Assembly: GCA_025812035.1 (NCBI GenBank)
Contig: GCA_025812035.1_4719.1
Direction: 5' to 3' (one strand)
Origin: a phage
DNA: 64,000 bases
Shown here: positions 1-64,000 of the stretch, in pieces
Numbering within the stretch: position 1 is the first letter of the stretch
Layout of the letters: every line of letters begins with the position of its first letter
Program-made: the position numbers and the translations under genes
The notes under the pieces: model-generated
Told to the model about the DNA's origin: nothing
What the model saw: the letters and a program-made list of their open reading frames with translations, nothing else
Database searches by the model: none

Positions 1-679
1 GATCAAGTTGACGGTGCCATGTTGCGAGTATTCCCGTGTTCGTTACGATGTTTTCTGCTGTTTGCTGTAAATCAGCAATACTGCTTACCGCACCCCCTTT
101 CGGATGAAGATATCGCCAGTTGTAAGGAAAGTTCTCCCAGAATGCGTTATCTTCATTAACGTCGTATTCGGTAATGCTTTTCAGCTTAGCCGCTTTCTTT
201 AATAACGGCTTCACCTGACGAACGAATCGACGGTAACAGCGATTACAGATATCGATCGCGTAGCGGTATAGCTCATTCATGTAAAGCCATAACGCTCGGG
301 TTGCTTCTTTTGCGGTCTGGTCAAAACTTTCCATGTTCAGACTCATTCCGTTGGAAGTCTCCTCTTCCATACCCTCGATGATTTGGTTTGGATCCATTCC
401 CATCCCAGCCGCTGCGGTTGATGCGATATGCTTGATGGTGTTGATATCGCGTTCTTCAACCTCAGTCATGTTTGGGACAATATCCAGCCTGAGTTTATTT
501 AGTGTTTGAAGATGTTGTTCACCTTCTTTCATCACCGTGTTTGTTTCGTCGATTGAGTGAAACTGATTCTCAATATTACCGGCGTCGAGAATATTGCCAG
601 CGATACCGAACGATTCTACAGGTTCATCATCAATCCCTTGAAACAACGATGACATGGGTTGTTGCATCACGTTTTCCAT
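1..679 (-). CDS. Acidic-N-terminus virion/internal-protein family paralog, 5' part only (gene runs past window start)
   Basis: Minus-strand frame open from ATG near 677-679 (GGAG 7 nt upstream) to the window edge; N-terminus MENVMQQPMSSLFQGIDDEP and segment DINTIKHIASTAAAGMGMDPNQII resemble the three downstream paralogs. Absent from ORF track because its stop lies outside the window. Confidence 0.5.
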   Translation of the reverse strand, partial: MENVMQQPMSSLFQGIDDEPVESFGIAGNILDAGNIENQFHSIDETNTVMKEGEQHLQTLNKLRLDIVPNMTEVEERDINTIKHIASTAAAGMGMDPNQIIEGMEEETSNGMSLNMESFDQTAKEATRALWLYMNELYRYAIDICNRCYRRFVRQVKPLLKKAAKLKSITEYDVNEDNAFWENFPYNWRYLHPKGGAVSSIADLQQTAENIVTNTGILATWHRQLD

Positions 680-818
680 TTGGGACTCCTACGTAGGGAA
701 ATCTTGGCGGGTGATCATGTCCGCCATTTACCTTCTGAATCATTAATTCAGAATGCGGAATATGAAGCAAGGCTTCATACCCAAGTCAAAAGATAACCGG
801 ATGTTAACAGCATAATCA

Positions 819-848
819 CCTCCTCCAACCCGTAAGGGAAGGAGGAGG
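819..848 (-). terminator. GNRA-loop hairpin, family copy 1 (CCTCCTCC-AACCC-GTAA-GGGAA-GGAGGAGG)
   Basis: Perfect 8-9 bp G/C stem with A.A internal mismatch and GTAA loop, just 3' of the minus-strand gene ending at 859; no strong U-tract. Confidence 0.6.
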
Positions 849-858
849 GTTATGGTGG

Positions 859-2148
859 TTATGCTTTTTCGGTCACAGCGTTGAAGTATTTCTCTGCAGC
901 AAATACAGCATCCGCATATTGACGTACGGAGGCACGAAGGATCTTGGTTGACAGTACGGTACTTAAACGCGCCATTTCAGAAACCGCACCCACATAAGGA
1001 CGGATGGTTTCACGATCGGCTTCAGGCAGCTTGTCAAGCATGTCGCCCCACTTCGTTTTGATTTTCATACCGTTGAGTTTAGCGGTACGCTCCACAGAAC
1101 CAGCTAAAGCTTCAACCATGTGGAAATAAGAGGGGTCGATCGTACGGAACACGTTAAGATAGGAAGTTAACGCACCTTTCAGTTCGTTATCATCTTTGAA
1201 AATGTTTGCGTTCTCTATCTCACCGGCCACCGTCATCTCGGCTTCAACACGAATATTTTTCACCAACGCATAGGCTTTAATCGCGTCACGTTCGTTTTCA
1301 ACAGCATCGAGACCTTGAATAACGAATTCCTTCCCACCGCTCTCTGGAAAAACAACTTTATTCAGCGCGGATTTGATCGCCAGCAGGTATTTGTCTAAGA
1401 TAGATGGAAGCAGTGTGATGTCGGTGAGGTCTGCGACCTTTTTATTGATATCAGCTACTTGCTTAAACAATGAATCTACACCGCTTGCGCTTCCAGCGAG
1501 TTGTTCGATATGCTTGCTTGCGAACATGGCATTCGCTGACTTCGCATTAGGGAACATATTGACCATATTTTCAGTGGGCTTATCCAGTTGTTTGATATGG
1601 CGTTCACCTTTATTCACGGCGGTTGCGATGCCGACAATTTTGTTGTATGCGACGACCAGGTTCTTGAACAGTACCTGGAGCAGTTTGAACAGCTGCTCAG
1701 CGATATTTGCAATGATTACCCAAACCGCATATAACGCTTGTGCTGCGCGTTCTTTAAAGCCTTCCAATACAATGGCTTGCCCTTCCACTAACTTATCATT
1801 AGCCTGGAACATGTCTTCATCGGACATCCCCAGGTTTGCTGCTGACGTCGAAGCAATCTGACGGATAAGTGCGACGTCGCTAGGACGCGCTTCCGAGATC
1901 GTTGGTGCGATCATGTACGCTGTATCTTCCAGCGTTGCTGAGGTACGCACTGCGATTTCAGCCAGTTCGCTGGATTCATCGATTGTTTCGTCGGTACGTT
2001 GAATCACCAACTCAACTTCGTCCTCTTCGATTTCTGCGTTAGGGTCGTTCTGCTCCGCCGGAATCGCTGCGAGGAGATCTTCAGCACTCAGTAGAGAGAG
2101 TTCGAATGCGTTTTTATTGATGTTATCAAAAAGAGAAATACGAGCCAT
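859..2148 (-). CDS. Paralog family protein, 429 aa (putative internal head/ejection protein; function unknown)
   Basis: Long ORF, ATG with AAGGA SD; acidic N-terminal region; shared module PSDVALIRQIASTSAANLG ... IVLEGF followed by Trp-containing amphipathic helix. Confidence 0.6.
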   Translation of the reverse strand: MARISLFDNINKNAFELSLLSAEDLLAAIPAEQNDPNAEIEEDEVELVIQRTDETIDESSELAEIAVRTSATLEDTAYMIAPTISEARPSDVALIRQIASTSAANLGMSDEDMFQANDKLVEGQAIVLEGFKERAAQALYAVWVIIANIAEQLFKLLQVLFKNLVVAYNKIVGIATAVNKGERHIKQLDKPTENMVNMFPNAKSANAMFASKHIEQLAGSASGVDSLFKQVADINKKVADLTDITLLPSILDKYLLAIKSALNKVVFPESGGKEFVIQGLDAVENERDAIKAYALVKNIRVEAEMTVAGEIENANIFKDDNELKGALTSYLNVFRTIDPSYFHMVEALAGSVERTAKLNGMKIKTKWGDMLDKLPEADRETIRPYVGAVSEMARLSTVLSTKILRASVRQYADAVFAAEKYFNAVTEKA

Positions 2149-2157
2149 GTTAGTTCC

Positions 2158-3474
2158 TTAACCTTTGGTATAAGCGTTAACGAGAGTGTTGATGAATGAA
2201 GTCAATGCACGAAGATATTGATAAGCGAATTGGTTTTCAAGGCGGTTCTCTTTACCACAAAGTAGAATCGCGCGTTTAACGAGCTTAGGATAGATCTCGA
2301 CGTACGGTTGATAGCTTGTATCAAAATTCTGCTCGTTGAAGCGTTTCATGGTGATTTCCTGGATACGCTCCATGGTGCGAATTTTATTGCGAGAGAACAT
2401 CTCAGAGAAAGCACGTCCACGTTTTGTTACCATCAGCAAATCTTTCGCGAACGTAAGTTGTCGAACACTACGTAATTCGTCAGGTGTTGGCAGGACGTAT
2501 GTTTCTGGATCGCTATCCCATTCAACATCTTCAACGACGATATCCAAGTCAAGGTAGTGTTTAACCGCATCGATGATATTGTCTTTTGACGCATCGAATT
2601 CTTTCAGGAAGACCGCCCCGTTGATGTAACGGATGCGTTTCCCGGAAACCGTTGGAGTGATAACGTCAGCACCTTCCACGGAACCGCGATTTTCCAGTGT
2701 CGATTTGACAGCGTTTAAGAAAGACAGATAATCAACGGGAAGTTTTTCAACCTTATCTAAATGGAAGTCGATGATGTTTAATCCTAACCCATCAATAACC
2801 GAATAGCCGTCCGATTTAAGGAACATCTGATTGAAGGTTTCGATGTTGCTTTTCAGCGCGTCTACACCCCCAACTTTGTTACGGTTAGGGAAAAGCGTCC
2901 GCCACCCCGCTTTAAACGCAACCTCTTTATTTTCCTTGTATTTGCCTTTGGGCATCTGTTCGAGGGCCGCAACGGCTTTCTGAAAATTGCGTGTTTCGTC
3001 GTAAACAAGATGGGTAAGCTTCTCGAAGGCCGCTGCCAGGGTCAGGGCAATATCAACTATGATATCCCAGATCTTTTTCATGGCTTTTACAACGGTGTCC
3101 TTAAACCCTTCAACAACCAAAGCTTCTCCAACTTCAACACGATCGGTTGGAGCTAACAGTGTTTCAGAGGGTAGACCCAAGGCAATCGATGCGGATTCTT
3201 GAACGTTACGAACCAATGCAACGTCGCTGTAATTGGCCGATTCGATCGTCGGGGCAACATCAAAACTGATTTCCCGTAACGCCTCAACAGCAGGGAAAGC
3301 ACGATCAAGCGCATCCTCATGTTCGTCGATTGTCACCAAACGTAATTCAACGCCGTCCGCGTCGATGACTTCAGCTGTCGGTTCCACAGCAAGTGCTTCG
3401 GCAACGACGGGATCTTTTTCAAAAGCTTCAAGGCTAATATCGCCTTGTGTTTTAAATAGTGGTATACGTACCAT
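2158..3474 (-). CDS. Paralog family protein, ~438 aa (putative internal head/ejection protein)
   Basis: ORF track 2158..3498; start moved to Met-9 (MVRIPLFKTQ) which follows GGAGA and lies downstream of hairpin ~3523-3554. Module YSDVALVRNVQESASIALG ... LVVEGF. Confidence 0.6.
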   Translation of the reverse strand: MVRIPLFKTQGDISLEAFEKDPVVAEALAVEPTAEVIDADGVELRLVTIDEHEDALDRAFPAVEALREISFDVAPTIESANYSDVALVRNVQESASIALGLPSETLLAPTDRVEVGEALVVEGFKDTVVKAMKKIWDIIVDIALTLAAAFEKLTHLVYDETRNFQKAVAALEQMPKGKYKENKEVAFKAGWRTLFPNRNKVGGVDALKSNIETFNQMFLKSDGYSVIDGLGLNIIDFHLDKVEKLPVDYLSFLNAVKSTLENRGSVEGADVITPTVSGKRIRYINGAVFLKEFDASKDNIIDAVKHYLDLDIVVEDVEWDSDPETYVLPTPDELRSVRQLTFAKDLLMVTKRGRAFSEMFSRNKIRTMERIQEITMKRFNEQNFDTSYQPYVEIYPKLVKRAILLCGKENRLENQFAYQYLRALTSFINTLVNAYTKG

Positions 3475-3522
3475 GTGTTGTCTCCAGTAACAATTCAAAA
3501 GATAAACCAGAACGGCATAAAC

Positions 3523-3554
3523 CCCTCTCCCAACCCGTAAGGGAAGGGAGAGGG
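3523..3554 (-). terminator. GNRA-loop hairpin, family copy 2 (CCCTCTCCC-AACCC-GTAA-GGGAA-GGGAGAGGG)
   Basis: Same architecture with compensatory changes in the outer stem; 3' of the gene ending at 3577. Confidence 0.6.
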
Positions 3555-3576
3555 AATATATCAGTTTATTAACCGA

Positions 3577-4905
3577 TTATTGCTGTGCTGCGTCAGCCGG
3601 TTTCTCAGCCGCCTGGCCGCCGTACTCTTTCAGCATTTTAGCAGCGCCATCCAGTACAGCATTACCTGCCTGAACACCGTACTTCATCAGGCCGGTCTGC
3701 GGATTCACGTAGCAGGAACGTGCGTCTTTCAGAGCAGACAGTACAGCTTGAACACGCTGTTTTTCCTGAGCGGAAACTTCGCCTTTCTTAGACAGATCAG
3801 CTTCCATATCGTCGCCGAATTTAACAGCGTCTTTGAAGCCCTGGGATTTCTTACCGATGTTGCCTTTCAGCGCCAGCAGTTTGTCAGCCAGTACTTCAAC
3901 ACTGCTAACTGCGGCAGCCAGCTGATTCAGAGACAGTACAGTTGCTTCAACTTCTTTCGCTTCACCGGAACGTTCCCAGGTTACTTTACCGTCGTTGGTT
4001 TTGAAACCCCAACCCGCCGGGCCAGCAACGTCAGCAATCGCCGGTGCGTTCAGTTTATCTGCGTACTCGGTGTGGGACTTAGCAACAACGGTGTTGACGA
4101 ATTTATCAGCACGGTCGTCAGCAGCCTTCATTGCTTTCTCGAAGGTGTCAGCGATTTTAGTTGCACCGGTAACCAGATCGTCACCGCCGATATAACCTGA
4201 AACGCCGCTACCCAGTTTAACTTTGGCATTTTTAGCAGCGCCTTTACGTTTGGCGATCATTTCTTTCAGTTTAGCGGCACGTGCTTTCAGTTTGGTTGCG
4301 CCGTCGAAGATACGATCCATGAACTTCACGAAGGTTTCCCAGGAAGTTTTCAGGAAGTTCTTGATGGTTGCCCACAGTTTCTGCCACCATTTTTGTTCTT
4401 CCAGGAAGATCATGTTGGTTGCATCGTAACGGGAAGCGGAGCCACCGAAGCTTTCGAAGGACGGCATGGTTTCCGGCAGTTTGAAACCGATAGTACCACA
4501 CAGGCGTTTCAGGTTACGCATGTGTTCCTGAGCGGTTTGTGCAGACATACCACCGTCTTTCAGGTAGCTTTCGGTTGCAACAACGGTTTCCGTCAGTTCG
4601 TCCATGGCTTCGTCCATGGCTTCTGCGGTTTCGTCGTCTTTTGCAATTTCGATAACAACAGCATCAACCTGCTCGATATCGCCACGAACTTCGATAGCCA
4701 GTTCGGTTTCAGCTGCGGTATCTTCAGCGATTTCAGCGCGTTCGGTCAGTTCAGCTACAACGGTTTCATCATCTGCTGCTGCTGCGGCATCAGCTGCCGG
4801 TTCTGCTTCAACGGTTGCCGCTGCATCCGGATCGATCTCAGCAGCCAGTTGAACCAGCTGTGCGTTAGATGGATTTGCGACAAGACGATCAAAAATAGAA
4901 GGCAT
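3577..4905 (-). CDS. Paralog family protein, 442 aa, Ala/Asp/Glu-rich N-terminus (putative internal/scaffold-like protein)
   Basis: Long ORF with AAAGGA SD; strongly acidic Ala-rich N-terminal ~100 aa; central region similar to the neighbouring paralogs. Confidence 0.6.
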   Translation of the reverse strand: MPSIFDRLVANPSNAQLVQLAAEIDPDAAATVEAEPAADAAAAADDETVVAELTERAEIAEDTAAETELAIEVRGDIEQVDAVVIEIAKDDETAEAMDEAMDELTETVVATESYLKDGGMSAQTAQEHMRNLKRLCGTIGFKLPETMPSFESFGGSASRYDATNMIFLEEQKWWQKLWATIKNFLKTSWETFVKFMDRIFDGATKLKARAAKLKEMIAKRKGAAKNAKVKLGSGVSGYIGGDDLVTGATKIADTFEKAMKAADDRADKFVNTVVAKSHTEYADKLNAPAIADVAGPAGWGFKTNDGKVTWERSGEAKEVEATVLSLNQLAAAVSSVEVLADKLLALKGNIGKKSQGFKDAVKFGDDMEADLSKKGEVSAQEKQRVQAVLSALKDARSCYVNPQTGLMKYGVQAGNAVLDGAAKMLKEYGGQAAEKPADAAQQ

Positions 4906-4969
4906 AATTTGTTTCCTTTACAATAAATTGCACATTAGCTAATGCGGCTTAAGTGAACCGTTAGCTCAC

Positions 4970-5500
4970 TTAAAAGCCCTTAAAACCCGGTGCCATAGGT
5001 TGCCCAAACACCGCATTCAAAGTACATATGATGTCCTGGATGCCATTGTCCCAATGGAGCCAAGTACGCACCATCTCTTCGTCTGACAACGTGATATAAC
5101 TCATAAGTTTACCGCTGCTTTCCAGACGTTGGTGGGAACTTAATGATTGACGATCTGACCAGTTATCAATCAATTGTCCAGCAATCTGTACGTTCGTGTC
5201 TCGTCTACCCGTATGAATAAACCGTAGCGTATCACGGATAAACTCCAGACTGGTGAAGTTCAGATTTGGGTTATGGCTGTTCATTTCCACCCAGTCGGTA
5301 ATGGGGTACATCAAACGATAAAGGGTGGAAAGAACCTGACGTTCATATTTCCAGTCGTCGAGAGGAGTACCGTCAACCAGACGCTGATACAGACTAACAA
5401 CGTCACGATCGAAGTTCTCTTGGCGTTTTACACCGTTAACAGGAAAACCAAAGAACCCGGTACCGTATAACGTTAAAGGGACGTCACGAAGTGCACTCAT
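4970..5500 (-). CDS. Hypothetical protein, 176 aa
   Basis: ORF with ATGA stop/start overlap to the upstream gene (5497-5500), suggesting translational coupling. Confidence 0.55.
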   Translation of the reverse strand: MSALRDVPLTLYGTGFFGFPVNGVKRQENFDRDVVSLYQRLVDGTPLDDWKYERQVLSTLYRLMYPITDWVEMNSHNPNLNFTSLEFIRDTLRFIHTGRRDTNVQIAGQLIDNWSDRQSLSSHQRLESSGKLMSYITLSDEEMVRTWLHWDNGIQDIICTLNAVFGQPMAPGFKGF

Positions 5501-6399
5501 ACAGCCGCCTCTTCTTTTCGTTTGATATCATAACGAAGTTTCTTCAGTCGGTCTTCGTGATATTCGATCTGCTGTTGGATTTTCGGATCGTTACCTGCAT
5601 TCTGTTGCTTTTGCTTCAGCGACAAAATCCAATACTCCAACGCCTGGGCTTCTTCTTTGGCTGCCTGTAACGATGCTTCTTCACGCTCGCTGCGCCAGAT
5701 ACGGAAACGGTAAACAAGCGTGTCGGTTACATCACCATTAGCCCATGAACCCATACGCATCGGGTCGGTGTTACCTGCATTATACAGACCGTTACCAACG
5801 CCGTCTTCATCAGAAACCACAACATCCGGGATTTTATCCAACCCAGCCAGGATCTGTTGTTTCTGCCCACACAACACTTCGGTGGCAACGGCGAAACCGT
5901 ACATATTGGCGGTCAGGTAAGCAATCTCATTTTTGGTGAAGAATTCACCAAGTGCTTTATCACCACCTGGCATGCTTTCACAGATGACTGTTGCACGAAG
6001 CAACGTACGGGCATAGCTAACGTAGAAGCCCAGGGACTCAACAAGACGTACCAGAGCGGCTTCTTTGAAACTTAGACCGTCAGCAGCGACATCGATTTCC
6101 AGGTTTTTATTAACACGTTTAACGATTTCTGGAATCAGGTCAACCGCATTACGTAGTGCTAAGTGAACATTTTCGACCCAGTTTCCAGAACGAACGCGGG
6201 TTAGGCGTTGATGTAGATCCTTATCAGCAAGTTTCCATAACGCGCTTTCTCCCTTCTGGAGAAGCGAAGCGGATGTCTCGTAGTAAGGAATCGCGGTGTT
6301 GTTGATTTCGTCGCGGATTGATTCAAGTGCGTCAGCAACACCGGTGCGTTTAAAAAGCGGTTTCAGACCGCGAATGAATTCTTTAAAATCAATTGCCAT
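5497..6399 (-). CDS. Hypothetical protein, 300 aa
   Basis: Long ORF in the same operon-like run; Lys/Glu-rich coiled-coil-like C-terminus. Confidence 0.6.
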   Translation of the reverse strand: MAIDFKEFIRGLKPLFKRTGVADALESIRDEINNTAIPYYETSASLLQKGESALWKLADKDLHQRLTRVRSGNWVENVHLALRNAVDLIPEIVKRVNKNLEIDVAADGLSFKEAALVRLVESLGFYVSYARTLLRATVICESMPGGDKALGEFFTKNEIAYLTANMYGFAVATEVLCGQKQQILAGLDKIPDVVVSDEDGVGNGLYNAGNTDPMRMGSWANGDVTDTLVYRFRIWRSEREEASLQAAKEEAQALEYWILSLKQKQQNAGNDPKIQQQIEYHEDRLKKLRYDIKRKEEAAV

Positions 6400-6438
6400 G
6401 AGTGAGCACCTATGCTATTTCGAAACAGGTTACGTGTA

Positions 6439-7545
6439 TTAACGAATCTGTGGGACGTTTCCGGTACGGAGCGCCTGGAGGATCGTCAGAAGATCGGAAC
6501 CCGAGGTTGACGAACTGTTTGATTTTTCCAGTTGTTTGAAGCTTACGGTGGTCCCTTGATCCAGACTGTGGAAATAGAAGGTCACCATCTCCTCAGCTTC
6601 GTCGATGATGATCAGTTGCATTGCAAGGGCTTCAGCCATGACTTTCTGGCGTGTATTGTAATCAGATAAACGACGTCCGATCTTACGCTCGATGGCTTCC
6701 TGGTTAGCCTTAGAGATGATATAGGTGGAGGCGATTGCTCCAGAAGAAGGGATCTTTGTGCTCGCTGCCGCTTTTGCAGCATTGATGCGCGCAGCATTCA
6801 CCGCTTTACGGATACCCTCTTTATCCATGCGTGAGATTCGTTTATGTTCACGAACCAAATCGCTAAGCAGGATCATATCACTCCAGAAAGATAGCTCACC
6901 GGCCATCATGCGATGCCAGCGTGCTCGCCAGGTGTTCTGTGGGCCACCGATTGCTAAAATCGATGCAAGCACTTCCGCTGGTGAACTTGCGATACGCATG
7001 CTGATGTTCAACGGCATTTTCATTGTTGCCTGACCGTCGGTCAGCGTCACCGTTAAGAACTTGCCGGTGACCGCGTTTGCATCTTTGTTCAGCAGTTCGA
7101 TCGCAGCGTCGCTGGCTCCAACATCGATGCTATTTTTTTGTTTCCCCTGCAGGTTGAATCCTTTGTCGTCAAGGAAAACAAGGCTTTTGCTATCCGCACT
7201 TTCCAGTGCTAATTTAACAGCCTTATCCATCAGGTTAGCGTTACGATTTGGGTTAACACGACCCAGCGTTTTATCTACACTGATGTTACCCACCTGCATG
7301 ATGGTGTTCAACGCCAGTAAATAGAACCCGGTATACATGTTTTCAGCGGTGCGCATGCAGTTGCCTAACGCATTGCGTGCGTCGCTATAATACAACTCAC
7401 GTTCAAAGATCAGCGGTGCGATAACGCGTGAAGGTTGTGAGAGTTCAACCAGCGAACCTGGTTGGATAAGTTTATTGACTTCGTAGACTTTAGCGATACC
7501 GGACGCAACAACGTTAACAGCGTCGGCAATTTCTGATGCTACCAT
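6439..7545 (-). CDS. Hypothetical protein, 368 aa (possible virion protein)
   Basis: Long ORF, ATG preceded by AAGGA; first gene of the minus-strand run; no recognisable motif. Confidence 0.6.
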   Translation of the reverse strand: MVASEIADAVNVVASGIAKVYEVNKLIQPGSLVELSQPSRVIAPLIFERELYYSDARNALGNCMRTAENMYTGFYLLALNTIMQVGNISVDKTLGRVNPNRNANLMDKAVKLALESADSKSLVFLDDKGFNLQGKQKNSIDVGASDAAIELLNKDANAVTGKFLTVTLTDGQATMKMPLNISMRIASSPAEVLASILAIGGPQNTWRARWHRMMAGELSFWSDMILLSDLVREHKRISRMDKEGIRKAVNAARINAAKAAASTKIPSSGAIASTYIISKANQEAIERKIGRRLSDYNTRQKVMAEALAMQLIIIDEAEEMVTFYFHSLDQGTTVSFKQLEKSNSSSTSGSDLLTILQALRTGNVPQIR

Positions 7546-7579
7546 ATTGAAATCCTTATTTACAAATAAAGGAAAGAAA

Positions 7580-8785
7580 ATGTCTAATTACTACGACCAA
7601 GCTATTCAAACCATTCAGGAGAATAATGCGTCGTTAACACCCGAAGCTGTGGAGGCAGCGGGTAACGCGGCGTTATTCACCGATTCGGATTGGGCAATAG
7701 CGCGGAAGAATATTCGTACCAGTGTCGGTCAAGGGACATACGAGGACAGTATCGCCAGACGGTATCGGAATGTGTCACCTATTCCGGGTAACAGCCCGAT
7801 TCCGATTAACCGCGATCATGCCGGTATTACCTTCTTCACACGACCTAATTTACATCTTACCGACGCGAACTTAAAACGAGATCGACGTTTGTGGTCGTTA
7901 CGCACGGATAACCCTAACAGCATTCAGGCTGTTGTCCGTGACTACTTGGACCCTGTGGGTGCCAGAAAGCGAAACCATCGAGGACGTGCCATCGTCGATG
8001 AGCGCAATCCATTCATAAGTATACTGACGGATAACCTGACGGATATCAGTGGTTTCAACGACATGGAAATGCAGGTCTATCAGGGTAAACCAGGATTACG
8101 CCAAGAAACCGTTGTGATGGCCGACGGTTCGGTGGATATGTTCCAGCCATATAACCTGAACGCGACGTTCAAGAACATCATGGGTAACCCCATCATGTTC
8201 CTTCATTATATTTGGTTAATTTACATCGCAGGTGTGCATAACGGTGAACTGACACCAAGCCCTCAGGCCATCGTTGATAATGAAATGGATTACTGGACAA
8301 GATGCTATCGCATCATCCTGGATCCGACCGGGATGTATGTTCGTTATATCTTCGCACCGACCGCGATGTTTCCTGTTGGGCTACCGATTGGTAATATGGC
8401 TAACTACAGCGTTGACAAACCCTTCACGCAAGATAACGAACGTATCACTATTCCATATCAAGCGGTTGGCAACAACGCGTTCGATGAGATTCTGAAGGAT
8501 GAATTCAATCGACTTGTCCTGATGTTCTATTACGGTGAGAACGATACCCGTACGTTCCTTGAAGATGAGGAGCTGGTACCTATCTCACCCTACGAGCGTC
8601 GAATCATGTCTTATCGTGTTGATATGTATCCGTTCATTCATCCGTTAACCTCAGAGCTTCTCTGGTTCGTACCCGCTGATGATTACAACGAATTCTATCT
8701 GGACCTTGAACCGTCAGCGTTACCACCGGATACGTTCAGTCGCGATCTTGTCCGTACCACCATTCCGCAAAATTACGAGGGATAA
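7580..8785 (+). CDS. Hypothetical protein, ~401 aa
   Basis: ORF track 7547..8785 begins at TTG; ATG at 7580 (MSNYYDQ) follows AAAGGAAAG. Divergent from the 6439..7545 gene with only ~35 nt between starts. Confidence 0.6.
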   Translation: MSNYYDQAIQTIQENNASLTPEAVEAAGNAALFTDSDWAIARKNIRTSVGQGTYEDSIARRYRNVSPIPGNSPIPINRDHAGITFFTRPNLHLTDANLKRDRRLWSLRTDNPNSIQAVVRDYLDPVGARKRNHRGRAIVDERNPFISILTDNLTDISGFNDMEMQVYQGKPGLRQETVVMADGSVDMFQPYNLNATFKNIMGNPIMFLHYIWLIYIAGVHNGELTPSPQAIVDNEMDYWTRCYRIILDPTGMYVRYIFAPTAMFPVGLPIGNMANYSVDKPFTQDNERITIPYQAVGNNAFDEILKDEFNRLVLMFYYGENDTRTFLEDEELVPISPYERRIMSYRVDMYPFIHPLTSELLWFVPADDYNEFYLDLEPSALPPDTFSRDLVRTTIPQNYEG

Positions 8786-8788
8786 TAA

Positions 8789-11782
8789 ATGAGCGTAACC
8801 AACAAAGATCTTGCTGAACAGCTCAATCGCTACATGCTTTCACCTATTGAAATGCAGGCTGTTGCAAGCGATATGATCCGTTTGGCTTCTGACGGCGAGT
8901 TAACCTTGGTTGATCCCAGCTGTCCGTTTGTCTATCTGCTGGAGGTTGCAACGGCAACGGCGGCGAACCAGAATGCACGGGATGAATCACGTGTTCGCGA
9001 ACTGTATCCGAAACTTGCAACGAACTGGAGCCAGCTCTATCGTTGGATGTATGACGAGTCGTACGTCGGTCGTTTCGCGATGCCGGGTAAAACAGAAATC
9101 ATTTATTCGTTAGGGTACCAGGAAATCCTTGATCGCGCTGTAGAAATTCCAAACACCGCTGCCTCCGACGATTTAAGTCGTTCCTACAGCCGTAAGTTAG
9201 TGATACCGCGTACAACGGCGTTTACGGTAGCCGGAATGGATTTCGGATTGCATTACCCTATCGAAATCCAAGTGCAAGCGCACGATCAGATACGTGCTGT
9301 TTATAACACCGACAACATCAGCCCGTTACAAACCTTGGAGAGTAACCAGGTCGAATACGGGGTTGTTCGCGTAAAAGCGGGTAAGGTGTTGGTTATGCGT
9401 ATCCCGCTGTTCCAGTTTAAAACGCTGGTAAAAGATGTGCCGTTTAACAGCATTCACGGGATGAACAGCAGCATTACCTTCGAAGATCAGTTTTACCATT
9501 GCCGTGCGTATATGTCGTCGGATAACGATACCTGGACGGAGATAGCGACAACACACAGCCAGCAGATCTATGATCCGTTAACACCAACCATCGCGTTACA
9601 AGTAGAAGGGAATAAACTTAACTGGCGTGTTCCTGAAATTTATTTGTCTCAAGGTACGATGGATAAAAGCACCATTCGACTTGAGGTGTTGACGACGAAA
9701 GGGAAAATCAGCGTCGACCCATCCGATTACGATGTGACCGATTGGAAAGATAACTACATCGATTTGTCGCCAAAAGCTGAACAGAAATACAGTGCGCCGT
9801 TAAGTGCGTTCAACATTAAAGGGATTTATAGTGAAGGAGCGTTGTCGGGTGGACGATCCGCGTTAACGTTCGAGGAACAACGTGAGCGTGTTATGGCGGG
9901 CGTGAACAAAACCAAGATACCTATCACGGGTACGCAGGTAGAGCTGGTGCTTCAAGATGCGGGTTACGGGATGGTGACCACCATCGACAACGTAACCAAT
10001 CGTTCGTTCCTGGCAACCCGAGATTTACCGCAACTGAGCGATAGCGTGCCTCAAGCCGGTTCGTTGATGGGGTCTTTCTATACGTCAGCTGCAGCATTGG
10101 TGAAAAGTAAGTTTGTCGCTGATAACGGCGATCGCATTACGATTAAACCGGATTGTTTGTATCGCGATAGTAACGGAAGCATTACGTTGTTACCGGACGA
10201 TGAAATCGATCGAATTAACGCGAGTGATTCGGACACTAAGCTGAATGCGGTAAACAATGCCATGCTTTGCTATAGTCCGTTTCATTACGTATTAGACACA
10301 TCTGGTGATTTTGACATCCATGCTTATTACTTGGATAATCCTAAAATCGGCACGCAGGCTTTCCTCGACGCGAACGAGACAATCCCGTTAACCGCCATGG
10401 TAACCGGATACCGTCTGGATCGTATTGCTGAAGGATATCGCCTGAGCCTCATTGTAGAGGGTAACGACGCATGGAAAGCGCTCGACGATAAAAACGTGCA
10501 CGTACAGCTGGGGTTCAATCCGCGGGGTGAGGGTGACTACGCTACGATGTTAGCGTCACCTACAACCGATGAGCAGGGTCGTCGTTTGTTCACCTTCGAC
10601 ATCACCACGAACTATGATTTTACGCGTATCCTGTCTGACGATTCCACGGCGTATGAACCGTATATCGCGTTGACTTCGTTCTCGATGTATGAATCAACGC
10701 CACGGGATTATTGGGCATCGCTGCAGCAGTATCTGGAAATCTTCCACGTGGTGACGGATTATGCGCCAGAAGACGTCGATGGTATTTTACACAGTGCTTC
10801 CGATAATTACCTGGTTAAGAAACTCACGCTTCAAAACGGGTATTGTTTCTACCGTGAACGTCTTACCGCAACCTTTGGTTATGATCTGGATGGTCTCTGG
10901 ATGCGTTCTCGTACGGTGGCCTCGGAGATTACGTATAAGCGTTATACCGAGAACATTCCGTGGTTATACGAAGAAGATATTCCAGCAACCGATGAGACCG
11001 GTTCTGTTATCATTGAACAAGGTGATGATGGTACATTATCGGTTAAATATCTACACCGTAAGGGAGATCCGAAATTAAACAGTGATGGAAGCCAAGCCTA
11101 TCGCTACCTGAAAGGCGACATCATGAAAGATAATTACGGTAATCCGATCCCTGTCGATGAGCGTGAGGTTCTGCGTAACCTGGACATGTTCTTTATTGAT
11201 GCGTCGTATCTGTTAGCGAACGATACAGACGTGATTGCGTATCGTAATGCGATCCCTACGCAACTTATCGAGTGGATCCAGAATGATATCAGCACGTTCA
11301 GGAATTTCTGTTATGAAGAAACAGAGATTTCGCTGTATCCTAAACAATCGCTGGGGTATGTGGATGTTATTGTGGAAAACGGATTGGAAACAACGCTTCC
11401 TGCTGCCCTATCGTTCAACGTGACGCTTTACTTACCGGCTAAGCAATACGCTGACTTGGATTTACGTCAAGTCCTTCAAGCGATGGTGTCGAGAGTCATT
11501 AATGAATGCTTAACATCCCGTACAGTGGCTAAAGCAGAAATGATCGCGATGATTCGTGAGGAAGGAGGTGACGATATCCTGAACGTTGAAATCGATGATT
11601 TTGGACCAGGTAAGAACCTCAGTGTTTATACGGCGAAGAACGATGGCGTTCGTTGTGCTGTGAAGAAAGAGCTTTATGTGAAAGCGGATGGTATCTTGTC
11701 CGTACGCGAAGCGATTGATGTGAGTTTTGTGAAACACGCACAAAGCAACAGCACCGCGTTAGCGCAAGGTCTTCGGATCTAA
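8789..11782 (+). CDS. Hypothetical large protein, 997 aa (possible virion protein)
   Basis: Long uninterrupted ORF starting 4 nt after the upstream stop; no recognisable motif. Confidence 0.65.
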   Translation: MSVTNKDLAEQLNRYMLSPIEMQAVASDMIRLASDGELTLVDPSCPFVYLLEVATATAANQNARDESRVRELYPKLATNWSQLYRWMYDESYVGRFAMPGKTEIIYSLGYQEILDRAVEIPNTAASDDLSRSYSRKLVIPRTTAFTVAGMDFGLHYPIEIQVQAHDQIRAVYNTDNISPLQTLESNQVEYGVVRVKAGKVLVMRIPLFQFKTLVKDVPFNSIHGMNSSITFEDQFYHCRAYMSSDNDTWTEIATTHSQQIYDPLTPTIALQVEGNKLNWRVPEIYLSQGTMDKSTIRLEVLTTKGKISVDPSDYDVTDWKDNYIDLSPKAEQKYSAPLSAFNIKGIYSEGALSGGRSALTFEEQRERVMAGVNKTKIPITGTQVELVLQDAGYGMVTTIDNVTNRSFLATRDLPQLSDSVPQAGSLMGSFYTSAAALVKSKFVADNGDRITIKPDCLYRDSNGSITLLPDDEIDRINASDSDTKLNAVNNAMLCYSPFHYVLDTSGDFDIHAYYLDNPKIGTQAFLDANETIPLTAMVTGYRLDRIAEGYRLSLIVEGNDAWKALDDKNVHVQLGFNPRGEGDYATMLASPTTDEQGRRLFTFDITTNYDFTRILSDDSTAYEPYIALTSFSMYESTPRDYWASLQQYLEIFHVVTDYAPEDVDGILHSASDNYLVKKLTLQNGYCFYRERLTATFGYDLDGLWMRSRTVASEITYKRYTENIPWLYEEDIPATDETGSVIIEQGDDGTLSVKYLHRKGDPKLNSDGSQAYRYLKGDIMKDNYGNPIPVDEREVLRNLDMFFIDASYLLANDTDVIAYRNAIPTQLIEWIQNDISTFRNFCYEETEISLYPKQSLGYVDVIVENGLETTLPAALSFNVTLYLPAKQYADLDLRQVLQAMVSRVINECLTSRTVAKAEMIAMIREEGGDDILNVEIDDFGPGKNLSVYTAKNDGVRCAVKKELYVKADGILSVREAIDVSFVKHAQSNSTALAQGLRI

Positions 11783-11803
11783 AACAAAATAGCAAGTACA
11801 TAA

Positions 11804-11835
11804 CCCTCCTCCAACCCGTAAGGGAAGGAGGAGGG
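11804..11835. terminator. GNRA-loop hairpin, family copy 3, between convergent genes
   Basis: CCCTCCTCC-AACCC-GTAA-GGGAA-GGAGGAGGG between the plus gene ending 11782 and the minus gene ending 11845. Confidence 0.65.
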
Positions 11836-11844
11836 AATATGTTG

Positions 11845-14800
11845 TTATCTTACGTTAGTACTATTCTGCTGTTCGCTGAACCAACCATAAACCTTGAGAT
11901 CGGTACCGTATTTCAGTGCGATATACGCATTCAGTGCTGCACAGAACAAAGACGCGAATGCCCATACCAGCGAAGGATCGACATCTTCCGTTACCGCCAC
12001 CAGGGTAGCCTCTGGTTCCCATGACGGAGAACTGTCTGTAAACGTCGTGAACCATGCCCGACGTTGTTCTTCAGTGGTAAAGTCGCTATGTGGCTCCAAC
12101 GCTTCTTTTGCCAAACGTCGATATTCGGTCATATGAATCGCGAGAGCCGCTGAGCTATCATATTTGCATTCATAGTTCGGATCAACAGCACAACAGAGTT
12201 CTGCGGAATCCAACAAAGCAAGCGCTTGTTTGATGCTGTCGGTGGTGCCTGCACTATAAAGCTCGATAGACTGCGAAAGCTTTTCACAGAACGCATTTAA
12301 CGCGGCAGGATCGGATACCTGAAGGTCAAGACCTAATGTCCACGGATAGTTACTGAACACACCCGTAAACTGCGGCATAACACCCAACAGATGTTGTCCG
12401 ATTACAGCGCGGTTATAAGTAGCCCGATTATAGACTTGAAACGCGGCCTCCAATGCTTGGTTATAATGACGACGAAGTTCGTCACGCGTGTTGCGGAATC
12501 TGTTCGCCGCGAGACTCGTAGCTGCGACGCTACAAACATCGTAACCAGTGGACGAGAGCACAACGTCGTTAAGATCGAACGCTTCCTGTTTCAACGATCC
12601 ATTAACAGCTACCGCTTCGCTGTTCGCTTTATCGACAACCGTACTCAACGCGTTGATATAACGTTTAGCGCGGACTTCCAACCATTGTGCAATACCGAGA
12701 ATATCTACCGCGGCTTTAGCAAGATCGCGTGCGTTCACGATTTCGTTCTTCAAGGCACCCAACCCTTTATTCTCAGGCGAAGAGGCTTGTTGACGAATCA
12801 TGCTGTTTAACATGGTAAGCAGATTATCCAACTCATGTCCGCTGACCTTGTTACGCGCATCGGTAATCGGCCCTTGCAGGAATTTACGGCAACCATCGTT
12901 GTATCGAATCAGTTTATCCACATCGATCGACTCGTTAGCGGATTCCTTGAACTGATTCTTCAATTCTTCACGGTAATCATGAATTTCACTTGCAAGATTG
13001 TCGACAGTGATACCATCATGTTCGAGAAGAACTTTATTGAAGTTACCTTTCTCGAATGCAAGAGCAAGACCTTCGCGAATCTTAGCGAGTTTATCCTGAT
13101 CGAGTTCACGACCGTTTGATAACTCTTTCACTTCCGAGCTGATTAATGCTGCAACGTTACCCAGATTGTCGGTAACCCCTTTGAATGTCCCCGACCAAAT
13201 CGTTCCCGCTTCAGCATATTTCGCAATGGTCTGAATACCGACGGTATGCAATGACGCTAAACGTTTCTTCGTGCCTTCGGTAAGCAGTGCGTCTTTAGCT
13301 CGCGTAAGCTGGCTGTTATTAGCTTCCGCTTGCTGAATCGCTGCTTTCGCATTTCCATTACGCCAGCTCTTAACCAACCAATCAACCAGACGTTTTAGGA
13401 TGTTGACGGTATATTCCATCGTCCGCCGTAACGTCTCCCACGCGCTTTCAGCGGTATAAATGCCGTACCCTTCCATCGTCAACGCTTTCAAGCTTGTTTG
13501 ACGTGCCAGCCATTCTACCGTTGCAGAGCAAACGTTTACTAATGCTTCCAGGTAGTTGTAATAGACGTCTGTTGCCGACGTTTCGTTGAACTTTGAATGC
13601 AGATAGAACTGATCGTAAAGTTCGTCGTCATCACCGAAGGCATCATAGTTCCACAGTTCTGTATCACAACCTGTGCCGCAGAAGACGTCAGCTGTCGTAA
13701 ACTCTTTAAGCGCTTTAGCGGCGTCATTTGTCAGGAATTTACCTGTTTCAACTACATCGTCGACATTAAGTTTGGGGAGTTCGTCGGTGACCGGCTCTTC
13801 CAACATCAGCATATTGAAGAATGTGCTATACTTGTATCCGAGCCATTTTGGATAGCTGCTTTCAGGGATCGTAGACAGCGGCTTGATTTTCTTGGCTTCA
13901 GCCAACGTGTCTTTTGCGACCTGATATTGGTTTTCCCCAGCCTTGACGCGACGTAATGCTTTTTCTTCCAACTGCTTGAGTTTGGTATGTCGTGCTTGTG
14001 CTGGAGCTTCAACAAGTTTTTGTACGGACCGCATTGCTGATATCGCTTCTTTTAATACGATCATCGGCATACGAACTTTACCGTCGTCGAAACTAAGAGC
14101 GCGAGCGACACGTTTACTTACGACAGGCTTATCATGGATATTTCGTTCCACCCACGATTTGTTTGCGTAAGTTTGAGCGATCTGCTGTTGGATATTTTCA
14201 AGGTATTTCCAGCCGTTGGAAGCTTTGTTATCCAGAAGCGGATTCGGTCCCTTCTTATCGAAAAGTTTCAGAATCGGACCAAAGAAACCTTCCTGTACGA
14301 GTTCGATACGCGTGTATCCGTCAGCCGCTTCGATTTCTTCTTGGGTTTTGTCCCAGAGCTGTTCACTACGGACAGCAGTAGCTGTTTCAGATACCGACAT
14401 AACAAGCTCGGCAACAACTTCAGCGCAGGTCAGTACGGTACGCACGCATTGCAGTAGCATACGCTGGTAAACGATACGTGCGTTTTGTAGACGTGCGATA
14501 ACCGCTAAATAACCGATATTGTCAAGACGTTCGTCGGCTTGAGCAGAGTCAACACGTTCTATCAGTTGTTTCACCAACGCGGCTGTTTCCGGATAATCGT
14601 TCACGACGTCACGCATAATTCGTGATGCGAAAACCGCGGTACCTAAAACGTTAAGAAGTGTTTTACCGTCCCATTCTTTTGGTGTCGCTACCGATTCGGT
14701 AGGGATGAGATTTCCCGCTTGGTCGAAGTACGGCATAAGGACATTGATATCCGTAGACGGTACTGCGGTGACTGCGTTGTACTCTTCATCCGCACCATCG

Positions 14801-15450
14801 TCGCCGGATGGTTGTATAGCGAGTGCCTGTTCAAGGATTTTGCGGTCAACAGCATAAAGCGCTGATAGGGCCTGTGTTACCGCAACCAGATCAACAACCG
14901 GTGACCAGAGCTGTGCGAGTTTATCCTTGTATTTCTGTACAGCAATAACGAGGTCTTCTTTTACGTCAGGATGATTGATTAAACCACCCAACGCTTCATG
15001 GACTGCAGAAAAACGTTCAGAATGCGCTTGAGTTAATGCGACAAAATCGTCAACGTACGATGCATTTTCTTCAAGGCGTGCAAGTTCCTGCTCCAGGAGA
15101 TCTTTTACTTGCGTGGCGGATGCGTTTCTCAACTGTTCCCCGATAATCGCGATGGCTTTATCGACAACACGACAAGCTTCATTGAACCCGGTCGTTGATG
15201 GTAACTCGGTCCATAATGCCAGCGGCTTACCTTCCATTGCGTCAGGAAGGGAGTACGACAGCATTGTTAGTTGCTGACGCGATACCTGTTTATCACGATG
15301 TAGCGTTTCTTTCAACGCCAGAAGCTCATCAAGACCCACACTGCTGGGGATCGTGGGATGTGATACAGCGTTGATGTTTTCTGCTAATGACTCAAGAACC
15401 AATAAACCATTTTCAGCGGTAGAGAAACCTGCTTTAAGGTATTTGTTCAT
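11845..15450 (-). CDS. Hypothetical giant protein, 1201 aa (possible virion/ejection protein)
   Basis: Long ORF with GGAG SD; helical Ala/Leu/Glu/Lys-rich; contains IELVQEGF resembling the paralog-module motif. Confidence 0.65.
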   Translation of the reverse strand: MNKYLKAGFSTAENGLLVLESLAENINAVSHPTIPSSVGLDELLALKETLHRDKQVSRQQLTMLSYSLPDAMEGKPLALWTELPSTTGFNEACRVVDKAIAIIGEQLRNASATQVKDLLEQELARLEENASYVDDFVALTQAHSERFSAVHEALGGLINHPDVKEDLVIAVQKYKDKLAQLWSPVVDLVAVTQALSALYAVDRKILEQALAIQPSGDDGADEEYNAVTAVPSTDINVLMPYFDQAGNLIPTESVATPKEWDGKTLLNVLGTAVFASRIMRDVVNDYPETAALVKQLIERVDSAQADERLDNIGYLAVIARLQNARIVYQRMLLQCVRTVLTCAEVVAELVMSVSETATAVRSEQLWDKTQEEIEAADGYTRIELVQEGFFGPILKLFDKKGPNPLLDNKASNGWKYLENIQQQIAQTYANKSWVERNIHDKPVVSKRVARALSFDDGKVRMPMIVLKEAISAMRSVQKLVEAPAQARHTKLKQLEEKALRRVKAGENQYQVAKDTLAEAKKIKPLSTIPESSYPKWLGYKYSTFFNMLMLEEPVTDELPKLNVDDVVETGKFLTNDAAKALKEFTTADVFCGTGCDTELWNYDAFGDDDELYDQFYLHSKFNETSATDVYYNYLEALVNVCSATVEWLARQTSLKALTMEGYGIYTAESAWETLRRTMEYTVNILKRLVDWLVKSWRNGNAKAAIQQAEANNSQLTRAKDALLTEGTKKRLASLHTVGIQTIAKYAEAGTIWSGTFKGVTDNLGNVAALISSEVKELSNGRELDQDKLAKIREGLALAFEKGNFNKVLLEHDGITVDNLASEIHDYREELKNQFKESANESIDVDKLIRYNDGCRKFLQGPITDARNKVSGHELDNLLTMLNSMIRQQASSPENKGLGALKNEIVNARDLAKAAVDILGIAQWLEVRAKRYINALSTVVDKANSEAVAVNGSLKQEAFDLNDVVLSSTGYDVCSVAATSLAANRFRNTRDELRRHYNQALEAAFQVYNRATYNRAVIGQHLLGVMPQFTGVFSNYPWTLGLDLQVSDPAALNAFCEKLSQSIELYSAGTTDSIKQALALLDSAELCCAVDPNYECKYDSSAALAIHMTEYRRLAKEALEPHSDFTTEEQRRAWFTTFTDSSPSWEPEATLVAVTEDVDPSLVWAFASLFCAALNAYIALKYGTDLKVYGWFSEQQNSTNVR

Positions 15451-15465
15451 AAAACACTCCGTTGA

Positions 15466-15496
15466 CCTAGGTGGAGGTTATTGGCCTCCACCTAGG
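15466..15496 (-). terminator. Intergenic hairpin with perfect 12-bp stem
   Basis: CCTAGGTGGAGG-TTATTGG-CCTCCACCTAGG between the 934-aa and 1201-aa genes. Confidence 0.55.
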
Positions 15497-15531
15497 GTTG
15501 AACAACACGTACGGTTATACGGTACGCACGA

Positions 15532-18336
15532 TTACGCTAATTTACCGAAACCGGCTTTCTGTAGTTTCTCGTTGATCAGTTTTGCTTCAGCGAAAACATA
15601 ATCACGATATGCGGTAACTAACCCATCCACCCGTGAACGCAAGGCTTCTTCGAAGCTATACCACGCAGCGATTTCACGAATCTGAGCGTTGATATAATCA
15701 ACGGTTGAGCGAAGCTCGGTTGCATTTTCTTGCGGGATGGCTTTCACCTGGCGAGCAACGTCATTTAAACGACGGAACTGTGTTTCGATTTCTTTAAACT
15801 TACTGTCAGCAAGTTTGCTGAATTCGTCACCGGAACGAGTAAATAACAGATAGCTGTTGCCATCAAGTGCGGTCGCTAACTGCTGAAGTACATTGGTGTC
15901 CGGATACACAGGAGTACCGCTTTGCAGTACTTTCTCACCGAATTCCGCGAAGTCCTTCGGCGGTAAGTGTGCAGACGTTGTCAATTCGTTGAAACGGAAA
16001 GTCAGCGAACTATCATACAACATCCGGTACGCTTCCATACCCTGTTTCATGGTACCAGCCAGGTTAGCCAGACGCGGAGCAATTTCACCCTCTTTAGCGC
16101 GCTTCTGGTCTTCTAACGCCCCTTCCAGTTCTTTACACTGGTCGTTCAGATACACGATACGATCGGGACGCAGACGACGCATCTCACGAAGAATAGTATC
16201 CAGCTTACCTTCCTGGAAATAACCTAGCGTTAAAGACGTACACGCTTGTTGAAGACGATCGAACACTGGTAAGGTTACCATCTCTTTACGGATACCATCA
16301 ACAATCGCAGAAACAGCCGAAAGTTTCTGTTCTGTGGTTAATGGAACGTCAGAGACCGACTTGCTGGGCGCACCAACAACGTTACGCATTGCGTCGGTAT
16401 CCTCGGTTTTATCAACCTCTTTACGAACATTCTCGTCGGGAACATAAACGTTCGCATTACGTTTTGCCTGTTTGATGGCATCGCTGGCCGCTTTTTCGGT
16501 GGCCGCTACGCTATCGGCACGTTTCTTCAAGAGTTCAATAATCCAAAGCAACAGACGACGAATCGCAGTGTAGGCTGTCGTGATGATGACGCCGATAACA
16601 GCCATCTTCATGATACCGAACGATTCCATGGTCGGCTCTAACGCCTGGTCAGGCATATACCGTTCACGCAGCTCCAGATAGATCTGCTCATCCGGTTTGC
16701 TGATCTCACCACGATGCGAAGTCCGATAGATGGCTTCGTCAATCTCAACAAGATCTTTACGTGCTTGACGGTCTGTTTCGGTCAAATAAGCGCAGCCGGA
16801 TACGTCGTCTTCAAAACTTTCGAACTTAAAGAAATCGACAACCATCTTGGCAAGCGCCTCTTTCTTAGCAGGATCGAGCGTCTTCGCATCTTCTTTTTGC
16901 TTATCCATTTTTTCCTTGAATTTCTCTTTGTAGTCATTCAAGGGTTTTACCGCTCTTGCCCTCAACGCGTTATAGATAGTTTTCCAACTTTCTTCGCGTT
17001 CTAAGATAAGGAAGTAGTTTTTGAGTTCGAAAGCACGGTAACGTGCAACGAGCTGTTCTACCTGAGCATGAGCGAGTTGTACATCCATCAACCAGCGGGA
17101 CAATGCTGAAACCAAACGACTATAAGCAAGCAGCGTTTGATATGTCAGCTTCATGTGTTTCTCGTAGAGTTCAATATCTCCGCCCCGGATATCAGCTGTC
17201 GGGTTCATCTCCTTAGTTGCTTTGAAGACTTGTTCAGCTTCATTCAACACTTGCTCGAACTTGACTTCATTGAACGCGTTGAATGGTTCGGCCAGTTCAT
17301 CCATCTGTTCGTGAAGCTCGCGAACCCAAGCTTCTTTGTGATTACGAATGACCGCATCAGCGTGGAGCACGGTTTGATGTTTCTGTACCCATTCTTCGAC
17401 GATATCTGCCGCTGCAACAACACCCATGTTGTCGGAAATCAACGGAATAACATTGGAGAGCATACCAGCACACGCTGGTGTTTTCCAATGATCGTTTAAC
17501 GCGTTACGGAACGCAATAATGTCCGTCATAGACGTAGTGATATCGAGGAACGTGTTACCGTTACGACTCATGCTTGCGATATTTGCAGCAAACGTCTTTT
17601 GCTGATCTACAACGAATGGAATCAATAGCATCAACCATTCAGCAACGCATTTTGCTTTGTCTTTCAGGTTTTTGTCGGCTATTTCTTTGAGATTGATTGC
17701 GCTACCATAACCCGCAAGTTCGTTATATACGTCGTTCAAGGTCATCTGCTTATCCAGCATTTCTCTGAAACGCGGATAATCTTCCCCTAACGCATCGATG
17801 ACATCTTGGATAACATCGTCAGTTGTGGCGATAAATTTCTTCGCGTCGACTTTAGATTTCCAGACGTGTCGTACCGCTTTCTTGATTCCTTCAAAGATAA
17901 ACGCCCAGATACGCTTGATGAGTTCCCAGACTTTCTTCGCACCATCGACAAACAGTTTAGAGACTTTGGCAACGAATCCTTCCTGCACCAACTCAACGCC
18001 GTTACGTGATGGAATTTCGGTGAAGAAAGCATCCGGCAGTTGTTTCGGGAACGCATCACCAAGACGCATACGCAATTCGGGTACATCGGCACGAGAAATA
18101 CCACGCGTCGTTAGCTGCTCGTGAAGACGAACGTTTTCTTCACCAGAGGCTACGAATTCGTTAACGTCAAATGAAACCAGTTCTTGATCTTCGGTGGTAA
18201 CGACGCTTGAACCATCACTGGTTTGGATGTCTTCGTCAGGGAATGCCATGAGCATACCGTGACGCATTTCAACCACCCCGTAATCGGTTGCTAAACCGAA
18301 TTCGTTGTGATCGGGGGTAATAACTGGGATACTCAT
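15532..18336 (-). CDS. Hypothetical giant protein, 934 aa with paralog module and a hydrophobic segment
   Basis: AAGGAGAG SD; N-terminal region ISRADVPELRMRLGDAF ... GVELVQEGFVAKVSKLF...KKVWELIKRIWAFIF matches the module of the ~430-aa paralogs; hydrophobic stretch MAVIGVIITTAYTAIRRLLLWII. Confidence 0.65.
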   Translation of the reverse strand: MSIPVITPDHNEFGLATDYGVVEMRHGMLMAFPDEDIQTSDGSSVVTTEDQELVSFDVNEFVASGEENVRLHEQLTTRGISRADVPELRMRLGDAFPKQLPDAFFTEIPSRNGVELVQEGFVAKVSKLFVDGAKKVWELIKRIWAFIFEGIKKAVRHVWKSKVDAKKFIATTDDVIQDVIDALGEDYPRFREMLDKQMTLNDVYNELAGYGSAINLKEIADKNLKDKAKCVAEWLMLLIPFVVDQQKTFAANIASMSRNGNTFLDITTSMTDIIAFRNALNDHWKTPACAGMLSNVIPLISDNMGVVAAADIVEEWVQKHQTVLHADAVIRNHKEAWVRELHEQMDELAEPFNAFNEVKFEQVLNEAEQVFKATKEMNPTADIRGGDIELYEKHMKLTYQTLLAYSRLVSALSRWLMDVQLAHAQVEQLVARYRAFELKNYFLILEREESWKTIYNALRARAVKPLNDYKEKFKEKMDKQKEDAKTLDPAKKEALAKMVVDFFKFESFEDDVSGCAYLTETDRQARKDLVEIDEAIYRTSHRGEISKPDEQIYLELRERYMPDQALEPTMESFGIMKMAVIGVIITTAYTAIRRLLLWIIELLKKRADSVAATEKAASDAIKQAKRNANVYVPDENVRKEVDKTEDTDAMRNVVGAPSKSVSDVPLTTEQKLSAVSAIVDGIRKEMVTLPVFDRLQQACTSLTLGYFQEGKLDTILREMRRLRPDRIVYLNDQCKELEGALEDQKRAKEGEIAPRLANLAGTMKQGMEAYRMLYDSSLTFRFNELTTSAHLPPKDFAEFGEKVLQSGTPVYPDTNVLQQLATALDGNSYLLFTRSGDEFSKLADSKFKEIETQFRRLNDVARQVKAIPQENATELRSTVDYINAQIREIAAWYSFEEALRSRVDGLVTAYRDYVFAEAKLINEKLQKAGFGKLA

Positions 18337-18773
18337 GCATTCTCTCCTTGCAGTGCGTTAGCGAAAGCCGTTGCGAGTTGCGCAACCAGCTTAGGATCAA
18401 CACCTTCGATAACGTCAGGCAGCCCTGCGGTTTCTTGGTCACGAACAGCGGAGGCTAATAACAGCATGGTTTCAGGTGCGGTTGGCTCATGCACCATGCG
18501 GTAACGCAGGCACCAGAAGTAGCGGGCAACGTCTAACGCATCAGTCAGCCCAATAACCAGTACCTTGTTCAGCTTATCCAACCCGTCACGGATTTTAGGG
18601 AGATGTTCACGAACGAAGATGCTATCCGCAGTCAGATCTTCTTTTTCAGCGAATACTGGCATGCTGTAACCGGCGATGTAACCTGCAGCAATACTTAATG
18701 CGCGGGTCTGTTGTTCGGCTGGGAAGTCACGTACCAGGTCTTTCAGCTGAACGGCGAAATCAGAAATATTCAT
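18333..18773 (-). CDS. Hypothetical protein, 146 aa
   Basis: ORF with AAAGGA SD; ATGA overlap with the downstream 934-aa gene. Confidence 0.55.
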   Translation of the reverse strand: MNISDFAVQLKDLVRDFPAEQQTRALSIAAGYIAGYSMPVFAEKEDLTADSIFVREHLPKIRDGLDKLNKVLVIGLTDALDVARYFWCLRYRMVHEPTAPETMLLLASAVRDQETAGLPDVIEGVDPKLVAQLATAFANALQGENA

Positions 18774-18806
18774 GTTAAATTCCTTTATAGTAGAAGGTGA
18801 ATTAGG

Positions 18807-20117
18807 TTACGCGACGACAGAGTCGAGTTTCGCTGACACTTTGAACAGATCGTTGTTCATTGTGGAAGAAAGGACTTGTTGAATTTCTTCCTGTTTAACG
18901 GCTTTACGAACCCCAGGGCGAAGGATAAGCGTAACCATCTGTGAGAAGGTACGGTTATTGTTCATCACACTCAGTGTTTCATCGATTGTTTTGATGGTAT
19001 CCAACGTCATGGAACGAACGTCGCTTGGGACATCACGATCTTTCAGACGTATGATTAAATCTTGTTTGATTTTACGGAATCGTTCCATGTCGTTATCGTA
19101 AATGCTGTATGTTGGATCTAACCAAACAGAAAGCGCGGTTACGGCTACAACAACGAACACACCGATAGCGCCAACAGAAGCTAAACCTATCGCCATCATA
19201 GAGGCTATAGTAGCATCCATGATGAAGGAGAGCCAGAACATCGTTTTAGACTTCATGGAGTTGGTACCATAAAGCCGAAACATTTTAGCAAGCCCGCTAA
19301 CAAGATACTCCCCACCACCATGACGCGTAGCGAACTGATCAGCCATGAATTCGGAAGCAACGTCAGTGTATCGTCCAGCATTGTTTACGTTTCTTAACTG
19401 CATTGCTTTGTTAGAAACATAAACCGTATACCAGACACTACCGTCGTCTGAGTCGCTGATTTTGTTTACATCAACGTTAGTATCCAGCGTTTTGTTTAAC
19501 GCTTTAGCCAGTTCGATACGTTTTACTTTATCGGTTGTTCCCAACAGTTCACGCTGTACGGTCATGATCGAGGCTTCGACACGAACCGTTTCCGATAATG
19601 TTTCAAGGAAAGTAAATGCGTGACCGATTTCATGCAGCATTATGGCTGCTTTTTCTTCCGGAAGAAAGGGTTCTGTCGCTGTTAGCAGTTCATACGTGAT
19701 GGCAGAACGAATCTTCAACTCTTCAAAGATCCCGTAAACACGACCTTTTTCTAAATCGACATAACCGACAGGCGTATCTTTAATCTTCTTAAGGAGCGCA
19801 ATACCATCGACACCACGCATCCATAATCGATGATAGTCTGCCATGATTGTGTTGTTTGTCGAAATATCCGGTGGGTATACGTAGGCATTCATCTGACCCA
19901 TTTTCACGTCAACCGAAAATTCGATGTTCAACCCAGTATAGCGTTTAACCATCTCGGTTAAATGGCCGTCCTTGAAAACGTTTAAAACATCTTTTTTATC
20001 CAGTCCCTGTTTGCTTCTGAAGAACTCGGTCATCTCCTTGAACAAAGAGCCATCTTGAAAATTGATGGCCTCCATCTTTAATTCATCATGACCATACACA
20101 CGTTGTAATAATGACAT
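18807..20117 (-). CDS. Putative M48-like zinc metallopeptidase with transmembrane segments, 436 aa
   Basis: HEIGH (HExxH) zinc-binding motif, then ~80 aa later EFMAD (ExxAD-type third ligand); two hydrophobic helices (FWLSFIMDATIASMMAIGLA, IGVFVVVAVTALSVWL). Confidence 0.5.
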   Translation of the reverse strand: MSLLQRVYGHDELKMEAINFQDGSLFKEMTEFFRSKQGLDKKDVLNVFKDGHLTEMVKRYTGLNIEFSVDVKMGQMNAYVYPPDISTNNTIMADYHRLWMRGVDGIALLKKIKDTPVGYVDLEKGRVYGIFEELKIRSAITYELLTATEPFLPEEKAAIMLHEIGHAFTFLETLSETVRVEASIMTVQRELLGTTDKVKRIELAKALNKTLDTNVDVNKISDSDDGSVWYTVYVSNKAMQLRNVNNAGRYTDVASEFMADQFATRHGGGEYLVSGLAKMFRLYGTNSMKSKTMFWLSFIMDATIASMMAIGLASVGAIGVFVVVAVTALSVWLDPTYSIYDNDMERFRKIKQDLIIRLKDRDVPSDVRSMTLDTIKTIDETLSVMNNNRTFSQMVTLILRPGVRKAVKQEEIQQVLSSTMNNDLFKVSAKLDSVVA

Positions 20118-20129
20118 TGTACACTCTCT

Positions 20130-20145
20130 AAATTTACGTAAATTT
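20130..20145. promoter_or_regulatory. Perfect 16-bp palindrome AAATTTACGTAAATTT in the divergent intergenic region
   Basis: About 12 nt upstream of the M48-peptidase gene start, within the 220-bp region separating it from the polymerase-like gene; candidate operator. Confidence 0.35.
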
Positions 20146-20338
20146 AAGGGCTAACGGATCGGCTGGCCGCACCAATCACAATGTGTTCGTTGCTATGCAA
20201 CGGCATTCATAGAAATACCTTTTGACGGTAACATCACCTTTCACACCCCAAGCAATAAGAGTGGTCGGTTAAAAACAACAGAACGTGAGGATGATATAGA
20301 AATTCACCTTTTAACACCTATTACGAGTTTATCAAGCC

Positions 20339-22090
20339 ATGAGCGAACAAGAACGAAAACCTAAGAAGAAACTGCTCGGTATTCAATGTCGACACATCAG
20401 TTATAACGAAGCGAACGATGGCAGTAAGAACGATCTCATGATTGCAAAAGAGATCATGTTCTTTGATGATAATACGCAGGCAACGAACCTTCGATTCTTC
20501 GAGAATTACAAACGTCCATTTTGGGTGACGGTAGAGAGTAAACGTAAGAACAAATATAAAAAGGAAAGCGAGAAGCTCTCGCATGTACGTCGCTATGATG
20601 TCCGTCAAAGTGAACTGGTCGATAAAATCAGTTCGGTGCTTTATAAAAGACGTGCTGATGATAACACCCGCTTACAACAGCTCGCACGGAGTCCATACCT
20701 CTATGGAACGGACGTTAGCGCTAGCTGTTATTTAAAAACCCAATACAATACAAAATGGCCGGAATACGCCGATAAATTACCTGCCACCATCGCATGTTTC
20801 GATATCGAAACCGACGTTGTTCATGGGCACGGTAAGATCGTTTGTATGTCTATTACAATGGGCTACAATGCGATACTTTGCTATACCAAGGACTTCGTTG
20901 GTCATATTCCGAATGCGATCGAGAAAACCCACGAGAAGATTCGATATTACCTGGCCGAACGTCTGAACACCAAAGAGGATCCTCACGCGTTCGAAAAATA
21001 TCATTACGATGTTCGAATCGTAGAAAGCCCAGCACAAGCGGTCATCCAATGCATGCAGAAGGTTCACGAATGGCAGCCGGATTATCTCCTTGGCTGGAAT
21101 ATCGCGTTCGATATTCCACGTATGCTCCAGGCGCTGAACGAGGAAGGGTATCGTCCCGAGGATGTTTTCTCCGATCCTCGCGTACCCCCTAAGTATCGCA
21201 TTGCTCGCTGGGTACCACCGAAGACCGACAAGGTATCTGCTTCAGGTCGTAAAACCAACCTTACCCTTGAGCAGACCTGGCCGATGTTTTATACGATGGC
21301 TACATACCAGGTTATGGATGCGATGTGTGGTTATAAGTTCGTTCGTTTAGGAAGACCGGATGAAGGACGTTATTCACTCGATGCGGTGTTAGAGCGTAAT
21401 AAATGTCATACGAAACTAAAAGCGATTCCTGGTACAGAAGGGTTCACGGAGCTCGCCTGGCACGAAGAGATGCAAACGAACCATCAAATCGACTACGGCG
21501 TATATAACCTTTGGGATAACCAAGGTATTGAGGCATTGGACCAGAAAACAAAAGACTATTCGATGACCATCCCTATTCGTTTAGCGGCGTCGGATTTGAA
21601 AGATTTCAGTTCCAACCCTAAACGTATCTGTGATAAACTTTTCTTCGTTTATCTTAACCGTGGGGAAGTCATGGGATGCACCGCCGACGACATGACCCAG
21701 GAAGAAGATAAATGGGTTATCTCACGAGCAGGACATATCGTCACATTACCATGCGATCTCATGGCAGACAACGGCATACATCTCTTCTGGGATATGCCGA
21801 ACTTGAGAAGTTATATCCGTCTATTCGTTGCAGACCTTGACATAAGCAGTTCATACCCGAATGGGCAGATCCTGCTCAATCTATCCAGGGCGTGTGTTTT
21901 TCGTGAGCTCTCACGTATTGAGGGCGTCTCTGACTATCAATTCAGGAAGCTAGGTATCAACTTTATTACCGGAGGTAAAACGAACGCGGTAGACTTCTGT
22001 AGAATCGTTTATAAAGCACCATCGATGTTCGAACTCTTAGAACATTTCGATGCGACGCGTCCGAAAGAGGAAGCGCGAACCATCGAATGA
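20339..22090 (+). CDS. Family-B DNA polymerase-like protein: 3'-5' exonuclease domain plus motif-A-like segment, 583 aa (possible N-terminal part of a split polymerase)
   Basis: Exo I CFDIETD, Exo II GWNIAFDIPRM, Exo III YGVYNLWDNQ with family-B-like spacing; DLDISSSYPN resembles motif A (DxxSLYPS); no motif B/C before the stop; terminator hairpin follows. Confidence 0.5.
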   Translation: MSEQERKPKKKLLGIQCRHISYNEANDGSKNDLMIAKEIMFFDDNTQATNLRFFENYKRPFWVTVESKRKNKYKKESEKLSHVRRYDVRQSELVDKISSVLYKRRADDNTRLQQLARSPYLYGTDVSASCYLKTQYNTKWPEYADKLPATIACFDIETDVVHGHGKIVCMSITMGYNAILCYTKDFVGHIPNAIEKTHEKIRYYLAERLNTKEDPHAFEKYHYDVRIVESPAQAVIQCMQKVHEWQPDYLLGWNIAFDIPRMLQALNEEGYRPEDVFSDPRVPPKYRIARWVPPKTDKVSASGRKTNLTLEQTWPMFYTMATYQVMDAMCGYKFVRLGRPDEGRYSLDAVLERNKCHTKLKAIPGTEGFTELAWHEEMQTNHQIDYGVYNLWDNQGIEALDQKTKDYSMTIPIRLAASDLKDFSSNPKRICDKLFFVYLNRGEVMGCTADDMTQEEDKWVISRAGHIVTLPCDLMADNGIHLFWDMPNLRSYIRLFVADLDISSSYPNGQILLNLSRACVFRELSRIEGVSDYQFRKLGINFITGGKTNAVDFCRIVYKAPSMFELLEHFDATRPKEEARTIE

Positions 22091-22138
22091 TTAAAGTATG
22101 TTGATCCTCGTTTAACAAAAAAGAAAACGCATGCGAAG

Positions 22139-22180
22139 CCCCTCCCCCTGGCGGAAGCCGGAGGGAGGGGTGGAGGTTTT
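22139..22180. terminator. Hairpin plus T-run between convergent polymerase-like gene and paralog array
   Basis: C-rich/G-rich stem (CCCCTCCCCCTGGC / GCCGGAGGGAGGGG) followed by TGGAGGTTTT on the plus strand. Confidence 0.6.
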
Positions 22181-22188
22181 ATGTGTTT

Positions 22189-22638
22189 TTAATTATTATT
22201 GGTGGGGTTATCGTCCGGTTTATATTCAATGCCGTAGGCGACGTAACGGTCTGTTGTATGGACGACAAGCGAGATAGGGAAATCATAATGCATAGTTTTG
22301 TCTCGAACGAGCTGAGTAAAGAGATCCATATAACGTATTAAGTCTTCACTGGTGTAATCAGAAGGGAAGAAGACATCGATGGTTATTGAATCTTCATAGA
22401 GGCGTACGACCAACTTATCCAGAAGGTCGGCATATTGGTTAGCCGGGGTGACGTCCATCTGACAGATGCCACGATCTCCTTCGTCTCGCGATACCCACAT
22501 CGTGGTATCCTGTAATGAGGTTTCAAGGATCTCGAAAATACATTTTGCTGTAAGTCTTAGTTTATTTGTTACGTCATGGTTAGGTGAATAATGGTCACGG
22601 ATGTTTTTCACTGCGTCTTTGATAGAGAAAGTCATCAT
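22189..22638 (-). CDS. Small paralog family protein 1 of 8, 149 aa (function unknown)
   Basis: Shares N-terminal helix motif (AKCIFEILETSLQDTTMW) and acidic C-terminal tail (YGIEYKPDDNPT) with seven neighbours. Confidence 0.6.
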   Translation of the reverse strand: MMTFSIKDAVKNIRDHYSPNHDVTNKLRLTAKCIFEILETSLQDTTMWVSRDEGDRGICQMDVTPANQYADLLDKLVVRLYEDSITIDVFFPSDYTSEDLIRYMDLFTQLVRDKTMHYDFPISLVVHTTDRYVAYGIEYKPDDNPTNNN

Positions 22639-22648
22639 TGATGCTCCT

Positions 22649-23158
22649 TCAAATGAAATTAATACGTGCGGCTGTCGAAACGAGTTCGCTTGTAAAGCAA
22701 TGCTTACCGTCGGGATTTACCGTGTGGGTAAGTTTACAAACCTTAGCGGCAGGGTTAGCGCCGATGACAAGGACGGTCGTCATATCGAACAGTTCCACAC
22801 GTTGAAGAAATGCCGTATCGGCTACCTTCTGTAAACCGGTTGCTTCAAAATCGATGTGGTCGTTAAGAGGCACCAATTGGATTTCAATACGTTCTTTGAA
22901 AAGTTTAAACGTTACTGAAAACCGATGAGGTTCGGCATTAAGCCATAAAGGTCCGCGTTGGAAGTGCTGATATGCTTCATTCGCGGTGTTCTCGAAAACC
23001 CAGCAGTCGTGGACAAGAGAAGCCTCTTGTAACGATGATTCCAGGTAGTCAAATACCTTGTTTATCGTTTTCTCAAGCATAGGTGCTAGTGAACCAGGGT
23101 ATCCAGCAAATGCTGCTTCGGCAATCGATTTTATTGATACGATGTTGTTCTGACTCAT
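22649..23158 (-). CDS. Small paralog family protein 2 of 8, ~169 aa
   Basis: ORF track 22649..23185; start moved to MSQNN after AAGGAA that overlaps the upstream stop; N-terminal motif INKVFDYLESSLQEASLVHDCW. Confidence 0.55.
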   Translation of the reverse strand: MSQNNIVSIKSIAEAAFAGYPGSLAPMLEKTINKVFDYLESSLQEASLVHDCWVFENTANEAYQHFQRGPLWLNAEPHRFSVTFKLFKERIEIQLVPLNDHIDFEATGLQKVADTAFLQRVELFDMTTVLVIGANPAAKVCKLTHTVNPDGKHCFTSELVSTAARINFI

Positions 23159-23162
23159 TTCT

Positions 23163-23615
23163 TTATTCCTTGTTGGCTTCTTCAATGTACTTGGTGTCGT
23201 AAGACAAATGCTGAATTAATTTTCTAGGCTCGATGAAAATACGACACGTGATAAACACATCAGGGTTGTATTGTTCCACGCAACGTCCGAAGGCTTGTTT
23301 TGCGGCGTGACGCATCAACACTAATTCCCGATCGTTCATCTCATCATCAAATTCGATATGTATCGTGATTTTATCGGGAAATAAATAGATAGAGTAATCG
23401 CTACCAATACCGTCGTCGTCAAAGCGATAATCGTTGTGGTAATGGTGAAGTTTACCTTCGTGTACCGTCTGGTACCACCCGACGATACTATCAAGACCCA
23501 TACCCAGGCGTCCGAATGCCTGATTAATAATATCCTCGACGACGGATGCGGGGGTGGGACCATTGAACAATCTATCCAGACGTTTTTTCATCGATTTGTC
23601 TGTTTTCACATTCAT
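23163..23615 (-). CDS. Small paralog family protein 3 of 8, ~150 aa
   Basis: ORF track 23163..23666 would translate the upstream hairpin; start moved to MNVKTDKS. Motif VEDIINQAFGRLGMGLDSIVGW. Confidence 0.55.
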   Translation of the reverse strand: MNVKTDKSMKKRLDRLFNGPTPASVVEDIINQAFGRLGMGLDSIVGWYQTVHEGKLHHYHNDYRFDDDGIGSDYSIYLFPDKITIHIEFDDEMNDRELVLMRHAAKQAFGRCVEQYNPDVFITCRIFIEPRKLIQHLSYDTKYIEEANKE

Positions 23616-23645
23616 CGATTCTGTTCCTGTTATAGTCAGTATAAA

Positions 23646-23681
23646 CCCTCCTTCCCTAGCCATCAAGGCCGGGGAAGGGGG
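23646..23681 (-). terminator. C-rich/G-rich hairpin inside the paralog array
   Basis: CCCTCCTTCCC ... GGGGAAGGGGG between genes ending 23694 and starting ~23615. Confidence 0.45.
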
Positions 23682-23693
23682 TATGTGCGTTAT

Positions 23694-24101
23694 TTATGCT
23701 TCGTTGTCAACTAAAGGTGCTGTATGTTTCTTACCGTCGATGTGCCAAATGAGACACGCTGGATAGAGGTTAACATCTAGAGAGCAGGGGAGGCCATATT
23801 TCTCTTCCAGTTCGTAAAGACGTTCAGCGAGCTGCTTCCGTCCATCATCATCGTTTTGCAATGCATGATGGCCGAATCGTTGCTGGTCGTTCTTTACATA
23901 CGCCTCGAAAAGTATATGTTGTTGAAAAACGATGATTCTTACACCTTCAAGTATGTCGGTGTCGAGCATGCGAGAAAAACTCATACATGCCTCTGATGCC
24001 GAAGACGAGTTTTCCTCTTTAACAATATCAATCATCGCGGTGATACGTGGCTGATCGATGTTGTCGTTAACCGCTTTAACGATGGAATCTACAATACTCA
24101 T
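23694..24101 (-). CDS. Small paralog family protein 4 of 8, 135 aa
   Basis: ORF; N-terminal VKAVNDNIDQPRITAMIDIV; similar fold pattern to neighbours by eye (weakest member). Confidence 0.5.
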   Translation of the reverse strand: MSIVDSIVKAVNDNIDQPRITAMIDIVKEENSSSASEACMSFSRMLDTDILEGVRIIVFQQHILFEAYVKNDQQRFGHHALQNDDDGRKQLAERLYELEEKYGLPCSLDVNLYPACLIWHIDGKKHTAPLVDNEA

Positions 24102-24138
24102 TTTTTATCCTTAATGTTACCGGTTTAGAAATATTATT

Positions 24139-24903
24139 TTATTTACTGTTATCCTTATCGACAGTTGTTACCCATGATGGGAAAGCCGGATGGAAACAGA
24201 GCGTGAACGTAACCTTCGCATCGTATTTAAGCGCGTGGTTCACTAACCGGGTATCGAACGTTTTCCTTAGCCCGTCATCATCATTATCGATGATAGTCAT
24301 ATCCCTTAATATCCCAAGCACGTTAACGCCATCGGGTGTCTGGGTTACGACGACTCGTCGTAACGGCCCATGTGTATAGTCACGTACGTATCCTTTCTTC
24401 GGGTCCGATACTCTGTTTAACGCATCGCGATTTTCGATGAGTTCATCAGCAATACGATAGATGTGTTCCCTTGCTTTATCGTGATCGTATTCTGCTAATA
24501 GTTCCTTTGTATCGAACGATATCGCGTTACTATCATTCGATTCAGAAGGGAAATAAAGAACTAAACGAACAGGGTATTCGTATTGATCCGTTCTCGTTTC
24601 GAAAACACCGGCTAAACATGGTTTATATGCCTTTGCGTCGACGTTGTCTAAACACGGATGCAATAATGCGTGAATAACGACACCATCGTCAGTTAAACCG
24701 AATTCCAGAAATTGTGTTTCATCGGTATCTGTTACCGTTTTCTGAAGATACGCTTTACCGTTAACGATATCGGTATCCCATATATCGTCGTTTAATGATT
24801 CTTCAAACTTATCGAATATAAGGTTTACGGTATCGATGAGTCCATCGATACGCCACTGCTGATTGCTCTCAATTAATTGCTGAACCTTATCTTTGATAGA
24901 CAT
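24139..24903 (-). CDS. Small paralog family protein 5 of 8, 254 aa (extended C-terminus)
   Basis: AAGGAG SD overlapping the upstream stop; N-terminal NLIFDKFEESLNDDIWDTD; central YEYPVRLVLYFPSE matches the family pattern. Confidence 0.6.
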   Translation of the reverse strand: MSIKDKVQQLIESNQQWRIDGLIDTVNLIFDKFEESLNDDIWDTDIVNGKAYLQKTVTDTDETQFLEFGLTDDGVVIHALLHPCLDNVDAKAYKPCLAGVFETRTDQYEYPVRLVLYFPSESNDSNAISFDTKELLAEYDHDKAREHIYRIADELIENRDALNRVSDPKKGYVRDYTHGPLRRVVVTQTPDGVNVLGILRDMTIIDNDDDGLRKTFDTRLVNHALKYDAKVTFTLCFHPAFPSWVTTVDKDNSK

Positions 24904-24905
24904 GA

Positions 24906-25364
24906 TTACTCCTTAGTTCCTTCTTCGTCAGGTGTATACGCCAATGTGAAGAATTCATAACCATCAACAAACTTGAATGTTACTGTAATAGGGAAATCGC
25001 ACGGCATGACGGATTTCATAAATGCATCATTAGCAACCTCAGATAACCGACGTATGACATCTCCCCTGCTGGCGTTGAATGGTAGTTTTATGTCGATAAG
25101 GATGCGGTGCTTGTAAACATAGAAAACAACGGTACTGTCAAGATAAATACCAGAGAGCTGCGTTGTTGGGATGCGTTCCACAATGGAAAAATACGTCCCA
25201 TCAGTATCGCTATTTCCCACCGACCATTTATCGGATTTGCGTAGATTTTCTTTGAGGGATTCGACACTTCGAGTGATGACCTCAACGATAGGCGTGACGT
25301 AAGCGTCTTTATGCGTGTCGAAAAGTTCGTTAACAGTAGACTTGAATGAATATTCTGTTGTCAT
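24906..25364 (-). CDS. Small paralog family protein 6 of 8, 152 aa
   Basis: Start overlaps the upstream stop; VEVITRSVESLKENLRKSDKW ... CDFPITVTFKFVDGYEFFTLAYTPDEEG. Confidence 0.6.
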   Translation of the reverse strand: MTTEYSFKSTVNELFDTHKDAYVTPIVEVITRSVESLKENLRKSDKWSVGNSDTDGTYFSIVERIPTTQLSGIYLDSTVVFYVYKHRILIDIKLPFNASRGDVIRRLSEVANDAFMKSVMPCDFPITVTFKFVDGYEFFTLAYTPDEEGTKE

Positions 25365-25879
25365 TATTCTACCTCTTTCTTCATCTTCATCGGAACAGAG
25401 AGTGTTGTTACCTCTGTTCCATTATCCGGCTCATATTCCAATGTAACGAGATCGTAACCATCCGATAATTCATAATCGATCGCTAGGGGGAACGAGATAC
25501 CGTGCGACTTTATGCATTTACCAAATGTCTCATTGGCCGTATACATTAGAAGTTGCTTTGCGGCAAGCCCGTTTACGCTGAAAGGTAATCGTGCTGTCGC
25601 AGCGATACGATTATTGTAAACTCTGATATCGGTGATATCTACAATCGTAGCATTGCTATGTTGTAATGTTGGAACGGATAGGCTGTAGAAGTAAGGTTTA
25701 GATCCGGAATCGGGTTCATTAAATAATTCCCAACATCCGTCCTCCTGCAATCTTACCTCGAGTATTTCAAAGCTTTTAATTATCGATTCTACCAGCTGCT
25801 CACCGTAAGAATCCCATGTCGTCATTTTAGCACCTTCGATACCTTTTAACCGACACGTGCCCCACTTAACAAGGGACAC
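25364..25879 (-). CDS. Small paralog family protein 7 of 8, 171 aa
   Basis: ESIIKSFEILEVRLQEDGCW ... ISFPLAIDYELSDGYDLVTLEYEPDNG. Confidence 0.6.
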   Translation of the reverse strand: MSLVKWGTCRLKGIEGAKMTTWDSYGEQLVESIIKSFEILEVRLQEDGCWELFNEPDSGSKPYFYSLSVPTLQHSNATIVDITDIRVYNNRIAATARLPFSVNGLAAKQLLMYTANETFGKCIKSHGISFPLAIDYELSDGYDLVTLEYEPDNGTEVTTLSVPMKMKKEVE

Positions 25880-25894
25880 GAAGTCGTTGATTAA

Positions 25895-26395
25895 TTACTC
25901 TTCTGTGTTTTCATTGTCAGGATCGTAGTGGAATTCGAACAGCCCTGAACCGTCATGCCCATTGATTGTTAGTATAACGGGCATATCGAATCCTCGGACG
26001 CGCGAATGAAAACACTGTGCTAATTTTAGTTTGGCGTATGCCGCTATTTCATTGATGGCAATACACGACTCACCTGTTATACTCAGTATAACGTCGATAC
26101 TAACAATGTTGTTGTGCAACGCAAAACGCCAACGATCGATATGATTATTATCTTTAGCGGTTGTCTCGTTTACGAGATAGACTTTATCGTCAGCCGACAA
26201 AGCGGGGCTCCAGCAACGTTCGTTTATTAAATTCGCCTGGAGTTTTAGTATCGTCTGATCAATAATATCCCAACACGTAACCAGCGTGGCGTCAGACACT
26301 GAATTGAGAAGGGCGAGCACTTTATCCTTTATTTTAAGTGCTTCCGCAGGACGCCCGCAAATACCATGCATTTCAACTTTCTTATTCATATTCAC
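25895..26395 (-). CDS. Small paralog family protein 8 of 8, 166 aa
   Basis: WDIIDQTILKLQANLINERCW ... FDMPVILTINGHDGSGLFEFHYDPDNEN. Confidence 0.6.
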   Translation of the reverse strand: MNMNKKVEMHGICGRPAEALKIKDKVLALLNSVSDATLVTCWDIIDQTILKLQANLINERCWSPALSADDKVYLVNETTAKDNNHIDRWRFALHNNIVSIDVILSITGESCIAINEIAAYAKLKLAQCFHSRVRGFDMPVILTINGHDGSGLFEFHYDPDNENTEE

Positions 26396-26432
26396 CTCTT
26401 TTTTAATCTAAATGTTAGTTGGGATAGGGCGA

Positions 26433-27065
26433 TCACATGCTTTCTAACATATTGACGATCATGGAACCCATACCGAAACTCGGTCTCTCGCCGATGTACT
26501 CAGCAAGCTGACGATGAACGTCTTTTGGATTCCCTTCTTCACCGTCGGCATCGATGTAAACCGAAAAAGAAAATGAATCGGAATCCACGCTGATAACCAG
26601 ACGACGTTCATTGCGTTCCTTGAGTGTATCGACAATAGCTGCTTTCAGTACTGTGATCGCGTTCATCGCGTGCAAGATATCTCCATCAGGTCTCGCCAGA
26701 TCGATCTTTTCTTTCAGGTCGATATTGATGTTGGTTACAATTGGATTGAGATCGACTTTGACATAATCGTTAGGGGACACGCGAATAATTGCACGATCGA
26801 TATCTGAACCGTAAAAGTCGATACGTGGCTTTAACACTTCTTTGTTTGGATCCATGTTTTCATCCATACCCGCCTGTAGAAAGCGTTCTACGTTATCCAG
26901 TTCACGATAAACTGACGCTTCGATTTCTTTCAGATAGTTGGCTGCGGTTTCATGTTCTTTGCGTAGCTCGTCTTTAAGGAGCTGTACGGTGACTTCACTG
27001 GAACGAATGCTGTTCGCGAATTGTGTAATTGACATATCGAATTCCTTAAGTTCTCTTGAGTTCAA
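26433..27065 (-). CDS. Hypothetical protein, 210 aa
   Basis: ORF followed on the minus strand by a hairpin plus T-run terminator (~27084-27112). Confidence 0.55.
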   Translation of the reverse strand: MNSRELKEFDMSITQFANSIRSSEVTVQLLKDELRKEHETAANYLKEIEASVYRELDNVERFLQAGMDENMDPNKEVLKPRIDFYGSDIDRAIIRVSPNDYVKVDLNPIVTNINIDLKEKIDLARPDGDILHAMNAITVLKAAIVDTLKERNERRLVISVDSDSFSFSVYIDADGEEGNPKDVHRQLAEYIGERPSFGMGSMIVNMLESM

Positions 27066-27083
27066 TTAATGATGAAATGCTGT

Positions 27084-27112
27084 AAAAAAAAAATGGTGGG
27101 GCGAACCCCACC
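27084..27112 (-). terminator. Rho-independent terminator (hairpin plus U-tract)
   Basis: Minus-strand GGTGGGG-TTCG-CCCCACC followed by a 10-T run; 3' of the gene ending 27137. Confidence 0.75.
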
Positions 27113-27136
27113 GAAACGTCAGACACACGCAGAAAA

Positions 27137-27562
27137 TCAATTCAGTGATGCATACAACGCATAACGACTGTAGATCTCAACCGCTGGCCCGTTATGCGTT
27201 AACAGACCATCTCGGTTGTAATACTGGAAAAAGGAATAGCGTTTGTCGAAGTGATAAACGAAAGCAATGTCTTTACCGTTAAGACCCGTGATGCGTGGTC
27301 TGTTTTTATCTAGCAATGCTTTGACTTTTAACAGTGTTGCCGCACGTGCTTTAACATTAGGGATTAATCCATCACAGTCGATATAAACCGTGTAACCTGT
27401 TTCAGATGTTGCGACGGTTGTATTGCGATTGACGCGGAAGATTTTTGTTTTGTATGTATTATCTTCAAGGATTGGGTTTTGTTTTTCGTATTTTCGTTTA
27501 TGCAGAAATCCTACAACGGTAATATAGTTAGCGGTAATATGTCCGGTTATAGCCTGTAACAT
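27137..27562 (-). CDS. Hypothetical protein, 141 aa, preceded by the conserved ~95-bp leader element
   Basis: ATG with AAGAGGA SD inside the repeated leader (27563-27660). Confidence 0.55.
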   Translation of the reverse strand: MLQAITGHITANYITVVGFLHKRKYEKQNPILEDNTYKTKIFRVNRNTTVATSETGYTVYIDCDGLIPNVKARAATLLKVKALLDKNRPRITGLNGKDIAFVYHFDKRYSFFQYYNRDGLLTHNGPAVEIYSRYALYASLN

Positions 27563-27660
27563 TTTGACATCCTCTTATATTGGATTGATTACAGTTATCT
27601 TAAATAGGCGATAAGATATCTTGCTCTTATCACCTTAGTAATATAGCCGTGAAATAAATT
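27563..27660 (-). promoter_or_regulatory. Conserved ~95-bp leader/promoter element, copy 1
   Basis: Minus-strand order: box TTTCACGGCTATATTA (contains -10-like TATATT), a 5'-UTR hairpin, then AATCAATCCAATATAAGAGGATGTCAA-ATG; the same blocks recur at 51772-51862. Confidence 0.55.
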
Positions 27661-27689
27661 GTGTTAACAAGAAATAAAACAGCATAGAA

Positions 27690-27729
27690 CCCTCCTCCCC
27701 CATCCTTCAAGAGGACGGTGGGAAGAGGG
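27690..27729 (-). terminator. C-rich/G-rich imperfect hairpin
   Basis: CCCTCCTCCCCC ... GGTGGGAAGAGGG, 3' of the gene ending 27737. Confidence 0.4.
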
Positions 27730-27736
27730 AGAGAGA

Positions 27737-28138
27737 TTAAATGTCGTGGACGGCAACGCTGTTTAACCAGCAATACAGCTTAACGCGACACGGATACCGC
27801 TTCATTGCAGCAACCATTTCATCGCGTAAACGCTGGTAGATTTCATCCTGGTGTTCACGTTCAATGGGGTAATCAGCCCAACATTCGATCATGACGTCAC
27901 CATTAGTCAGAATCGTCGTACGCATCCTGTCCTGGACACGACGATCTTTCCCAGCATTAGGGAAATACATCCCTTCAGTACGAATAAGGTCGCCGCAGGG
28001 CATGACTAACCATTCGTTCGTTTTGCCGGTATTCTTATAATCCATTACAGCTTGCATTGCGGTGTCAACGCTAAAAGAAACATAATTCCAAACGGGTGTC
28101 CAACGATAGATTGCAGGTTGTTCAAGTGTTTCGTTCAT
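27737..28138 (-). CDS. Hypothetical protein, 133 aa
   Basis: ORF flanked by C-rich/G-rich hairpins. Confidence 0.5.
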   Translation of the reverse strand: MNETLEQPAIYRWTPVWNYVSFSVDTAMQAVMDYKNTGKTNEWLVMPCGDLIRTEGMYFPNAGKDRRVQDRMRTTILTNGDVMIECWADYPIEREHQDEIYQRLRDEMVAAMKRYPCRVKLYCWLNSVAVHDI

Positions 28139-28193
28139 GAGGCGCTTTTCCTATTTTTTATTTTCTGCACAGGATAAATTCAACGGCATAAAG

Positions 28194-28225
28194 CCCTTCC
28201 CTGCCCTTATATGGGGCGGGAAGAG
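28194..28225 (-). terminator. C-rich/G-rich hairpin
   Basis: CCCTTCCCTGCCC-TTATAT-GGGGCGGGAAG, 3' of the gene ending 28354. Confidence 0.4.
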
Positions 28226-28353
28226 TTTATGACCGCAATGAGAATCTCTCACGACAAGCTCACGACGATTATCGCATCACCCCGCGAGTGAGGGAGATCA
28301 GGATCACCTCCTACGTCGTAATGACAGCAATCCTGTTAACGCCGCCTTAGACG

Positions 28354-28992
28354 TTATGCAAAGCGACGCATGTAACCTGCCAGGTAGTTACGTGTATCGA
28401 AGTAGGCAATTTCAGGAATTGCGATATTAAGGTCGATAGCACGGATTTCAACCTGGCGACGGCTTTCATCATAGATCGCATCCATCAGACGCAGTACTGT
28501 CAGGAAAGCCATGCGGGTATGGTAGTCCAGCGGCATGTTATCGATGCCACGATACAGGTAACGATTTGCGTTGAATGCCCCTTCGCTGTTATCTTTCCAG
28601 ATCTTCAGAATATCAGCAAAGGCGGTGCGGAAAACCTCAGGATTATCCACATCCAGTAACGCACGGAAAGCAGACATTAAAGATCGCTGATGACGGATCA
28701 AGGACTGCGGCGTTTGCGGCATGGTCGGACCCATTTCTTCCGCATATTTCTGGAACGGGGCAACCAGGGTTGCGGCGCGAGAAGCAACGATAGAAATAGC
28801 AGGCGATTCATTCACCGCTGGTTTCGCAGGCTTTTCTTCAACTGCGGTTTCCTTCTTCTCAACAACGACCGTTTTCGGTTGTGCTACAACGTTGTTGGTC
28901 GGAGCAGCAGCCGCACCATTTTCCACGGCGGTCTCTACTGCTGTAATCTTTTCGTCCATTTGTGCGGAACGTTGGTCTTTATTCTTGCTCAT
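28354..28992 (-). CDS. Hypothetical protein, 212 aa, low-complexity Ala/Val/Lys/Glu-rich N-terminus
   Basis: ORF; no recognisable motif. Confidence 0.55.
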   Translation of the reverse strand: MSKNKDQRSAQMDEKITAVETAVENGAAAAPTNNVVAQPKTVVVEKKETAVEEKPAKPAVNESPAISIVASRAATLVAPFQKYAEEMGPTMPQTPQSLIRHQRSLMSAFRALLDVDNPEVFRTAFADILKIWKDNSEGAFNANRYLYRGIDNMPLDYHTRMAFLTVLRLMDAIYDESRRQVEIRAIDLNIAIPEIAYFDTRNYLAGYMRRFA

Positions 28993-29017
28993 GTTTATTT
29001 CCTTTCATTTAACAAGG

Positions 29018-30319
29018 TTAACTAATATAAAGTTCAGGATCGTAAGGCGCTAACGATACACTGGCGTTATGCATTGCTTTCATCATAGTGTTCATGAAAA
29101 CGTTGTTTACACCGGTGATCTCTGCCCCGATCGCGTCTGGGGTTGGAGCCATCGCGTTACCGCAACAGGTAGCACAGTATTCCAACGGACCCGCTTTACA
29201 GCGCTGAGGATCGCGTAACTTGATGGTCTGTCCTTCCAAGGAAGCAAGTAAGTCAGCATCAATAAGTTTAAGCGCTGCACCGTCGATCATATAACGTCCG
29301 ACAAGCAGCTTATCTTTGATGTGATCACGGTTCACCGTGAACAGGATATGTTCTTGGGTACCGCAGTCGTCCATCGTGATTTTAAGGTTCTGTGTCGCAC
29401 GTTGTGATTCCTTAGCTGTTTGTCCAGCTAAAGCGGTCAACGCACCACGTGAGAACGAACCAGCACGCGCACTGTTGTTATACTCTGCCCAATGGTCGAC
29501 ACGCATCCCTTCAGCCAGGCTGTGTGTGATAACGTTACGTTTACCAGGGTCAACGAAGTCAGCTTCAACCCCCATCATGATGTGCGTTTTCTTTCGAGTA
29601 TTACCGAAACTCTTGCCAGGGTTAATATAGAACCCTTCCGACTCATCACCCTTAAAGGATTCCTTATCCATTTTGGTTAGCGTGGCCTCGAGTTTGATCA
29701 GTTCTTCAGGTGTGAACTTACCTTCTTCTTGTAGACGTGCTAACTCTTTATCACGATAGGCGATAATATCGTCATCGACCGTTAACGCTTTATCGCTCAT
29801 CGATGGAACAATTAAACGGTTGATGGCGGTTAATGCGCTGATATTGTTGGTGAATTTCTTCACCTCGCTCGCATACAACGGACCAATCGGACGTTCGTTA
29901 GGATCAGGTATCCCCTCTTCAGGATCATCCGCTACGCGTGGTGCAATCAATGATTCCAATGTACCGCTGGTCAACCGTCCCGCCTGGTATTCAATCTGAA
30001 TCCCGAAAGCGTCATAAAGGACGTACATATTGAACAACGCTTCACCGAAGGTTGTGGTGGTTGTGTTCTTAACCGACGGTAGATCACCAGGCGCAAGCTC
30101 CAACGGATCCCAGAAATTCAACAAGGGTTTTGTTGGCTCTGTTTCCCATTGATGTTCTTCACCGTCGATGGTAACCGTAACGATGTTTCCCTGACGACGT
30201 AATTTAGGCTGATACTTCTCAGCGCCACCTTCCGTAAAAGCAAATGCGTCGTTAATCCACTCAAGATAACGGTAGTGCCCTTCACGCAACGCGTAAAGGA
30301 AATAATCACGAGGTGTCAT
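29018..30319 (-). CDS. Hypothetical protein, 433 aa
   Basis: Long ORF; no recognisable motif. Confidence 0.6.
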   Translation of the reverse strand: MTPRDYFLYALREGHYRYLEWINDAFAFTEGGAEKYQPKLRRQGNIVTVTIDGEEHQWETEPTKPLLNFWDPLELAPGDLPSVKNTTTTTFGEALFNMYVLYDAFGIQIEYQAGRLTSGTLESLIAPRVADDPEEGIPDPNERPIGPLYASEVKKFTNNISALTAINRLIVPSMSDKALTVDDDIIAYRDKELARLQEEGKFTPEELIKLEATLTKMDKESFKGDESEGFYINPGKSFGNTRKKTHIMMGVEADFVDPGKRNVITHSLAEGMRVDHWAEYNNSARAGSFSRGALTALAGQTAKESQRATQNLKITMDDCGTQEHILFTVNRDHIKDKLLVGRYMIDGAALKLIDADLLASLEGQTIKLRDPQRCKAGPLEYCATCCGNAMAPTPDAIGAEITGVNNVFMNTMMKAMHNASVSLAPYDPELYIS

Positions 30320-30332
30320 GTAGTAACTCCTT

Positions 30333-31211
30333 TTAAACGTGGGTCAGGTCACCGTGACGTGAAACGAACTCTGATAACGCTCGGATTGCTTCTTTGGATT
30401 CTTCAGCCATCGGGAAGTTGACGGTAACAAGTTCTCGTAAGACAGGAATGATTTCATTGTCTTCGAGATCGGAAGCTAAGGCGAACGCGATCAGTTCTTG
30501 GGCGTATGCGTACGGTTGCTGGCGTAAAGCAGCAAGCTGATTCCGACACTGCGCTATCAGCAGGTCCAGCGGAACCGCTATCGTACCCCCTTCGTCAACA
30601 TATTGGCTGAATACCGGTGGGAATGCATCACTGATTACACGAATTCGTCTGCGAATGCGATCAGGGATCTGGATGTTTTCTTCATCGGCTACGTTTTCGC
30701 TATCTTTCTCCAGCTTCTTGGTCAGCACCTGCTGGATGCGTGGAAGCAGACTTGAATGCACGAAACTGATCAATGGGGTTACGTTAACAGCGTCGACGCC
30801 GTAAATATGTCGTGCGCATTCTGCTAACGCTTCAGCTGCGGTGTAGTCTTCGTCTTCAACGATAGCGAGTAGAAAATCGGTATCGTCATGTGTTTCCAGG
30901 TCTAATAACGTAGACGCTAACGCATGAAGATACTTCAGGCTATCCAGAGATAGTTGCCCTTCGTTAACTCGGATCCCGAAGGCAAGCAATTGTTGTTTAT
31001 AAAGTTCGATACACCCGTTTGTTAAAATGACATCTAATTCGTTTAAATCGTACTGTTCTCCAGCACCTGACAACATTGTACTACAAAACGTTTCCAGTTG
31101 CTCGCATTTAAAATCTTGGTATAAACGATACATGCAGTGCTGTAACAGCGTACGCCTTGTTTCAGGGATTTTACCTTCTAACAAAGCCAAGACGGAATCA
31201 ATCATATCCAC
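30333..31211 (-). CDS. Hypothetical protein, 292 aa
   Basis: Long ORF; first gene of a minus-strand run, divergent from the plus-strand island starting at 31302. Confidence 0.6.
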   Translation of the reverse strand: MDMIDSVLALLEGKIPETRRTLLQHCMYRLYQDFKCEQLETFCSTMLSGAGEQYDLNELDVILTNGCIELYKQQLLAFGIRVNEGQLSLDSLKYLHALASTLLDLETHDDTDFLLAIVEDEDYTAAEALAECARHIYGVDAVNVTPLISFVHSSLLPRIQQVLTKKLEKDSENVADEENIQIPDRIRRRIRVISDAFPPVFSQYVDEGGTIAVPLDLLIAQCRNQLAALRQQPYAYAQELIAFALASDLEDNEIIPVLRELVTVNFPMAEESKEAIRALSEFVSRHGDLTHV

Positions 31212-31301
31212 TCCGATGCGGTAAATGTCTACTAGCTCTCATAATCTATTGAAGAAACTACCGGCTGACGCCAACTTAGATCAATCAGGAGTAACCATCC
31301 C

Positions 31302-31775
31302 ATGCCAGTTTCATCCAAACCAAGAAAAAAATCAGTAGGAAAACCTAAAGCTCAGGAAACAACAGCAATTCGTTGGGACGAGTTACGCGAACCTATCGAA
31401 AACTGCGAATTGTTATTGAGCACCCTGGGTGCGGCTATTTACCAAGCAACGCAACCCTGCCGTTTACGATTAACCCAAAACAAGCGCGATGAGTTCGTTG
31501 CGTTATCAACAAGCACGAATAAAGATCTTACCGAACTTCAAACCGAATTGACGACGATCAAGAACTCCGTCACGCCGATGTACGGTAAAGAAGTTGATGA
31601 ACAAAGTATTCTGTTACAGTACAACTACGGGATGTCGTTAATGAACATCCTGGAACGCGCATCCGATATTCTACGTCCTGACGTCGCACGCCTGAGTCAA
31701 CTGCGTGTTGAAGGGATGGAGAACCAGATCCGATTCGCTAACAGTGTTAAATCTCAAGGAGCCACCGAAGCATGA
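31302..31775 (+). CDS. Hypothetical protein, 157 aa, basic N-terminus
   Basis: ATG after AGGAG; ATGA overlap with the next gene. Confidence 0.55.
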   Translation: MPVSSKPRKKSVGKPKAQETTAIRWDELREPIENCELLLSTLGAAIYQATQPCRLRLTQNKRDEFVALSTSTNKDLTELQTELTTIKNSVTPMYGKEVDEQSILLQYNYGMSLMNILERASDILRPDVARLSQLRVEGMENQIRFANSVKSQGATEA

Positions 31776-33418
31776 GCGAACAAGAAAAAGAAATTGTGAC
31801 GAGCCAGGAAGATAAGGTTGAGGTAACGGCTCAACCTGTTCATGAAGGTAATACTTCTACGCAGCAGGAAAGTAAAGAAGTTGCTGACGCTCCAGAAGCA
31901 ACCCATGAAGAAGAACCGTCACATCCGCCGCTGATCGATTTCTCAAAAGCAACGATACGTTTCCAGTGCGAAGATATTCGCCCTAAGAGCCCAAAGAAAA
32001 CGAAACGTCAACCGCTGCTATTACCGCTCTATTCTCCGCGTGTGCAGACGGAGTACTACGACGAGTATATTAACACAATTTTAGAGACTGTTCACGCTAT
32101 TGTCTCGAATCGTCAGAAACCGTCAGAAGAGCAATTAGAGCAGTTTAATAAAGCCGCAATACAAACAGCCGCTGAGCAGGAATACCGCCCGAATGGTCAA
32201 GCTCACGATCGAGCGCTGGAACGTAAGGGCAGTCAGTGGACCAACGTACCCGTAGACTCATCCGGCGTTGGTCGCGTTATTCCCGGCATTCCACAACCGA
32301 ACCATATTCCTGATGATGTTGAAGCACCACTGACAGGAACGGACGCGATCTATTTCGCTATCCGTAATACGAAATCAGGTGCACCTGCGGTAATGCCGTT
32401 ATGGCACAGCGGTATTAAGCTACAATTCAATCCACCGTCGAATGAACGTGTTGCGATTATGCATGAGCGTATTGCGCGCGATAAAATCCTGGGTGGGCGT
32501 GATAGTGCGGGGTTCCTGTTTTCGGCAACGTCGATTATCACCATGAAGCATGCGATCGAATTAGCATTAGAATGCTGTTACATGGCCAACGTGCCGAATC
32601 TGGACATTCAACGCCTGAAGGACATTATTCCGGTTACCGATGTTCCAGCGTTACTGTTAAACGTGTTGGTAACCATGTATCCGTACGGTTATCCTTACGT
32701 ACAAACCTGTTATCAGAATCCAGAAACATGCGATTATCGTGTTGAAGATATCGTAAGCTTTGCGAAGCTTTATCAAGTTGACAACAGCGCAATTACCAAA
32801 CGTATGCGACAGATCATGACCGAAGGTCCGGTCATGACAGATGAACTTTTGCGTGAGTATGCGAACGAGTTAGGTGAAACCAACTCCCGTACGCTGGATC
32901 TGTCCGACAACGGTTCTGTTATCATCGAACTTGAAGTACCGAAGATCTCACGACAAATCGCCATGGGTGAACGCTGGTTAAGCGATACACTGGAAGATCT
33001 ACGTGATATTCTGTCACGTCCGTCAATGACCGAAGAAGAGCGCGATCGTGTTATTCGTGAACGTCAGTTCTATAGCTGGATGCGCCAGTATGACGCGTGG
33101 ATCAAATCGATGCATGTGTCGGTAAACGGTACCATGCGTCGTGTAAGTGATGCGGATACGGCAACGGTATTAGCACAGCTTTCACGTGACAGCGACCTTC
33201 GTGAGCGCTATATTGACGGACTGATGCAATTCATCGGTGATTCAACCATTGCGCTTGCGGCAATGCCTGCCTGGAAATGTCCGAAATGCAATGCTGATAC
33301 CGCCGATAATCTACGCGACCAGAAATACTACGACCTGATTGCTTTGGATGTACCCCAGCTTTTTTTTACCCTAAACTCCGTCCAATCTCTGCGGGAGGGG
33401 ATGGACGCGGTATTCTAA
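31772..33418 (+). CDS. Hypothetical protein, 548 aa
   Basis: Long ORF; C-terminal CPKC pair; ends just after an 8-T run (~33360-33367) beyond which the -1 frame stays open into the next ORF. Confidence 0.6.
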   Translation: MSEQEKEIVTSQEDKVEVTAQPVHEGNTSTQQESKEVADAPEATHEEEPSHPPLIDFSKATIRFQCEDIRPKSPKKTKRQPLLLPLYSPRVQTEYYDEYINTILETVHAIVSNRQKPSEEQLEQFNKAAIQTAAEQEYRPNGQAHDRALERKGSQWTNVPVDSSGVGRVIPGIPQPNHIPDDVEAPLTGTDAIYFAIRNTKSGAPAVMPLWHSGIKLQFNPPSNERVAIMHERIARDKILGGRDSAGFLFSATSIITMKHAIELALECCYMANVPNLDIQRLKDIIPVTDVPALLLNVLVTMYPYGYPYVQTCYQNPETCDYRVEDIVSFAKLYQVDNSAITKRMRQIMTEGPVMTDELLREYANELGETNSRTLDLSDNGSVIIELEVPKISRQIAMGERWLSDTLEDLRDILSRPSMTEEERDRVIRERQFYSWMRQYDAWIKSMHVSVNGTMRRVSDADTATVLAQLSRDSDLRERYIDGLMQFIGDSTIALAAMPAWKCPKCNADTADNLRDQKYYDLIALDVPQLFFTLNSVQSLREGMDAVF

Positions 33419-33510
33419 TCGATCCGCGATATGGGTTACATGGCGGGCAACTTGTTCGTGACGATGAAAAAATCTGGCAGCTACTGTTAGCGCGTAAAGG
33501 CGACGGCGGC

Positions 33511-33840
33511 ATGAAGCTGAACATCGAAATGGGTATTGCGTACGATACCATGTTCGGTTTGTATGACCGCGTTAACGACTGGACACCGTTGAAATGGGTT
33601 GCCCAGCATCCTGCTGAAGACCCATGGGACAGATTAGGGATTAAACCCTTAATCGAGGATTACGTACGATTCGGTATTAAAGAGTTCATGTCGCTCGACG
33701 CATTTTTAAAAGCACCGTATCCTTATGCGCAAACGGTACTCAAGATCGCACAAGACGAGCTGCGGAAACGCAGTGCTGTATTGGACGACGATGAGGACAA
33801 GTTACGACGAGAAGAAGAACGTTTACGAAACGGAAGATAA
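33511..33840 (+). CDS. Hypothetical protein, 109 aa (possibly the downstream part of a frameshifted product)
   Basis: ORF; its frame is open upstream to ~33310, overlapping the 3' end of the 548-aa gene. Confidence 0.45.
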   Translation: MKLNIEMGIAYDTMFGLYDRVNDWTPLKWVAQHPAEDPWDRLGIKPLIEDYVRFGIKEFMSLDAFLKAPYPYAQTVLKIAQDELRKRSAVLDDDEDKLRREEERLRNGR

Positions 33841-33841
33841 A

Positions 33842-34351
33842 ATGGCGAGATTTACCAGTTTGATTGGGTTGGACATTTGGGAGACACCTGCTGACGTTAG
33901 GGTTATTCCCGTTAACACTGTCGGTGTGATGGGACGTGGTCTTGCGAAGCAGGCAGCCGAGCGTGTGCCCGGTCTTCTTGAAGCGTACCGTAAGCACTGC
34001 TCTGATGGATTTAAGGTGGGCGAAGTCGTATCGTATCAGCACGGCGAGAACGATCAGCTCACCTACGTACTGTTTCCATCGAAATCGGATTGGCGTGAAA
34101 AAACACGACGCGAGTATATCGTTAGCGGCTTACTGGCGTTAAAGGCGTGGTTATTGGAGCTTCAGTTCGAAAGAGATGGCTTCTCATACCGGAGTCCGGC
34201 TGAACCGTTGATCGTAGCGATTCCTCCTGTTGGTTCTGGTTGCGGTAATATCGGTTACGGGCAATCCGAAACAATCCAGCCTCAATGGGTACGCGCACAA
34301 ATCAAACAGTATCTTGCCACCGTACCGAACGTTCATTTCTACTTGTTCTAA
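33842..34351 (+). CDS. Macro-domain-like protein (ADP-ribose binding/processing fold), ~169 aa
   Basis: ORF track 33725..34351; start at MARFTSL after GGAAG and the upstream stop. VIPVNTVGVMGRGLAKQAAERVPG and IAIPPVGSGCGNIGYG resemble the two conserved macro-domain loops. Confidence 0.5.
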   Translation: MARFTSLIGLDIWETPADVRVIPVNTVGVMGRGLAKQAAERVPGLLEAYRKHCSDGFKVGEVVSYQHGENDQLTYVLFPSKSDWREKTRREYIVSGLLALKAWLLELQFERDGFSYRSPAEPLIVAIPPVGSGCGNIGYGQSETIQPQWVRAQIKQYLATVPNVHFYLF

Positions 34352-34367
34352 CGCAAAGGTAACATAA

Positions 34368-34399
34368 CCCTCCTCCAACCCGTAAGGGAAGGAGGAGGG
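34368..34399. terminator. GNRA-loop hairpin, family copy 4, between convergent genes
   Basis: Identical core to copy 3, between the plus macro-domain gene (ends 34351) and the minus gene ending 34417. Confidence 0.65.
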
Positions 34400-34416
34400 A
34401 ATATGCTGTTATGTTA

Positions 34417-34791
34417 TTAATGTTCGTTCCAAATGGCATCTTCCGGTGGGACGATAGGATCTTTCTTCGGCATTGACGGCACTTCATGACGATGCTTACG
34501 GAATTGCCTATCAATAACCTCACGAAGCCGGTACGCGTCAACCCACGTTGATTTATTGAATAACTCCAACGTCACGGTTAATCGCGTTCTTGACATTGAA
34601 TAGCTTTTCTTTGCAATCAAATCGGGATAATTCAGTTGAGCGAACCAGGCACGTATTTGCGCTTCGGTAAAAGCGATGCTGTAATAACTGAGTTTACCAT
34701 CATTAAAATCGTGCGCGTGGGTGTAACGTCCCGCATAACGCCAGACAAGATGCACATTCAGATCGATCCATGGTGGGGTGGTATCAGCCAT
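34417..34791 (-). CDS. Hypothetical protein, 124 aa
   Basis: ORF ending at the bidirectional hairpin ~34368-34399. Confidence 0.5.
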   Translation of the reverse strand: MADTTPPWIDLNVHLVWRYAGRYTHAHDFNDGKLSYYSIAFTEAQIRAWFAQLNYPDLIAKKSYSMSRTRLTVTLELFNKSTWVDAYRLREVIDRQFRKHRHEVPSMPKKDPIVPPEDAIWNEH

Positions 34792-34800
34792 GTGTTACCC

Positions 34801-35370
34801 TCAACGATTCTTCATCACTTTACCCAGGCTTTCGATATTATCCCAAAAGCGATTTTTACTTGGTGCGTCGCCAACGATAACCGACATCAAATCACGACGT
34901 TCGCGACTGATGATACCCTGCGATTTCCAGATCACCATCGTCCAACATGCAGCCAGAACGAACAGATGGTTAATACTCGGTTTGGTTTGTGCGATGAACG
35001 CAAGCCATGCCCAGATACCGGTGTATACTATCGTCACTAAAAAGAGAGAGATTGTTGCAACGACAACAACGAAGTTTTGGATGGCTGGCTGATTGGCATT
35101 ATCCTGAAAAGCGGTAAGATCGGGAAGATTACCTTCAACGGAACTCGTTTCATCGATTTCCAAGTCTTCGATTTCTTTTCGTGTGTCAGGAGCTAATCCA
35201 GCATCATCAAGATGCTTCTTTAACCGCTGAATACTTAATCGCTGACCAACAGGAATGCTGATGTTGTCGTAACTATTAAGCGCATCAACCAGGGAACGTC
35301 CGTCAACGAGAACCAAGCTCGCAGTACCCATCGTCTGCGGTTTTATTTTGTAAAGGTCTTTTACTTTCAT
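34801..35370 (-). CDS. Hypothetical membrane protein, 189 aa
   Basis: Two or three hydrophobic helices (VVVATISLFLVTIVYTGIWAWLAFIA, LFVLAACWTMVIW). Confidence 0.55.
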   Translation of the reverse strand: MKVKDLYKIKPQTMGTASLVLVDGRSLVDALNSYDNISIPVGQRLSIQRLKKHLDDAGLAPDTRKEIEDLEIDETSSVEGNLPDLTAFQDNANQPAIQNFVVVVATISLFLVTIVYTGIWAWLAFIAQTKPSINHLFVLAACWTMVIWKSQGIISRERRDLMSVIVGDAPSKNRFWDNIESLGKVMKNR

Positions 35371-35391
35371 GTAGACACCACCTCCAACGTG

Positions 35392-38004
35392 TTATGCGTC
35401 CGGCGTAAAATCAAAAGGAACGTCCGTACGAATGATATCATAGCGTTTTCCTAAGAAATAGAACTCCTCGGGGACCTGACCGGGAACAATACTATCGCCG
35501 ATGAACTGCGGATATGCCCAGATGTACTGAGTGAGTCCTTCGAACATATCCAGGTTATTTGCGTGGTTACCCATGATACGTTTCCAAAGTTCGCGTTTAT
35601 ACGGTGTTTTAACATCGAACCCATAAAGCGGTGCAAGATCCACACCAGGCACAAATCCCAGGTAGTAGTGGATCTGACTGACCGGGAAACCAAGCGTATC
35701 TCGCGGAATGGTGATCGCTTGCTCAGCCTTGGTGACATGCGTCTCAATAATCCAGTCGTAGCACTCCGAATAGAACCGATCGAATTTCTCTGGATTATAC
35801 CACGCTTTGGGAAGATTCAATTTCTCCGTAAAATCGTTCGACATGATCGTCGGCAAGAAAGGAAGTATGCCCGTCTTTATTTGCGTGTATTTTGATTTTA
35901 CGCGATTTACCAGATTCCAACAAGCATAACCGAGCTGATCGTTACAGAACTCAACGTACAGATCGTAATCCCCTCCCGATAATGGATTATTAATATCACC
36001 GATATCAGCTGCGTATTTGTTGGGGTATCGTGTATTAAATGCCAGTTTGGTTTGGTAATCGTAAATGCACGGTTTATTGTTCTTCGTGTTAATCCACCAC
36101 CATGGCTCACCTACCTGCACGCAAATGTCCTGGACATGAGGATAGATAATATCAGCAAATGCTGTTAACACATCCCCTAACCACGCCATCGCATGTTGGT
36201 TACATGGAGACAACAACCAAGACGGTGGCGTATATCCGGTTGCTGCTATGTTTCCTTCCCAATCCTGCTGCGCCCACTCGAATGGACACGCTGTACTCAT
36301 CAATTCGTAACTTAAACTGATGGTGACAGAGAAATGGTGTTTTGCGGCGTATGCAGCAAAGGCTTCATGCCATGCAATACAGGGTGGATTTAGTACATCT
36401 GTGGTGTTCACCAGTAACTTACCCGCACTTGGTGTCCAGACAGTATCGTAGAAATGCGACATTCCGACATAGTGCACTAATTCATCCTGATAACCCGCAT
36501 ACACCAGGTTTTCAAATACACGCTCTGGCGTGATGTTGTAATGGTCATCATAAGCGGTTATTGCACGAAGCTCATGCGGTGTGCAACGGTGACGATTAAC
36601 CGTCATTTCCTGGTACACCCCATCGATAGGAAGAATCTCGATGGTTAAACCAAGATCGATCGGCGTTTCCAGATAGGTCGTTTCTGTAGCACCTTCTTTA
36701 TAATGTCGAGAACTCATGCTGAACATCAACGATGTTACCGATTCAAGTTCGATGGGTTCGTCAGCATAGAACCCCGCCATCGCATCGTTGAAATCGATCG
36801 TCACGGTCGCACTCGTACCGTCTTTAGAAACGTCGGTTGCATATCGGGTTAATGAGATATACTGGCGACTATCGTCTTTGTGAACGACGGTTAAAACCGG
36901 TGGGTTTTCAGTATCAGCAAAATTACGCTGGTCGCCAGTAAACGTGATCTTCGCTTTAAAGATCAAACCGAATAACGACGTCATGGGGGCATACGCAACG
37001 CAACCATGATCCAGTGTATCCGTTGTTCGCCATTCTATCCCGACCAACCCGTTAGCGGTATGACATCGCATATACGCGTTAAGTACCATGTCTTCACTGA
37101 CAACCGCGAAGTTCTCTGTTGACTGACCGTTGATAATCCAATACATCGGTTGCCAAAGATTACGAGTACCTTTTGCATAGCGGTAGGTTGGCGCGCCTTT
37201 TGGGTTGCCGTTATTAAGATGGAATACAGCAGTACCTTGGTAGTGATCGTTCGTATTAATCGGAACGCTGTAAGCGTCACCGATATCCGTACGTTCGACC
37301 TTAGCGACTGTTGCGTTTTCAAACAGTCCACGTAGCGTAGGAAGACCAATATCTTCAGGCGCGTTTTCTCGACGAATCGCATCCGCGATGCGATGGGCTA
37401 AGGCGGGGTAAATGACTTCACCTTGTTGCAGGTTCGCAAGCCCTGCGAAACGATCGGGGTCGATGCCAGCAATCAATAACTCGACATCACCCTTCGTTCT
37501 ATCGTCGCGGAGGTATTTCAGTCCAGTAAGATCGAGATGTCGAATTAACGACAACAGATCGTACTTACGGTTTTCAACAGTCAGTTCGAGATCACCTGCC
37601 CAAACCAAACTTCCCTCATCCGCCGCTACTCTAACGGATTGTCGGCCTGTGGTAGATGTTGTTGTCGTTTTATTTAATTGCTCTTGTAGGAAGTCGGTTG
37701 CGAGGTCAAAGGCAACGCCGTAACGGTCAGCGACGGCTTGCATGATTTCACGTAACTGGGTATCTTCTTCAATGATAATCTTGACAGGTATTCCCAAGAA
37801 CGCTTTAGTGAGGTCCCGCTTAACCATCGAGACGAATACGGATTTGTAATACCGGCTTCCATCTTTCCCTTTAAAAAGAATGGAAGTTGTTTCGGGTGAC
37901 GATAGAACACGTGCAAATTCAACATCGTCGAATGTAAGAGAAAGTCCGTTTTTCTCGTTGGTTAATCTTAATATTTCATTTTGCGCGGTTTCATGTAACT
38001 TCAT
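35392..38004 (-). CDS. Putative tail fibre / receptor-binding protein, 870 aa
   Basis: N-terminal ~100 aa (KRDLTKAFLGIPVKIIIEED...YGVAFDLATDFL) shared with the 44028 and 44712 proteins; unique long C-terminus; sits in the fibre cluster. Confidence 0.55.
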   Translation of the reverse strand: MKLHETAQNEILRLTNEKNGLSLTFDDVEFARVLSSPETTSILFKGKDGSRYYKSVFVSMVKRDLTKAFLGIPVKIIIEEDTQLREIMQAVADRYGVAFDLATDFLQEQLNKTTTTSTTGRQSVRVAADEGSLVWAGDLELTVENRKYDLLSLIRHLDLTGLKYLRDDRTKGDVELLIAGIDPDRFAGLANLQQGEVIYPALAHRIADAIRRENAPEDIGLPTLRGLFENATVAKVERTDIGDAYSVPINTNDHYQGTAVFHLNNGNPKGAPTYRYAKGTRNLWQPMYWIINGQSTENFAVVSEDMVLNAYMRCHTANGLVGIEWRTTDTLDHGCVAYAPMTSLFGLIFKAKITFTGDQRNFADTENPPVLTVVHKDDSRQYISLTRYATDVSKDGTSATVTIDFNDAMAGFYADEPIELESVTSLMFSMSSRHYKEGATETTYLETPIDLGLTIEILPIDGVYQEMTVNRHRCTPHELRAITAYDDHYNITPERVFENLVYAGYQDELVHYVGMSHFYDTVWTPSAGKLLVNTTDVLNPPCIAWHEAFAAYAAKHHFSVTISLSYELMSTACPFEWAQQDWEGNIAATGYTPPSWLLSPCNQHAMAWLGDVLTAFADIIYPHVQDICVQVGEPWWWINTKNNKPCIYDYQTKLAFNTRYPNKYAADIGDINNPLSGGDYDLYVEFCNDQLGYACWNLVNRVKSKYTQIKTGILPFLPTIMSNDFTEKLNLPKAWYNPEKFDRFYSECYDWIIETHVTKAEQAITIPRDTLGFPVSQIHYYLGFVPGVDLAPLYGFDVKTPYKRELWKRIMGNHANNLDMFEGLTQYIWAYPQFIGDSIVPGQVPEEFYFLGKRYDIIRTDVPFDFTPDA

Positions 38005-38026
38005 TGAAAACCTCAGCCTTTTAGAA

Positions 38027-38668
38027 TTAGATGTACTGCTTACCGCCCACGAAGGAAGTCAGCCAGTTCCCTGAAACAAGCTGCGATACCCAACCGGGTA
38101 CCGCTCTACCATTCTGGCTCATGATGTTACCACACCAACCAGGGAATCCGGGACGGATATAATAGAAAGTTAAATTGTAGAGATGGCAATTCCACACCGC
38201 AACGTTATGTTTACCAGAAACCGCTTTAAAGACAAACGCAACGGGTAAAGGCGACGATAGCAATTCGGTCACAGGGACGGCTGACCAATTCGCATTCGCG
38301 TTCCACGGTTGCCAGGTATGGCTACGCGAGTCGCAAAATACGTTACCGTTGTTACCGCGCCCACCCGCATTCCACCACAGCGACGGACTCATGTTCTTAA
38401 GTGAGGTAAATTGCTGCGGTGGAATATTAGGAATAATAACAGGGTTGGTACCTTGCCCATGTTTCTTTTCTTTTGCGTTCACATACCCGCTTATCGATTC
38501 GAGGTATTTGACACCAGGATAATTGTTCTGGACTTGTGTCGCAATATCACGAACATCAAACGTCCAGCAGATCATGGTGTTGTAGTAAGCATCGGTGTTG
38601 TCGTACCATGCGTTACCATCTTGTAAACGTGCGCCACTATTCGGTGTTTTATCTGTGTTTATAGCCAT
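38027..38668 (-). CDS. Hypothetical protein, 213 aa, conserved-C-terminus pair member A
   Basis: C-terminal ~40 aa (FYYIRPGFPGWCGNIMSQNGRAVPGWVSQLVSGNWLTSFVGGKQYI) nearly identical to the 38780 protein; N-terminus divergent. Confidence 0.55.
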   Translation of the reverse strand: MAINTDKTPNSGARLQDGNAWYDNTDAYYNTMICWTFDVRDIATQVQNNYPGVKYLESISGYVNAKEKKHGQGTNPVIIPNIPPQQFTSLKNMSPSLWWNAGGRGNNGNVFCDSRSHTWQPWNANANWSAVPVTELLSSPLPVAFVFKAVSGKHNVAVWNCHLYNLTFYYIRPGFPGWCGNIMSQNGRAVPGWVSQLVSGNWLTSFVGGKQYI

Positions 38669-38770
38669 GGTATTGTCCTATACGTTGACGGTTGAGATGT
38701 CGGATGCCGGATGTGTGTTGTCATCCGGTGGTACGTACAGAAACACCCACAGATAAAACAGTAGCTTCTC

Positions 38771-38793
38771 TAACTTCAATTAAATTGAAGTTA
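38771..38793. promoter_or_regulatory. 23-bp palindrome TAACTTCAATT-A-AATTGAAGTTA overlapping a stop codon
   Basis: Perfect 11-bp inverted arms at the 3' end of the 38780 gene, adjacent to a second hairpin (CCGGATG...CATCCGG). Confidence 0.35.
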
Positions 38794-39496
38794 GATATTG
38801 TTTACCTCCAACAAACGACGTTAACCAATTACCTGAAACAAGTTGCGATGCCCAGCCAGGCACTGCCCTACCGTTCTGGCTCATCACGTTACCTGCCCAT
38901 CCCGGAAAACCCGGCCGGAAAATATATACTTGAATATGTGTTAAAGCGTTATCATTACCACCGCCAACAGCAACGTTACGACTCCCAGATGACGGGAAAT
39001 ATTCTTTTAAGAACAGAGGATCGGTTGCTAATAAAGATGCGGGCCAAGGGTTCGCGGATGCATCAACATCGAATTCGGTCCATCGCCATTTACGTCCCGT
39101 GTCGAACCATGTCGATGTACCGCCTCCACGCACTGCAAGATTGCGTGCGTCGCGGGCATTGTAAATTGATTCGATGTTACGCCACCCACCTTTTGCGGCG
39201 TTTGCCGCATAGCAAATCGCATTACCACCATTCTTCTTTTCGTAAACAGTTCGTTTGATATGAACACGATCGATGAACGCTTCACCGTATTTGTTGACGA
39301 GCGTTTGTGCGATATCACGAAGATCGTGCATGTGAAAAGCGATGTCTTCGTTATGGAACCATGTTGTCGGGTTCCAGACGGTACCGTTTGGTTCGGCACA
39401 CATCGATCGGATATTGTTGCGTTGATTAACCGCGATAAAACCCATTGTATACCTCGTTCCTATTCTCAAAAAGGAAATTTCATACGATGACGCCAT
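38780..39496 (-). CDS. Hypothetical protein, ~238 aa, conserved-C-terminus pair member B
   Basis: ORF track 38780..39532 begins inside the hairpin; ATG (MASSYEISF) follows AAGGAGG that forms the hairpin 3' arm. Confidence 0.55.
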   Translation of the reverse strand: MASSYEISFLRIGTRYTMGFIAVNQRNNIRSMCAEPNGTVWNPTTWFHNEDIAFHMHDLRDIAQTLVNKYGEAFIDRVHIKRTVYEKKNGGNAICYAANAAKGGWRNIESIYNARDARNLAVRGGGTSTWFDTGRKWRWTEFDVDASANPWPASLLATDPLFLKEYFPSSGSRNVAVGGGNDNALTHIQVYIFRPGFPGWAGNVMSQNGRAVPGWASQLVSGNWLTSFVGGKQYLTSI

Positions 39497-39500
39497 AGCA

Positions 39501-39530
39501 GCTCCTCCTTCCCTTACGGGTTGGAGGAGC
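39501..39530 (-). terminator. GNRA-loop hairpin, family copy 5, inverted orientation; 3' arm carries the SD of the next gene
   Basis: Plus strand GCTCCTCC-TTCCC-TTAC-GGGTT-GGAGGAGC is the reverse complement of the other copies; 3' of the lipoprotein gene; minus-strand AAGGAGG lies 7 nt before the ATG at ~39496. Confidence 0.6.
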
Positions 39531-39538
39531 ATACTTAA

Positions 39539-40045
39539 TTACTCGCTGATAACCTCAACGGAATTGGGATCAGCGATCATCGCACGGTCAGTAGAACAAT
39601 TGAAGAAGACCATGCCGACACCATCGCCGTTCGAGTTCAGGGTTGAACTTACGTAAGACAGGGTTGGTTTATTCATGCGGTAGAAGCGTTCGCTGGTAGC
39701 GGTATTGAACCCCAGATCAACGTAGTCTTTCACCGTGGTATACAGCTGCGTGGATTCGAAGACGGTTACCGGAGAGTCAACGGTAAATTGACTACCTTCA
39801 TCCACAACCAGAACCTTATCGTTCCAGATTTCAGTGGTTGAAAACTTCGGTTTCCAATGTTCGAATTCCTGGGTTGCACCCCAGCAAGAATACACAGCAA
39901 GATTGCTGTTCTTCTCAACAGGTTTCAAACCCACCAGTTGTGTCAGGTCTTTATCCAGGTTCGGTAAGCCTTCCAGCGTAGCACACCCGCCCAGAGAAAG
40001 CACCATCAACATACCAAGAACGATCGCGCAAAGTTTCTTCATCAT
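39539..40045 (-). CDS. Putative lipoprotein, 168 aa (candidate superinfection-exclusion factor)
   Basis: Signal peptide with lipobox MLMVLSLGGC; immediately downstream of the fibre and Tfa genes. Confidence 0.65.
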   Translation of the reverse strand: MMKKLCAIVLGMLMVLSLGGCATLEGLPNLDKDLTQLVGLKPVEKNSNLAVYSCWGATQEFEHWKPKFSTTEIWNDKVLVVDEGSQFTVDSPVTVFESTQLYTTVKDYVDLGFNTATSERFYRMNKPTLSYVSSTLNSNGDGVGMVFFNCSTDRAMIADPNSVEVISE

Positions 40046-40086
40046 CGGATTTCCTTATATGTTAACGGAAGTGATTTCCATAGTAA

Positions 40087-40503
40087 TTACATAGCAGCAG
40101 GAAATTCCGGCCAATCGATATTTGGTGCAGCATCGGTATCGACAGCCGTCACGGCATCGATGTAATCCAAAACAGCATTAAGTTGAGTCGTTTCTTCCGG
40201 AGTCAGTTTTCGCCCAGCCCGTAATTTTAACTGAATAAGATCGATGGAAGCCAGCGCTGAATCAATCTTTGATTGTTTTATCTGTTCTGCCTCGGCGACG
40301 AGATCTTCGTGCTGCCGCTCGGGTTCAGGAGGCGCGATAAACTCGCCATCCGAGTATAACCAACCTATTCCAGGTGACACAGTTACCGCATCGCTAATAC
40401 TAACCAACTGTTGATTGTCGGATATATTGAGCTCTGCCTCACCATCGTAAACGATCGTGTTTACTACTACCCCATTTTCAATAACAGCGTATGATGTACT
40501 CAT
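40087..40503 (-). CDS. Tail fibre assembly chaperone (Tfa / P2 gpG-like), ~138 aa
   Basis: ORF track 40087..40527; start at MSTSYAVIENG overlapping the fibre stop (TAATG). C-terminal LTPEETTQLNAVLDYIDAVTAVD...NIDWPEFP is the Tfa signature. Confidence 0.8.
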   Translation of the reverse strand: MSTSYAVIENGVVVNTIVYDGEAELNISDNQQLVSISDAVTVSPGIGWLYSDGEFIAPPEPERQHEDLVAEAEQIKQSKIDSALASIDLIQLKLRAGRKLTPEETTQLNAVLDYIDAVTAVDTDAAPNIDWPEFPAAM

Positions 40504-43500
40504 TACATAAACTCCTCGATGATGCAAATCCCATTAGCACCACGCCCACCAGGCTTAGCGCTTCCTGAGAAAGAGTTGTCGTAAGCACCACCACCACCCG
40601 AACCAGGCGCGAGGCCGTTGTGGGCGGTGCCAACACCGGCGCGACCGCCACCGCCCCAATATGACGCACCCCCACACCCACCGACAGTAATAGTACCGGC
40701 TTGTCCGTCGCCACCGTCTCCGCCCGGAATGCGTATATCCCCGGTATTAGGTACGCCCCCATAGCCACCACCAGTGTTTGTGATAGTTGTTTTTCCTGCG
40801 CCTTGCCCGCCGGGAGCGGTTAGCAGGGATGCAAATTTACTATCCCCACCCCCGTTTCCAGATGTTGCTCCAGAGCCGCCGGAACCACCAGAACCAATTA
40901 CAACAGAATAACTAGTAGCTGATATCGTTATAACCGAAATTACTGTTCCACCGGCCCCACCGCCAGCACCAAAAAACGTTTCACCGTTGGAAAAAGCCTG
41001 GCAACCACCGCCACCGCCTCCACCACCGGTTATTGTTACTCTAATCCGTTTTGTTCCTTGTGTTGGGGTGTACGTCCCTGACGATGTGAAAACACGCATG
41101 TTCAGTAAACGTCCGACATATCCGCTAGAATCGGCTAAACCAAGATCTTTAGCTGCTAACGTGATATTAGCTGTACCGTCAAACGGTTTACCGTTAATCG
41201 TGCGCGCAGTCTGCAACTTCGTCGCCGTTGCTGCGTTTCCTGATGTATTCTGGTTTCCCGCGGCGTTAACACCCGGCAGATTGATGTTCGCACTACCGTC
41301 GAAAGACACCCCACCAATGGTGCGAGCTGTTTTCAGTTTTGTCGCCGTGGCAGCATTACCGGTCGTGTCTTGGTTACCGGTGGTGTTTACCCCAGGCAGG
41401 TTGATATTTGCCGTTCCGTTAAATGAAACACCACCAATCGTCCTTGCCGTTTGCAACTTCGTTGCGGATGCCGCATTCCCCGTGGTGTTTTGGTTACCCG
41501 TTGCATTCACGCCCGGGATACTATCCTTAGATGTGTAGATCTGTGCCCATTCCGACCAGTTCGAATCGGTTGCATCACGACGTGAACGTAGGTAAGCTGG
41601 AGCGTGTGCGCCCGCGGTACCTGACCACCCAATAAAGATCTCGCCTTCACCGACCGATGAAGCGCCTTTAAGATGAATGACGTTACCATAAGCGGTAGGA
41701 TATCCGTTATTGTACGCTTCATACATCTGGATGCCCGCATTGCTGCCCTGAGCTGTGTTAGCTAAAGCCGTAACACGACCTTTGGAGGCGAGAGCGGTAA
41801 TACTGAAGCTAATGTCCTTAGTACCGTCAAAGGCGACCCCATTAATCTTCCGTGCTGTTTGGAGTTTCGTGGCAGTAGCCGCATTACCAGAGGTACTCTG
41901 ATTACCTGCTTTGTTCACGCCTGGTAAATCAATGTTGGCTGTTCCATCAAAGGACACGCCCCCTATGGTTCTCGCCGTCTGAAGTTTTGTTGCTGAGCCA
42001 GCGTTTCCGGAAGTGCTTTGATTACCTGCCGCGTTGACACCCGGTAGGTTAATGCTAGCAGAACCATCAAAAGAAACTCCACCTATCGTGATCGGTGTTT
42101 TCAATTTCGTGGCTGTCGCGGCGTTACCCGTCGTATTCTGATTACCGGCTGCATTGACGCCAGGTAATGCGATATCGGCCGTACCGTCGAACGCGACACC
42201 ACCGATTTTACGGGCGGTTTGTAGCTTGGTCGCTGTAGCCGCGTTACCGCTGGTATTTTGCGTGCCCGCTTTATTTACACCGGGAAGATCGATGTTGGCA
42301 GAACCATCGAATCTGACGCCACCTATCGTTCTTGCAGTAGCAAGTTTAGCTGCTGTGGCTGCATTATTGCCCACTTTTAGCCAATCATCCCATGGACCAT
42401 CCTGGCCGTTCCACGACGCCGTTAAACCACGTACGTAAATATTGCCTGTACGTACAGTGTACCGTTGCATCCCACCGAATTGTCCGGCTGGGAGTACTTC
42501 AAGGTAACCTGCGGCATTTGCTTCAGGGAAATTGTGGGCGGCGTCCGCGTTCGTCGCTATTGGTTTAGACCAAATACCCACAGACGCTTCAACCGGACCG
42601 TAGGTATTCAGATTTGCGTCAGCAGGGAGTGGTCCTCGGAAACGCAGTAATTGTATTGGCGTTAACCCCAACGTTCTTTGCATTCCCTCGACACTCGATT
42701 GCGATAAAAGTGCCCGAGCTGTCGACGTGATGGTCGCTAAAGCAACCTTGTCGACTCCAGTGAAATAAGGGAATTTGTTCGCTGATGTCGCTAAACCTGA
42801 AAAGGCGGTCAGTAATGCATTAAGGGGTTGCTTCCCAGCTAACGCTTTCGTTACTGTCGTTGAGAAATTAGGATCACTTCCTATAGCTCGAGCCAGCTTA
42901 TTAAGCGTATTTAGCGCATCTGGAGACGAGTCAATCAACGACGTGATCGCACGCATCACAAATTCCGTGTTGGCAATCTGTCGACTGCTATTGTTAATTG
43001 CTGCGGTGGGTGTTGTTGGAGTACCGGTGAATACAGGACTATTAAGATCCGCCTTGAGAGCAATGAGGCGTTTAAGTGCTTCGACATCGACTTTCAGGTT
43101 TTCCCACCCGATGAGAGAACCGTCTCCGTTGGTATGATAACGGTTATACCAGAAGTCGCCGTTAACACCCCAAAAGAATATACCTTTCTCTTCGTTTTGC
43201 GGGCCGGAACTATTTCGCGATGAGCCGATATATTTGATTTCAATAAGACCCTCAAACACGACTCCCGGGATTATTTTGTTGTCTCCAGCTGACTGTACTA
43301 CTTGATAAACTCCAGGCGTTGCTGCTCTAACCCATGTTAAGAATTCCGTTATTCCAGCGGTGCCACTGAAACGCTTAACGTCGGTAAGTATCGCCCCATA
43401 ACCGAACATACCCGGTAACGCAACTCGTCCGCCGGTACGGTCACGAATATTTGAGGCAACGACGGGCAGCTTTTTACGAACGCTGTTAACCGCCTTAGGT

Positions 43501-44021
43501 GTGGCTGCTTTTGTCTCGTCATCGCTATCGATGGCGTTGCTCAGGATGGTCAGTCCTCGCTTATCTATGGTTGCGTCGGGAAGAAACGCGTTATCCAACA
43601 CTTTAAGCTGTACAGCGCTCGTGTTACTAACAACGAGATACATCTGGCAGTTAAGAACGCTGCTTGCGCCTTCAGTAGGAACAGGCTTGTATCTTTCCGG
43701 TGCGCTGCAGACAGCGACCAGAACACCTCGATCGTCATACAAGCCGATTTCGCGTACCCAGAATCCACCTTGGTTTACAGGAATAATACCCTCAACAATA
43801 ATCCTGGTTGTGTCGTCTGCGTCAACGCGGATGTTAGAAACTTCCCCGCGATAAACTTCGTGTACAAGGGCTGTTTGACTAGCATCGGGAGTTGGTGTAG
43901 AGCCGTTACCGTCACCAACGGCAAAATGTGTAATTTTTAGTTTCTCGCCGTCCGGAAGTAGTGCGGCGGCGATACGTTCAGTACCTTTATCGGTAATGAC
44001 CGTTCTATATGTTGTACTCAT
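40503..44021 (-). CDS. Long tail fibre protein, 1172 aa (P2 gpH / lambda Stf-like N-terminus, fibre repeats, Gly-rich C-terminal tip)
   Basis: N-terminus MSTTYRTVITDKG...HFAVGDGNG...GGFWVREIGLYDD...ETKAATPKAVNSV is P2 gpH-like; ~8 copies of a ~40-aa repeat (TARTIGGVSFDGSANINLPGVNAAGNQNTSGNAATATKLQ); C-terminal ~165 aa Gly-rich. Confidence 0.85.
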   Translation of the reverse strand: MSTTYRTVITDKGTERIAAALLPDGEKLKITHFAVGDGNGSTPTPDASQTALVHEVYRGEVSNIRVDADDTTRIIVEGIIPVNQGGFWVREIGLYDDRGVLVAVCSAPERYKPVPTEGASSVLNCQMYLVVSNTSAVQLKVLDNAFLPDATIDKRGLTILSNAIDSDDETKAATPKAVNSVRKKLPVVASNIRDRTGGRVALPGMFGYGAILTDVKRFSGTAGITEFLTWVRAATPGVYQVVQSAGDNKIIPGVVFEGLIEIKYIGSSRNSSGPQNEEKGIFFWGVNGDFWYNRYHTNGDGSLIGWENLKVDVEALKRLIALKADLNSPVFTGTPTTPTAAINNSSRQIANTEFVMRAITSLIDSSPDALNTLNKLARAIGSDPNFSTTVTKALAGKQPLNALLTAFSGLATSANKFPYFTGVDKVALATITSTARALLSQSSVEGMQRTLGLTPIQLLRFRGPLPADANLNTYGPVEASVGIWSKPIATNADAAHNFPEANAAGYLEVLPAGQFGGMQRYTVRTGNIYVRGLTASWNGQDGPWDDWLKVGNNAATAAKLATARTIGGVRFDGSANIDLPGVNKAGTQNTSGNAATATKLQTARKIGGVAFDGTADIALPGVNAAGNQNTTGNAATATKLKTPITIGGVSFDGSASINLPGVNAAGNQSTSGNAGSATKLQTARTIGGVSFDGTANIDLPGVNKAGNQSTSGNAATATKLQTARKINGVAFDGTKDISFSITALASKGRVTALANTAQGSNAGIQMYEAYNNGYPTAYGNVIHLKGASSVGEGEIFIGWSGTAGAHAPAYLRSRRDATDSNWSEWAQIYTSKDSIPGVNATGNQNTTGNAASATKLQTARTIGGVSFNGTANINLPGVNTTGNQDTTGNAATATKLKTARTIGGVSFDGSANINLPGVNAAGNQNTSGNAATATKLQTARTINGKPFDGTANITLAAKDLGLADSSGYVGRLLNMRVFTSSGTYTPTQGTKRIRVTITGGGGGGGGCQAFSNGETFFGAGGGAGGTVISVITISATSYSVVIGSGGSGGSGATSGNGGGDSKFASLLTAPGGQGAGKTTITNTGGGYGGVPNTGDIRIPGGDGGDGQAGTITVGGCGGASYWGGGGRAGVGTAHNGLAPGSGGGGAYDNSFSGSAKPGGRGANGICIIEEFM
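41140..41525 (-). repeat. Tandem ~117-bp coding repeats inside the tail fibre gene, block 2
   Basis: About three copies encoding the ~40-aa fibre repeat; near-identical DNA between copies. Confidence 0.7.
41795..42360 (-). repeat. Tandem ~117-bp coding repeats inside the tail fibre gene, block 1
   Basis: About 4.5 copies encoding TARTIGGVSFDG...NAATATKLQ-type repeats. Confidence 0.7.
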
Positions 44022-44027
44022 GGCGTT

Positions 44028-44555
44028 TTATCCCGGGTAAATAGTGATGGTGTCACCAACGAGGGTTGTGGCACCAGAGTAAAGATACGCTGGTGATGCT
44101 TCACGTTGGTTAGTCACGGTAAGATTCATTTGCCCACGCCAAACCATGGAGGTATTCGCGATGGGAATCAAGATCTTCTTGGAAGTATCGTCACGAAAAT
44201 TAATGGTGGTAGCAAGGGTAGCTGAATCAAAATCAACGTCAGGTTCAAAGATGAACCCGTATTGATCTGAAATAGCTTGAATGACCGCTCTTATAGTTGT
44301 TGTTTCAACCGACTCCAAAACGATTTTTATCGGTATTCCTAGAAACGCTTTCGCGATATCACGTCGTGTGTAAGTAATAAAACTCTCACCACACCACCTT
44401 GTTCCTTCATTTGCTGTGACGATCACTTTTGCCCTGTTAGCACCAGAACTCCCATCCAGGGTTAAAGTGAGATCGGAGTTACTGAATACGCTACTGTTAC
44501 GTTGGTTTATCAACGCAATCAGTTCGTCCTTCCACGGCGGGTAAAGTGAACGCAT
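44028..44555 (-). CDS. Short protein with the shared fibre N-terminal anchor domain, ~176 aa
   Basis: ORF track 44028..44576; start at MRSLYPPWKDE after GGAGGAGGG. YTRRDIAKAFLGIPIKIVLE...QYGFIFEPDVDF matches the N-termini of the 870-aa and LRR proteins. Confidence 0.55.
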   Translation of the reverse strand: MRSLYPPWKDELIALINQRNSSVFSNSDLTLTLDGSSGANRAKVIVTANEGTRWCGESFITYTRRDIAKAFLGIPIKIVLESVETTTIRAVIQAISDQYGFIFEPDVDFDSATLATTINFRDDTSKKILIPIANTSMVWRGQMNLTVTNQREASPAYLYSGATTLVGDTITIYPG

Positions 44556-44667
44556 AAGCGCACCCTCCTCCAACAATCAATTAAAATGCAAAACACCTCG
44601 AAACCAGAGTGCGATTCGAAGCAAGCGTAAACGGCCTGAACGACCGCATAAAATTCCGCGCATATTA

Positions 44668-44701
44668 CCCCCTCTACCCCGACAAAGCGAGGTAGAGGGA
44701 G
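44668..44701 (-). terminator. C-rich/G-rich hairpin
   Basis: CCCTCTACC-(12-nt loop)-GGTAGAGGG, 3' of the LRR fibre gene ending 44712. Confidence 0.5.
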
Positions 44702-44711
44702 AATAATACGA

Positions 44712-46466
44712 TTATGCTGCTACGTATCCAGGCCAACGTTCTCTTGGCCAGTTTGTTGCACCCTGTCCGACGGTGTCTTTACCAGAAATGACGTTACTTA
44801 CATCCCATCCACTCAGATCCTGATTGAATGCGGTGTTCTCGCGCATCATGAGATCGATCTTACGTAGTGAGTGGGTATTCCAACCAGATATGTCTTGGTT
44901 GAATGCTTTATTGTAGGCAAACATGTTAGACACGTTCTGTAATTTTGACGTGTTCCAACCACTGATGTCGCTATTGAACGACGTGCTTGAGAACATGCTG
45001 CTCGCATCAACAAGATTGTCGGTTTTCCAATTAACCACTTTATCGCCGTCAAATGCATTGCTGCTGCTGAACATAAAACTCATATTGCTAGCTTTGGACA
45101 CATCCCATTTATCTAACCCTTTACCGACGAACTCATTACATGCCGAGAACATCCAGCTCATATCGGTAACCCGACTCACGTTCCATTTGCTGAAGTCAAG
45201 GTTAAGTTTCTGACACCCTAAGAAGGTCTTATACATGTTGGTGATGCGACTAACATCCCACTCTTGGATGTTAGGGTCGTTAAGCGTCGTTAAGTAGTTG
45301 AACAATGTCGCTAACGACGTCCATTTCTCTGGAATCCGGTTTGGTACCGTACGAAGCGATGCAAGGTTGTTGGTTGACGGAGAGCAGAACATACCGTTAT
45401 CCCAATTTACGATTTCCGTAATTTTGGACCCTTTGATCGTCTGAGTGGTATTACCATCTTTCACTATACCCGTAGCAACGATGGTATATTCACCGGTGCC
45501 TGCATAATCGTGGGCGTAGGCACCGTTACTTGAGGTCTCCGTTACTTTATTCCCATCACCCCAATCGATATTAACTTTATCCCACCCACTTAGGTTGAAC
45601 TGTACTTTGCCTCCGGTAGCTTTTAGGATGTATTTACCTCCATTGTCGGTAAAATAGCAGACAACCATTGAACCGTACAGATTACCTATCCGCCAATCAT
45701 CCTTTTCTGTCACTGCGATTTGCGCTAAGCCACGCTGTACGAAGAGTACTGTGCGGTTCTCGTCAGTCTGTAATGTGGCTAATGCTTGGGCCTTATCGTC
45801 CTCGCTAATTTCATTAGCGCTCACTAAAACGCTTAACATTCTTTCGAAGTATTCGATGGGTAATTGACGTCCTACAGACTTATCAACCGACGGTTCAGCA
45901 AGATCGCCCAACGCTGCAGTGGTGGCCAGCATCAACGAACCCTTGGTCATATCTGTTTCTTGTAGGTAGTGCAGTCCTGTAATCTGGTACGCTTGAATAA
46001 TCGTAATCAGGTTCAGCGTATCGTTAACGACCTGTACTTGTAAATGTCCAGACCATACGTAGCTGCTTTCGGCAATTGGTAGTTCGACCGACTGGATACC
46101 TGATGTTTCAAAGGTGATCTTCTTGTTAAGATCGGTTTCCAGGAAATCAACAGCGAGGTCAAAATTTATACCGTACTTCTCAGCGATAGAATCCACGATG
46201 TTTCTGAAAGCAACGTCATTATTTACGATGAAACGTAATGGGATTCCTGCAAACGCTCTAGCAATGTCTCGACGAACATACGTGAGCGACTGCTCGAAGA
46301 AATAGGGGCTACCATCTCGCGGTTTAATGGTCACCTGACATACTTCGGGATATTCAGCTGGGATTAACGACACGAATTCAACATCGGATTCTTTCAATGA
46401 AAGCATATTCTTCCGGTTTACTAATGCCAGAAGATCGGCTTTCCAACCAGGATAAACTGTAGACAT
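44712..46466 (-). CDS. Putative receptor-binding protein with BspA/DUF285-type leucine-rich repeats, ~585 aa
   Basis: ORF track 44712..46550; start at MSTVYPGWKAD after GGAG. Shared N-terminal anchor; C-terminal repeats WNVSRVTDMSWMFSAC, WDVSKASNMSFMFSSS, WNTSKLQNVSNMFAYN, WDVSNV. Confidence 0.65.
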   Translation of the reverse strand: MSTVYPGWKADLLALVNRKNMLSLKESDVEFVSLIPAEYPEVCQVTIKPRDGSPYFFEQSLTYVRRDIARAFAGIPLRFIVNNDVAFRNIVDSIAEKYGINFDLAVDFLETDLNKKITFETSGIQSVELPIAESSYVWSGHLQVQVVNDTLNLITIIQAYQITGLHYLQETDMTKGSLMLATTAALGDLAEPSVDKSVGRQLPIEYFERMLSVLVSANEISEDDKAQALATLQTDENRTVLFVQRGLAQIAVTEKDDWRIGNLYGSMVVCYFTDNGGKYILKATGGKVQFNLSGWDKVNIDWGDGNKVTETSSNGAYAHDYAGTGEYTIVATGIVKDGNTTQTIKGSKITEIVNWDNGMFCSPSTNNLASLRTVPNRIPEKWTSLATLFNYLTTLNDPNIQEWDVSRITNMYKTFLGCQKLNLDFSKWNVSRVTDMSWMFSACNEFVGKGLDKWDVSKASNMSFMFSSSNAFDGDKVVNWKTDNLVDASSMFSSTSFNSDISGWNTSKLQNVSNMFAYNKAFNQDISGWNTHSLRKIDLMMRENTAFNQDLSGWDVSNVISGKDTVGQGATNWPRERWPGYVAA

Positions 46467-46620
46467 AAGCACTCCAATCATGGGGCGGTAACCGCACCCA
46501 ACGGTTAAATTGTCGATTATGGTCGTTGCTGATAAGACGACCATAACCAACGATGTTTAATATGTAGTATATTGATATCATGACGTTATGGGGATCTAAG
46601 TCATACCATGGAGACGGCGA

Positions 46621-46671
46621 AAAAAAAAAGAAAATAGGAAAACGGTGTTCATCCTTTTAGGGATGAACACC
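46621..46671 (-). terminator. Rho-independent terminator (hairpin plus U-tract)
   Basis: Minus-strand GGTGTTCATCC-loop-GGATGAACACC followed by T-rich run (plus-strand A-run 46621-46640); 3' of the gene ending 46692. Confidence 0.7.
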
Positions 46672-46691
46672 GCGTACCATTTGTAAGACGA

Positions 46692-47300
46692 TTAACGAGG
46701 AATCAGATCGTTAAGCTCTTCTTCTTCGATAACAAAGAAGCTGTTCTGGTTGTCTAAATCTGATAACAGGACTTGCCCAACAGTGAAGCAAGTTCCACCC
46801 TTCTTAGGCATCCATACCGGCTCATTCGTTACCTTATCAGGATACCATTTGAAACGGTTGGTATCTAAGAAGAACGCAGCTTTGTTCTCCTTGTCGGTAG
46901 AACGATAGCTAACCAGCGCTGGCCACTCAATCCAGGTATTTGTACATGGTACATGTAAAGGATACCATGCGCGCCAGCGCTTACCAGGACGTTTCGGATC
47001 CTCCCAATATTCAGCGGTTAGCACGGCGTTCTTATATTGTTTCTGTACCAGCATCTCAAGAACAGATTCATTACCGATTGGTAAACGCACCAACTCTCTT
47101 TCGACGTGTGATGAATCTAAAGTCACTTCAGCCATATAAAGAGATTTAGGTAATCCAGCCTGTTTTGTGGGTGGTATTACGACACCGGTAACCAACGGTC
47201 TGCTCGGTTTACGTTTCTGTTCTTTCCGATGCGTGTAAAGGAATAACCCTACAGCTACGACAACAAGTATAATAAACAACACTATCTTAATCCAGCTCAT
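46692..47300 (-). CDS. Membrane-anchored protein, 202 aa
   Basis: N-terminal hydrophobic helix IKIVLFIILVVVAVGLFLY then basic stretch; hairpin plus T-run terminator downstream. Confidence 0.55.
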   Translation of the reverse strand: MSWIKIVLFIILVVVAVGLFLYTHRKEQKRKPSRPLVTGVVIPPTKQAGLPKSLYMAEVTLDSSHVERELVRLPIGNESVLEMLVQKQYKNAVLTAEYWEDPKRPGKRWRAWYPLHVPCTNTWIEWPALVSYRSTDKENKAAFFLDTNRFKWYPDKVTNEPVWMPKKGGTCFTVGQVLLSDLDNQNSFFVIEEEELNDLIPR

Positions 47301-48046
47301 TCGTCAATATCTCCTTCTACAAACAGAGTCAATTTGATTTCAGGGTCATAGAACATGGTAATCACACCATCTTGCTCTACTGAACGTTGCGCTGTCCATA
47401 TTAACTGTTCATCCCGAATATCAAATTTATGCCGTTCGTCGCTGACCACAGCTTCCGCATCAACGTAATGGTAAACATCACCAAGAGGATTCTCAATCCA
47501 GCCACGCACCATCAAACGTTCTTTTTGTTTACGTGTGAAGAAGCGATACGGATCTTCGCACGTGCACCATACGTCTCCGCTCTCATTAACCAGCTCATCG
47601 TAAACTTTAGAAAGTTCGTCAGGCACAGGAATCAAAATGTTATCCTGATAGCTCGACCAGAAACGACGTACATCTTGGATTAAATCGTCGCCTTGCAGTT
47701 TAGTTACCGTGTTGCTATGGTCGATCTGAGCAGTATCTATATCAAGACGGGTAAACGGAAGAGCGTCTAGGTTTGCCGCCACGATCTCGATGTCGTCATG
47801 GTGAACATGAACCCACCCGTCAAACCATCGGTACCCGTCAGCTTGATATAACGTTGTATGATATCTGACAACATTGATGTCTTCGAACGAGTCCAATAAA
47901 GCTTTAGCTGCTAGAAGCGGCGAAAAGTTCTTTGATTGTCCTGGCTTACGTATTTCTTCTTTGATGAACAATTTACCAAGAATCGGATGTTCGATAACAA
48001 AACCACAGGAAAGCATGATGCTTCCTTGATAACGTGCTTCTTGCAT
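47297..48046 (-). CDS. Hypothetical protein, 249 aa
   Basis: ORF with ATGA overlap to the downstream gene. Confidence 0.55.
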   Translation of the reverse strand: MQEARYQGSIMLSCGFVIEHPILGKLFIKEEIRKPGQSKNFSPLLAAKALLDSFEDINVVRYHTTLYQADGYRWFDGWVHVHHDDIEIVAANLDALPFTRLDIDTAQIDHSNTVTKLQGDDLIQDVRRFWSSYQDNILIPVPDELSKVYDELVNESGDVWCTCEDPYRFFTRKQKERLMVRGWIENPLGDVYHYVDAEAVVSDERHKFDIRDEQLIWTAQRSVEQDGVITMFYDPEIKLTLFVEGDIDE

Positions 48047-48165
48047 TTTCTATTCCTCAAACAAAAGATTGTCTTTTAACGCGACATGATTACAAGTACA
48101 CAAGTTACTGAATTTCTGTAAAAGTTAATTTTCGTAAAATAAAAGAAAACGTGTCCGTGTTTCCT

Positions 48166-48202
48166 GGTTCTTCCCCTCCACAGCTTCAGGAAGAGAAGAA
48201 CC
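48166..48202 (-). terminator. Intergenic hairpin
   Basis: GGTTCTTC ... GAAGAACC stem, 3' of the gene ending 48223. Confidence 0.45.
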
Positions 48203-48222
48203 GTTTGCTAAGTTGTTATGTA

Positions 48223-48471
48223 TTAAAACGCATTGATTGGGTTGCTCAACGCTTTATCACGGATTTGAATCGCTGCCAGCATTGCTTTCTGGTACGAATC
48301 GTAAGCATCAACAGAAACCGTCAAATCAACCAATTTCTCTAATACGGATTCAGCCGCTTTTACGCGGACGCGGAACTTGGTGATTGCGTTATCTTTGTTA
48401 CGATAAACCGTGATATGGTGCAGCGGTTGAACTTTGGTTTTAACAGATTTAGTTGCTTTGATCGTTTTCAT
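48223..48471 (-). CDS. Hypothetical small basic protein, 82 aa
   Basis: ORF between two hairpins; Lys-rich. Confidence 0.45.
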   Translation of the reverse strand: MKTIKATKSVKTKVQPLHHITVYRNKDNAITKFRVRVKAAESVLEKLVDLTVSVDAYDSYQKAMLAAIQIRDKALSNPINAF

Positions 48472-48525
48472 GATGATTTCCTTCTTTATTAGGATGATTA
48501 CATTTAGTCAGTTTAACAGCATAAA

Positions 48526-48550
48526 CCCTTCCCGCGTAAGGCAGGAAGGG
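48526..48550 (-). terminator. C-rich/G-rich hairpin containing GTAAGG
   Basis: CCCTTCC-CGCGTAAGGCA-GGAAGGG, 3' of the endolysin gene ending 48565. Confidence 0.5.
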
Positions 48551-48564
48551 TATACGGATTTGTT

Positions 48565-49062
48565 TTACGCGTGTCGTCGTTTACCAAAGAAAATATGATT
48601 GTCTACCACGGTGATATTGGTAGCGTGTTTTTTGAAGTGTTTAGGGCGAAGATGTTTCGCGTTAAAGAATACGGCTCCTCGTGTTGGATCGGCTTTACGG
48701 TAAGCAACAATGTCGTTATTGCGCAATGTTGCGACCTCTCGTGCTATTGCTCTTGCTCGCTCAAAAGCAGCATGATCACGTATGACGATTCGTTGTTGTC
48801 TTGCCCAGGGGAATTGACCTCTTTGCAGTACGACGTCTCTGACGTTCGTAGGGAATCGGTAGTCCATAGATCGATTATGTATTAAAAACGCCACGGAGTA
48901 TTGCCCTCTTACAGATTCGCCCCTGGCTTCCATATACACAGCACATGCGACGATCTCTTTCCGGCAATCGATTCTAGGTCCTGCGTTCACCGATGCTTGA
49001 CTGAACGGTGCGATAAGCAACATAACAAGCCCTAAAACCAACGTGTGTAAAATACCTTTCAT
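48565..49062 (-). CDS. Secreted cell-wall hydrolase (SleB family), candidate endolysin, 165 aa
   Basis: Signal peptide MKGILHTLVLGLVMLLIAPFSQA; ACAVYMEARGESVRGQYSVAFLIHNR and VLQRGQFPW match the SleB/CwlJ hydrolase signature. Confidence 0.75.
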   Translation of the reverse strand: MKGILHTLVLGLVMLLIAPFSQASVNAGPRIDCRKEIVACAVYMEARGESVRGQYSVAFLIHNRSMDYRFPTNVRDVVLQRGQFPWARQQRIVIRDHAAFERARAIAREVATLRNNDIVAYRKADPTRGAVFFNAKHLRPKHFKKHATNITVVDNHIFFGKRRHA

Positions 49063-49315
49063 CTTAATAACCTCACGATAAGGTGCTGTCCACTGGCGTC
49101 ATGATAACGCATCCCGTCTATCGGGTTGTTCTATTCAGCGGGCAGCAGGTTAGCGTCAGATGTTTGCCCGACATCCACGACAGAAATAAATGGTACTGAA
49201 AATGCGGTCTCCTCTGGTTTGGCAATAAACATAACGTTGGATAACAGAACCCATTTTCCGCATCCAACGCGGTAAAGGCGTACATCGTTTGAATTCATAT
49301 AGTTTCTCAAAGATG

Positions 49316-49627
49316 TTAACCTCTACCGTCAAGCCATAAGTTGTACTTATCCCGAACGTATGGCTCACGATAAATACGTCGATAGACTTGATGTGGTATA
49401 AACTTGCAATGTACGAGTTCGTCGCTTAATTTCTGACGTCGTTCCATACCGTTGTGTATACGGCGTATCTCCCGGATATTAAAGGTTGTTTTATTCAAGA
49501 GAATAGACATAATGGCAGATCGATGATCTAGATCAAAGATTGACATCAGGCTTCGTATCTCACGTAAAACAACTTCTCTATCGACAAGGATGCGGTTATT
49601 GAACTTAAGATTCTCGGCGATACCCAT
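49316..49627 (-). CDS. Hypothetical protein, ~100 aa (start uncertain)
   Basis: ORF track 49316..49684 overlaps the upstream gene; internal Met chosen; weak support. Confidence 0.3.
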   Translation of the reverse strand: MGIAENLKFNNRILVDREVVLREIRSLMSIFDLDHRSAIMSILLNKTTFNIREIRRIHNGMERRQKLSDELVHCKFIPHQVYRRIYREPYVRDKYNLWLDGRG

Positions 49628-49976
49628 AACCTTCACCTTCGACACGTCGACATGCCGGTAAAAATAAACACCAGCTTGTTGCACTGAGGATCGTCATTGC
49701 GATGATATCTGCGACATCACTTAGTCGAGCACCAGCTTGCCACATGACGAGTATAAAAAGAACGTATGCGAATCCATACCAGACAAACCGTTTGATGTTA
49801 CGTGTCGACCAAGTACAAATATACAAAAGGGGAAGTTGTCCTATAACACTAACGATGTTTCGGATAACATAATAGGCGCGTTCCGTCGTTGCCTCGAAAT
49901 CGATGTTCGTTGCAGAAATCCCAATCAATATAAAAGTGATAAAGCAATAGATTTTTGCGTACGTTTTTAAACTCAT
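49605..49976 (-). CDS. Small multi-pass membrane protein, 123 aa (holin/antiholin candidate)
   Basis: Three or four hydrophobic helices; near the endolysin gene. Confidence 0.5.
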   Translation of the reverse strand: MSLKTYAKIYCFITFILIGISATNIDFEATTERAYYVIRNIVSVIGQLPLLYICTWSTRNIKRFVWYGFAYVLFILVMWQAGARLSDVADIIAMTILSATSWCLFLPACRRVEGEGYGYRRES

Positions 49977-49991
49977 AACTTTTCCCGTTCG

Positions 49992-50225
49992 TTATTTGCG
50001 TTTCCCTATACTCCTCAACAATGTGACGATAACGAATACCGCTGTCATCAAGAAGAGGAACCATAACCCTACGTTAATTCGGGCGGCGGGTTCATCTACC
50101 ATGAAGAACATCGTTCCACAAAACCCAATAACCATCCAGGTTAAGACCATCCCTGTTAATCCCCGTAGTAGCATATGCCCCATCATGAACTCCTTCTTAC
50201 TTTTTCTGATAAAGCGACGATTCAA
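49992..50225 (-). CDS. Small two-helix membrane protein, 77 aa (holin-like)
   Basis: Two hydrophobic helices (LTGMVLTWMVIGFCGTMFF, GLWFLFLMTAVFVIVTLL) and charged C-terminus RSIGKRK. Confidence 0.5.
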   Translation of the reverse strand: MNRRFIRKSKKEFMMGHMLLRGLTGMVLTWMVIGFCGTMFFMVDEPAARINVGLWFLFLMTAVFVIVTLLRSIGKRK

Positions 50226-50359
50226 GTTTTAGAAACATCGCTAACGCGAATGCGATTATTATCGCACGTATCCACATACCTCCTTGACAACTGTTGTACA
50301 ACATAAAGACCAGAGCGATGCCGCCCATATGCAGGCGGCACTTATCGAACAGTGTGGGT

Positions 50360-50587
50360 TTATACATAGGAAATTAATCGTTGAATGATTTTTACTTTGC
50401 CTTTACCTGGGCCTTTCTTGCGACGATTCAACAGACGGATACGGTTTCCAATTACGGAATCGCCATCATAATCAGCACGTAACTGTGGTGGGAGAGCAAG
50501 ATGTTCGCGATTGACACCCGGGTTGTTATAAAAACGATTGAAACTTAAAAGATGGTTAGTTGGAATCATTGTATTGTCCTTATTCAA
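50360..50587 (-). CDS. Hypothetical basic protein, 75 aa
   Basis: ORF; Arg/Lys-rich; no hydrophobic helix. Confidence 0.4.
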   Translation of the reverse strand: MNKDNTMIPTNHLLSFNRFYNNPGVNREHLALPPQLRADYDGDSVIGNRIRLLNRRKKGPGKGKVKIIQRLISYV

Positions 50588-50944
50588 TTATTTACCCAGA
50601 TAGAGATATTCAGCGCCCTGAACAACGCCGGTTGTTGGATCAACCAGTACGCGAACCCGTGCGTAGGTCTTGAAAGAGGGATTGAAAACTTCGAAGTCAG
50701 CCACTTTCAATTTCACGCTAGGGTTGATAGGGTTCTTAACACCCGGAAGTTCTTTCGGTAACCCGAAATCGACTCCATCTTCTTCAAGGTCTGCTGGCGT
50801 CATGTTCTCCATGGCCATGTAGACCGCTTTTGCTTTATCGTAAACTTCTGGGCTATCCAGCAACCCAGCCTGTGCTGAACCGACAACACCACCGAACAGA
50901 ATAGCAACAGCAACAAACAATTTCGCTAACGTTTTCATGATCAT
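50588..50944 (-). CDS. Secreted protein, 118 aa
   Basis: Signal peptide MKTLAKLFVAVAILFGGVVGSAQA. Confidence 0.55.
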   Translation of the reverse strand: MIMKTLAKLFVAVAILFGGVVGSAQAGLLDSPEVYDKAKAVYMAMENMTPADLEEDGVDFGLPKELPGVKNPINPSVKLKVADFEVFNPSFKTYARVRVLVDPTTGVVQGAEYLYLGK

Positions 50945-50973
50945 CTCCTTAAGAGTAAATGGTACAATACTTA

Positions 50974-51396
50974 TTAACGTACGGCAGCAACGCTACCAGC
51001 ACATGCCTGAATATCATCTGTATTTACGATGATGGTTTCGTTAAACGCACGAATACGTGCACGACGTGCTTCTTTAAGGCTAGCAATTGCGTTAGCAGCT
51101 TGATCTGTATTCGCAAGGCTAATAACCGGGATCAAACGCATATCGGGACTGCAGATATTCAATGCTTGGTACACACGTCCGTTAATTCCTACGGTATCAG
51201 ACATCGGATAGTGCGCACGACATTGAAATTGACCCATGACAACAAGCGAACGATCTGAGATACCAATCTGATAACGACCATCTTCACTGTAGGCGTAGCA
51301 GTTTTGACCACGAGCCATCCAGTTAGCTTGTGCTTGTGTGCTAACAAAAGCCAGGGTGGTGACGATAGCAAATACGATATTTTTGAACAGTTTCAT
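50974..51396 (-). CDS. Secreted protein, 140 aa
   Basis: Signal peptide MKLFKNIVFAIVTTLAFVSTQAQA; four Cys. Confidence 0.55.
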   Translation of the reverse strand: MKLFKNIVFAIVTTLAFVSTQAQANWMARGQNCYAYSEDGRYQIGISDRSLVVMGQFQCRAHYPMSDTVGINGRVYQALNICSPDMRLIPVISLANTDQAANAIASLKEARRARIRAFNETIIVNTDDIQACAGSVAAVR

Positions 51397-51420
51397 GATA
51401 GAGATCCTTATTGAAATAAA

Positions 51421-51447
51421 ATCGGTATAAAGCCCCCCATTAGGGGG
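51421..51447 (-). terminator. Short G/C hairpin with flanking T-rich run
   Basis: CCCCCC-ATTA-GGGGG with T-rich minus-strand sequence after it; 3' of the gene ending 51454. Confidence 0.45.
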
Positions 51448-51453
51448 ACCTGA

Positions 51454-51771
51454 TTAGTTTGCACGTAAGAAATGACCCAGAACCGTTACGATTGGGAACA
51501 GTCCTGTGACGGTATTATCACCCGAAAACATCATGTTTGAGCCGTTAACGGTGATGAAGCGGATGTCGGTTGCGGACCCATCAATAGCGACAAAACGCAT
51601 TGAGTTCGGTGGAAGATCCTCAACAACATCCTCGAGGTATTCGCGATTTTCAAAGGCTTCTTTAACACGACGCATGAAACGAATCAAGGTTCCTTCCGCG
51701 TCGGCTTCCAAATGACCTAAGATATCGCGATTGTTGCGAATAGCGAATACAGCCATTTTAAACATACACAT
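51454..51771 (-). CDS. Hypothetical protein, 105 aa, preceded by second copy of the conserved leader
   Basis: ATG with AAGAGGA SD inside the repeated leader (51772-51862). Confidence 0.5.
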   Translation of the reverse strand: MCMFKMAVFAIRNNRDILGHLEADAEGTLIRFMRRVKEAFENREYLEDVVEDLPPNSMRFVAIDGSATDIRFITVNGSNMMFSGDNTVTGLFPIVTVLGHFLRAN

Positions 51772-51862
51772 CTTGACATCCTCTTATATTGGATTGATTG
51801 CTAATAATTCAAGGTGAAGCTAATTACTGCATTGCTTCACCTAGGTAATATAGCCGTGAAAA
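51772..51862 (-). promoter_or_regulatory. Conserved ~95-bp leader/promoter element, copy 2
   Basis: Same TTTCACGGCTATATTA box and identical 27-nt SD-proximal block; the hairpin between them differs in sequence (GGTGAAGC...GCTTCACC) but keeps its position. Confidence 0.55.
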
Positions 51863-51879
51863 TTAATGCATTAATCCAT

Positions 51880-52833
51880 TCACGCCTTTGCTATATAGGG
51901 TTGGATCTCATTGATACGTTTAACCACAACCTCAGGGAAAAGTTTGAGTATTTCATCGGGTGGTATTGCACCTTCTGTCCAACGATAGCGTTCAACCTTC
52001 TCGATGCGTGGACTCCCTCCGACGTCAGCGATACGAAAGATACAGGCAATGCCTAAATCAAAACACACGCTGTAAATATCTTCCGTGCCTCCTTTATCAG
52101 CAAGTATTTTCGCAAAATGTTCGTTATCAGGAAGAATGGCTAAATTACGTATACGCCAAACATTATTACCCATTTCTTCAAGGATTGGGTATGTTAAAGT
52201 GTGTCCGTGTCGTGTTAACCATCGATGATTTTCGAGGTAGAAGTCCTTATCCCCTGGCCGGTAACCCAATATCACTCTGGTGTAGAAGAGATTGGGCATG
52301 TCGAGCAGTTCTTGAATCGTTGGACCGGTATACTCCCAGAGACAGATTTGTTTGCGGTCTATATCGTAATCTGTGACGTTACTCACCTCCCAACTTATCG
52401 TAAGTTCGTCAACAACATGCCAACCGAAAGTGTGTTCGCAGCCAAGCAGATTAACAATCGCTGATATCTCATGCTTGTCAAATACCCCCAAATTACATGG
52501 TGGCTGCATCGTACGTAATGGTTCCCACAACACACTGTAATCATAAAGCAAATGGCGACATAAACTTTTTGTTAAGGGTGTATGTTCAGTAAACAGTGGA
52601 AGAATCACCGTATCTAACAGTGGACGTAATGGATGGTTGTCAGGCGGTAGAGGAGAAACCAGACGACCTCCTTCTTTAGGGTAATCAAGACCAAACCCGT
52701 AACGCTCCGAAATGAGTGCGATCAGCACTTTTGCTACGCGATTACGTAGCATGCGATGGATATCATCACTGTAACTGAATTTCGGTTTATTTCCGCAAAC
52801 GAAGGTGAAGTATCTAGGTGATAACTTAACCAT
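51880..52833 (-). CDS. Hypothetical protein, ~317 aa
   Basis: ORF track 51880..52905; start moved to MVKLSPRY after AAGGAAAA. Confidence 0.55.
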   Translation of the reverse strand: MVKLSPRYFTFVCGNKPKFSYSDDIHRMLRNRVAKVLIALISERYGFGLDYPKEGGRLVSPLPPDNHPLRPLLDTVILPLFTEHTPLTKSLCRHLLYDYSVLWEPLRTMQPPCNLGVFDKHEISAIVNLLGCEHTFGWHVVDELTISWEVSNVTDYDIDRKQICLWEYTGPTIQELLDMPNLFYTRVILGYRPGDKDFYLENHRWLTRHGHTLTYPILEEMGNNVWRIRNLAILPDNEHFAKILADKGGTEDIYSVCFDLGIACIFRIADVGGSPRIEKVERYRWTEGAIPPDEILKLFPEVVVKRINEIQPYIAKA

Positions 52834-52843
52834 AATCTTTTCC

Positions 52844-53290
52844 TTAATCCAAATAGTACGTGATGGATAGGTCTTTTCCATTGAATACAATATCCGTACA
52901 GTCATGGATCGTCGGTAATACCATTTTGGCGGCTACCGGAACATACGCCTGCAACTCCATGAAGTTATCCATACGGAATGCACGACGCACCATCAACGGT
53001 GTTAGTGTAAATGTTACGCTGACGTTACCGCTTGGAGTCAAGTGCATTATCGCATGCCCATGATCGCACCAACAATGGTTTTCGATCCATCCAGTGTAAA
53101 TCAGAATATTTTTATCCTCGTCGTAATAAGCAATGCCAGTCTGCTTTAAACGGCTGGTAAATCGAGAGGCTTGCTCATAGCCTGCACGCAACATTCGAGC
53201 AACCAGGCGAGTGTTGTTAGCGATTCGATTCTGTTCGTTGGTTTTTGTGGTTTTGAAAAGTTCGATACGTTCTGCTTTTGTAATTTGCAT
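52844..53290 (-). CDS. Hypothetical protein, 148 aa
   Basis: ORF; Cys/His-containing HCWCDHGH segment. Confidence 0.5.
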   Translation of the reverse strand: MQITKAERIELFKTTKTNEQNRIANNTRLVARMLRAGYEQASRFTSRLKQTGIAYYDEDKNILIYTGWIENHCWCDHGHAIMHLTPSGNVSVTFTLTPLMVRRAFRMDNFMELQAYVPVAAKMVLPTIHDCTDIVFNGKDLSITYYLD

Positions 53291-53295
53291 GATTA

Positions 53296-53709
53296 CTAAC
53301 CTAATGAATTGCGTTTAAATAATTGGATGTATGGGGTACCAAATAAAGGACTGTATGAATGTATTCGGTTCTCCTCTGATTCGTAATACTCGATAGGCCA
53401 CGATATTGGTTTAGGTAAGCGATCTAACGCTTGCAACACGGCGAGTTTAACGCTATTACTTTCGATCGGATACGGAAGTACCGTTGACGAACAGAACACA
53501 TGTGTTCGATGCAAATAAATGAGATGCTGCTGTAGCTTAGACAAACGCCTACGCTTGATTAAGAAACCAGTTACGTGGCAATCGGAGTGATCGTAGTGAT
53601 AACGTGCGCTATCGAAATAAACCTGTTCTCCTCTAACAATGAGATACTTTATCGCTTGCATGAAAGAGTAACGGCGTAATTCTCCATTAGCCAACATGAC
53701 ACGAATCAT
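53296..53709 (-). CDS. Hypothetical protein, 137 aa
   Basis: ORF; 1-nt stop/start overlap with the upstream gene. Confidence 0.5.
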   Translation of the reverse strand: MIRVMLANGELRRYSFMQAIKYLIVRGEQVYFDSARYHYDHSDCHVTGFLIKRRRLSKLQQHLIYLHRTHVFCSSTVLPYPIESNSVKLAVLQALDRLPKPISWPIEYYESEENRIHSYSPLFGTPYIQLFKRNSLG

Positions 53710-54308
53710 TACTTAGGCTCCAGAATCGGTCCGAACAACCAGAAAGTCAGACGCTGGTAGATCTGTTCGATGACTGCGGATTCTGTTTGCTCTTCTAGTG
53801 ATTTCCCTTTTTTATGCTGTATTTCTGGCGGGATGTCGCCAGTGTAAACATACCCTGTTGAGAAGTCCCATGCTAGCCGTTTACCGAAAGTGGGTAAGAA
53901 CACCTCTTCGAATCGGAACGCTTTCGAATTCCAATGAAGCAGCTGATCGGATTCAACATGTAAAGCTTTGTTACGTTTGCTTGGCATGTTTCCGAAGTAC
54001 TGAACGATAGCTGATTTCATAACCCGGTCTGCGAAGTCTTTGGCTTCGGCCTCATCGAGGGGAGGCAGGCGATGCGATAGATTCAGCTTGCGTTGTTCAA
54101 CATCAATCTTACGCATCGCTTTAATCAAATCACTAGGAACGATTTTACCCTTATGTCCTTCCTGTCGGTGTATGAAACACCCCTGGAATAACACGCAAAG
54201 TTCTTGAGGTGCGGTACTTTCCATTCGTCCGTAAGCAACGATCACCGAACGGCGACGGTCGATAACTTCGCGGATAAACCGCGGCTCAGTAATACTCACC
54301 ACTGTCAT
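53709..54308 (-). CDS. Hypothetical protein, 199 aa
   Basis: ORF; no recognisable motif. Confidence 0.5.
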   Translation of the reverse strand: MTVVSITEPRFIREVIDRRRSVIVAYGRMESTAPQELCVLFQGCFIHRQEGHKGKIVPSDLIKAMRKIDVEQRKLNLSHRLPPLDEAEAKDFADRVMKSAIVQYFGNMPSKRNKALHVESDQLLHWNSKAFRFEEVFLPTFGKRLAWDFSTGYVYTGDIPPEIQHKKGKSLEEQTESAVIEQIYQRLTFWLFGPILEPK

Positions 54309-54352
54309 TTAAAGCCCTCTTTATCTTTTTCCATTTCTCTTTACATAACCAC

Positions 54353-55039
54353 TTAAGACGTTGCCATCTTATCTTCCAGAGACTTCTTCGGTAAACCATG
54401 GATAACTCCTTTCGGGGTTAAGAACACACAGTCTGGATTCTGCGTTCGCGAACGGTCGTCTGGAGTGTTCAACGAGAACAACAACGCAGAAATACCTTTT
54501 GTCCGGTTTAACGTCGCTACGATCACGTCAAGCTGTCGTAGTGCATCCGATACCGTTCGATGAGGAACGATTCGTGACTGTTTGAAGCTGGCTAACCGCC
54601 AAGTCTCGAACAAACAACGTAGTTTAAACACGTCGGACGGAACAGCAGTAGATCCCTGTTCGATAACCTCAACCCGATCAGCTTCAGGGTAACCTACAGC
54701 AACCGCACTAAAGTGTCTTACCCCGTTATGAAAATCATCGATAGATGCTTCAGCGTATTTACATACCGTGCCAGAAACGACCATCACTTTTGCTAAACCG
54801 CGATAGTTGATCGTCAGCGGAATACGAAATACACGTAAAGCATGTTCCGGATTTAATGAGACGTCGTTAACCTTTGTTGCGGTCAGCTTACCACGCTCGT
54901 AACGTGCGGTGAACGGCAGACCGTCATAAACGGGATTGATCACAACGCCCCCTGGGGAGGCGTTAGCATTGAGATGGGTGTTAAGCCAATCGGATACTTC
55001 CTGTCTACTAGTTACGATTAACATAAAACGATCCTCCAT
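54353..55039 (-). CDS. Hypothetical protein with weak resemblance to the NAD-ligase adenylation domain but lacking the KxDG lysine, ~228 aa
   Basis: ORF track 54353..55078; start moved to MEDRF after AAAGGAAAAG. NPVYDGLPFTARYERGKL...ALRVFRIPLTI parallels [18 protein letters not shown]...[12 protein letters not shown] in the ligase of this window, with V in place of the catalytic K. Confidence 0.3.
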   Translation of the reverse strand: MEDRFMLIVTSRQEVSDWLNTHLNANASPGGVVINPVYDGLPFTARYERGKLTATKVNDVSLNPEHALRVFRIPLTINYRGLAKVMVVSGTVCKYAEASIDDFHNGVRHFSAVAVGYPEADRVEVIEQGSTAVPSDVFKLRCLFETWRLASFKQSRIVPHRTVSDALRQLDVIVATLNRTKGISALLFSLNTPDDRSRTQNPDCVFLTPKGVIHGLPKKSLEDKMATS

Positions 55040-55049
55040 TTCTTTTCCT

Positions 55050-55700
55050 TTATTCATGACGAGTATCTTCCAAATCATCCCTTTGTTTTGTAAATTCTGA
55101 TTGCTTGCGATAAACCGTCCATGAGTCGTATATGCCGTGAAAGTTCAGATGACGTGCGTTTAAGTTAACGGTGAATTCCTCCACGTTAACGAAATCTGAA
55201 CGAAGCATCAGATGAAAGTTATCGTCCCCGGTGCAGCCGCCGTATCCTTCGCCCTGATAGACCAAAAGCTGATGTGGTTGAATACGCGAGGCAACCAACG
55301 CAGCTTGTGGTTCGCAGTAAGGCGGCCACGACAGTAAAATAACATCGTACTGTGAAAGATCGATGTTCGTGTAGTCGACCTGCTGAATGTCCTCGATAAA
55401 CGGGTGGGGATGTAATTCCGTATCGTAAGCGGTAATGTCCTCAACACCAAGTTTACGCAGGACGTAAGTCAGGTAACCTGTCCCACAACCCAGGTCAGCG
55501 ACACGTCTACCGTAACAGATGTTCGCCAACTGGAGTGCTGTATCCATAGTTAACAACGACCATCCAACGTGCTGGGTATATTCTTCACGTACATCCCACT
55601 GTTGGCGGTACGTCATGGGTTCTATGATATCCGCAAGCCGTGGATACGGCAACGGCATTTTGGTTTCGCCTTGCGTGAGTAATGCAATAACGTCGTTCAT
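55050..55700 (-). CDS. Small SAM-dependent methyltransferase, (D/N/S)PPY class, 216 aa
   Basis: Motif I VADLGCGTGYLTYVL, acidic AYD, motif IV LLSWPPY ~65 aa later; too short to carry a typical DNA-MTase target-recognition domain. Confidence 0.6.
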   Translation of the reverse strand: MNDVIALLTQGETKMPLPYPRLADIIEPMTYRQQWDVREEYTQHVGWSLLTMDTALQLANICYGRRVADLGCGTGYLTYVLRKLGVEDITAYDTELHPHPFIEDIQQVDYTNIDLSQYDVILLSWPPYCEPQAALVASRIQPHQLLVYQGEGYGGCTGDDNFHLMLRSDFVNVEEFTVNLNARHLNFHGIYDSWTVYRKQSEFTKQRDDLEDTRHE

Positions 55701-55725
55701 TTTATTTCCTTTTTATCGGCATAAG

Positions 55726-55744
55726 CCCTCCCATAACGGGAGGG
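55726..55744 (-). terminator. C-rich/G-rich hairpin
   Basis: CCCTCCC-ATAAC-GGGAGGG between genes ending 55750 and starting 55700. Confidence 0.5.
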
Positions 55745-55749
55745 TACGA

Positions 55750-56178
55750 TTATTCATTTTCAATAACTTTAAGATTCGGTGTACCGAGTGTTTTCTTCAC
55801 GAGTGCCTCGGCAACGCGTTTCTCGATGAAATCGGTTGCATTGCTTCCGTCTATCGTACGCATATCACCACGGAAGTTATTGAAGACCATAAACAAGTCG
55901 CAACCATCAATGGGTATCGCAAGGTCGTAGCTGACTTGCGATGCTGTGAAGTGGACACCAACGACAACAGCGGGGACGAATTCAACGGCGGTGTTATCTC
56001 CTTCTTCTCCAGTTCCGAACGGAAGCTCAACACGATCGCCGATAGAAAATTGCGCAACATCACCGATGATACGAGTTAACGCTGCTCGTTGCATGTCGGC
56101 GATGGTTTCCTTATTTGCATCGCATGGTAAATCTAAGACTTCTTCCAGCGTGAGGAATTTACGATCGAACCAACTCAT
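55750..56178 (-). CDS. Hypothetical protein, 142 aa
   Basis: ORF; hairpin ~55726-55744 downstream. Confidence 0.5.
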   Translation of the reverse strand: MSWFDRKFLTLEEVLDLPCDANKETIADMQRAALTRIIGDVAQFSIGDRVELPFGTGEEGDNTAVEFVPAVVVGVHFTASQVSYDLAIPIDGCDLFMVFNNFRGDMRTIDGSNATDFIEKRVAEALVKKTLGTPNLKVIENE

Positions 56179-56179
56179 G

Positions 56180-56719
56180 TTAAGCTCCTTTCTGTTTTGT
56201 TTTGATTGATGATGTTAACCAGGACGATCTTACAGTGAAACCCTCAGACTCATAGAACGCCTGGGCTTCGTCGTTATCAGCACGAACATCCAGACCGATA
56301 GAATGCCCACCGCATCGGTAAGCGATGTTACGTGCTTCATTCATCAAGGCGTGGCCGATACCACGTCCACGGTATTCTGGTTTTACAACAATCGATGTAA
56401 CGTCATGAATGCCCATATGGCTCTCTGTATTCACTTCCAAGAGACCTACTGGTATCGAAGCGACGGCGTCGATCATAACGACCAACTTTGCGGTGTCCGG
56501 TAAACGCTTTTCTAATTCTAAGGCATCGTATTCACGTTTTAAGTCAGGGATATTCTCGAACATAAACGTGGTGGCCCACGCCTCTGATTCTACATCGTCG
56601 AGAATACGATACAGTTCACGAATCTGTTGTTTATGTGGATAAAGGTGTGGGTCAGCGGCCGTTGAGGCGATAACGCAATAGAACGGTCGTTCATTAATAA
56701 CTACTGTTTTGATGCTCAT
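56180..56719 (-). CDS. GNAT-family N-acetyltransferase, 179 aa
   Basis: Motif A VVKPEYRGRGIGHALMNEA and motif B AQAFYESEGF. Confidence 0.75.
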   Translation of the reverse strand: MSIKTVVINERPFYCVIASTAADPHLYPHKQQIRELYRILDDVESEAWATTFMFENIPDLKREYDALELEKRLPDTAKLVVMIDAVASIPVGLLEVNTESHMGIHDVTSIVVKPEYRGRGIGHALMNEARNIAYRCGGHSIGLDVRADNDEAQAFYESEGFTVRSSWLTSSIKTKQKGA

Positions 56720-57222
56720 GCTAAAATTCCCTCATTACCTAACAGTCGATTACAGTGACGTCGGTACATTTGACAAAGTGTTGTGATTTGATAAAGTTTG
56801 TTATAGCGTATCTCGATACGTTTTTGCACCTCTTTCCATGGAAGTTTATCGTATTGTCGGTAACGATGAATTTCATTTAACATACGAAGACGAGTAGGAT
56901 CGGTATTCTTTATTGTCGTGAGCTTCACGCGTTGGTATCCGCGCTGTAGTCCCGATTCCGAATACGTGACACCAAACTCATCCTGAATGATAGTGATGAT
57001 CTCCCGCCATCGGCGCTTCTCACCGTCACGTAAGTGCACAACCCGTGCCAGAATGTCGTTCCGATTACGATGACTCAGTTTAATATTAAGCATCGAAGCG
57101 ATCGCGCTAATTGCTCTCTGACTCCGTCCTAATGCTTCACCGATTTCTTTTGATGTCATGACGCCAGCGTTTCGGCGTATGAATGCGATTTCGGTTGTTG
57201 TGTATTCTTTACCTGCTGCCAT
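56716..57222 (-). CDS. HTH-repeat paralog 6 of 6, 168 aa (putative DNA-binding protein)
   Basis: Two helix-turn-helix-like repeats (TTTEIAFIRRNAGVMTSKEIGEALGRSQRAISAIASML); C-terminal Trp/Tyr-rich region; tandem with five paralogs. Start uncertain (67-nt overlap). Confidence 0.55.
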   Translation of the reverse strand: MAAGKEYTTTEIAFIRRNAGVMTSKEIGEALGRSQRAISAIASMLNIKLSHRNRNDILARVVHLRDGEKRRWREIITIIQDEFGVTYSESGLQRGYQRVKLTTIKNTDPTRLRMLNEIHRYRQYDKLPWKEVQKRIEIRYNKLYQITTLCQMYRRHCNRLLGNEGILA

Positions 57223-57692
57223 TTCTTACCACGTGTGTTATAATAGTAACGCTGACAAAGATGTGTGTGATGATACTCCCGCTTGAACTCAACACTGATG
57301 ATGCGAGCAACTTCTCTCCAGTTAACCCCTTCACGTCGAAGTGCTGTGATGCGGTCTGAAATTTTGCACCATTCGCCAGGATCGTATCGTCGTAGCTTAT
57401 GACGTCGTATCACAGAGGCGACGCTTGCTTTCGAGCGGCCAAGGTGATTCGCCATTTGTTTAACCGAGTATCTGTGGATATTGCTACGGATATAGGAAAG
57501 CTCATCGTCAGTATACGTGGCGTTGGTTCTCGGCGAAGGGAACAACACGTACAACTTATTCTTAATCGCGCTTTCTGTACGTTGAAATACAGTAACCAGA
57601 TCACTAATCGGTGGTCTGGGTATCTGATATGCGTAATTCTCGAGGCGTGTGAGTTCCTCATCTGTCCAGCGACGGTACTTGCGCATGGGCAA
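57156..57692 (-). CDS. HTH-repeat paralog 5 of 6, 178 aa
   Basis: RRWTDEELTRLENYAY...; second repeat YTDDELSYIRSNIHRYSVKQMANHLGRSKASVASVIRRH. Confidence 0.55.
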   Translation of the reverse strand: MPMRKYRRWTDEELTRLENYAYQIPRPPISDLVTVFQRTESAIKNKLYVLFPSPRTNATYTDDELSYIRSNIHRYSVKQMANHLGRSKASVASVIRRHKLRRYDPGEWCKISDRITALRREGVNWREVARIISVEFKREYHHTHLCQRYYYNTRGKKWQQVKNTQQPKSHSYAETLAS

Positions 57693-58161
57693 CTCCTTTG
57701 TTTTTCATGTAGTAGCACCAACGTTGATACAACGCATGTTTATTCGTTGTAATCCCAAATTTAACAACAACGTCGTACGTAATAACATTCCAATTTTGGG
57801 TAACGTTAAGTCGTTCCGCGATAAACGCGATGATCGCTTCCCGTTCTTGCTTGGTTAATGCACGACGAATTCCATTAAGCCGTATAAACTGACGAACTGA
57901 GTCATACGAACGGTTTAAATCGTACGCGATCTCACGCAACGATTTTTGTTTGATTACGGACTTAATATACGCACGTTCTTCTTCCGTATATGGTCGATGC
58001 TTTTGGCGTTGGCGTATTCCCAAACGCCCCAGACACGCGTCGATGCTGGCGTGTGTTCGTCCTGTCCGTTGTGCAATTTCATCAATCGTCAGCGACGTGT
58101 TCAAGTACAGATGTGTAACATCTTTTAACTCATCGTTACGCCACGGCCGAGGTTGTCCCAT
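57658..58161 (-). CDS. HTH-repeat paralog 4 of 6, 167 aa
   Basis: RPWRNDELKDVTHLYLNTSLTIDEIAQRTGRTHASIDACLGRLGI; YTEEERAYIKSV...SLREIAYDLNRSYDSVRQFIRLNGI; C-terminal LYQRW. Confidence 0.6.
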   Translation of the reverse strand: MGQPRPWRNDELKDVTHLYLNTSLTIDEIAQRTGRTHASIDACLGRLGIRQRQKHRPYTEEERAYIKSVIKQKSLREIAYDLNRSYDSVRQFIRLNGIRRALTKQEREAIIAFIAERLNVTQNWNVITYDVVVKFGITTNKHALYQRWCYYMKNKGVAHAQVPSLDR

Positions 58162-58639
58162 CGTGTATCCCTCTTTTCTTTCTATGATGCCACCAACGCT
58201 GATAAACAGCTTGCTTCGTCCGTGTTATGCCAAAATGCGCATTAACCCGTTCAGCAATGTGGTACCAATCCTGCGTTTCTTCTAACAATGCATCAACGAA
58301 GGCTATGAAGATCTTAGTATCATCCTCGCTTAACCGCTTGAAGCCATGGCGGTGTGCTATTGTTCGAATACTGTTTGGATCTCTGTTTAAATCGCGTGCA
58401 AGCTGTTTGTAACTTTTGTGCTTACAGTGTAGCCTGATATGTTCCAATTCATCGACGCTGAAACGTTTATGTGGTTTACGGCGTTCGACGTTTAAGTACC
58501 TCAACCTCGATTCGATTGCACCGTACGTCGTTTCCATGATTTCCGCGATTTCACGGATTTTTAATTTCGGACGACGGTCGTACAATTTCAGCAACTGTTC
58601 GTCGTACTGACGATTCCATCGTCGTATAGGTGGTTTCAC
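58136..58639 (-). CDS. HTH-repeat paralog 3 of 6, 167 aa
   Basis: RRWNRQYDEQLLKLYDRRPKLKIREIAEIMETTYGAIESRLRYL; FSVDELEHIRLHCKHKSYKQLARDLNRDPNSIRTIAHRHGF; C-terminal VYQRWW. Confidence 0.6.
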   Translation of the reverse strand: MKPPIRRWNRQYDEQLLKLYDRRPKLKIREIAEIMETTYGAIESRLRYLNVERRKPHKRFSVDELEHIRLHCKHKSYKQLARDLNRDPNSIRTIAHRHGFKRLSEDDTKIFIAFVDALLEETQDWYHIAERVNAHFGITRTKQAVYQRWWHHRKKRGIHDGTTSAVA

Positions 58640-58652
58640 AACTAAGATTCTC

Positions 58653-59120
58653 CTATTCTACGCGTCTTAATGCCTGAGTGTAGTAAAGAGCATGAACTCC
58701 GCTTAACGTGTAATGGGTGTTAAATTCGTTATTGATGATATTCCGTATTCTCTCCCAGGTTTTCTTCTCTTTTCTAAGAGTGTGTATTCGATGATAAATC
58801 ATCTCTCTACGTTGCGCCTTGCATGCAACGATGCCGTAACGGTAGCAGAGTTTAGCGATCGCGTCCACGCTACGATTGAACATTACGGCGGCTTCTTTTA
58901 CGCTGTGTGTTTTAAGATAATCGGCTAACATTACCCGTTCTTCGAAACAACAATAGCGGTGACGTGACATGAGTTTCCAGCGCTTGCGATTGCGGTTAAT
59001 TCGACCTTGAACCGAACCTTCCGTTCGGCCAAGCCGTACCGCAATCTCTTGCATCGGGATACCGTTTCGATAGAGGGTAATCAACAACGCATCTTCTTCG
59101 GGTGTCCAGTCCTTGACCAT
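58653..59120 (-). CDS. HTH-repeat paralog 2 of 6, 155 aa
   Basis: KDWTPEEDALLITLYRNGIPMQEIAVRLGRTEGSVQGRINR is a Myb/SANT-like pattern; second repeat FEERVMLADYLKTHSVKEAAVMFNRSVDAIAKLCYRYGI. Confidence 0.6.
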   Translation of the reverse strand: MVKDWTPEEDALLITLYRNGIPMQEIAVRLGRTEGSVQGRINRNRKRWKLMSRHRYCCFEERVMLADYLKTHSVKEAAVMFNRSVDAIAKLCYRYGIVACKAQRREMIYHRIHTLRKEKKTWERIRNIINNEFNTHYTLSGVHALYYTQALRRVE

Positions 59121-59132
59121 AATGCCACCCCA

Positions 59133-61820
<2,688 letters not shown>

Positions 61821-61900
61821 AAAATTGTCAAAACGTACATCGGCATAACGCCCGTGCCCGCCCGCAATGGGAGGGACACAGGCAATACGCTTTTATTTCC

Positions 61901-62509
61901 TCAGGACTTCACGACGCATTCGACTTCGTCGTTCATATAGGCTTCGTATAAAGACAGCACTTCCTTCATTTTAATTTCAGGTAACGCAACGGAACGAATC
62001 GCTTTTAGGATATTGCGTGTTTGATGGTGTTTAACCTTCGCCTCGCGTAGTTTACAGAATTGACGGATACAGGTATTAACCTTGCCACCGTCTGCACGTT
62101 CGAGGGCGACATGCAGTTTCAGGTCCAGTAATACTTCCGTGAGTTCCTGGGTGGCAGGATCGTTACGAATAAGCCGCACGGTACGTTCATCCGGGTTCAG
62201 CATCGTGAGAAACTGAAGCTTGACCTGTTCAGGTACGGGTTTCGTGTTCATCATGATGGCGTCAAACTGTTCTTTAACATCCAACTCATTGAACACATAA
62301 CGTTCGATATGTACGACGTGTGCTTTTCCTGATTCACCGTAAACCGCCATCGCGCGATAATCATCAAACAACACGACATACATCAGATCTTGTTCCGGTC
62401 CGATGGTACCATCCATGAGTTTCGGCGCGTGCTTCTTAAAGAAGCCATAGCGAACAGCCTCATCCGGCATGAGCGTCCACGCTTTAACGGGTTGCTTTAC
62501 GAGTTCCAT
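61901..62509 (-). CDS. Hypothetical protein, ~202 aa
   Basis: ORF track 61901..62533; start moved to MELVKQPV after GAGGTG. Confidence 0.55.
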   Translation of the reverse strand: MELVKQPVKAWTLMPDEAVRYGFFKKHAPKLMDGTIGPEQDLMYVVLFDDYRAMAVYGESGKAHVVHIERYVFNELDVKEQFDAIMMNTKPVPEQVKLQFLTMLNPDERTVRLIRNDPATQELTEVLLDLKLHVALERADGGKVNTCIRQFCKLREAKVKHHQTRNILKAIRSVALPEIKMKEVLSLYEAYMNDEVECVVKS

Positions 62510-62804
62510 GTAACACCTCATCAAGATTATCACTTACACCTGGCGGTACTACGATACCGGTGCGAATCACAGCAGCAACTTCCTGCATGCCTTTACCCTT
62601 CAACGCATATGTTTCATGTACCACATTACGTCGAGTCGTTAATCCAACAAATTTACATACCACCATGTTGTTTTCTGAAAGGTAAGCGGTATCAAGTTCA
62701 CCATGCAACAATTCTTTTTCTTTGGTATCGATACCTAATAATGCAATTTGATAAGCCGAAAGTTTCCAATAACGCATGTTATCACCCAAACTGTTAAGAA
62801 GCAT
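62484..62804 (-). CDS. Hypothetical protein, 106 aa
   Basis: ORF overlapping neighbours at both ends; start uncertain. Confidence 0.4.
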   Translation of the reverse strand: MLLNSLGDNMRYWKLSAYQIALLGIDTKEKELLHGELDTAYLSENNMVVCKFVGLTTRRNVVHETYALKGKGMQEVAAVIRTGIVVPPGVSDNLDEVLHGTRKATR

Positions 62805-63210
62805 CCTGTTTAATGTTGATGACTATTTCCGTTCGAACCGGGTTGGTCAGCACAGCTCGCATGCGTTCAAGCATCGCTAAGTTATCCGTAACCACCACAT
62901 CGGCGTAACACAGTGGATGACTTTCGAACGCTTCGGTGTCGCTTACTAACAGAACACCCATCACATTTACGTATTGCGGTATACGACCACGAATGCGCTG
63001 CCACAGGTCATGAGTAAGGTCTTCGCTTTCTAATGCAACCACGACGACAGGACTGATATTTACCGGGAAACGCGGATGTACCGTACGACGAAATGTTATC
63101 CAGTTTTCGATGTGGGATAACGCAAGTTCAAGGGAACAACATTTTGGAGAAATCTGTATGTTTATTTGTTGAATCAATGAAAGGGGGTTTTGTACAGTCG
63201 CTTCAGCCAT
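62794..63210 (-). CDS. Hypothetical protein, 138 aa
   Basis: ORF immediately downstream of the next gene. Confidence 0.5.
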   Translation of the reverse strand: MAEATVQNPLSLIQQINIQISPKCCSLELALSHIENWITFRRTVHPRFPVNISPVVVVALESEDLTHDLWQRIRGRIPQYVNVMGVLLVSDTEAFESHPLCYADVVVTDNLAMLERMRAVLTNPVRTEIVINIKQDAS

Positions 63211-64000
63211 TTACTTTTTCCTGAAAATCAATGTCGGTAAACCGTTCCTTACGGCATAGTACAACACTAAGAGGTTAATCTTACCAGCGGATACCGTAAG
63301 CATCTTACGACGACGTGGTAAACTAACCGGTACGGTCGACGCCATCGTCGCACTGTTCTTAAACGTTTGGGAATAACGTCGCAGCGATGCTTCACCTAAC
63401 AACGGAAGGAAAAGATCCTCGGTAAGAACATCATCGCAGATATACGTGATCGCAAGTAACGATGGATTCCACTCGTTCAGGAACTCGAAAATCTCGTTTG
63501 CGATACCCAACGCATTATTAGGAAGCGGAACCTCACGAACGTATTTCTGATTGCCTTTATCCAACAGGATTCTCGACATACAGTAATCGTGGATAATACC
63601 CGCAACGTCATCGGCTGTTTCTGCTGACTGCATCAACGCTTGTGCTTCTTCCCAGGCCAGTTGACGTTTTGTTTCGTAATAGGTTGGTTTCAATACCGCG
63701 TAGAAATCGTGGATCAAACGACCAACGTCCCCACGAGTTTTTGCTGCCAGCGCGATGGCGTATGCTTTCTTCTCCGCATCCGTTAAGATCTGATTACGCC
63801 AGAGCACATATTCGTCTAACAGCTCGGTGTATTTAGCCGTCCATTCAGAGGAAAGATAATAACCGATACTATCAATCAACTCGTGTGTTAAAACACCCAG
63901 ATTCTCGCGTCGTGGATCGGCCGACGGCTCGTAGACGAAAGGTAGCTTCGGTTTTTCAAAACCACCGGCTACAATGGTATCTGAAAAAGCGTTAGCAAAA
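63211..64000 (-). CDS. Hypothetical protein, 3' part (frame open to the window end; true start probably outside)
   Basis: ORF track 63211..63879 begins at a TTG with no SD; the same minus-strand frame has no stop between 63880 and 64000. Confidence 0.5.
   Translation of the reverse strand, partial: FANAFSDTIVAGGFEKPKLPFVYEPSADPRRENLGVLTHELIDSIGYYLSSEWTAKYTELLDEYVLWRNQILTDAEKKAYAIALAAKTRGDVGRLIHDFYAVLKPTYYETKRQLAWEEAQALMQSAETADDVAGIIHDYCMSRILLDKGNQKYVREVPLPNNALGIANEIFEFLNEWNPSLLAITYICDDVLTEDLFLPLLGEASLRRYSQTFKNSATMASTVPVSLPRRRKMLTVSAGKINLLVLYYAVRNGLPTLIFRKK

Follow-up and report, generated by a model that had tools for sequence, protein, structure and literature searches.

Does the run of eight T near the end of a 548-aa phage ORF separate two genes, disrupt a single gene, or allow one gene to yield two proteins? 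The run lies in the window, as we call the whole 64,000-nucleotide stretch of phage DNA that was analysed. Shortly downstream of it the 548-aa ORF stops, and the frame at −1 relative to this ORF continues into an ORF of 109 aa. The original prediction had proposed that a −1 slip on the U-run fuses both products, with a homopolymer error or transcriptional slippage as alternatives. Comparison of 45 related loci supports such a slip, and based on this comparative sequence analysis we put the probability at roughly 80% that the T-run is a conserved programmed −1 ribosomal frameshift site, by which the gene, cg18, would give a 548-aa form and a 689-aa fusion form.

Probable slip site and reading frames in the window

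Re-examination of the letters agreed with the original prediction in placing the T8 run at 33360–33367 (context CAGC-TTTTTTTT-ACC) and the stop of the 548-aa ORF at 33418. It also confirmed a −1 frame that is free of stops from 33310 to 33840, with 67 codons preceding the ATG. The features of the locus are as follows:

31772–33418, + strand: ORF1 (0 frame, 548 aa), chimallivirus core gene cg18, corresponding to Goslar gp081 and phiKZ gp077
33360–33367, + strand: T8 run, with the slippery heptamer U_UUU_UUU at 33361–33367
33368–33418, + strand: 0-frame tail past the slip site, 16 codons (TLNSVQSLREGMDAVF) and TAA, the predicted C-terminus of the short product
33367–33840, + strand: −1-frame extension, 157 codons and stop, predicted to be read as ...QLFF before and YPKLRPISAGG... 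after the slip
33419–33510, + strand: stretch annotated as intergenic, without ATG, GTG or TTG and with coding-like evolution in the −1 frame
33511–33840, + strand: 109-aa ORF as called alone, the C-terminal two-thirds of the extension, corresponding to Goslar gp082 and phiKZ gp076.4 (phrog_12109)

The window is related to the E. coli jumbo phage Goslar, with 89.5% nucleotide identity between this region and Goslar gp080–gp083. ORF1 matches phrog_4585 at 1e-68, and its assignment to cg18 was taken from Table S3 of PMC10299810. Both the orthology to cg18 and the synteny with the vRNAP-beta/gp079/gp078/gp077 block hold for ORF1, its neighbours being the virion RNA-polymerase beta subunit, gp079, gp080 and a macro-domain gene. 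The two parts of the putative fusion fall in separate PHROG families and are annotated as two unrelated hypothetical proteins in the genomes examined.

The 0-frame codons over the T8 run are CTT TTT TTT ACC. The heptamer at 33361–33367 is a perfect X_XXY_YYZ motif placed in the 0 frame, with UUU as P-site codon (33362–33364) and UUU as A-site codon (33365–33367). Around it, the −1 frame, which is that of the 109-aa ORF, is open for 17 codons upstream and 157 codons downstream. The T8 run is the only homopolymer of at least eight bases within any ORF of the window; as 1.7 T8 runs are expected in the window from base composition, one such run is not improbable alone. A search for an intrinsic terminator at the T-run found none. 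Two A10 runs in the window are terminators of minus-strand genes.

If the locus held two independent genes, as called in every public annotation, the 109-aa ORF would be translated alone from the ATG at 33511, which is preceded by a weak purine-rich stretch, and the open frame upstream of it would remain untranslated. Against this stands the 67-codon leader, which contains no ATG, GTG or TTG: the window has 101 ORFs of 100 codons or more, with a median leader of 5 codons, and none of the others has a start-less leader as long.

Conservation of the site in related phages

We examined 45 related loci (41 and four further phages), 37 of them non-redundant, and calculated codon statistics on 33 lineages. 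Among them are phiKZ and phages that infect Klebsiella, Serratia, Erwinia, Vibrio, Burkholderia and Bacillus; the protein identity shared by many of them is only about 20–30%. The same architecture was present in 45 of 45 loci, and slip site, register, shift direction and −1 ORF are kept even where protein identity falls to about 20%. An in-frame N_UUU_UUN occurs in every locus, 8 to about 40 codons ahead of the ORF1 stop, and falls on one and the same column of the protein alignment. The −1 ORF past the slip site comprises 150–179 codons, and in all 45 loci the −1 frame is already open 15 or more codons before the ORF1 stop and stays so until 123–170 codons beyond it; the +1 frame closes nearby in the loci compared. 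Goslar carries the identical T8 inside 58 invariant nucleotides.

A canonical heptamer was found in 29 of the 37 lineages (U_UUU_UUU in 18, U_UUU_UUC in eight, U_UUU_UUA in two and U_UUU_UUG in one). The other eight carry G_UUU_UUY (G_UUU_UUU in five, G_UUU_UUC in three) and retain the U_UUY tetramer; the G instead of U at heptamer position 1 implies an imperfect P-site re-pairing in those lineages. The P-site codon is UUU in 37 of 37 lineages, compared to a share of TTT of only about 40% among the Phe codons elsewhere in these genes. Based on each gene's own Phe codon usage, the probability of an invariant P-site UUU in the 33 scored lineages is about 1e-16. Where the second residue is Leu, its codon is UUA or UUG and never CUN.

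These data bear directly on the possibility that the true gene is a continuous 689-codon ORF, broken by a homopolymer sequencing or assembly error or by a recent inactivating indel. Homopolymers are prone to error, and two assemblies (L006 and L007) differ by a 1-nt homopolymer indel elsewhere in the locus. However, 45 independently sequenced loci all need a −1 shift at one column, regardless of run length, platform and host, as runs of 5, 6, 7 and 8 T require the same shift. The T-runs of 5–6 in a third of the lineages, together with the invariant UUU as first Phe codon, argue against a sequencing error, and so do the conserved length and character of the 0-frame tail downstream of the site. 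The comparison of homologous loci for a single fused ORF, which the original prediction had put forward as a check, yielded the two-ORF split with the slip site in 45 of 45 loci and no fusion. Likewise, none of 28 database homologs retrieved was fused: the 13 homologs of ORF1 have 522–570 aa (word-indexed search, 5.8 billion clusters), and the extension has 15 homologs, each a separate ORF of 92–158 aa (full scan, 1.84 billion representatives). That the word-indexed search gave only 13 homologs is probably due to the low-complexity N-terminus, which dominated candidate selection. Conservation over independent genomes thus effectively refutes a sequencing error, and we assign next to no probability to an artefact or a recent indel. 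The original prediction had also counted the same two separate ORFs in related genomes, with high read support for eight T and no fusion peptide, as speaking against a frameshift. This reasoning was backwards, since programmed frameshifting is recognised by two ORFs that persist together with a conserved slip site.

Conservation likewise argues against two independent genes, as protein homology and the third-position substitution pattern reach back past the ATG to the slip site. The extension is homologous over its full length from the slip site onward (33 lineages). Within 33419–33510, third positions of the −1 frame hold 7 of 11 differences to Goslar and 13 of 18 to a second relative (L010), and the doubly coding overlap at 33368–33418 is depleted in substitutions, with only 2 in 48 nt compared to Goslar. 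Furthermore, the start is not conserved: the first ATG, GTG or TTG in the −1 frame is located anywhere from 8 to 101 codons past the slip site. Over half of the conserved extension precedes any start codon in phiKZ, AgentSmith and the loci L034–L037. Translation of the 109-aa ORF solely as a gene of its own is therefore highly improbable; internal initiation may occur alongside frameshifting.

Proposed mechanism and search for stimulatory elements

We infer that the slippage takes place on the ribosome. Host ribosomes translating the cg18 mRNA would arrive at CUU-UUU-UUU with tRNA-Phe in both the P and the A site, and a fraction of them would slip back by one nucleotide on U_UUU_UUU. After the slip, reading would resume in the −1 frame with UAC-CCU-AAA..., cross the 'intergenic' stretch and continue along the 109-aa ORF to the stop at 33838–33840. 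The N-terminal 532 residues would be common to both products; the short form of 548 aa would end with the 16-aa 0-frame tail, and the long form of 689 aa would carry a flexible linker and a helical domain of about 120 aa. The peptides expected at the site are:

Predicted junction peptide of the fusion: YYDLIALDVPQLFFYPK (phiKZ counterpart ...IPIDMLSTFFYFGGLEVK)
0-frame peptide of the short form: YYDLIALDVPQLFFTLNSVQSLR

By analogy to U_UUU_UUY heptamers in E. coli, the long form is probably the minority product. It may even be rare, as U_UUU_UUU is far less shift-prone than A_AAA_AAG in E. coli (PMC5009743). Among E. coli tetramers, U_UUC is the second and U_UUU the third most shift-prone, H_HHU_UUY heptamers belong to the efficient class, and IS elements use U_UUU_UUC (PMC4066793). 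Literature searches found no report of a frameshift in phiKZ gp77, Goslar gp081 or cg18.

The same fusion protein would result if the phage or host RNA polymerase added one U on the T-run and a U9 subset of the mRNA encoded the long form. The T8 in the Goslar-like clade is long enough for some RNA-polymerase slippage, and T7–T8 runs were found in 25 of 37 lineages. Known bacterial cases of transcriptional slippage use runs of about 8–9 or more, a length for which the T8 of the window is borderline. Moreover, enterobacterial genes avoid U7 runs in all three frames, which is partly owing to slippage (PMC4066793). However, 12 of 37 lineages contain T5 or T6 only, which is too short compared to the known bacterial cases and argues against transcriptional slippage as a general mechanism. 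In addition, the codon register (in-frame UUU UUN) is invariant and the run length is not, and polymerase slippage needs no register. Thus, the alternative raised in the original prediction could apply to the T8 of this clade but does not explain the T5/T6 lineages, and we consider it unlikely as the source of the long form. In nucleus-forming phages, transcription occurs in the phage nucleus and translation on cytoplasmic host ribosomes, so that both processes are physically separated.

With regard to elements that could stimulate programmed frameshifting on the ribosome, one candidate lies in the window:

33377–33405, + strand: candidate stimulatory hairpin of 7 bp and 4 bp (−14.5 kcal/mol), 9 nt past the heptamer

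This hairpin is recognisable in the Goslar-like clade only and is without statistical support. Across the family, a universal downstream hairpin or pseudoknot was not found: folding past the site was no better than at control positions in the same genes (mean z −0.5), and ranking anchored hairpins against such positions gave ranks scattered from 0.03 to 1.0, with no family signal. An upstream SD-like stimulator was also absent: the best anti-SD duplex (28 nt upstream) averages −4.1 kcal/mol, with −4.1 kcal/mol in the window and values of −6 kcal/mol or below in only 6 of 33 lineages. Rfam returned no known RNA frameshift element, even when matches with E up to 10 were accepted. In this respect the locus differs from IS3/IS1 and dnaX sites: these normally have a recognisable stimulator, be it an SD-like element upstream or a hairpin or pseudoknot downstream, and none is consistent here. 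IS3/IS1-family transposase genes share the class of slippery motif, and their outcome is likewise a fusion (ORF-A/ORF-AB), whereas the dnaX frameshift shortens the product and that of cg18 would extend it. The proposed frameshift in cg18 would add to the known cases of −1 frameshifting a deeply conserved one on a U-run without evident stimulator.

Predicted structure and possible role of the two proposed products

Structures were predicted separately for ORF1 and for the extension. In the ORF1 model, the N-terminal ~100 aa are disordered and the core forms a confidently modelled alpha/beta domain, which contains four near-invariant Cys residues (C313, C320, C503 and C506). For the extension, the model shows a disordered linker of about 30 aa and then a helical domain, the last element of which is a long C-terminal helix. 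Searches of Pfam, PHROGs and PDB by sequence and profile yielded only 'unknown function', and the PDB searches found no solved structure matching gp081.

A −1 frameshift is conserved in the tail genes of dsDNA phages (Xu, Hendrix & Duda 2004, as cited in PMC5009743). Similar to lambda G/GT and P2 E/E+E', the slip in cg18 would occur on a heptamer few codons ahead of the upstream-ORF stop and would give a common N-terminus and a minority product with an extra C-terminal domain, here predicted at about 150 aa. As in those systems, the arrangement is kept across very divergent phages and never resolved to one ORF. The P2 heptamer is a U-run as well (T_TTT_TTG), and Erwinia phage pEa_SNUABM_54 has T_TTT_TTG as slip heptamer at the locus studied here. 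The logic of two forms would also be the same, namely that a protein and its C-terminally extended version are made in a fixed ratio. Such a fixed short:long ratio is a hallmark of assembly chaperones, which narrows the hypotheses on the role of cg18. In contrast to lambda G/GT and P2 E/E+E', ORF1 has about 550 aa rather than about 100–150 aa, and the cg18 locus is not located between tail-tube and tape-measure genes; the candidate tape-measure/lysozyme gene of phiKZ and Goslar is cg55, which sits in another block. Sequence matches to tail assembly chaperones were not found in Pfam or PHROG, and the BFVD matches had E > 1 and a probability of at most 0.1. A further difference is that early-infection proteomics of phage Churi detected a homolog.

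A second comparison concerns the T4 hub-assembly chaperones gp26 and gp51. Foldseek searches of BFVD with the ORF1 core returned matches to proteins of 226–285 aa (E 6e-5 to 2e-3, target-normalised TM of about 0.5) named 'Baseplate protein' or 'Baseplate hub assembly protein, bacteriophage T4-like', and the homolog in the Bacillus phage AgentSmith bears the annotation 'putative baseplate hub assembly protein'. This hints at a weak link between the cg18 protein and gp26/gp51 at the level of the predicted fold. T4 gene 26 likewise encodes more than one protein, gp26 and gp26', but the latter arises by internal initiation and not by frameshifting as proposed for cg18. In a further likeness to T4 gp51, gp081 is not mentioned in the text of the Goslar virion paper. 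Unlike gp26 and gp51, the gp077-family proteins are twice as long, and none of 18 family members matched PF12322 (T4_baseplate) at E up to 1, whereas T4 gp26 and gp51 themselves match it at 1e-64 and 4e-52. No sequence link between the gp077 family and T4 gp26/gp51 was found in Pfam or PHROG. An alignment of the family profile to gp51 and gp26 by hhalign covered 15–20 residues at 3% and 24% probability, respectively, which is too weak to indicate homology.

Tentatively, the cg18 frameshift might be the jumbo-phage counterpart of G/GT, with gp077/gp081 as an enlarged relative of gp26/gp51 and the extension as a partner-binding 'T' domain; at present we regard this as a rather doubtful assignment. 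If true, the 'universal' chaperone frameshift would also cover phiKZ-like contractile tails, in which, to our knowledge, no chaperone frameshift has been recognised so far, and two orphan core proteins of Chimalliviridae would gain a function. Recoding itself would unite two orphan families as isoforms of a single gene, which belongs to the roughly 70 core genes of nucleus-forming jumbo phages, and would correct how this gene is annotated in more than 150 phage genomes (158 phage records gave a match).

The name 'gp77' in the Goslar structure preprint refers to a different gene, a capsid decorator.

Putative slip site and reading frames

The eight-T run and the open -1 frame described by the original prediction at the end of the 548-aa ORF (ORF1) were borne out in the window sequence, as were the ORF coordinates; three-frame translation showed the -1 frame to be stop-free from 33310 onward. 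The features of the locus and its surroundings are as follows.

28354-28992 (-), 212-aa ORF, syntenic with Goslar gp077
31772-33418 (+), ORF1, 548 aa
33360-33367, T8 run, flanked as CAGC-TTTTTTTT-ACC
33361-33367, heptamer U_UUU_UUU, the last seven T's of T8
33511-33840 (+), 109-aa ORF, in the -1 frame relative to ORF1
33842-34351 (+), macro-domain gene (Pfam PF01661, E 1.5e-5)
35392-38004 (-), 870-aa ORF, ortholog of Goslar gp086

In the 0 frame, T8 is read as CTT TTT TTT ACC, and the heptamer fits the X_XXY_YYZ pattern perfectly. A tandem -1 slip on it would let reading continue as UAC CCU AAA..., giving ...DVPQLFF/YPKLRPISAGG... across the junction and a product of 689 aa (532 residues of ORF1 plus a 157-residue extension). 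The 67 codons upstream of the ATG of the 109-aa ORF contain neither a stop nor an ATG, GTG or TTG; they form the longest start-less leader of the window's 101 ORFs with 100 codons or more (median 5). The second longest (64 codons) belongs to ORF 4201-4926 (+), whose translation is rich in Phe and Gly and resembles an antisense shadow of a gene on the minus strand more than a second recoding candidate. No other homopolymer within an ORF of the window reaches eight bases. The two A10 runs (27084-27093 and 46620-46629) are terminators of minus-strand genes: on that strand, after ORFs 27137-27562 and 46692-47300, each forms a G+C-rich hairpin with a T10 or T-rich tail, resembling an intrinsic terminator.

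The locus is 89.5% identical to that of Escherichia phage Goslar, a nucleus-forming jumbo phage, in which the two ORFs correspond to gp081 and gp082. The pair lies between the block gp078 (virion RNA polymerase beta)-gp079-gp080 and the macro-domain gene. Goslar gp081, phiKZ gp077 and RAY gp267 are listed together as core gene cg18, a 'hypothetical protein', without a mark as unique to chimallin-encoding phages (Prichard et al. 2023, Table S3, PMC10299810). For the macro-domain gene, an ATG accompanied by the purine stretch GGAAGA lies at 33842, 2 nt past the extension stop codon; its ortholog gp083 begins 50 nt inside gp082 in the Goslar record, a start that is probably over-extended. Goslar gp077, identified as a capsid decorator protein (2026 preprint, 10.64898/2026.04.21.720040), and phiKZ gp77 are different genes that are easily confused. 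The Goslar record labels gp086 'weakly similar to capsid protein'. The counterpart of the 870-aa ORF in the Salmonella-associated contig L010 matches Pfam NCTSP_N, TIM-barrel_NCTSP and DUF7941, and the Goslar major capsid protein is gp041 (Prichard et al., PMC10299810); the capsid label is probably wrong.

Conservation of the site and of the extension

Searched by tblastn, the hypothetical fusion matched 158 phage records. Many alignments ended exactly at residue 532, the junction, and several resumed in a different frame as a separate piece. The loci compared comprised phiKZ, Noxifer, Eowyn, Bacillus phage AgentSmith, metagenomic relatives at 50-55% identity and 32 IMG/VR loci, together with Moabite, Vibrio pir03, Erwinia pEa_SNUABM_54 and Burkholderia FLC9. 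The arrangement recurred at every analysable locus (41 and 4 further): the open stretch of the -1 frame reaches back 15 codons or more from the ORF1 stop and on for 123-170 codons beyond it, and the +1 frame closes nearby. The extension measures 150-179 aa, and the slip motif falls in a single protein-alignment column, the conserved FF(T/M/L)L. The motif lies 8-16 codons from the ORF1 stop except in Serratia phage Moabite (around 2900-3048), where GTT TTT TTA stands about 40 codons upstream and the 0-frame tail of the short isoform would be much longer. The 49-kb metagenome contigs L006 and L007 are identical except at 5038, 10 nt upstream of the extension stop, where AAA stands against AA; this one-base difference alters the calls of the last residues and of the next gene, and it reflects either an assembly error in the homopolymer or genuine variation.

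Among 37 non-redundant lineages the heptamer was U_UUU_UUU in 18, U_UUU_UUC in 8, G_UUU_UUU in 5, G_UUU_UUC in 3, U_UUU_UUA in 2 and U_UUU_UUG in 1, with T-runs of T5 (n=3), T6 (n=9), T7 (n=12) and T8 (n=13). The P-site codon was UUU in all lineages; TTT accounts for only about 40% of the Phe codons in the rest of these genes, and the joint probability of this invariance is about 1e-16 (33 lineages scored with each gene's own codon usage). A-site Leu was always encoded by UUA or UUG, never by CUN. Therefore, it is the in-frame UUU-UUN register that is conserved, not the amino acids or the run length. As read from these alignments, the invariants are those that a ribosomal -1 slip would need. 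The register matches published E. coli data, in which tetramers shift in the order A_AAG >> U_UUC > U_UUU, the efficient class includes H_HHU_UUY heptamers and IS elements use U_UUU_UUC (PMC4066793).

In Goslar, the same T8 lies inside 58 invariant nucleotides. Substitutions relative to Goslar and L010 are given below.

Substitutions between the window and two close relatives
Region; changes counted; Goslar; L010
ORF1 upstream of the site, 33062-33361; third codon positions; 30/33; 33/41
'Intergenic' 33419-33510; -1-frame third positions; 7/11; 13/18
Doubly coding overlap 33368-33415 (48 nt); total; 2; 2

Through the junction and the whole extension, 33 non-redundant fusions could be aligned, with conserved motifs including GH(V/I)...FG(L), hP.E(D/N) and (L/M)S..(E/D)(F/Y)(L/F).LP. 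The first ATG, GTG or TTG of the -1 frame lies 8-101 codons past the slip site, depending on the locus, and in phiKZ, AgentSmith and comparison loci L034-L037 any start codon comes only after over half the conserved extension. The extension is thus predicted to be a real polypeptide without a start of its own. Independent initiation of the 109-aa ORF at ATG 33511 does not explain this pattern, as it leaves the conserved coding sequence upstream of the ATG unaccounted for and starts are lacking in other lineages; some internal initiation may accompany frameshifting.

When 1.84 billion representative proteins were scanned in full with the extension, 15 homologs were recovered, each a stand-alone ORF (92-158 aa) whose N-terminus is arbitrary. 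Word-indexed searches yielded 13 ORF1 homologs of 522-570 aa each; neither set held a single-ORF version of the fusion. Members of about 686 aa (BFVD, phrog_8054) appear longer N-terminally rather than C-terminally, since the alignment of ORF1 covers profile positions 152-677 of 693. The original prediction had suggested looking for a fused ORF in related phages, and two ORFs in the -1 arrangement were found at all loci analysed. A split lasting over such evolutionary depth is typical of programmed frameshifts that need both products. The shared arrangement in 41 and 4 loci, the conserved register, the coding extension and the lack of a fused homolog among those recovered effectively exclude the prediction's alternative of a homopolymer sequencing error, and also a gene that is in truth fused.

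Probable frameshifting and possible stimulators

The comparative evidence strongly supports the main reading of the original prediction, a -1 slip that would fuse both products, and we consider programmed -1 ribosomal frameshifting at the cg18 site likely (probability roughly 0.8). Transcriptional slippage, also raised initially, would lead to an identical protein and could play a part at the T8 of the Goslar-like clade, but it leaves the T5 and T6 lineages and the conserved register unexplained. With ribosomal frameshifting, the long form would probably be the minor product, because U_UUU_UUU is a much weaker slip heptamer than A_AAA_AAG (PMC5009743).

In the window, a hairpin (33377-33405, -14.5 kcal/mol) starts 9 nt past the heptamer, and a second small hairpin downstream spans the stop codon. 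A related stem occurs in the comparison locus L008 and weaker stems in L006 and L009. For the family as a whole, folding downstream of the site was no better than in shuffles (mean z -0.5) or at control positions in the same genes, upstream anti-SD pairing was weak, and an Rfam search of the site gave no match; a stimulator is therefore unproven, and the site may act by the heptamer alone or with an undetected element. No terminator-like site overlapping T8 was found.

All GenBank records examined annotate two genes at the locus, and in PHROGs each part has a family of its own (phrog_4585 and phrog_12109). The literature searched held no mention of a frameshift in phiKZ gp77, Goslar gp081 or cg18. 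As a mechanism, -1 frameshifting is well known. This appears to be an unreported instance, which would be family-wide and would affect a core gene in phages that have been studied heavily as a group.

Predicted proteins

The AlphaFold2 model of ORF1 (mean pLDDT 69.7) has disordered residues 1-97 and an alpha/beta core modelled with confidence over roughly residues 200-540. Four Cys, invariant in 7 diverse members and conserved to 90% or more in 18, suggest a zinc site. No relatives were found in the PDB by sequence or fold. Against BFVD, the model matched family members (E 1e-25 to 1e-17), followed by 226-285-aa proteins that carry the names 'Baseplate protein' or 'Baseplate hub assembly protein, bacteriophage T4-like' (E 6e-5 to 2e-3, target-normalised TM about 0.5). 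T4 gp26 and gp51 are hub-assembly chaperones (PMC3004832) and are taken as paralogs because both match PF12322, the Pfam family of these baseplate proteins (E 1e-64 and 4e-52); their genes are divergently transcribed neighbours (15803-16429 (-) and 16480-17229 (+)), and gene 26 carries an annotated internal product 26'. That ORF1 might be a hub-assembly chaperone is a lead from the model and not a finding, because no sequence-level link between its family and gp26 or gp51 was found, its locus lies outside the tail module, and the Churi homolog was found by early-infection proteomics. The extension model shows disordered residues 1-32, then a helical domain with a long, confidently modelled C-terminal helix (residues 118-156).

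Follow-up and report, generated by a model that had tools for sequence, protein, structure and literature searches.

A Goslarvirus host-recognition cluster combines a P1 gpS/P2 gpH-type tail fibre with proteins that share an N-terminal DUF7941 domain

The cluster at positions 35392–46466 of the window (the whole 64,000-nt stretch of phage DNA analysed) is a late-expressed host-recognition cluster of a Goslarvirus that combines two systems, a P1 gpS/P2 gpH-type fibre with its Tfa chaperone and a set of DUF7941 proteins. Goslarvirus is a nucleus-forming jumbo myovirus of E. coli, family Chimalliviridae, and the window shares 90.5–91.9% nucleotide identity with Escherichia phage Goslar over most of its length. 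The shared-domain design is real but largely known, because a 2026 preprint on phage Goslar had already described the protein family. What is new here, judged from sequence comparison, is that relatives have naturally gained and lost whole ORFs and exchanged the fibre tip, and that one of them carries a hybrid of two DUF7941 genes, recombined inside a shared motif. This work established homology, fold and domain architecture, showed purifying selection and found genes gained, lost and recombined among relatives; virion association of the Goslar orthologs, gp22 filaments and LPS dependence come from published papers.

Three DUF7941 ORFs, all on the minus strand, encode proteins of 870 aa (35392–38004), 175 aa (44028–44555) and 584 aa (44712–46466). 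In the direction of transcription the order is 584-aa gene, 175-aa gene, fibre, Tfa, a lipoprotein-like gene (168 aa), a 221/250-aa gene, a 213-aa gene and the 870-aa gene. The earlier note had placed a long fibre with its Tfa between the genes that share an N-terminus, and Pfam searches with the fibre and Tfa ORFs agree. A terminator-like hairpin with a 13-bp stem (46642–46673, minus strand) lies 3' of the upstream 202-aa gene; its inverted repeat also occurs in Goslar, and it probably delimits the module's transcription unit on the 5' side.

The N-terminal domain proposed as common to the three proteins is borne out by both profile and pairwise searches. All three exceed the Pfam gathering score of DUF7941 (27 bits), with 142.2 bits for the 870-aa, 63.9 bits for the 175-aa and 78.9 bits for the 584-aa protein, and they align with one another by BLASTP (870 vs 584 aa, 41% over 170 aa, E 3e-37; 175 vs 584 aa, 32% over 150 aa, E 2e-26; 870 vs 175 aa, 30% over 145 aa, E 1e-22). 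The similarity noted from the letters held under alignment, with 82–135 bits for the real pairs and at most 24 bits for shuffled controls (100 per pair). The two quoted motifs are present as well: (Y)xRRDIAxAFxGIP reads MVKRDLTKAFLGIP in the 870-aa protein, and YGxxF[DE] is found in all three. The estimate of ~100 aa for the shared region was wrong; it is a globular domain of ~150 aa plus a linker, extending over ~170–190 aa between the 870-aa and 584-aa proteins and, by Pfam, up to 277 aa in the 870-aa protein. Behind it the distal domains are unrelated, as had been claimed. Two DUF7941 profiles matched nothing beyond these three proteins among the 472 six-frame ORFs of the window. The wider family, which is specific to chimalliviruses, comprises 254 representative clusters, in which the domain almost always starts at residues 1–20 and protein lengths peak near 160–195 aa and 270–300 aa, with a maximum of 1537 aa.

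The hetero-hexameric gp131–gp135 fibres of phiKZ follow the same logic, with clustered paralogs whose N-terminal assembly domain is conserved and whose C-terminal domains diverge. Branched multi-tailspike phages such as CBA120 and G7C do likewise, their divergent C-termini serving in binding or as enzymes. Compared with these systems, DUF7941 is a different fold and family, proposed to form a head-to-tail chain and not a fixed bundle or branch, and searches of Pfam and PHROG turned up no gp10-like or XD-type adaptor domains in this module.

AlphaFold2 models were made for two of the three proteins and compared with the PDB by Foldseek. The sole significant match was phiKZ gp127 (9xqd_0), for both the 175-aa model (E 4e-7, TM 0.65) and the 584-aa model (E 3e-5, TM 0.66). 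This chain covers residues 1–150 of gp127 in the outer peripheral baseplate, 149 of which aligned. In the solved structure (PDB 9XQD, with gp126 and gp143), gp127 caps the outermost (gp139) arm of the peripheral baseplate at its tip; according to the phiKZ atlas, every star lobe has a single gp127, which ends a band of gp139 dimers. Identity to the shared domain is only 13–20% (sequence profile E 0.31), and gp127 is a DUF7941-only protein of 290 aa that carries no distal binding domain. The gp127 model was in turn obtained by docking an AlphaFold3 prediction into a 4.4–4.7 Å map, so the match is partly one of prediction against prediction. Fold searches of BFVD returned 78 matches, and every organism-named one is from a phiKZ-like jumbo phage. 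Altogether, the models indicate that the shared ~150-aa domain adopts the phiKZ gp127 fold.

The 870-aa protein is the ortholog of Goslar gp086 (96% aa identity), for which an MS estimate gives ~4.5 copies per virion. Pfam divides it into DUF7941 (aa 2–277, nt 37174–38001, 142 bits), NCTSP_N (aa 285–442, nt 36679–37152, 41 bits) and an N4-sheath-type TIM barrel (aa 476–837, nt 35494–36579, 283 bits). A PDB sequence search aligned residues 528–786 with N4 gp64 (9lc0_M, E 4e-29) and also recovered N4 gp65 (E 1e-6). The gp64/gp65 heterodimer forms the non-contractile sheath of N4 (PDB 9LC0, 9YF4) and likewise contains NCTSP_N and an NCTSP TIM barrel; gp65 is the sheath protein that serves as the N4 receptor-binding protein. 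Here, however, the module is fused behind a DUF7941 domain in a contractile-tailed jumbo phage, whereas in N4 it surrounds the tail tube of a podovirus as a six-fold sheath; domains D9–D10 of gp65, which hold the N4 tail plug, have no match in the 870-aa protein, and Goslar has no reported NfrA dependence.

Unlike typical host-range determinants, the 870-aa gene is near-invariant (96–97% identity in five relatives, 86% in L007), and it is kept in relative L008, which has lost the fibre and other members. Both observations would fit a reading in which the DUF7941 proteins are structural or decorative baseplate elements, or else environmental adhesins that keep the particle attached to mucus, biofilm matrix or debris, a role put forward for Ig-like capsid decorations, with host range set by the fibre only. 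DUF285/BspA-like and PKD-like domains are general adhesion modules, which also suits it. We consider this reading improbable, given the homology of the distal 870-aa module to N4 sheath proteins that include a receptor-binding one, the embedding of the DUF7941 genes in a fibre cluster, and the T-even Gp38 adhesin domain carried by a distant family member. C-terminal DUF285 and BspA LRR_5 domains are also found in distant members.

The 584-aa protein (start MSTVYPGWK; Pfam and AlphaFold2, pLDDT 87.8) consists of the N-terminal domain (aa 1–150, nt 46017–46466, minus strand), a linker, a helical/beta region (178–273), a beta-sandwich (276–354) and a DUF285 solenoid (~360–584). The DUF285 repeats that had been suggested for one of the proteins are thus confirmed in this one (151.8 bits). 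Its DUF7941 match covers profile positions 12–183 of 276, and the C-terminal DUF7941 subdomain is not recognisable by Pfam. The protein is a paralog of Goslar gp161 (46% identity over 445 aa, same architecture), placed here inside the fibre cluster; Goslar has no such ORF at the corresponding position and carries gp093 and gp092 there. Among ~50 orthologs (70–94% identity, on contigs up to ~248 kb), conservation is highest in the N-terminal domain (0.88–0.94) and lowest in residues 276–325 (0.66–0.69), and segment-wise dS indicates mosaic exchange. A conserved anchor with a variable, mosaic distal part is typical of receptor-binding proteins, which also argues against a merely decorative role.

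The 175-aa protein, counted from MRSLYPPWK (as Goslar gp091 is), is the gp091 ortholog (83%; Pfam 63.9 bits), and 6 nt separate its stop from the fibre start downstream. The AlphaFold2 model (pLDDT 85.6) shows a globular part (1–153) and a low-confidence tail (154–175), and ~21 aa of the canonical linker are missing. The earlier note took it for a possible truncated remnant. It does lack a distal domain, and Goslar gp091 is barely detected (~1.2 copies, 2 peptides), as might be expected of a decaying, functionless leftover of a longer receptor-binding gene. However, all of ~28 full-length ortholog clusters are 175–176 aa long down to 59% identity (range 59–99%), dN/dS is 0.11–0.22 and two allele classes differ to saturation at synonymous sites, the 22-aa tail keeps the C-terminal peptide (V/I)GD(T/I)ITIYPG, and the protein aligns along its full length with phrog_2935, whose members are ~180 aa long. 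Proteins consisting of the N-terminal domain only moreover make up the family's commonest size class, to which gp23, the most abundant Goslar paralog, belongs. The remnant reading is effectively refuted, and we give it almost no credence.

The fibre (1172 aa, 40503–44021, minus strand; Goslar gp090 ortholog) has a collar-type N-terminus (Phage_tail_fib, 151 bits), Phage_fiber_2 repeats, fewer than in Goslar (1172 vs 1324 aa), and a glycine-rich tip (Gly_rich_2). The Tfa chaperone (138 aa, 40087–40503, minus strand; Caudo_TAP, 74.3 bits, and PHROG tail fibre assembly families) overlaps the fibre stop with its start. Collar-type N-terminus, Phage_fiber_2 repeats and an overlapping downstream Tfa gene are likewise features of P1 gpS/P2 gpH-type systems, and similarity to the P1/P7 gpS genes extends to the nucleotide level (71–77% matches to these and other coliphage fibres). 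This conventional type of fibre is shared horizontally. Compared with these systems, the present fibre is carried by a chimallivirus and has a Gly_rich_2 tip, and an invertible segment was not noted at the locus. P1 and Goslar both use an LPS-core receptor.

On the screened E. coli host, the Goslar receptor has been genetically defined as the LPS outer core (GluII), and genome-wide screens recovered LPS-core genes only. These screens would also accord with DUF7941 proteins in the decorative or adhesin role. An LPS outer core receptor fits the P1-like fibre, which would bind it here, and the DUF7941 binders are then not required or redundant on that host; we therefore regard the DUF7941 proteins as probably having an accessory binding role and not as alternative primary receptor-binding proteins.

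How the accessory binders might be arranged is suggested by the Goslar family, which has the same Pfam domain, N-terminal position and genome neighbourhood as the proteins described here. Basu et al. (bioRxiv 10.64898/2026.04.21.720040) proposed that it forms a baseplate-anchored "fibre cloud" by head-to-tail polymerisation, and listed 10 paralogs (gp22, gp23, gp31, gp33, gp34, gp86, gp91, gp92, gp93 and gp161), so that our three proteins are a subset of a family with at least 10 members in Goslar; gp22 polymerises in vitro and forms filaments in negative-stain EM (bioRxiv 10.64898/2026.04.21.720040). Estimated copies per virion are 2144 for gp23, 577 for gp22 and 111 for gp161, and 4.5, 4.9 and 4.8 for gp86, gp92 and gp93 (range 3–7.7), with 1.2 for gp91. 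The MS preparation also held non-virion assemblies (chimallin and PhuZ), so low-copy detection is weak proof of incorporation. The ~5 copies of gp86, gp92 and gp93 are explained by six fixed sites on the baseplate no less well than by filaments. DUF7941 density was not seen in the peripheral baseplate map of Goslar at roughly 8 Å.

One may instead suppose that each DUF7941 protein is an independent receptor-binding protein present in six copies at a fixed peripheral-baseplate site, without polymerisation, and that the phage switches among such alternatives for different hosts. The near-six counts of gp86, gp92 and gp93 are consistent with this, as are the presence of exactly one gp127, whose fold the N-terminal domain matches, in each phiKZ star lobe and the distal domains that differ among proteins and vary between relatives. 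We nevertheless think it unlikely: gp22 polymerises, the numbers of gp23, gp22 and gp161 lie far above those of fixed sites, the 584-aa protein is a paralog of high-copy gp161, 10 paralogs would compete for the single known gp127-type site per lobe, and the LPS core suffices for Goslar on the screened host.

The remaining genes are all on the minus strand. The 213-aa protein (38027–38668; Goslar gp087 ortholog, 95–100% conserved in relatives, fold unassigned) has no match in Pfam, PHROG or NCBIfam and is lineage-specific, with only 4 clusters among 5.8 billion proteins; gp087 is virion-associated in Goslar at an estimated ~19 copies per virion. Its paralog, a 250-aa ORF (38780–39532), shares 39% identity over 200 aa (E 2e-34) and a nearly identical last 45 aa; the true start is likely M30 at 39445, which would yield the 221 aa annotated in relatives. 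The 168-aa protein (39539–40045; signal peptide and lipobox, …LSLGGC) is the ortholog of Goslar gp088 (estimated at ~740 copies per virion preparation), is 91–98% conserved in relatives and belongs to phrog_9559, whose function is unassigned.

Comparison among relatives shows that the locus is variable. This phage has lost the gp093/gp092 pair and Goslar has no 584-aa ORF here; each absence is marked by a scar. In the window, the scar (46467–46520, minus strand) holds the last ~13 nt and stop of a lost gp092-type gene, the hairpin downstream of that gene and then the RBS of the 584-aa gene; it is supported by a 44-nt blastn match to the gp092 3' end and by the Goslar/L006/L007 alignment. The extra gp087 paralog is likewise an indel of the whole ORF (missing from Goslar, L006 and L008; 220–255 aa in L003, L004 and L007), and window positions 38721–39441 have no Goslar counterpart. 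L006 and L007 carry five DUF7941 genes at the locus. In L008, a hybrid gene joins residues 1–75 of 584-type to residues 76–176 of gp091-type, with the crossover within the YVRRDIAxAFxGIP motif. The fibre tip has 94% identity to those of Goslar and L003 and is unrelated (23–33%) to those of L004, L006 and L007. Tfa occurs only in genomes with a Gly_rich_2 tip plus the fibre-less L008, and tip and Tfa are exchanged as one unit; the replacement tips need no separate Tfa, and one has a weak Peptidase_S74 match. The clean swap at the anchor boundary that the earlier note led one to look for in relatives is thus not what is seen; the changes are mostly whole-ORF gain and loss plus mosaic recombination. 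Its host-range module stands as a common module at a variable locus, and the shared domain is more than a passive anchor of ~100 aa, DUF7941 being proposed in the Goslar preprint to polymerise head to tail.

We favour, as the probable reading, an LPS-binding fibre together with gp127-fold DUF7941 plug proteins that would chain as baseplate-anchored filaments. In the published Goslar model, each DUF7941 protein attaches by its linker (and C-terminal subdomain) to the N-terminal domain of the following one, and such proteins would chain head to tail into flexible filaments anchored at the baseplate. The shared domain would therefore be a universal plug displaying different distal binders: an N4 gp64/gp65-type module with TIM barrel on the 870-aa protein, and a beta-sandwich with a DUF285/BspA-like repeat solenoid on the 584-aa protein. 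Because the 584-aa protein lacks the recognisable subdomain and the 175-aa protein the ~21 aa of linker, donation of a docking segment by these two is only putative, and the 175-aa protein, with its conserved tail peptide only, may be a chain end or adaptor. The three proteins would bind host surface glycans or proteins, widening or speeding adsorption.

Megablast searches with the module region and the first 25 kb of the window matched only Escherichia phage vB_EcoM_Goslar (90.5–91.9% identity), with which the window is collinear in gene order. Goslar, the type species of Goslarvirus, is a 237-kb nucleus-forming jumbo myovirus; at ~91% identity, the window therefore comes from a close yet distinct relative. 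A search of complete RefSeq E. coli genomes turned up no copy of the module region and thus no hint of a prophage or plasmid state in them. All of the module genes lie on the minus strand, with the transcription order 584 aa, 175 aa, fibre, Tfa (tail fibre assembly chaperone), 168 aa, 221/250 aa, 213 aa, and 870 aa. Mechanical ORFs extend further 5', and we took internal ATG starts that agree with the Goslar annotation and with relatives. A sigma-70 promoter scan gave 14 sites, fewer than the 22.5 in shuffled sequence, and is uninformative because the phage has its own RNA polymerases.

Three of the module's proteins, of 870 aa (35392-38004, minus strand), 175 aa (44028-44555, minus strand), and 584 aa (44712-46466, minus strand), share an N-terminal domain (NTD) recognized by both Pfam and BLASTP. 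Pfam DUF7941 (PF25613; gathering score 27 bits) scores 142.2, 63.9, and 78.9 bits in them, respectively. In pairwise BLASTP, the 870-aa protein is 41% identical to the 584-aa protein (170 aa aligned; E = 3e-37) and 30% identical to the 175-aa protein (145 aa; E = 1e-22), and the 175-aa and 584-aa proteins are 32% identical (150 aa; E = 2e-26). Shuffled controls stayed at or below 24 bits; together, E-values and shuffles rule out chance similarity. The common domain claimed in the earlier note thus survives alignment, and the motifs quoted there are found in the sequences; its proposed size of ~100 aa does not hold, as the shared part is a globular domain of ~150 aa plus a linker, reaching residue 277 in the 870-aa protein. 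Two profiles, one built from the paralogs and the other from 64 family members, detected no additional DUF7941 copies when run against the window's 472 six-frame ORFs. All three proteins are under purifying selection.

To describe the fold, we made alignment-based AlphaFold2 (AF2) models of the 175-aa and 584-aa proteins (pLDDT 85.6 and 87.8). Both models have the same alpha/beta NTD, with a confident core (residues 1-153 and 1-150, respectively) followed by a low-confidence segment. Foldseek searches against the PDB returned one significant match per model, phiKZ gp127 (9xqd_0; E = 4e-7 for the 175-aa and 3e-5 for the 584-aa protein), while the link to gp127 by sequence profile is weak (E = 0.31). 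The phiKZ gp127 model is a prediction docked into a 4.4-4.7 Å map, which makes the fold match partly one of prediction against prediction. As predicted from the 175-aa and 584-aa models, the three proteins have a common domain of the gp127 fold. In the phiKZ atlas, one gp127 sits in each of six star lobes, terminating a band of gp139 dimers that connects the baseplate periphery with the wedges. BFVD yielded 78 viral fold matches, and every organism-named one is from a phiKZ-like jumbo phage, the group (chimalliviruses) to which Goslarvirus also belongs. An exhaustive profile search gave 254 representative clusters, nearly always with the domain beginning at residues 1-20. Family members include size classes of ~160-195 aa and ~270-300 aa, and the longest reach 1537 aa; DUF285 and BspA-type LRR_5 occur in long members, one of which has a T-even Gp38 adhesin domain.

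Past the NTD, the three proteins diverge, as had been noticed earlier, into mutually unrelated distal parts. The 870-aa protein contains NCTSP_N (41.4 bits) and an NCTSP TIM barrel (283.3 bits; Pfam cut-offs 27). In PDB searches, N4 gp64 aligns to its residues 528-786, within the TIM-barrel region only (E = 4e-29), and N4 gp65 to residues 483-543 (E = 1e-6); gp65 is matched only over a short part (residues 379-441), leaving its tail-plug-holding D9-D10 and other C-terminal domains unmatched. In N4, gp64 and the receptor-binding protein gp65 encase a non-contractile podovirus tail in a six-fold sheath, whereas the 870-aa protein belongs to a contractile-tailed Goslarvirus. Its relation to gp64/gp65 is domain homology, not sheath membership.

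The 584-aa protein, for which an exact-sequence look-up returned no record, has a helical/beta region (residues 178-273), a beta-sandwich (276-354), and a DUF285 (PARCEL repeat) solenoid. These are the BspA/DUF285 repeats that the first reading had assigned to one of the proteins: DUF285 scores 151.8 bits in two stretches, the PARCEL repeat TIGR02167 scores 52.6 bits as the only match of the NCBIfam scan, and AF2 predicts a confident solenoid (pLDDT >90 at residues 360-580). Foldseek against the PDB found no significant solved match for the solenoid or the middle beta-sandwich. The sandwich is weakly PKD- or CBM-like by profile (PKD E = 0.024, CBM_25 E = 0.009, both under gathering scores) and by Foldseek (CBM86/CBM32 at E 0.16-0.34). 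The distal parts are unrelated modules, predicted to be of binding type.

The 175-aa protein has no distal domain and lacks ~21 aa of the canonical linker motif (L..I....LTGL.YL) found in both longer proteins. The earlier note had considered it a possible truncated remnant. Its orthologs, however, form ~28 full-length clusters, all of 175-176 aa at identities down to 59%, and dN/dS is 0.11-0.22, with synonymous sites saturated between two allele classes. Despite its predicted disorder, the C-terminal tail is conserved, the last ten residues as strongly as the core. Fixed length, dN/dS, and the conserved tail rule out a pseudogene or remnant, and this pattern of conservation indicates that the short paralog is functional. 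The distance from this gene to the downstream fibre gene is always 6 nt, and its divergence parallels that of the fibre N-terminus.

The fibre and Tfa genes (40087-44021, minus strand) bear out the proposed P2 gpH-like fibre with its chaperone: PF12571 scores 151.4 bits, PF03406 39.5 bits, and PF02413, in the adjacent downstream Caudo_TAP gene, 74.3 bits, and the Tfa start overlaps the fibre stop codon. The fibre has a collar-type N-terminus, Phage_fiber_2 repeats that match P1/P7 gpS at 71-77% nucleotide identity, and a glycine-rich tip. Genome-wide screens identified LPS outer core GluII as the Goslar receptor and GluIII as that of P1. Since the Goslar screens point to LPS outer core and the fibre is P1-like, we infer that, for the E. 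coli host used in the screens, the fibre is the best candidate for the primary receptor binder. The window, Goslar, and the related locus L003, all with Tfa, have fibre tips of 94% identity, and the tip is unrelated (23-33%) in the loci L004, L006, and L007, all without Tfa. In Goslar virions, Tfa (gp89) is as abundant as the fibre (gp90; estimates of 52 and 43 copies per virion; Table S4), which suggests that Tfa remains attached to the mature fibre. The repeat array of the fibre (41150-42650, minus strand) differs in copy number among relatives, whose fibres range from 834 to 1324 aa, and its repeats cross-match at 64-72% nucleotide identity; shaft variation is likely due to slippage or unequal recombination. 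In P1, fibre variation comes from a cin-type invertible segment. General family scans and locus comparisons gave no sign of a P1 cin-like segment or a diversity-generating mechanism here, and indels and recombination account for how the relatives differ.

Seven genomes yielded seven module configurations, which differ, among other genes, in a gp093-type gene (273-276 aa), a gp092-type gene (~1197 aa), and a second paralog of the 213-aa type (220-255 aa). L006 and L007 have the gp093-type, gp092-type, 584-aa, and 175-aa genes and no Tfa; L006 has a 1106-aa fibre with a different tip and no second 213-aa-type paralog, and L007 a 1268-aa fibre with a weak Peptidase_S74 match and a 255-aa paralog. 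Because the gp092-type protein has an N-terminal DUF7941 by a broader profile, the module of L006 and L007 holds five DUF7941 genes. Goslar has the gp093-type, gp092-type, and 175-aa genes, a 1324-aa fibre with a Gly-rich tip, and Tfa; it lacks the second paralog and exactly the 584-aa ORF, whose ribosome-binding site is kept. The window and L003 lack both the gp093- and gp092-types and have the 584-aa and 175-aa genes, a 1172-aa fibre with a Gly-rich tip, Tfa, and the paralog (221/250 aa in the window, 221 aa in L003). In the window, a gp092 scar (46467-46520) preserves the final ~13 nt and stop codon of that gene together with the hairpin that follows. L004/L005 likewise lack the gp093- and gp092-types and have the 584-aa and 175-aa genes, an 834-aa fibre with a different tip, no Tfa, and a 220-aa paralog. 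The 870-, 213-, and 168-aa genes are present in seven of seven genomes and nearly invariant. The divergent block comprises the 202-aa, 584-aa, and 175-aa genes and the fibre N-terminus (65-85% identity). Within the 584-aa gene, conservation is highest in the NTD (0.88-0.94) and lowest at residues 276-325 (0.66-0.69), and segment-wise synonymous divergence reveals mosaic exchange. The DUF7941 gene set is reshuffled among these relatives.

The 202-aa gene (46692-47300, minus strand), which precedes the module on its upstream side and is a gp094 ortholog with an N-terminal transmembrane helix, shows 69-85% identity among relatives and is as divergent as the receptor-binding candidates; its neighbour of 249 aa shows 78-92%. 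The 202-aa gene may functionally be part of the variable block. Orthologs of the 584-aa protein number ~50 (70-94% identity, contigs up to ~248 kb), one cluster alone holding 142 member sequences. Several were deposited under E. coli isolate assemblies, O157 included, some on contigs of ~159-236 kb, and it seems that E. coli cultures often carry Goslar-like phages.

An IMG/VR scan with the 584-aa protein recovered one locus only, L008 (IMGVR_UViG_3300045988_173921, region 2475-4843, on a single 182,865-bp metagenomic contig). This locus has three deletions and lacks the gp093-type gene and the second 213-aa-type paralog. Its 176-aa gene is a 584/175 hybrid: residues 1-75 are 584-type (88-92% identity), residues 76-176 are gp091-type (97-98% to Goslar gp091), and the crossover lies inside the common YVRRDIAxAFxGIP motif. 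The hybrid, read from one metagenomic contig in which misassembly is possible, would be direct evidence that paralogous NTDs recombine. The fibre ORF has been excised precisely between the microhomology ATGAGTACA, common to the fibre and Tfa starts, and only the C-terminal 457 aa of gp092 are left; Tfa, the lipoprotein-like gene, and the 213- and 870-aa genes are kept. L008 may represent a viable phage that lacks the fibre, a defective genome, or a misassembled contig. Swapping at the anchor boundary, as the earlier note had envisaged, does not appear as a clean swap among the relatives; the breakpoints found coincide with ORF borders or lie within the shared motif.

The smaller genes of the module have features of their own. 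The 168-aa protein (39539-40045, minus strand) begins with a signal peptide that includes a lipobox (MMKKLCAIVLGMLMVLSLGGC). Among the unmodelled proteins of purified Goslar virions, its ortholog gp088 is one of the most abundant (estimate of 737 copies per virion, range 491-1158; Table S4); the preprint on the Goslar virion gives it no predicted function and leaves the lipoprotein signal unmentioned (Basu et al., bioRxiv 10.64898/2026.04.21.720040). It could be a receptor-masking or superinfection-exclusion lipoprotein co-purifying with membrane, or a lipidated virion protein. The 213-aa (38027-38668, minus strand) and 221/250-aa (38780-39532, minus strand) genes are paralogs with 39% identity and nearly identical last 45 aa. 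The 213-aa family has only 4 clusters among 5.8 billion proteins, and its Goslar member gp87 is estimated at 19 copies per virion (Table S4). The 213-aa protein had no Pfam, PHROG, NCBIfam, or significant PDB match, and weak SPRY matches (E 0.02-0.03) were discarded. The 221/250-aa gene, whose true start is likely M30 at 39445, is a whole-ORF indel absent in Goslar, L006, and L008. Across its stop codon lies a perfect 12-bp inverted repeat (TCTAACTTCAAT-TAA-ATTGAAGTTAGA; 38769-38795), which borders the segment missing from Goslar and may be a terminator or a recombination site.

The DUF7941 family and its likely role are already published for Goslar (Basu et al., April 2026, bioRxiv 10.64898/2026.04.21.720040). 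That preprint defines ten paralogs (gp22, gp23, gp31, gp33, gp34, gp86, gp91, gp92, gp93, and gp161) with an architecture of NTD, disordered linker, and C-terminal domain (CTD). Head-to-tail docking, with linker/CTD on the next NTD, is an AlphaFold prediction, and the evidence for oligomerisation, filaments of purified protein in negative stain, concerns gp22 only. A phiKZ gp126-gp127 dimer was fitted into peripheral baseplate density, and the authors propose a cloud of DUF7941 filaments with carbohydrate-binding, glycoside hydrolase, and LRR domains. Among these paralogs, gp86 and gp91 are the orthologs of the 870-aa (96%) and 175-aa (83%) proteins, and gp161 has a full-length paralog in the 584-aa protein (46% identity across 445 aa). 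What is new here comes from the comparison with relatives: evidence that cassettes are gained and lost, that recombination occurs within the domain, and that the short paralog is functional.

Our analyses confirm the observation in the earlier note and support in part its interpretation of a shared anchor broadening host range. The Goslar literature contributes the DUF7941 proteins in virion preparations, the polymerisation of gp22, and LPS-core dependence. The NTD would mount the three proteins on the peripheral baseplate, directly or via head-to-tail chains, and the distal domains would bind host surface structures, making adsorption faster or broader, while the fibre would engage the LPS core. 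The main rival is attachment at fixed sites without polymerisation, which may apply to the 870-aa protein. Estimated copies per virion (Table S4) are 2144 for gp23, 577 for gp22, and 111 for gp161; the ~5 copies of gp86 (4.5), gp92 (4.9), and gp93 (4.8) fit fixed sites, although such low values, including 1.2 for gp91, are weak evidence because the preparation also held non-virion assemblies.

Beyond baseplate mounting, we tentatively raise a further reading that we regard as rather unlikely. At the protein level, the NTD would be a universal plug by which any distal binder could be mounted on baseplate-anchored filaments; at the DNA level, its conserved core motif would be a portable homology patch for paralog recombination, with cassettes gained, lost, and fused. 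Each Goslar-like phage would then hold its own binder combination, a combinatorial host-recognition code. As an adaptor, the 175-aa protein could link the P1/P2-type fibre, a horizontal acquisition, with the baseplate network of the chimallivirus, an idea based on its conserved non-canonical tail, the 6-nt spacing to the fibre gene, and co-divergence with the fibre N-terminus.

In both published virion structures, resolution is poorest in the peripheral baseplate and the fibres, and the module bears on how nucleus-forming jumbo phages find their hosts. The natural variants are leads for experiments on which cassettes can be dispensed with, which of them co-vary, and where chimeras may be tolerated, and suggest that the shared domain could serve as a plug for engineered binders on jumbo phages. 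Whole-ORF deletions with recognisable scars and one natural hybrid are evidence of module variability, and the locus presents the recently proposed DUF7941 host-recognition system as a population-level variable module around an invariant core of the 870-, 213-, and 168-aa genes.

Follow-up and report, generated by a model that had tools for sequence, protein, structure and literature searches.

Tandem paralogues in the fibre cluster of a Goslar-like jumbo phage combine a constant C-terminal segment with exchangeable bodies

The window analysed here is a stretch of 64,000 nucleotides (contig GCA_025812035.1_4719.1) from a Goslar-like E. coli jumbo phage, 92% identical to Goslar at the nucleotide level. 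Two adjacent genes, here called A and B, lie on its minus strand, separated by a 111-nt spacer with no gene between them (Table 1). Both reading frames, of 213 and 238 aa, are present in the open reading frame list as the first-pass annotation of this DNA had reported, and their assignment to the fibre cluster holds as well: a tail fibre, a Caudo_TAP protein and a DUF7941/TIM-barrel protein are found nearby. The pair is flanked by the fibre, Caudo_TAP and gp088 genes on one side and by the glycosidase-like DUF7941 protein on the other; the DUF7941 module (PF25613) occurs in three neighbouring proteins, encoded at 35392-38004, 44028-44576 and 44712-46550. The window is collinear with Goslar at A. 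There, the orthologue gp087 (annotated as 'hypothetical protein') has the same length and likewise lies between gp088 and gp086; in contrast to the window, the B slot of Goslar is empty, and neither function, fold nor family of gp087 had been described before. Plus-strand reading frames that overlap the region, such as 38692-39258, run antisense to the two conserved genes.

Table 1 Features of the A/B locus in the window.
Feature	Position	Strand	Length	Remarks
Gene A	38027-38668	minus	213 aa	in ORF list; orthologue is Goslar gp087 (YP_009820772.1), 96% aa identity
A body, residues 1-171	38156-38668	minus		predicted beta-sandwich, carbohydrate-binding-module-like
A conserved C-terminal segment, residues 172-213	38030-38155	minus		RPGFPGWCGNIMSQNGRAVPGWVSQLVSGNWLTSFVGGKQYI
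Gene B	38780-39496	minus	238 aa from ATG 39496, or 221 aa from conserved ATG 39445	
B body, residues 18-193	38918-39445	minus		predicted beta-sandwich, same fold as A
B conserved C-terminal segment, residues 194-238	38783-38917	minus		
Leader of B	39446-39496	minus	17 codons	MASSYEISFLRIGTRYT; conserved in nucleotides
Hairpin between gp088 homologue and B	39497-39535	minus		3' arm holds SD GGAGGAG, 39502-39508
AT-rich perfect palindrome	38769-38795	none	12 bp	encloses B stop codon TAA 38780-38782
gp088 homologue, upstream neighbour	39539-40045	minus	168 aa	lipoprotein-like N-terminus LSLGGC
gp086 homologue, downstream neighbour	35392-38004	minus	870 aa	DUF7941 + NCTSP_N + TIM barrel (Pfam)
Tail fibre	40503-44021			fibre cluster member
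Caudo_TAP	40087-40527			two genes upstream of A/B; PF02413 match, E 1.4e-20

Gene B has two candidate starts. Directly upstream of ATG 39496 stands a hairpin of -25.5 kcal/mol (RNA fold; z -3.94), kept in Goslar and in the related loci L004 and L005, the latter with its inner 14 nt inverted; another relative, L010, carries a similar stem of different sequence at this site. Translation of B had been ascribed to a Shine-Dalgarno sequence embedded in the hairpin. Such a sequence is indeed found in the 3' arm, but the 238-aa start that it would serve is doubtful. ATG 39445 (M18, with SD GAGG) is the conserved start in 5/5 relatives aligned, L010 has no ATG upstream of its M18-equivalent start, and residues 1-17, modelled at pLDDT 33-45, have no counterpart in A; a shorter product of 221 aa, made without use of the hairpin SD, is therefore no less likely, and the leader is possibly optional or untranslated. 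Within the leader we also considered the motif CATCGTATGA, prompted by the TATG late-promoter motif of phiKZ. It was rejected, as its 8 matches in the window do not exceed the 5.3 +/- 2.4 expected.

A and B are ancient, diverged tandem paralogues of one small protein family. They share 39% identity over 200 aa (BLASTP, E 2e-34) and, once the common tail is removed, still 26% over 142 aa (E 4e-6). Their N-terminal parts reach a Smith-Waterman score of 83, compared with 32.6 +/- 5.3 in 1000 shuffles (z 9.6). The alignment of 17 family members retains conserved N-terminal columns (W, D-x-R and P), and both bodies have the same predicted fold. The N-termini, at first taken to be unrelated, are thus homologous by alignment, the very outcome that the first-pass annotation had named as refuting its reading.

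The predicted body, of about 170 residues, is a beta-sandwich that superposes on solved CBM96/DNRLRE-type modules. This likeness exists at the level of fold only, with 7-11% sequence identity. Neither protein has a match in Pfam (E <= 0.01), where both Caudo_TAP (PF02413) and DUF7941 (PF25613) are included, nor in PHROGs or NCBIfam (E <= 1), and the family profile has none among PDB sequences at E <= 10. The family is small: among 5.8 billion proteins it makes up 8 clusters, and of 1.84 billion representatives 13 belong to it. Its members are confined to some of the nucleus-forming jumbo phages, those of the Goslar-like, PCH45-like and SPLA10-like types.

The C-termini of A (IRPGFPGWCGNIMSQNGRAVPGWVSQLVSGNWLTSFVGGKQYI) and B (FRPGFPGWAGNVMSQNGRAVPGWASQLVSGNWLTSFVGGKQYLTSI) are identical at 38/43 residues. 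They agree with the near-identical motif first noticed there, save that in A it starts with I and not F. Over 42 codons the two tails keep 90% amino-acid identity (4/42 residues differ) but only 74% nucleotide identity. Differences are found at 27.5/30 synonymous sites (pS 0.92), with a pN of 0.057; this saturation argues for purifying selection, rather than recent conversion, as the source of the similarity. Identical residues use the same codon in 10/34 cases, compared with 11.9 +/- 2.7 expected from independent draws (P 0.30). Synonymous divergence is therefore not above chance, and the idea of selection against recombination between the tails was dropped. Throughout the family the segment stays conserved, even where overall identity drops to 21-27%.

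About 35 residues rich in Trp, Gly, Pro, Asn and Gln, followed by a final beta-strand, make up this segment. It is the low-confidence part of otherwise confident models, yet the best-conserved part of the alignment: in A, pLDDT is 48-59 at about residues 173-208, before a confident terminal strand (209-212), and in B it falls below 50 at residues 209-228, before a terminal strand at 231-234. Such a pattern is compatible with a segment that would become ordered only in a complex; low pLDDT is soft evidence here, since the models rest on shallow alignments of 9 and 17 sequences. In the PCH45-type long forms the segment is internal and followed by an extra domain of ~150 aa, so a free C-terminal tail is not its only possible form.

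A C-terminal HMM run against six-frame translations of the window and of all fetched loci found the segment on no other kind of protein, and in an HMM scan of the 1.84 billion representatives every match either carries the same beta-sandwich body or is a fragment. The segment is thus not a module common to unrelated proteins. A profile search with the C-terminus only, among 5.8 billion proteins, drew on only 13 candidates and yielded a single 61-aa A-type fragment; this is weak evidence, as known members were not recovered with so short a query and the sensitivity of the search is doubtful. Goslar gp22 and gp23, whose linkers mediate filament assembly, show no similarity to the segment.

Among related phages the bodies behave as exchangeable alleles. 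Aligned with L004, the window loses nucleotide homology at codon 18 of B (39442) and regains it at 38915, where the conserved tail has its first codon, so that a breakpoint does lie where the first-pass annotation suggested looking for one. Between these points (38916-39441, from codon 19), the B slot of L004 is occupied by a different but homologous body with 22% amino-acid identity. For A, the comparison with L005 gives a dS of 2.9 and a dN of 0.22 in the body, versus a dS of 0.3-0.7 and a dN of 0.01-0.025 in the tail and flanking genes; the tail has a dS of 0.67, and the flanks have a dS of 0.3-0.6 with a dN of 0.015-0.025.

Loss and decay are seen in either slot. In Goslar, B is absent and window positions 38721-39441 are replaced by 28 nt; the hairpin, SD, ATG and leader are retained with a short, stop-closed remnant of a B of the P0008 type, and this remnant is likewise all that L006 and L008 have kept. 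A second deletion form is seen in P0017. The A gene of L004 is pseudogenised: it starts with GTG, TGA stands in place of W98, and Arg in place of an invariant Gly. L010 has a B-type copy only and lacks both A and gp086. Every genome examined holds at least one intact family copy. In Goslar and L006, A carries short B-type nucleotide patches in its C-terminal region, which replace Val by Ala, or Cys-Gly-Asn-Ile by Ala-Gly-Asn-Val; patchy conversion therefore does happen in the population.

In PCH45, SPLA10 and the Goslar-like contig L014, a member lies directly 3' of a Peptidase_S74 fibre gene; L013 has the same order, with a weak Peptidase_S74 match below the Pfam cut-off. Judged by accession order, the 370-aa homologue of PCH45 (YP_011108444.1) is probably gp61, a neighbour of the fibre gp60. 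A different setting is found in L009, for which known phages offer no near match: its member P0011 sits outside any fibre cluster, beside thymidylate synthase among non-structural-looking genes. The gp088 homologue invariably adjoins the B slot in Goslar-like genomes; a conserved pairing of gp088 with family members was rejected, the neighbour of P0011 being unrelated to gp088.

Virion data are available for Goslar. In purified virions gp087 was detected with 4 peptides (28.6% coverage) and estimated at 12.7, 19 or 30 copies (bioRxiv 10.64898/2026.04.21.720040, Table S4). We regard this mass-spectrometry signal as weak; in the same preparation thymidylate synthase has a similar estimated copy number, and according to the authors nucleus and PhuZ assemblies co-purify with the virions (bioRxiv 10.64898/2026.04.21.720040). 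The neighbours are estimated at 490-1160 copies per virion for gp088 and at 3-7, fewer than gp087, for gp086. The protein gp087 lies outside the cryo-EM model and goes unmentioned in the text of that paper; the peripheral baseplate, fibres and filament cloud could not be modelled (bioRxiv 10.64898/2026.04.21.720040).

With confidence a little above even, we take the ancient paralogues A and B to be low-copy accessory glycan-binding subunits, anchored by their constant tail. They would belong to the host-recognition apparatus, in the tail fibres or the peripheral baseplate. Their invariant C-terminal segment would hold on to an unvarying partner (a phage protein, or further copies of itself), and the divergent body would face the variable glycans of the host surface. 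The locus acts as a two-slot cassette site, in which bodies are exchanged by recombination within conserved ends and either slot can be deleted or pseudogenised. We infer glycan binding, docking through the C-terminus and a partial redundancy of A and B; the swapping and loss of bodies between relatives probably diversifies host recognition, and the gp086 homologue is a candidate partner of A. A bolder version, which we put forward as a long shot, makes the segment a universal plug that inserts small carbohydrate-binding cassettes into the peripheral baseplate or the DUF7941 filament cloud of nucleus-forming jumbo phages: the two slots, with a third behind the Peptidase_S74 fibre, would swap, add or drop glycan specificities by recombination and leave the large fibre proteins untouched.

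In phage receptor-binding systems the host-facing part is usually variable and the virion-facing part constant. The layout could be the opposite here, if the conserved segment were itself the ligand site, recognising for example a glycan or cell-wall component that is conserved in the host, and the beta-sandwich a drifting scaffold, with no docking at all. The abundance of Trp, Asn, Gln, Ser and Gly and the three G/P-x-W motifs, frequent in sugar-binding platforms, are in keeping with this, as is the internal position of the segment in the PCH45-type forms; moreover, the confidently predicted return of the final strand to the sandwich would make the segment a long surface loop and not a free tail. 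We nevertheless think it unlikely, if worth keeping in view: it runs against the usual layout, a pre-formed loop packed on its own domain usually models confidently whereas the segment is the low-confidence part, and nearly identical genomes exchange the bodies as deep alleles, as is typically seen with specificity determinants. We give slightly less weight again to the idea that A and B are non-structural assembly chaperones, for the fibre or for glycosidase-like neighbours such as gp086, and reach virion preparations as traces. Wherever the setting is a fibre cluster, the genes are next to a fibre gene or follow it directly, A and gp086 are missing together in L010, and the mass-spectrometry signal is at a level where contaminants also appear. 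Yet neither protein matches Caudo_TAP or another chaperone family, and a genuine Caudo_TAP gene is already present in the cluster; the fibres of PCH45, SPLA10 and L014 bring their own intramolecular chaperone, Peptidase_S74; the predicted fold is CBM-like, unlike known fibre chaperones; and the estimated copies of gp087 (13-30) outnumber those of gp086.

Two further explanations of the shared tail appear very improbable. The model originally proposed, in which a C-terminal docking module has been recombined onto unrelated N-terminal domains, is right about the constant C-terminus and the swapped bodies, and the nucleotide breakpoints at the boundary of the conserved C-terminus, together with tail and body identities of 88% vs 22%, speak for it. 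It fails on the bodies themselves, which are homologous in sequence and predicted fold, and on the segment, present on this one type of body and on no other kind of protein in the loci or the 1.84 billion representatives. The near-identity of the tails could also reflect recent gene conversion or partial duplication and no functional constraint, and the B-type patches in A of Goslar and L006 lend this some colour. We consider it scarcely credible for the window, where the tails are synonymously randomised while only 4/42 residues differ; the segment is, besides, conserved throughout the family.

Subunits of the kind favoured here, with a putative glycan-binding body and a constant anchor, have partial parallels. 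CBM96/DNRLRE modules, such as the chondroitin-sulfate-binding 8WAB and the alginate-binding 7VBO (PDB), have the same beta-sandwich fold; A and B differ in that they have no sequence-profile match to them, are free-standing and not modules of enzymes, and bind polysaccharides only putatively. The conserved ~40-residue C-terminal segment of A and B falls outside the comparison with these modules. T2/T6/S16-type gp38 adhesins are small, separate polypeptides of the fibre cluster with a conserved fibre-attaching part, a variable receptor part and mosaic exchange. A and B would resemble them by analogy, with a constant and a variable part, a gene in the fibre cluster and mosaic exchange, fibre attachment of A and B being putative. 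The polarity is reversed, however, for in gp38 the N-terminus serves for attachment and the C-terminus is the variable end, and its fold is, as generally known, a polyglycine-II sandwich with glycine-rich motifs, unlike A and B and without sequence similarity to them. The Caudo_TAP (PF02413) cassettes of lambdoid, Mu and P2-like phages share the fibre-cluster location and cassette exchange, but A and B do not match them and have a different predicted fold. The DUF7941 filament proteins of chimalliviruses (among them Goslar gp22, gp23 and gp86; bioRxiv 10.64898/2026.04.21.720040) occupy the same neighbourhood, are restricted to chimalliviruses as A and B are, and have the same proposed role of presenting carbohydrate-binding domains around the baseplate. 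They differ in that A and B have no DUF7941 domain and a tail unlike the head-to-tail linker regions of gp22 and gp23.

Only a small part of the host-recognition apparatus of chimalliviruses has been resolved so far; Goslar gp087 and its relatives, formerly 'hypothetical protein', can now be assigned a family and a predicted fold. A constant tail, variable bodies and copies that are swapped, added or lost between near-identical phages are the signature expected of host-range determinants, and genes of the A/B type are therefore cheap candidates to try in engineering the host range of jumbo phages. Were the tail an anchor, it could also serve as a compact tag with which to attach foreign binding domains to these virions. 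The general concept is unchanged, as mosaicism of conserved anchors and variable heads is already well known in phage receptor-binding genes.

The end of B varies too. In L005 and P0002 the stop codon TAA is replaced by AAA, with readthrough into 34 extra codons, and in L004 one arm of the palindrome around the stop codon is missing.

The two reading frames named in the first-pass annotation, A (213 aa, the orthologue of Goslar gp087) and B (238 aa from its upstream start), are both present, and their last 43 residues are identical at 38 of 43 positions, in agreement with the motif quoted there. Their first ~170 residues had been described as unrelated. Yet A and B align in full-length BLASTP with 39% identity across 200 residues (E 2e-34), and 26% over 142 residues (E 4e-6) remains once the conserved C-terminal segment, or tail, is removed, with a Smith-Waterman z of 9.6 (1000 shuffles). 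In an alignment of the 17-member family, the N-terminal columns W41, D58, R60 and P160 (B numbering) are nearly invariant. A and B are ancient paralogues within one narrow, unannotated family; the model of unrelated N-termini is rejected for this window, and with the description so corrected the feature is real.

AlphaFold2 models were obtained for A (pLDDT 82, 9-sequence alignment) and B (pLDDT 79, 17 sequences). The N-terminal β-sandwich, or body, is confident in both (pLDDT about 90), with an identical order of strands and helices. The tail is the sole low-confidence part (pLDDT 41-59), except for a confident strand, made up of the last four residues, that returns into the sandwich. In a viral model library, Goslar gp087 and the PCH45 homologue rank first, followed by a pectate lyase, a CBM96-annotated protein and tail proteins. 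A and B are predicted to share a CBM-like fold. Their likeness to CBM-type proteins does not extend beyond the fold: no sequence match came from Pfam, PHROGs, NCBIfam or a profile search against all PDB sequences.

The family is small: 8 clusters when 5.8 billion proteins are searched by profile, and 13 members (8 of them at E < 1e-30) among 1.84 billion representatives scanned exhaustively with HMMER. Short forms of 213-238 aa (A-type, B-type, P0008-type, P0011 and SPLA10-type) coexist with long, PCH45-type forms of 316-370 aa that carry an extra domain after the conserved segment. Run against the window and every fetched locus in six-frame translation, a tail-only HMM matched nothing outside the family; hence the tail is not, as had been proposed, a module common to different kinds of protein.

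Comparison of the 42 codons common to the tails of the two genes shows differences at 27.5 of 30 synonymous sites (pS 0.92), against a pN of 0.057, and the same codon is used at 10 of 34 degenerate identical residues, where independent draws predict 11.9. The time since the two tails parted has thus sufficed to randomise their synonymous sites completely. Purifying selection on the protein keeps them near-identical; recent conversion is rejected as the cause of this identity in this window. Mean pairwise identity is 56% for the tail and 24% for the body across the family, and 67-91% and 20-37%, respectively, between the types that Goslar-like phages carry. Outside the window, patchy conversion between tails does occur: the tail-coding part of A contains a short B-type nucleotide tract in Goslar (L001 9030-9155) and in the related locus L006 (6512-6639), neither of which still carries B. 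Judged by sequence, these tracts seem to be left over from conversion between the paralogues or from recombination with relatives that carry B.

Seven Goslar-like sequences fall into four locus states. B and A occur together in the window and L005; L004 has a P0008-type body in the B slot beside a likely A pseudogene; Goslar, L006 and L008 have A and a B-slot remnant (the hairpin, SD, ATG and some 29 codons of a stop-closed P0008-type gene); and L010 has a B-type copy, without A and gp086. Protein P0017 represents a further deletion form. The L004 A is classed as a likely pseudogene because it starts with GTG, has TGA in place of W98 and carries Arg at the position of an invariant Gly. The body in its B slot is 22% identical to that of B and 35% to that of A. 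A check for breakpoints, suggested in the first-pass annotation, bore out an exchange: window and L004 are homologous in nucleotide sequence up to 39442 (B codon 18), and homology returns at 38915, the first codon of the tail. Between the window and L005, dS is 2.9 and dN 0.22 in the A body, compared with 0.3-0.7 and 0.01-0.025 in the A tail, B and four flanking genes. dN/dS is low throughout (0.02-0.10). The bodies are thus deep alleles moved by recombination within conserved ends, and their divergence does not come from rapid local positive selection. Among near-identical phages, fibre loci exchange bodies and gain or lose whole copies. Each of the seven genomes retains at least one intact copy, which suggests that the copies are partly redundant.

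Family members also occupy other sites. In PCH45 and SPLA10, one lies immediately 3' of the gene for a fibre protein of ~575 aa that contains a Peptidase_S74 domain. L014, a Goslar-like 237.5-kb metagenome contig whose Peptidase_S74 fibre is 97% identical to its homologue Goslar gp025, encodes a third member (P0013, 316 aa, 5824-6987) between this fibre and the endolysin. Goslar has a 126-nt spacer and no family member there, a clean 1164-nt indel; G8 and G12 runs precede the P0013 gene in the insert. The short contig L013 has the same arrangement, with a sub-threshold Peptidase_S74 match (17.2 bits against a Pfam cut-off of 22, E 0.0064). In contig L009, for which 50,697 phage records yielded no near match, P0011 (218 aa, 6001-6657) adjoins thymidylate synthase and many small ORFs, a neighbourhood that appears non-structural and contains no fibre cluster.

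Features of the fibre cluster in the window, in transcription order (minus strand)
Feature	Coordinates	Strand	Content
DUF7941 protein 1	44712-46550	-	N-terminal DUF7941
DUF7941 protein 2	44028-44576	-	N-terminal DUF7941
Tail fibre	40503-44021	-	Phage_tail_fib, Phage_fiber_2, Gly_rich_2
Caudo_TAP chaperone	40087-40527	-	
gp088 homologue, 168 aa	39539-40045	-	
Hairpin	39497-39535	-	3' of gp088 gene
B	38780-39496	-	
Palindrome	38769-38795		perfect, 12-bp, AT-rich, around the stop codon of B
A	38027-38668	-	
gp086 homologue, 870 aa	35392-38004	-	DUF7941 + NCTSP_N + TIM barrel

The cluster is mosaic relative to Goslar at the tail fibre and DUF7941 protein 1. The window fibre has 1172 aa and a C-terminal Gly_rich_2 domain; Goslar gp090 is longer (3975-nt CDS), and identity falls to 65-85% in the repeat region. 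The L005 fibre is of Peptidase_S74 type and that of L006 has yet another C-terminus. A 612-aa DUF7941 + DUF285 protein replaces Goslar gp092 (3597-nt CDS). The two DUF7941 proteins and the gp086 homologue have this N-terminal module in common and differ in their C-terminal parts: the shared attachment module on different bodies that was sought in A and B, but N-terminal and in other proteins, and already known for Goslar (bioRxiv 10.64898/2026.04.21.720040).

In the Goslar virion mass-spectrometry table, gp087 has 4 peptides, 28.6% coverage and an estimated 12.7/19.1/30.0 copies per virion, compared with 3-7 for gp086, 29-68 for the fibre gp090, 35-82 for the chaperone gp089 and 490-1160 for gp088; gp087 enters neither the model nor the discussion of that study (bioRxiv 10.64898/2026.04.21.720040). 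Its virion association is likely but not secure, because thymidylate synthase reaches a comparable level and, according to the authors, some assemblies co-purify (bioRxiv 10.64898/2026.04.21.720040). The N-terminus of the gp088 homologue resembles a lipoprotein signal, with MMKKLCAIVLGMLMVLSLGGC as lipobox, in contrast to the rank of Goslar gp088 among the most abundant virion-associated proteins.

We give about even chances to A and B being low-copy accessory glycan-binding subunits: the divergent bodies would bind glycans and the constant tail would contact a constant partner. Of the two main rival readings, one in which the conserved segment serves as the ligand site seems unlikely to us, and a function of A and B as assembly factors slightly more so. 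For accessory glycan binders, an obvious place exists: DUF7941 proteins, including gp86, have been proposed to form a filament cloud with carbohydrate-binding domains at the unresolved peripheral baseplate (bioRxiv 10.64898/2026.04.21.720040), where small CBM-like proteins could sit. The feature is an uncharacterised example of a familiar type of phage host-recognition module; the family is of use in chimallivirus annotation and engineering, and is no conceptual surprise.

B had been thought to start at the hairpin SD. The hairpin upstream of ATG 39496 (-25.5 kcal/mol) does hold GGAGGAG in its 3' arm, yet a 221-aa product from ATG 39445 is at least as likely as the 238-aa one. This second ATG (M18) has its own SD (GAGG, 6-nt spacer), aligns with M1 of A and is kept in the window, L004, L005, L010 and the Goslar remnant; the upstream ATG is missing from L010, and the model shows disorder for residues 1-17. 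The hairpin is kept in all relatives, whether or not B is deleted, and may be a terminator or stabiliser of the abundant gp088 transcript. In L005 (~5135-5172) its inner 14 nt, AACCCGTAAGGGAA, are swapped for the exact reverse complement, TTCCCTTACGGGTT; in L010 (~4905-4945) another sequence folds into a stem of this kind, whose 3' arm resembles an SD. At the palindrome, L004 is missing one arm; in L005 and P0002 the TAA of B has become AAA, giving a readthrough of 34 hydrophobic codons that ends just before A.
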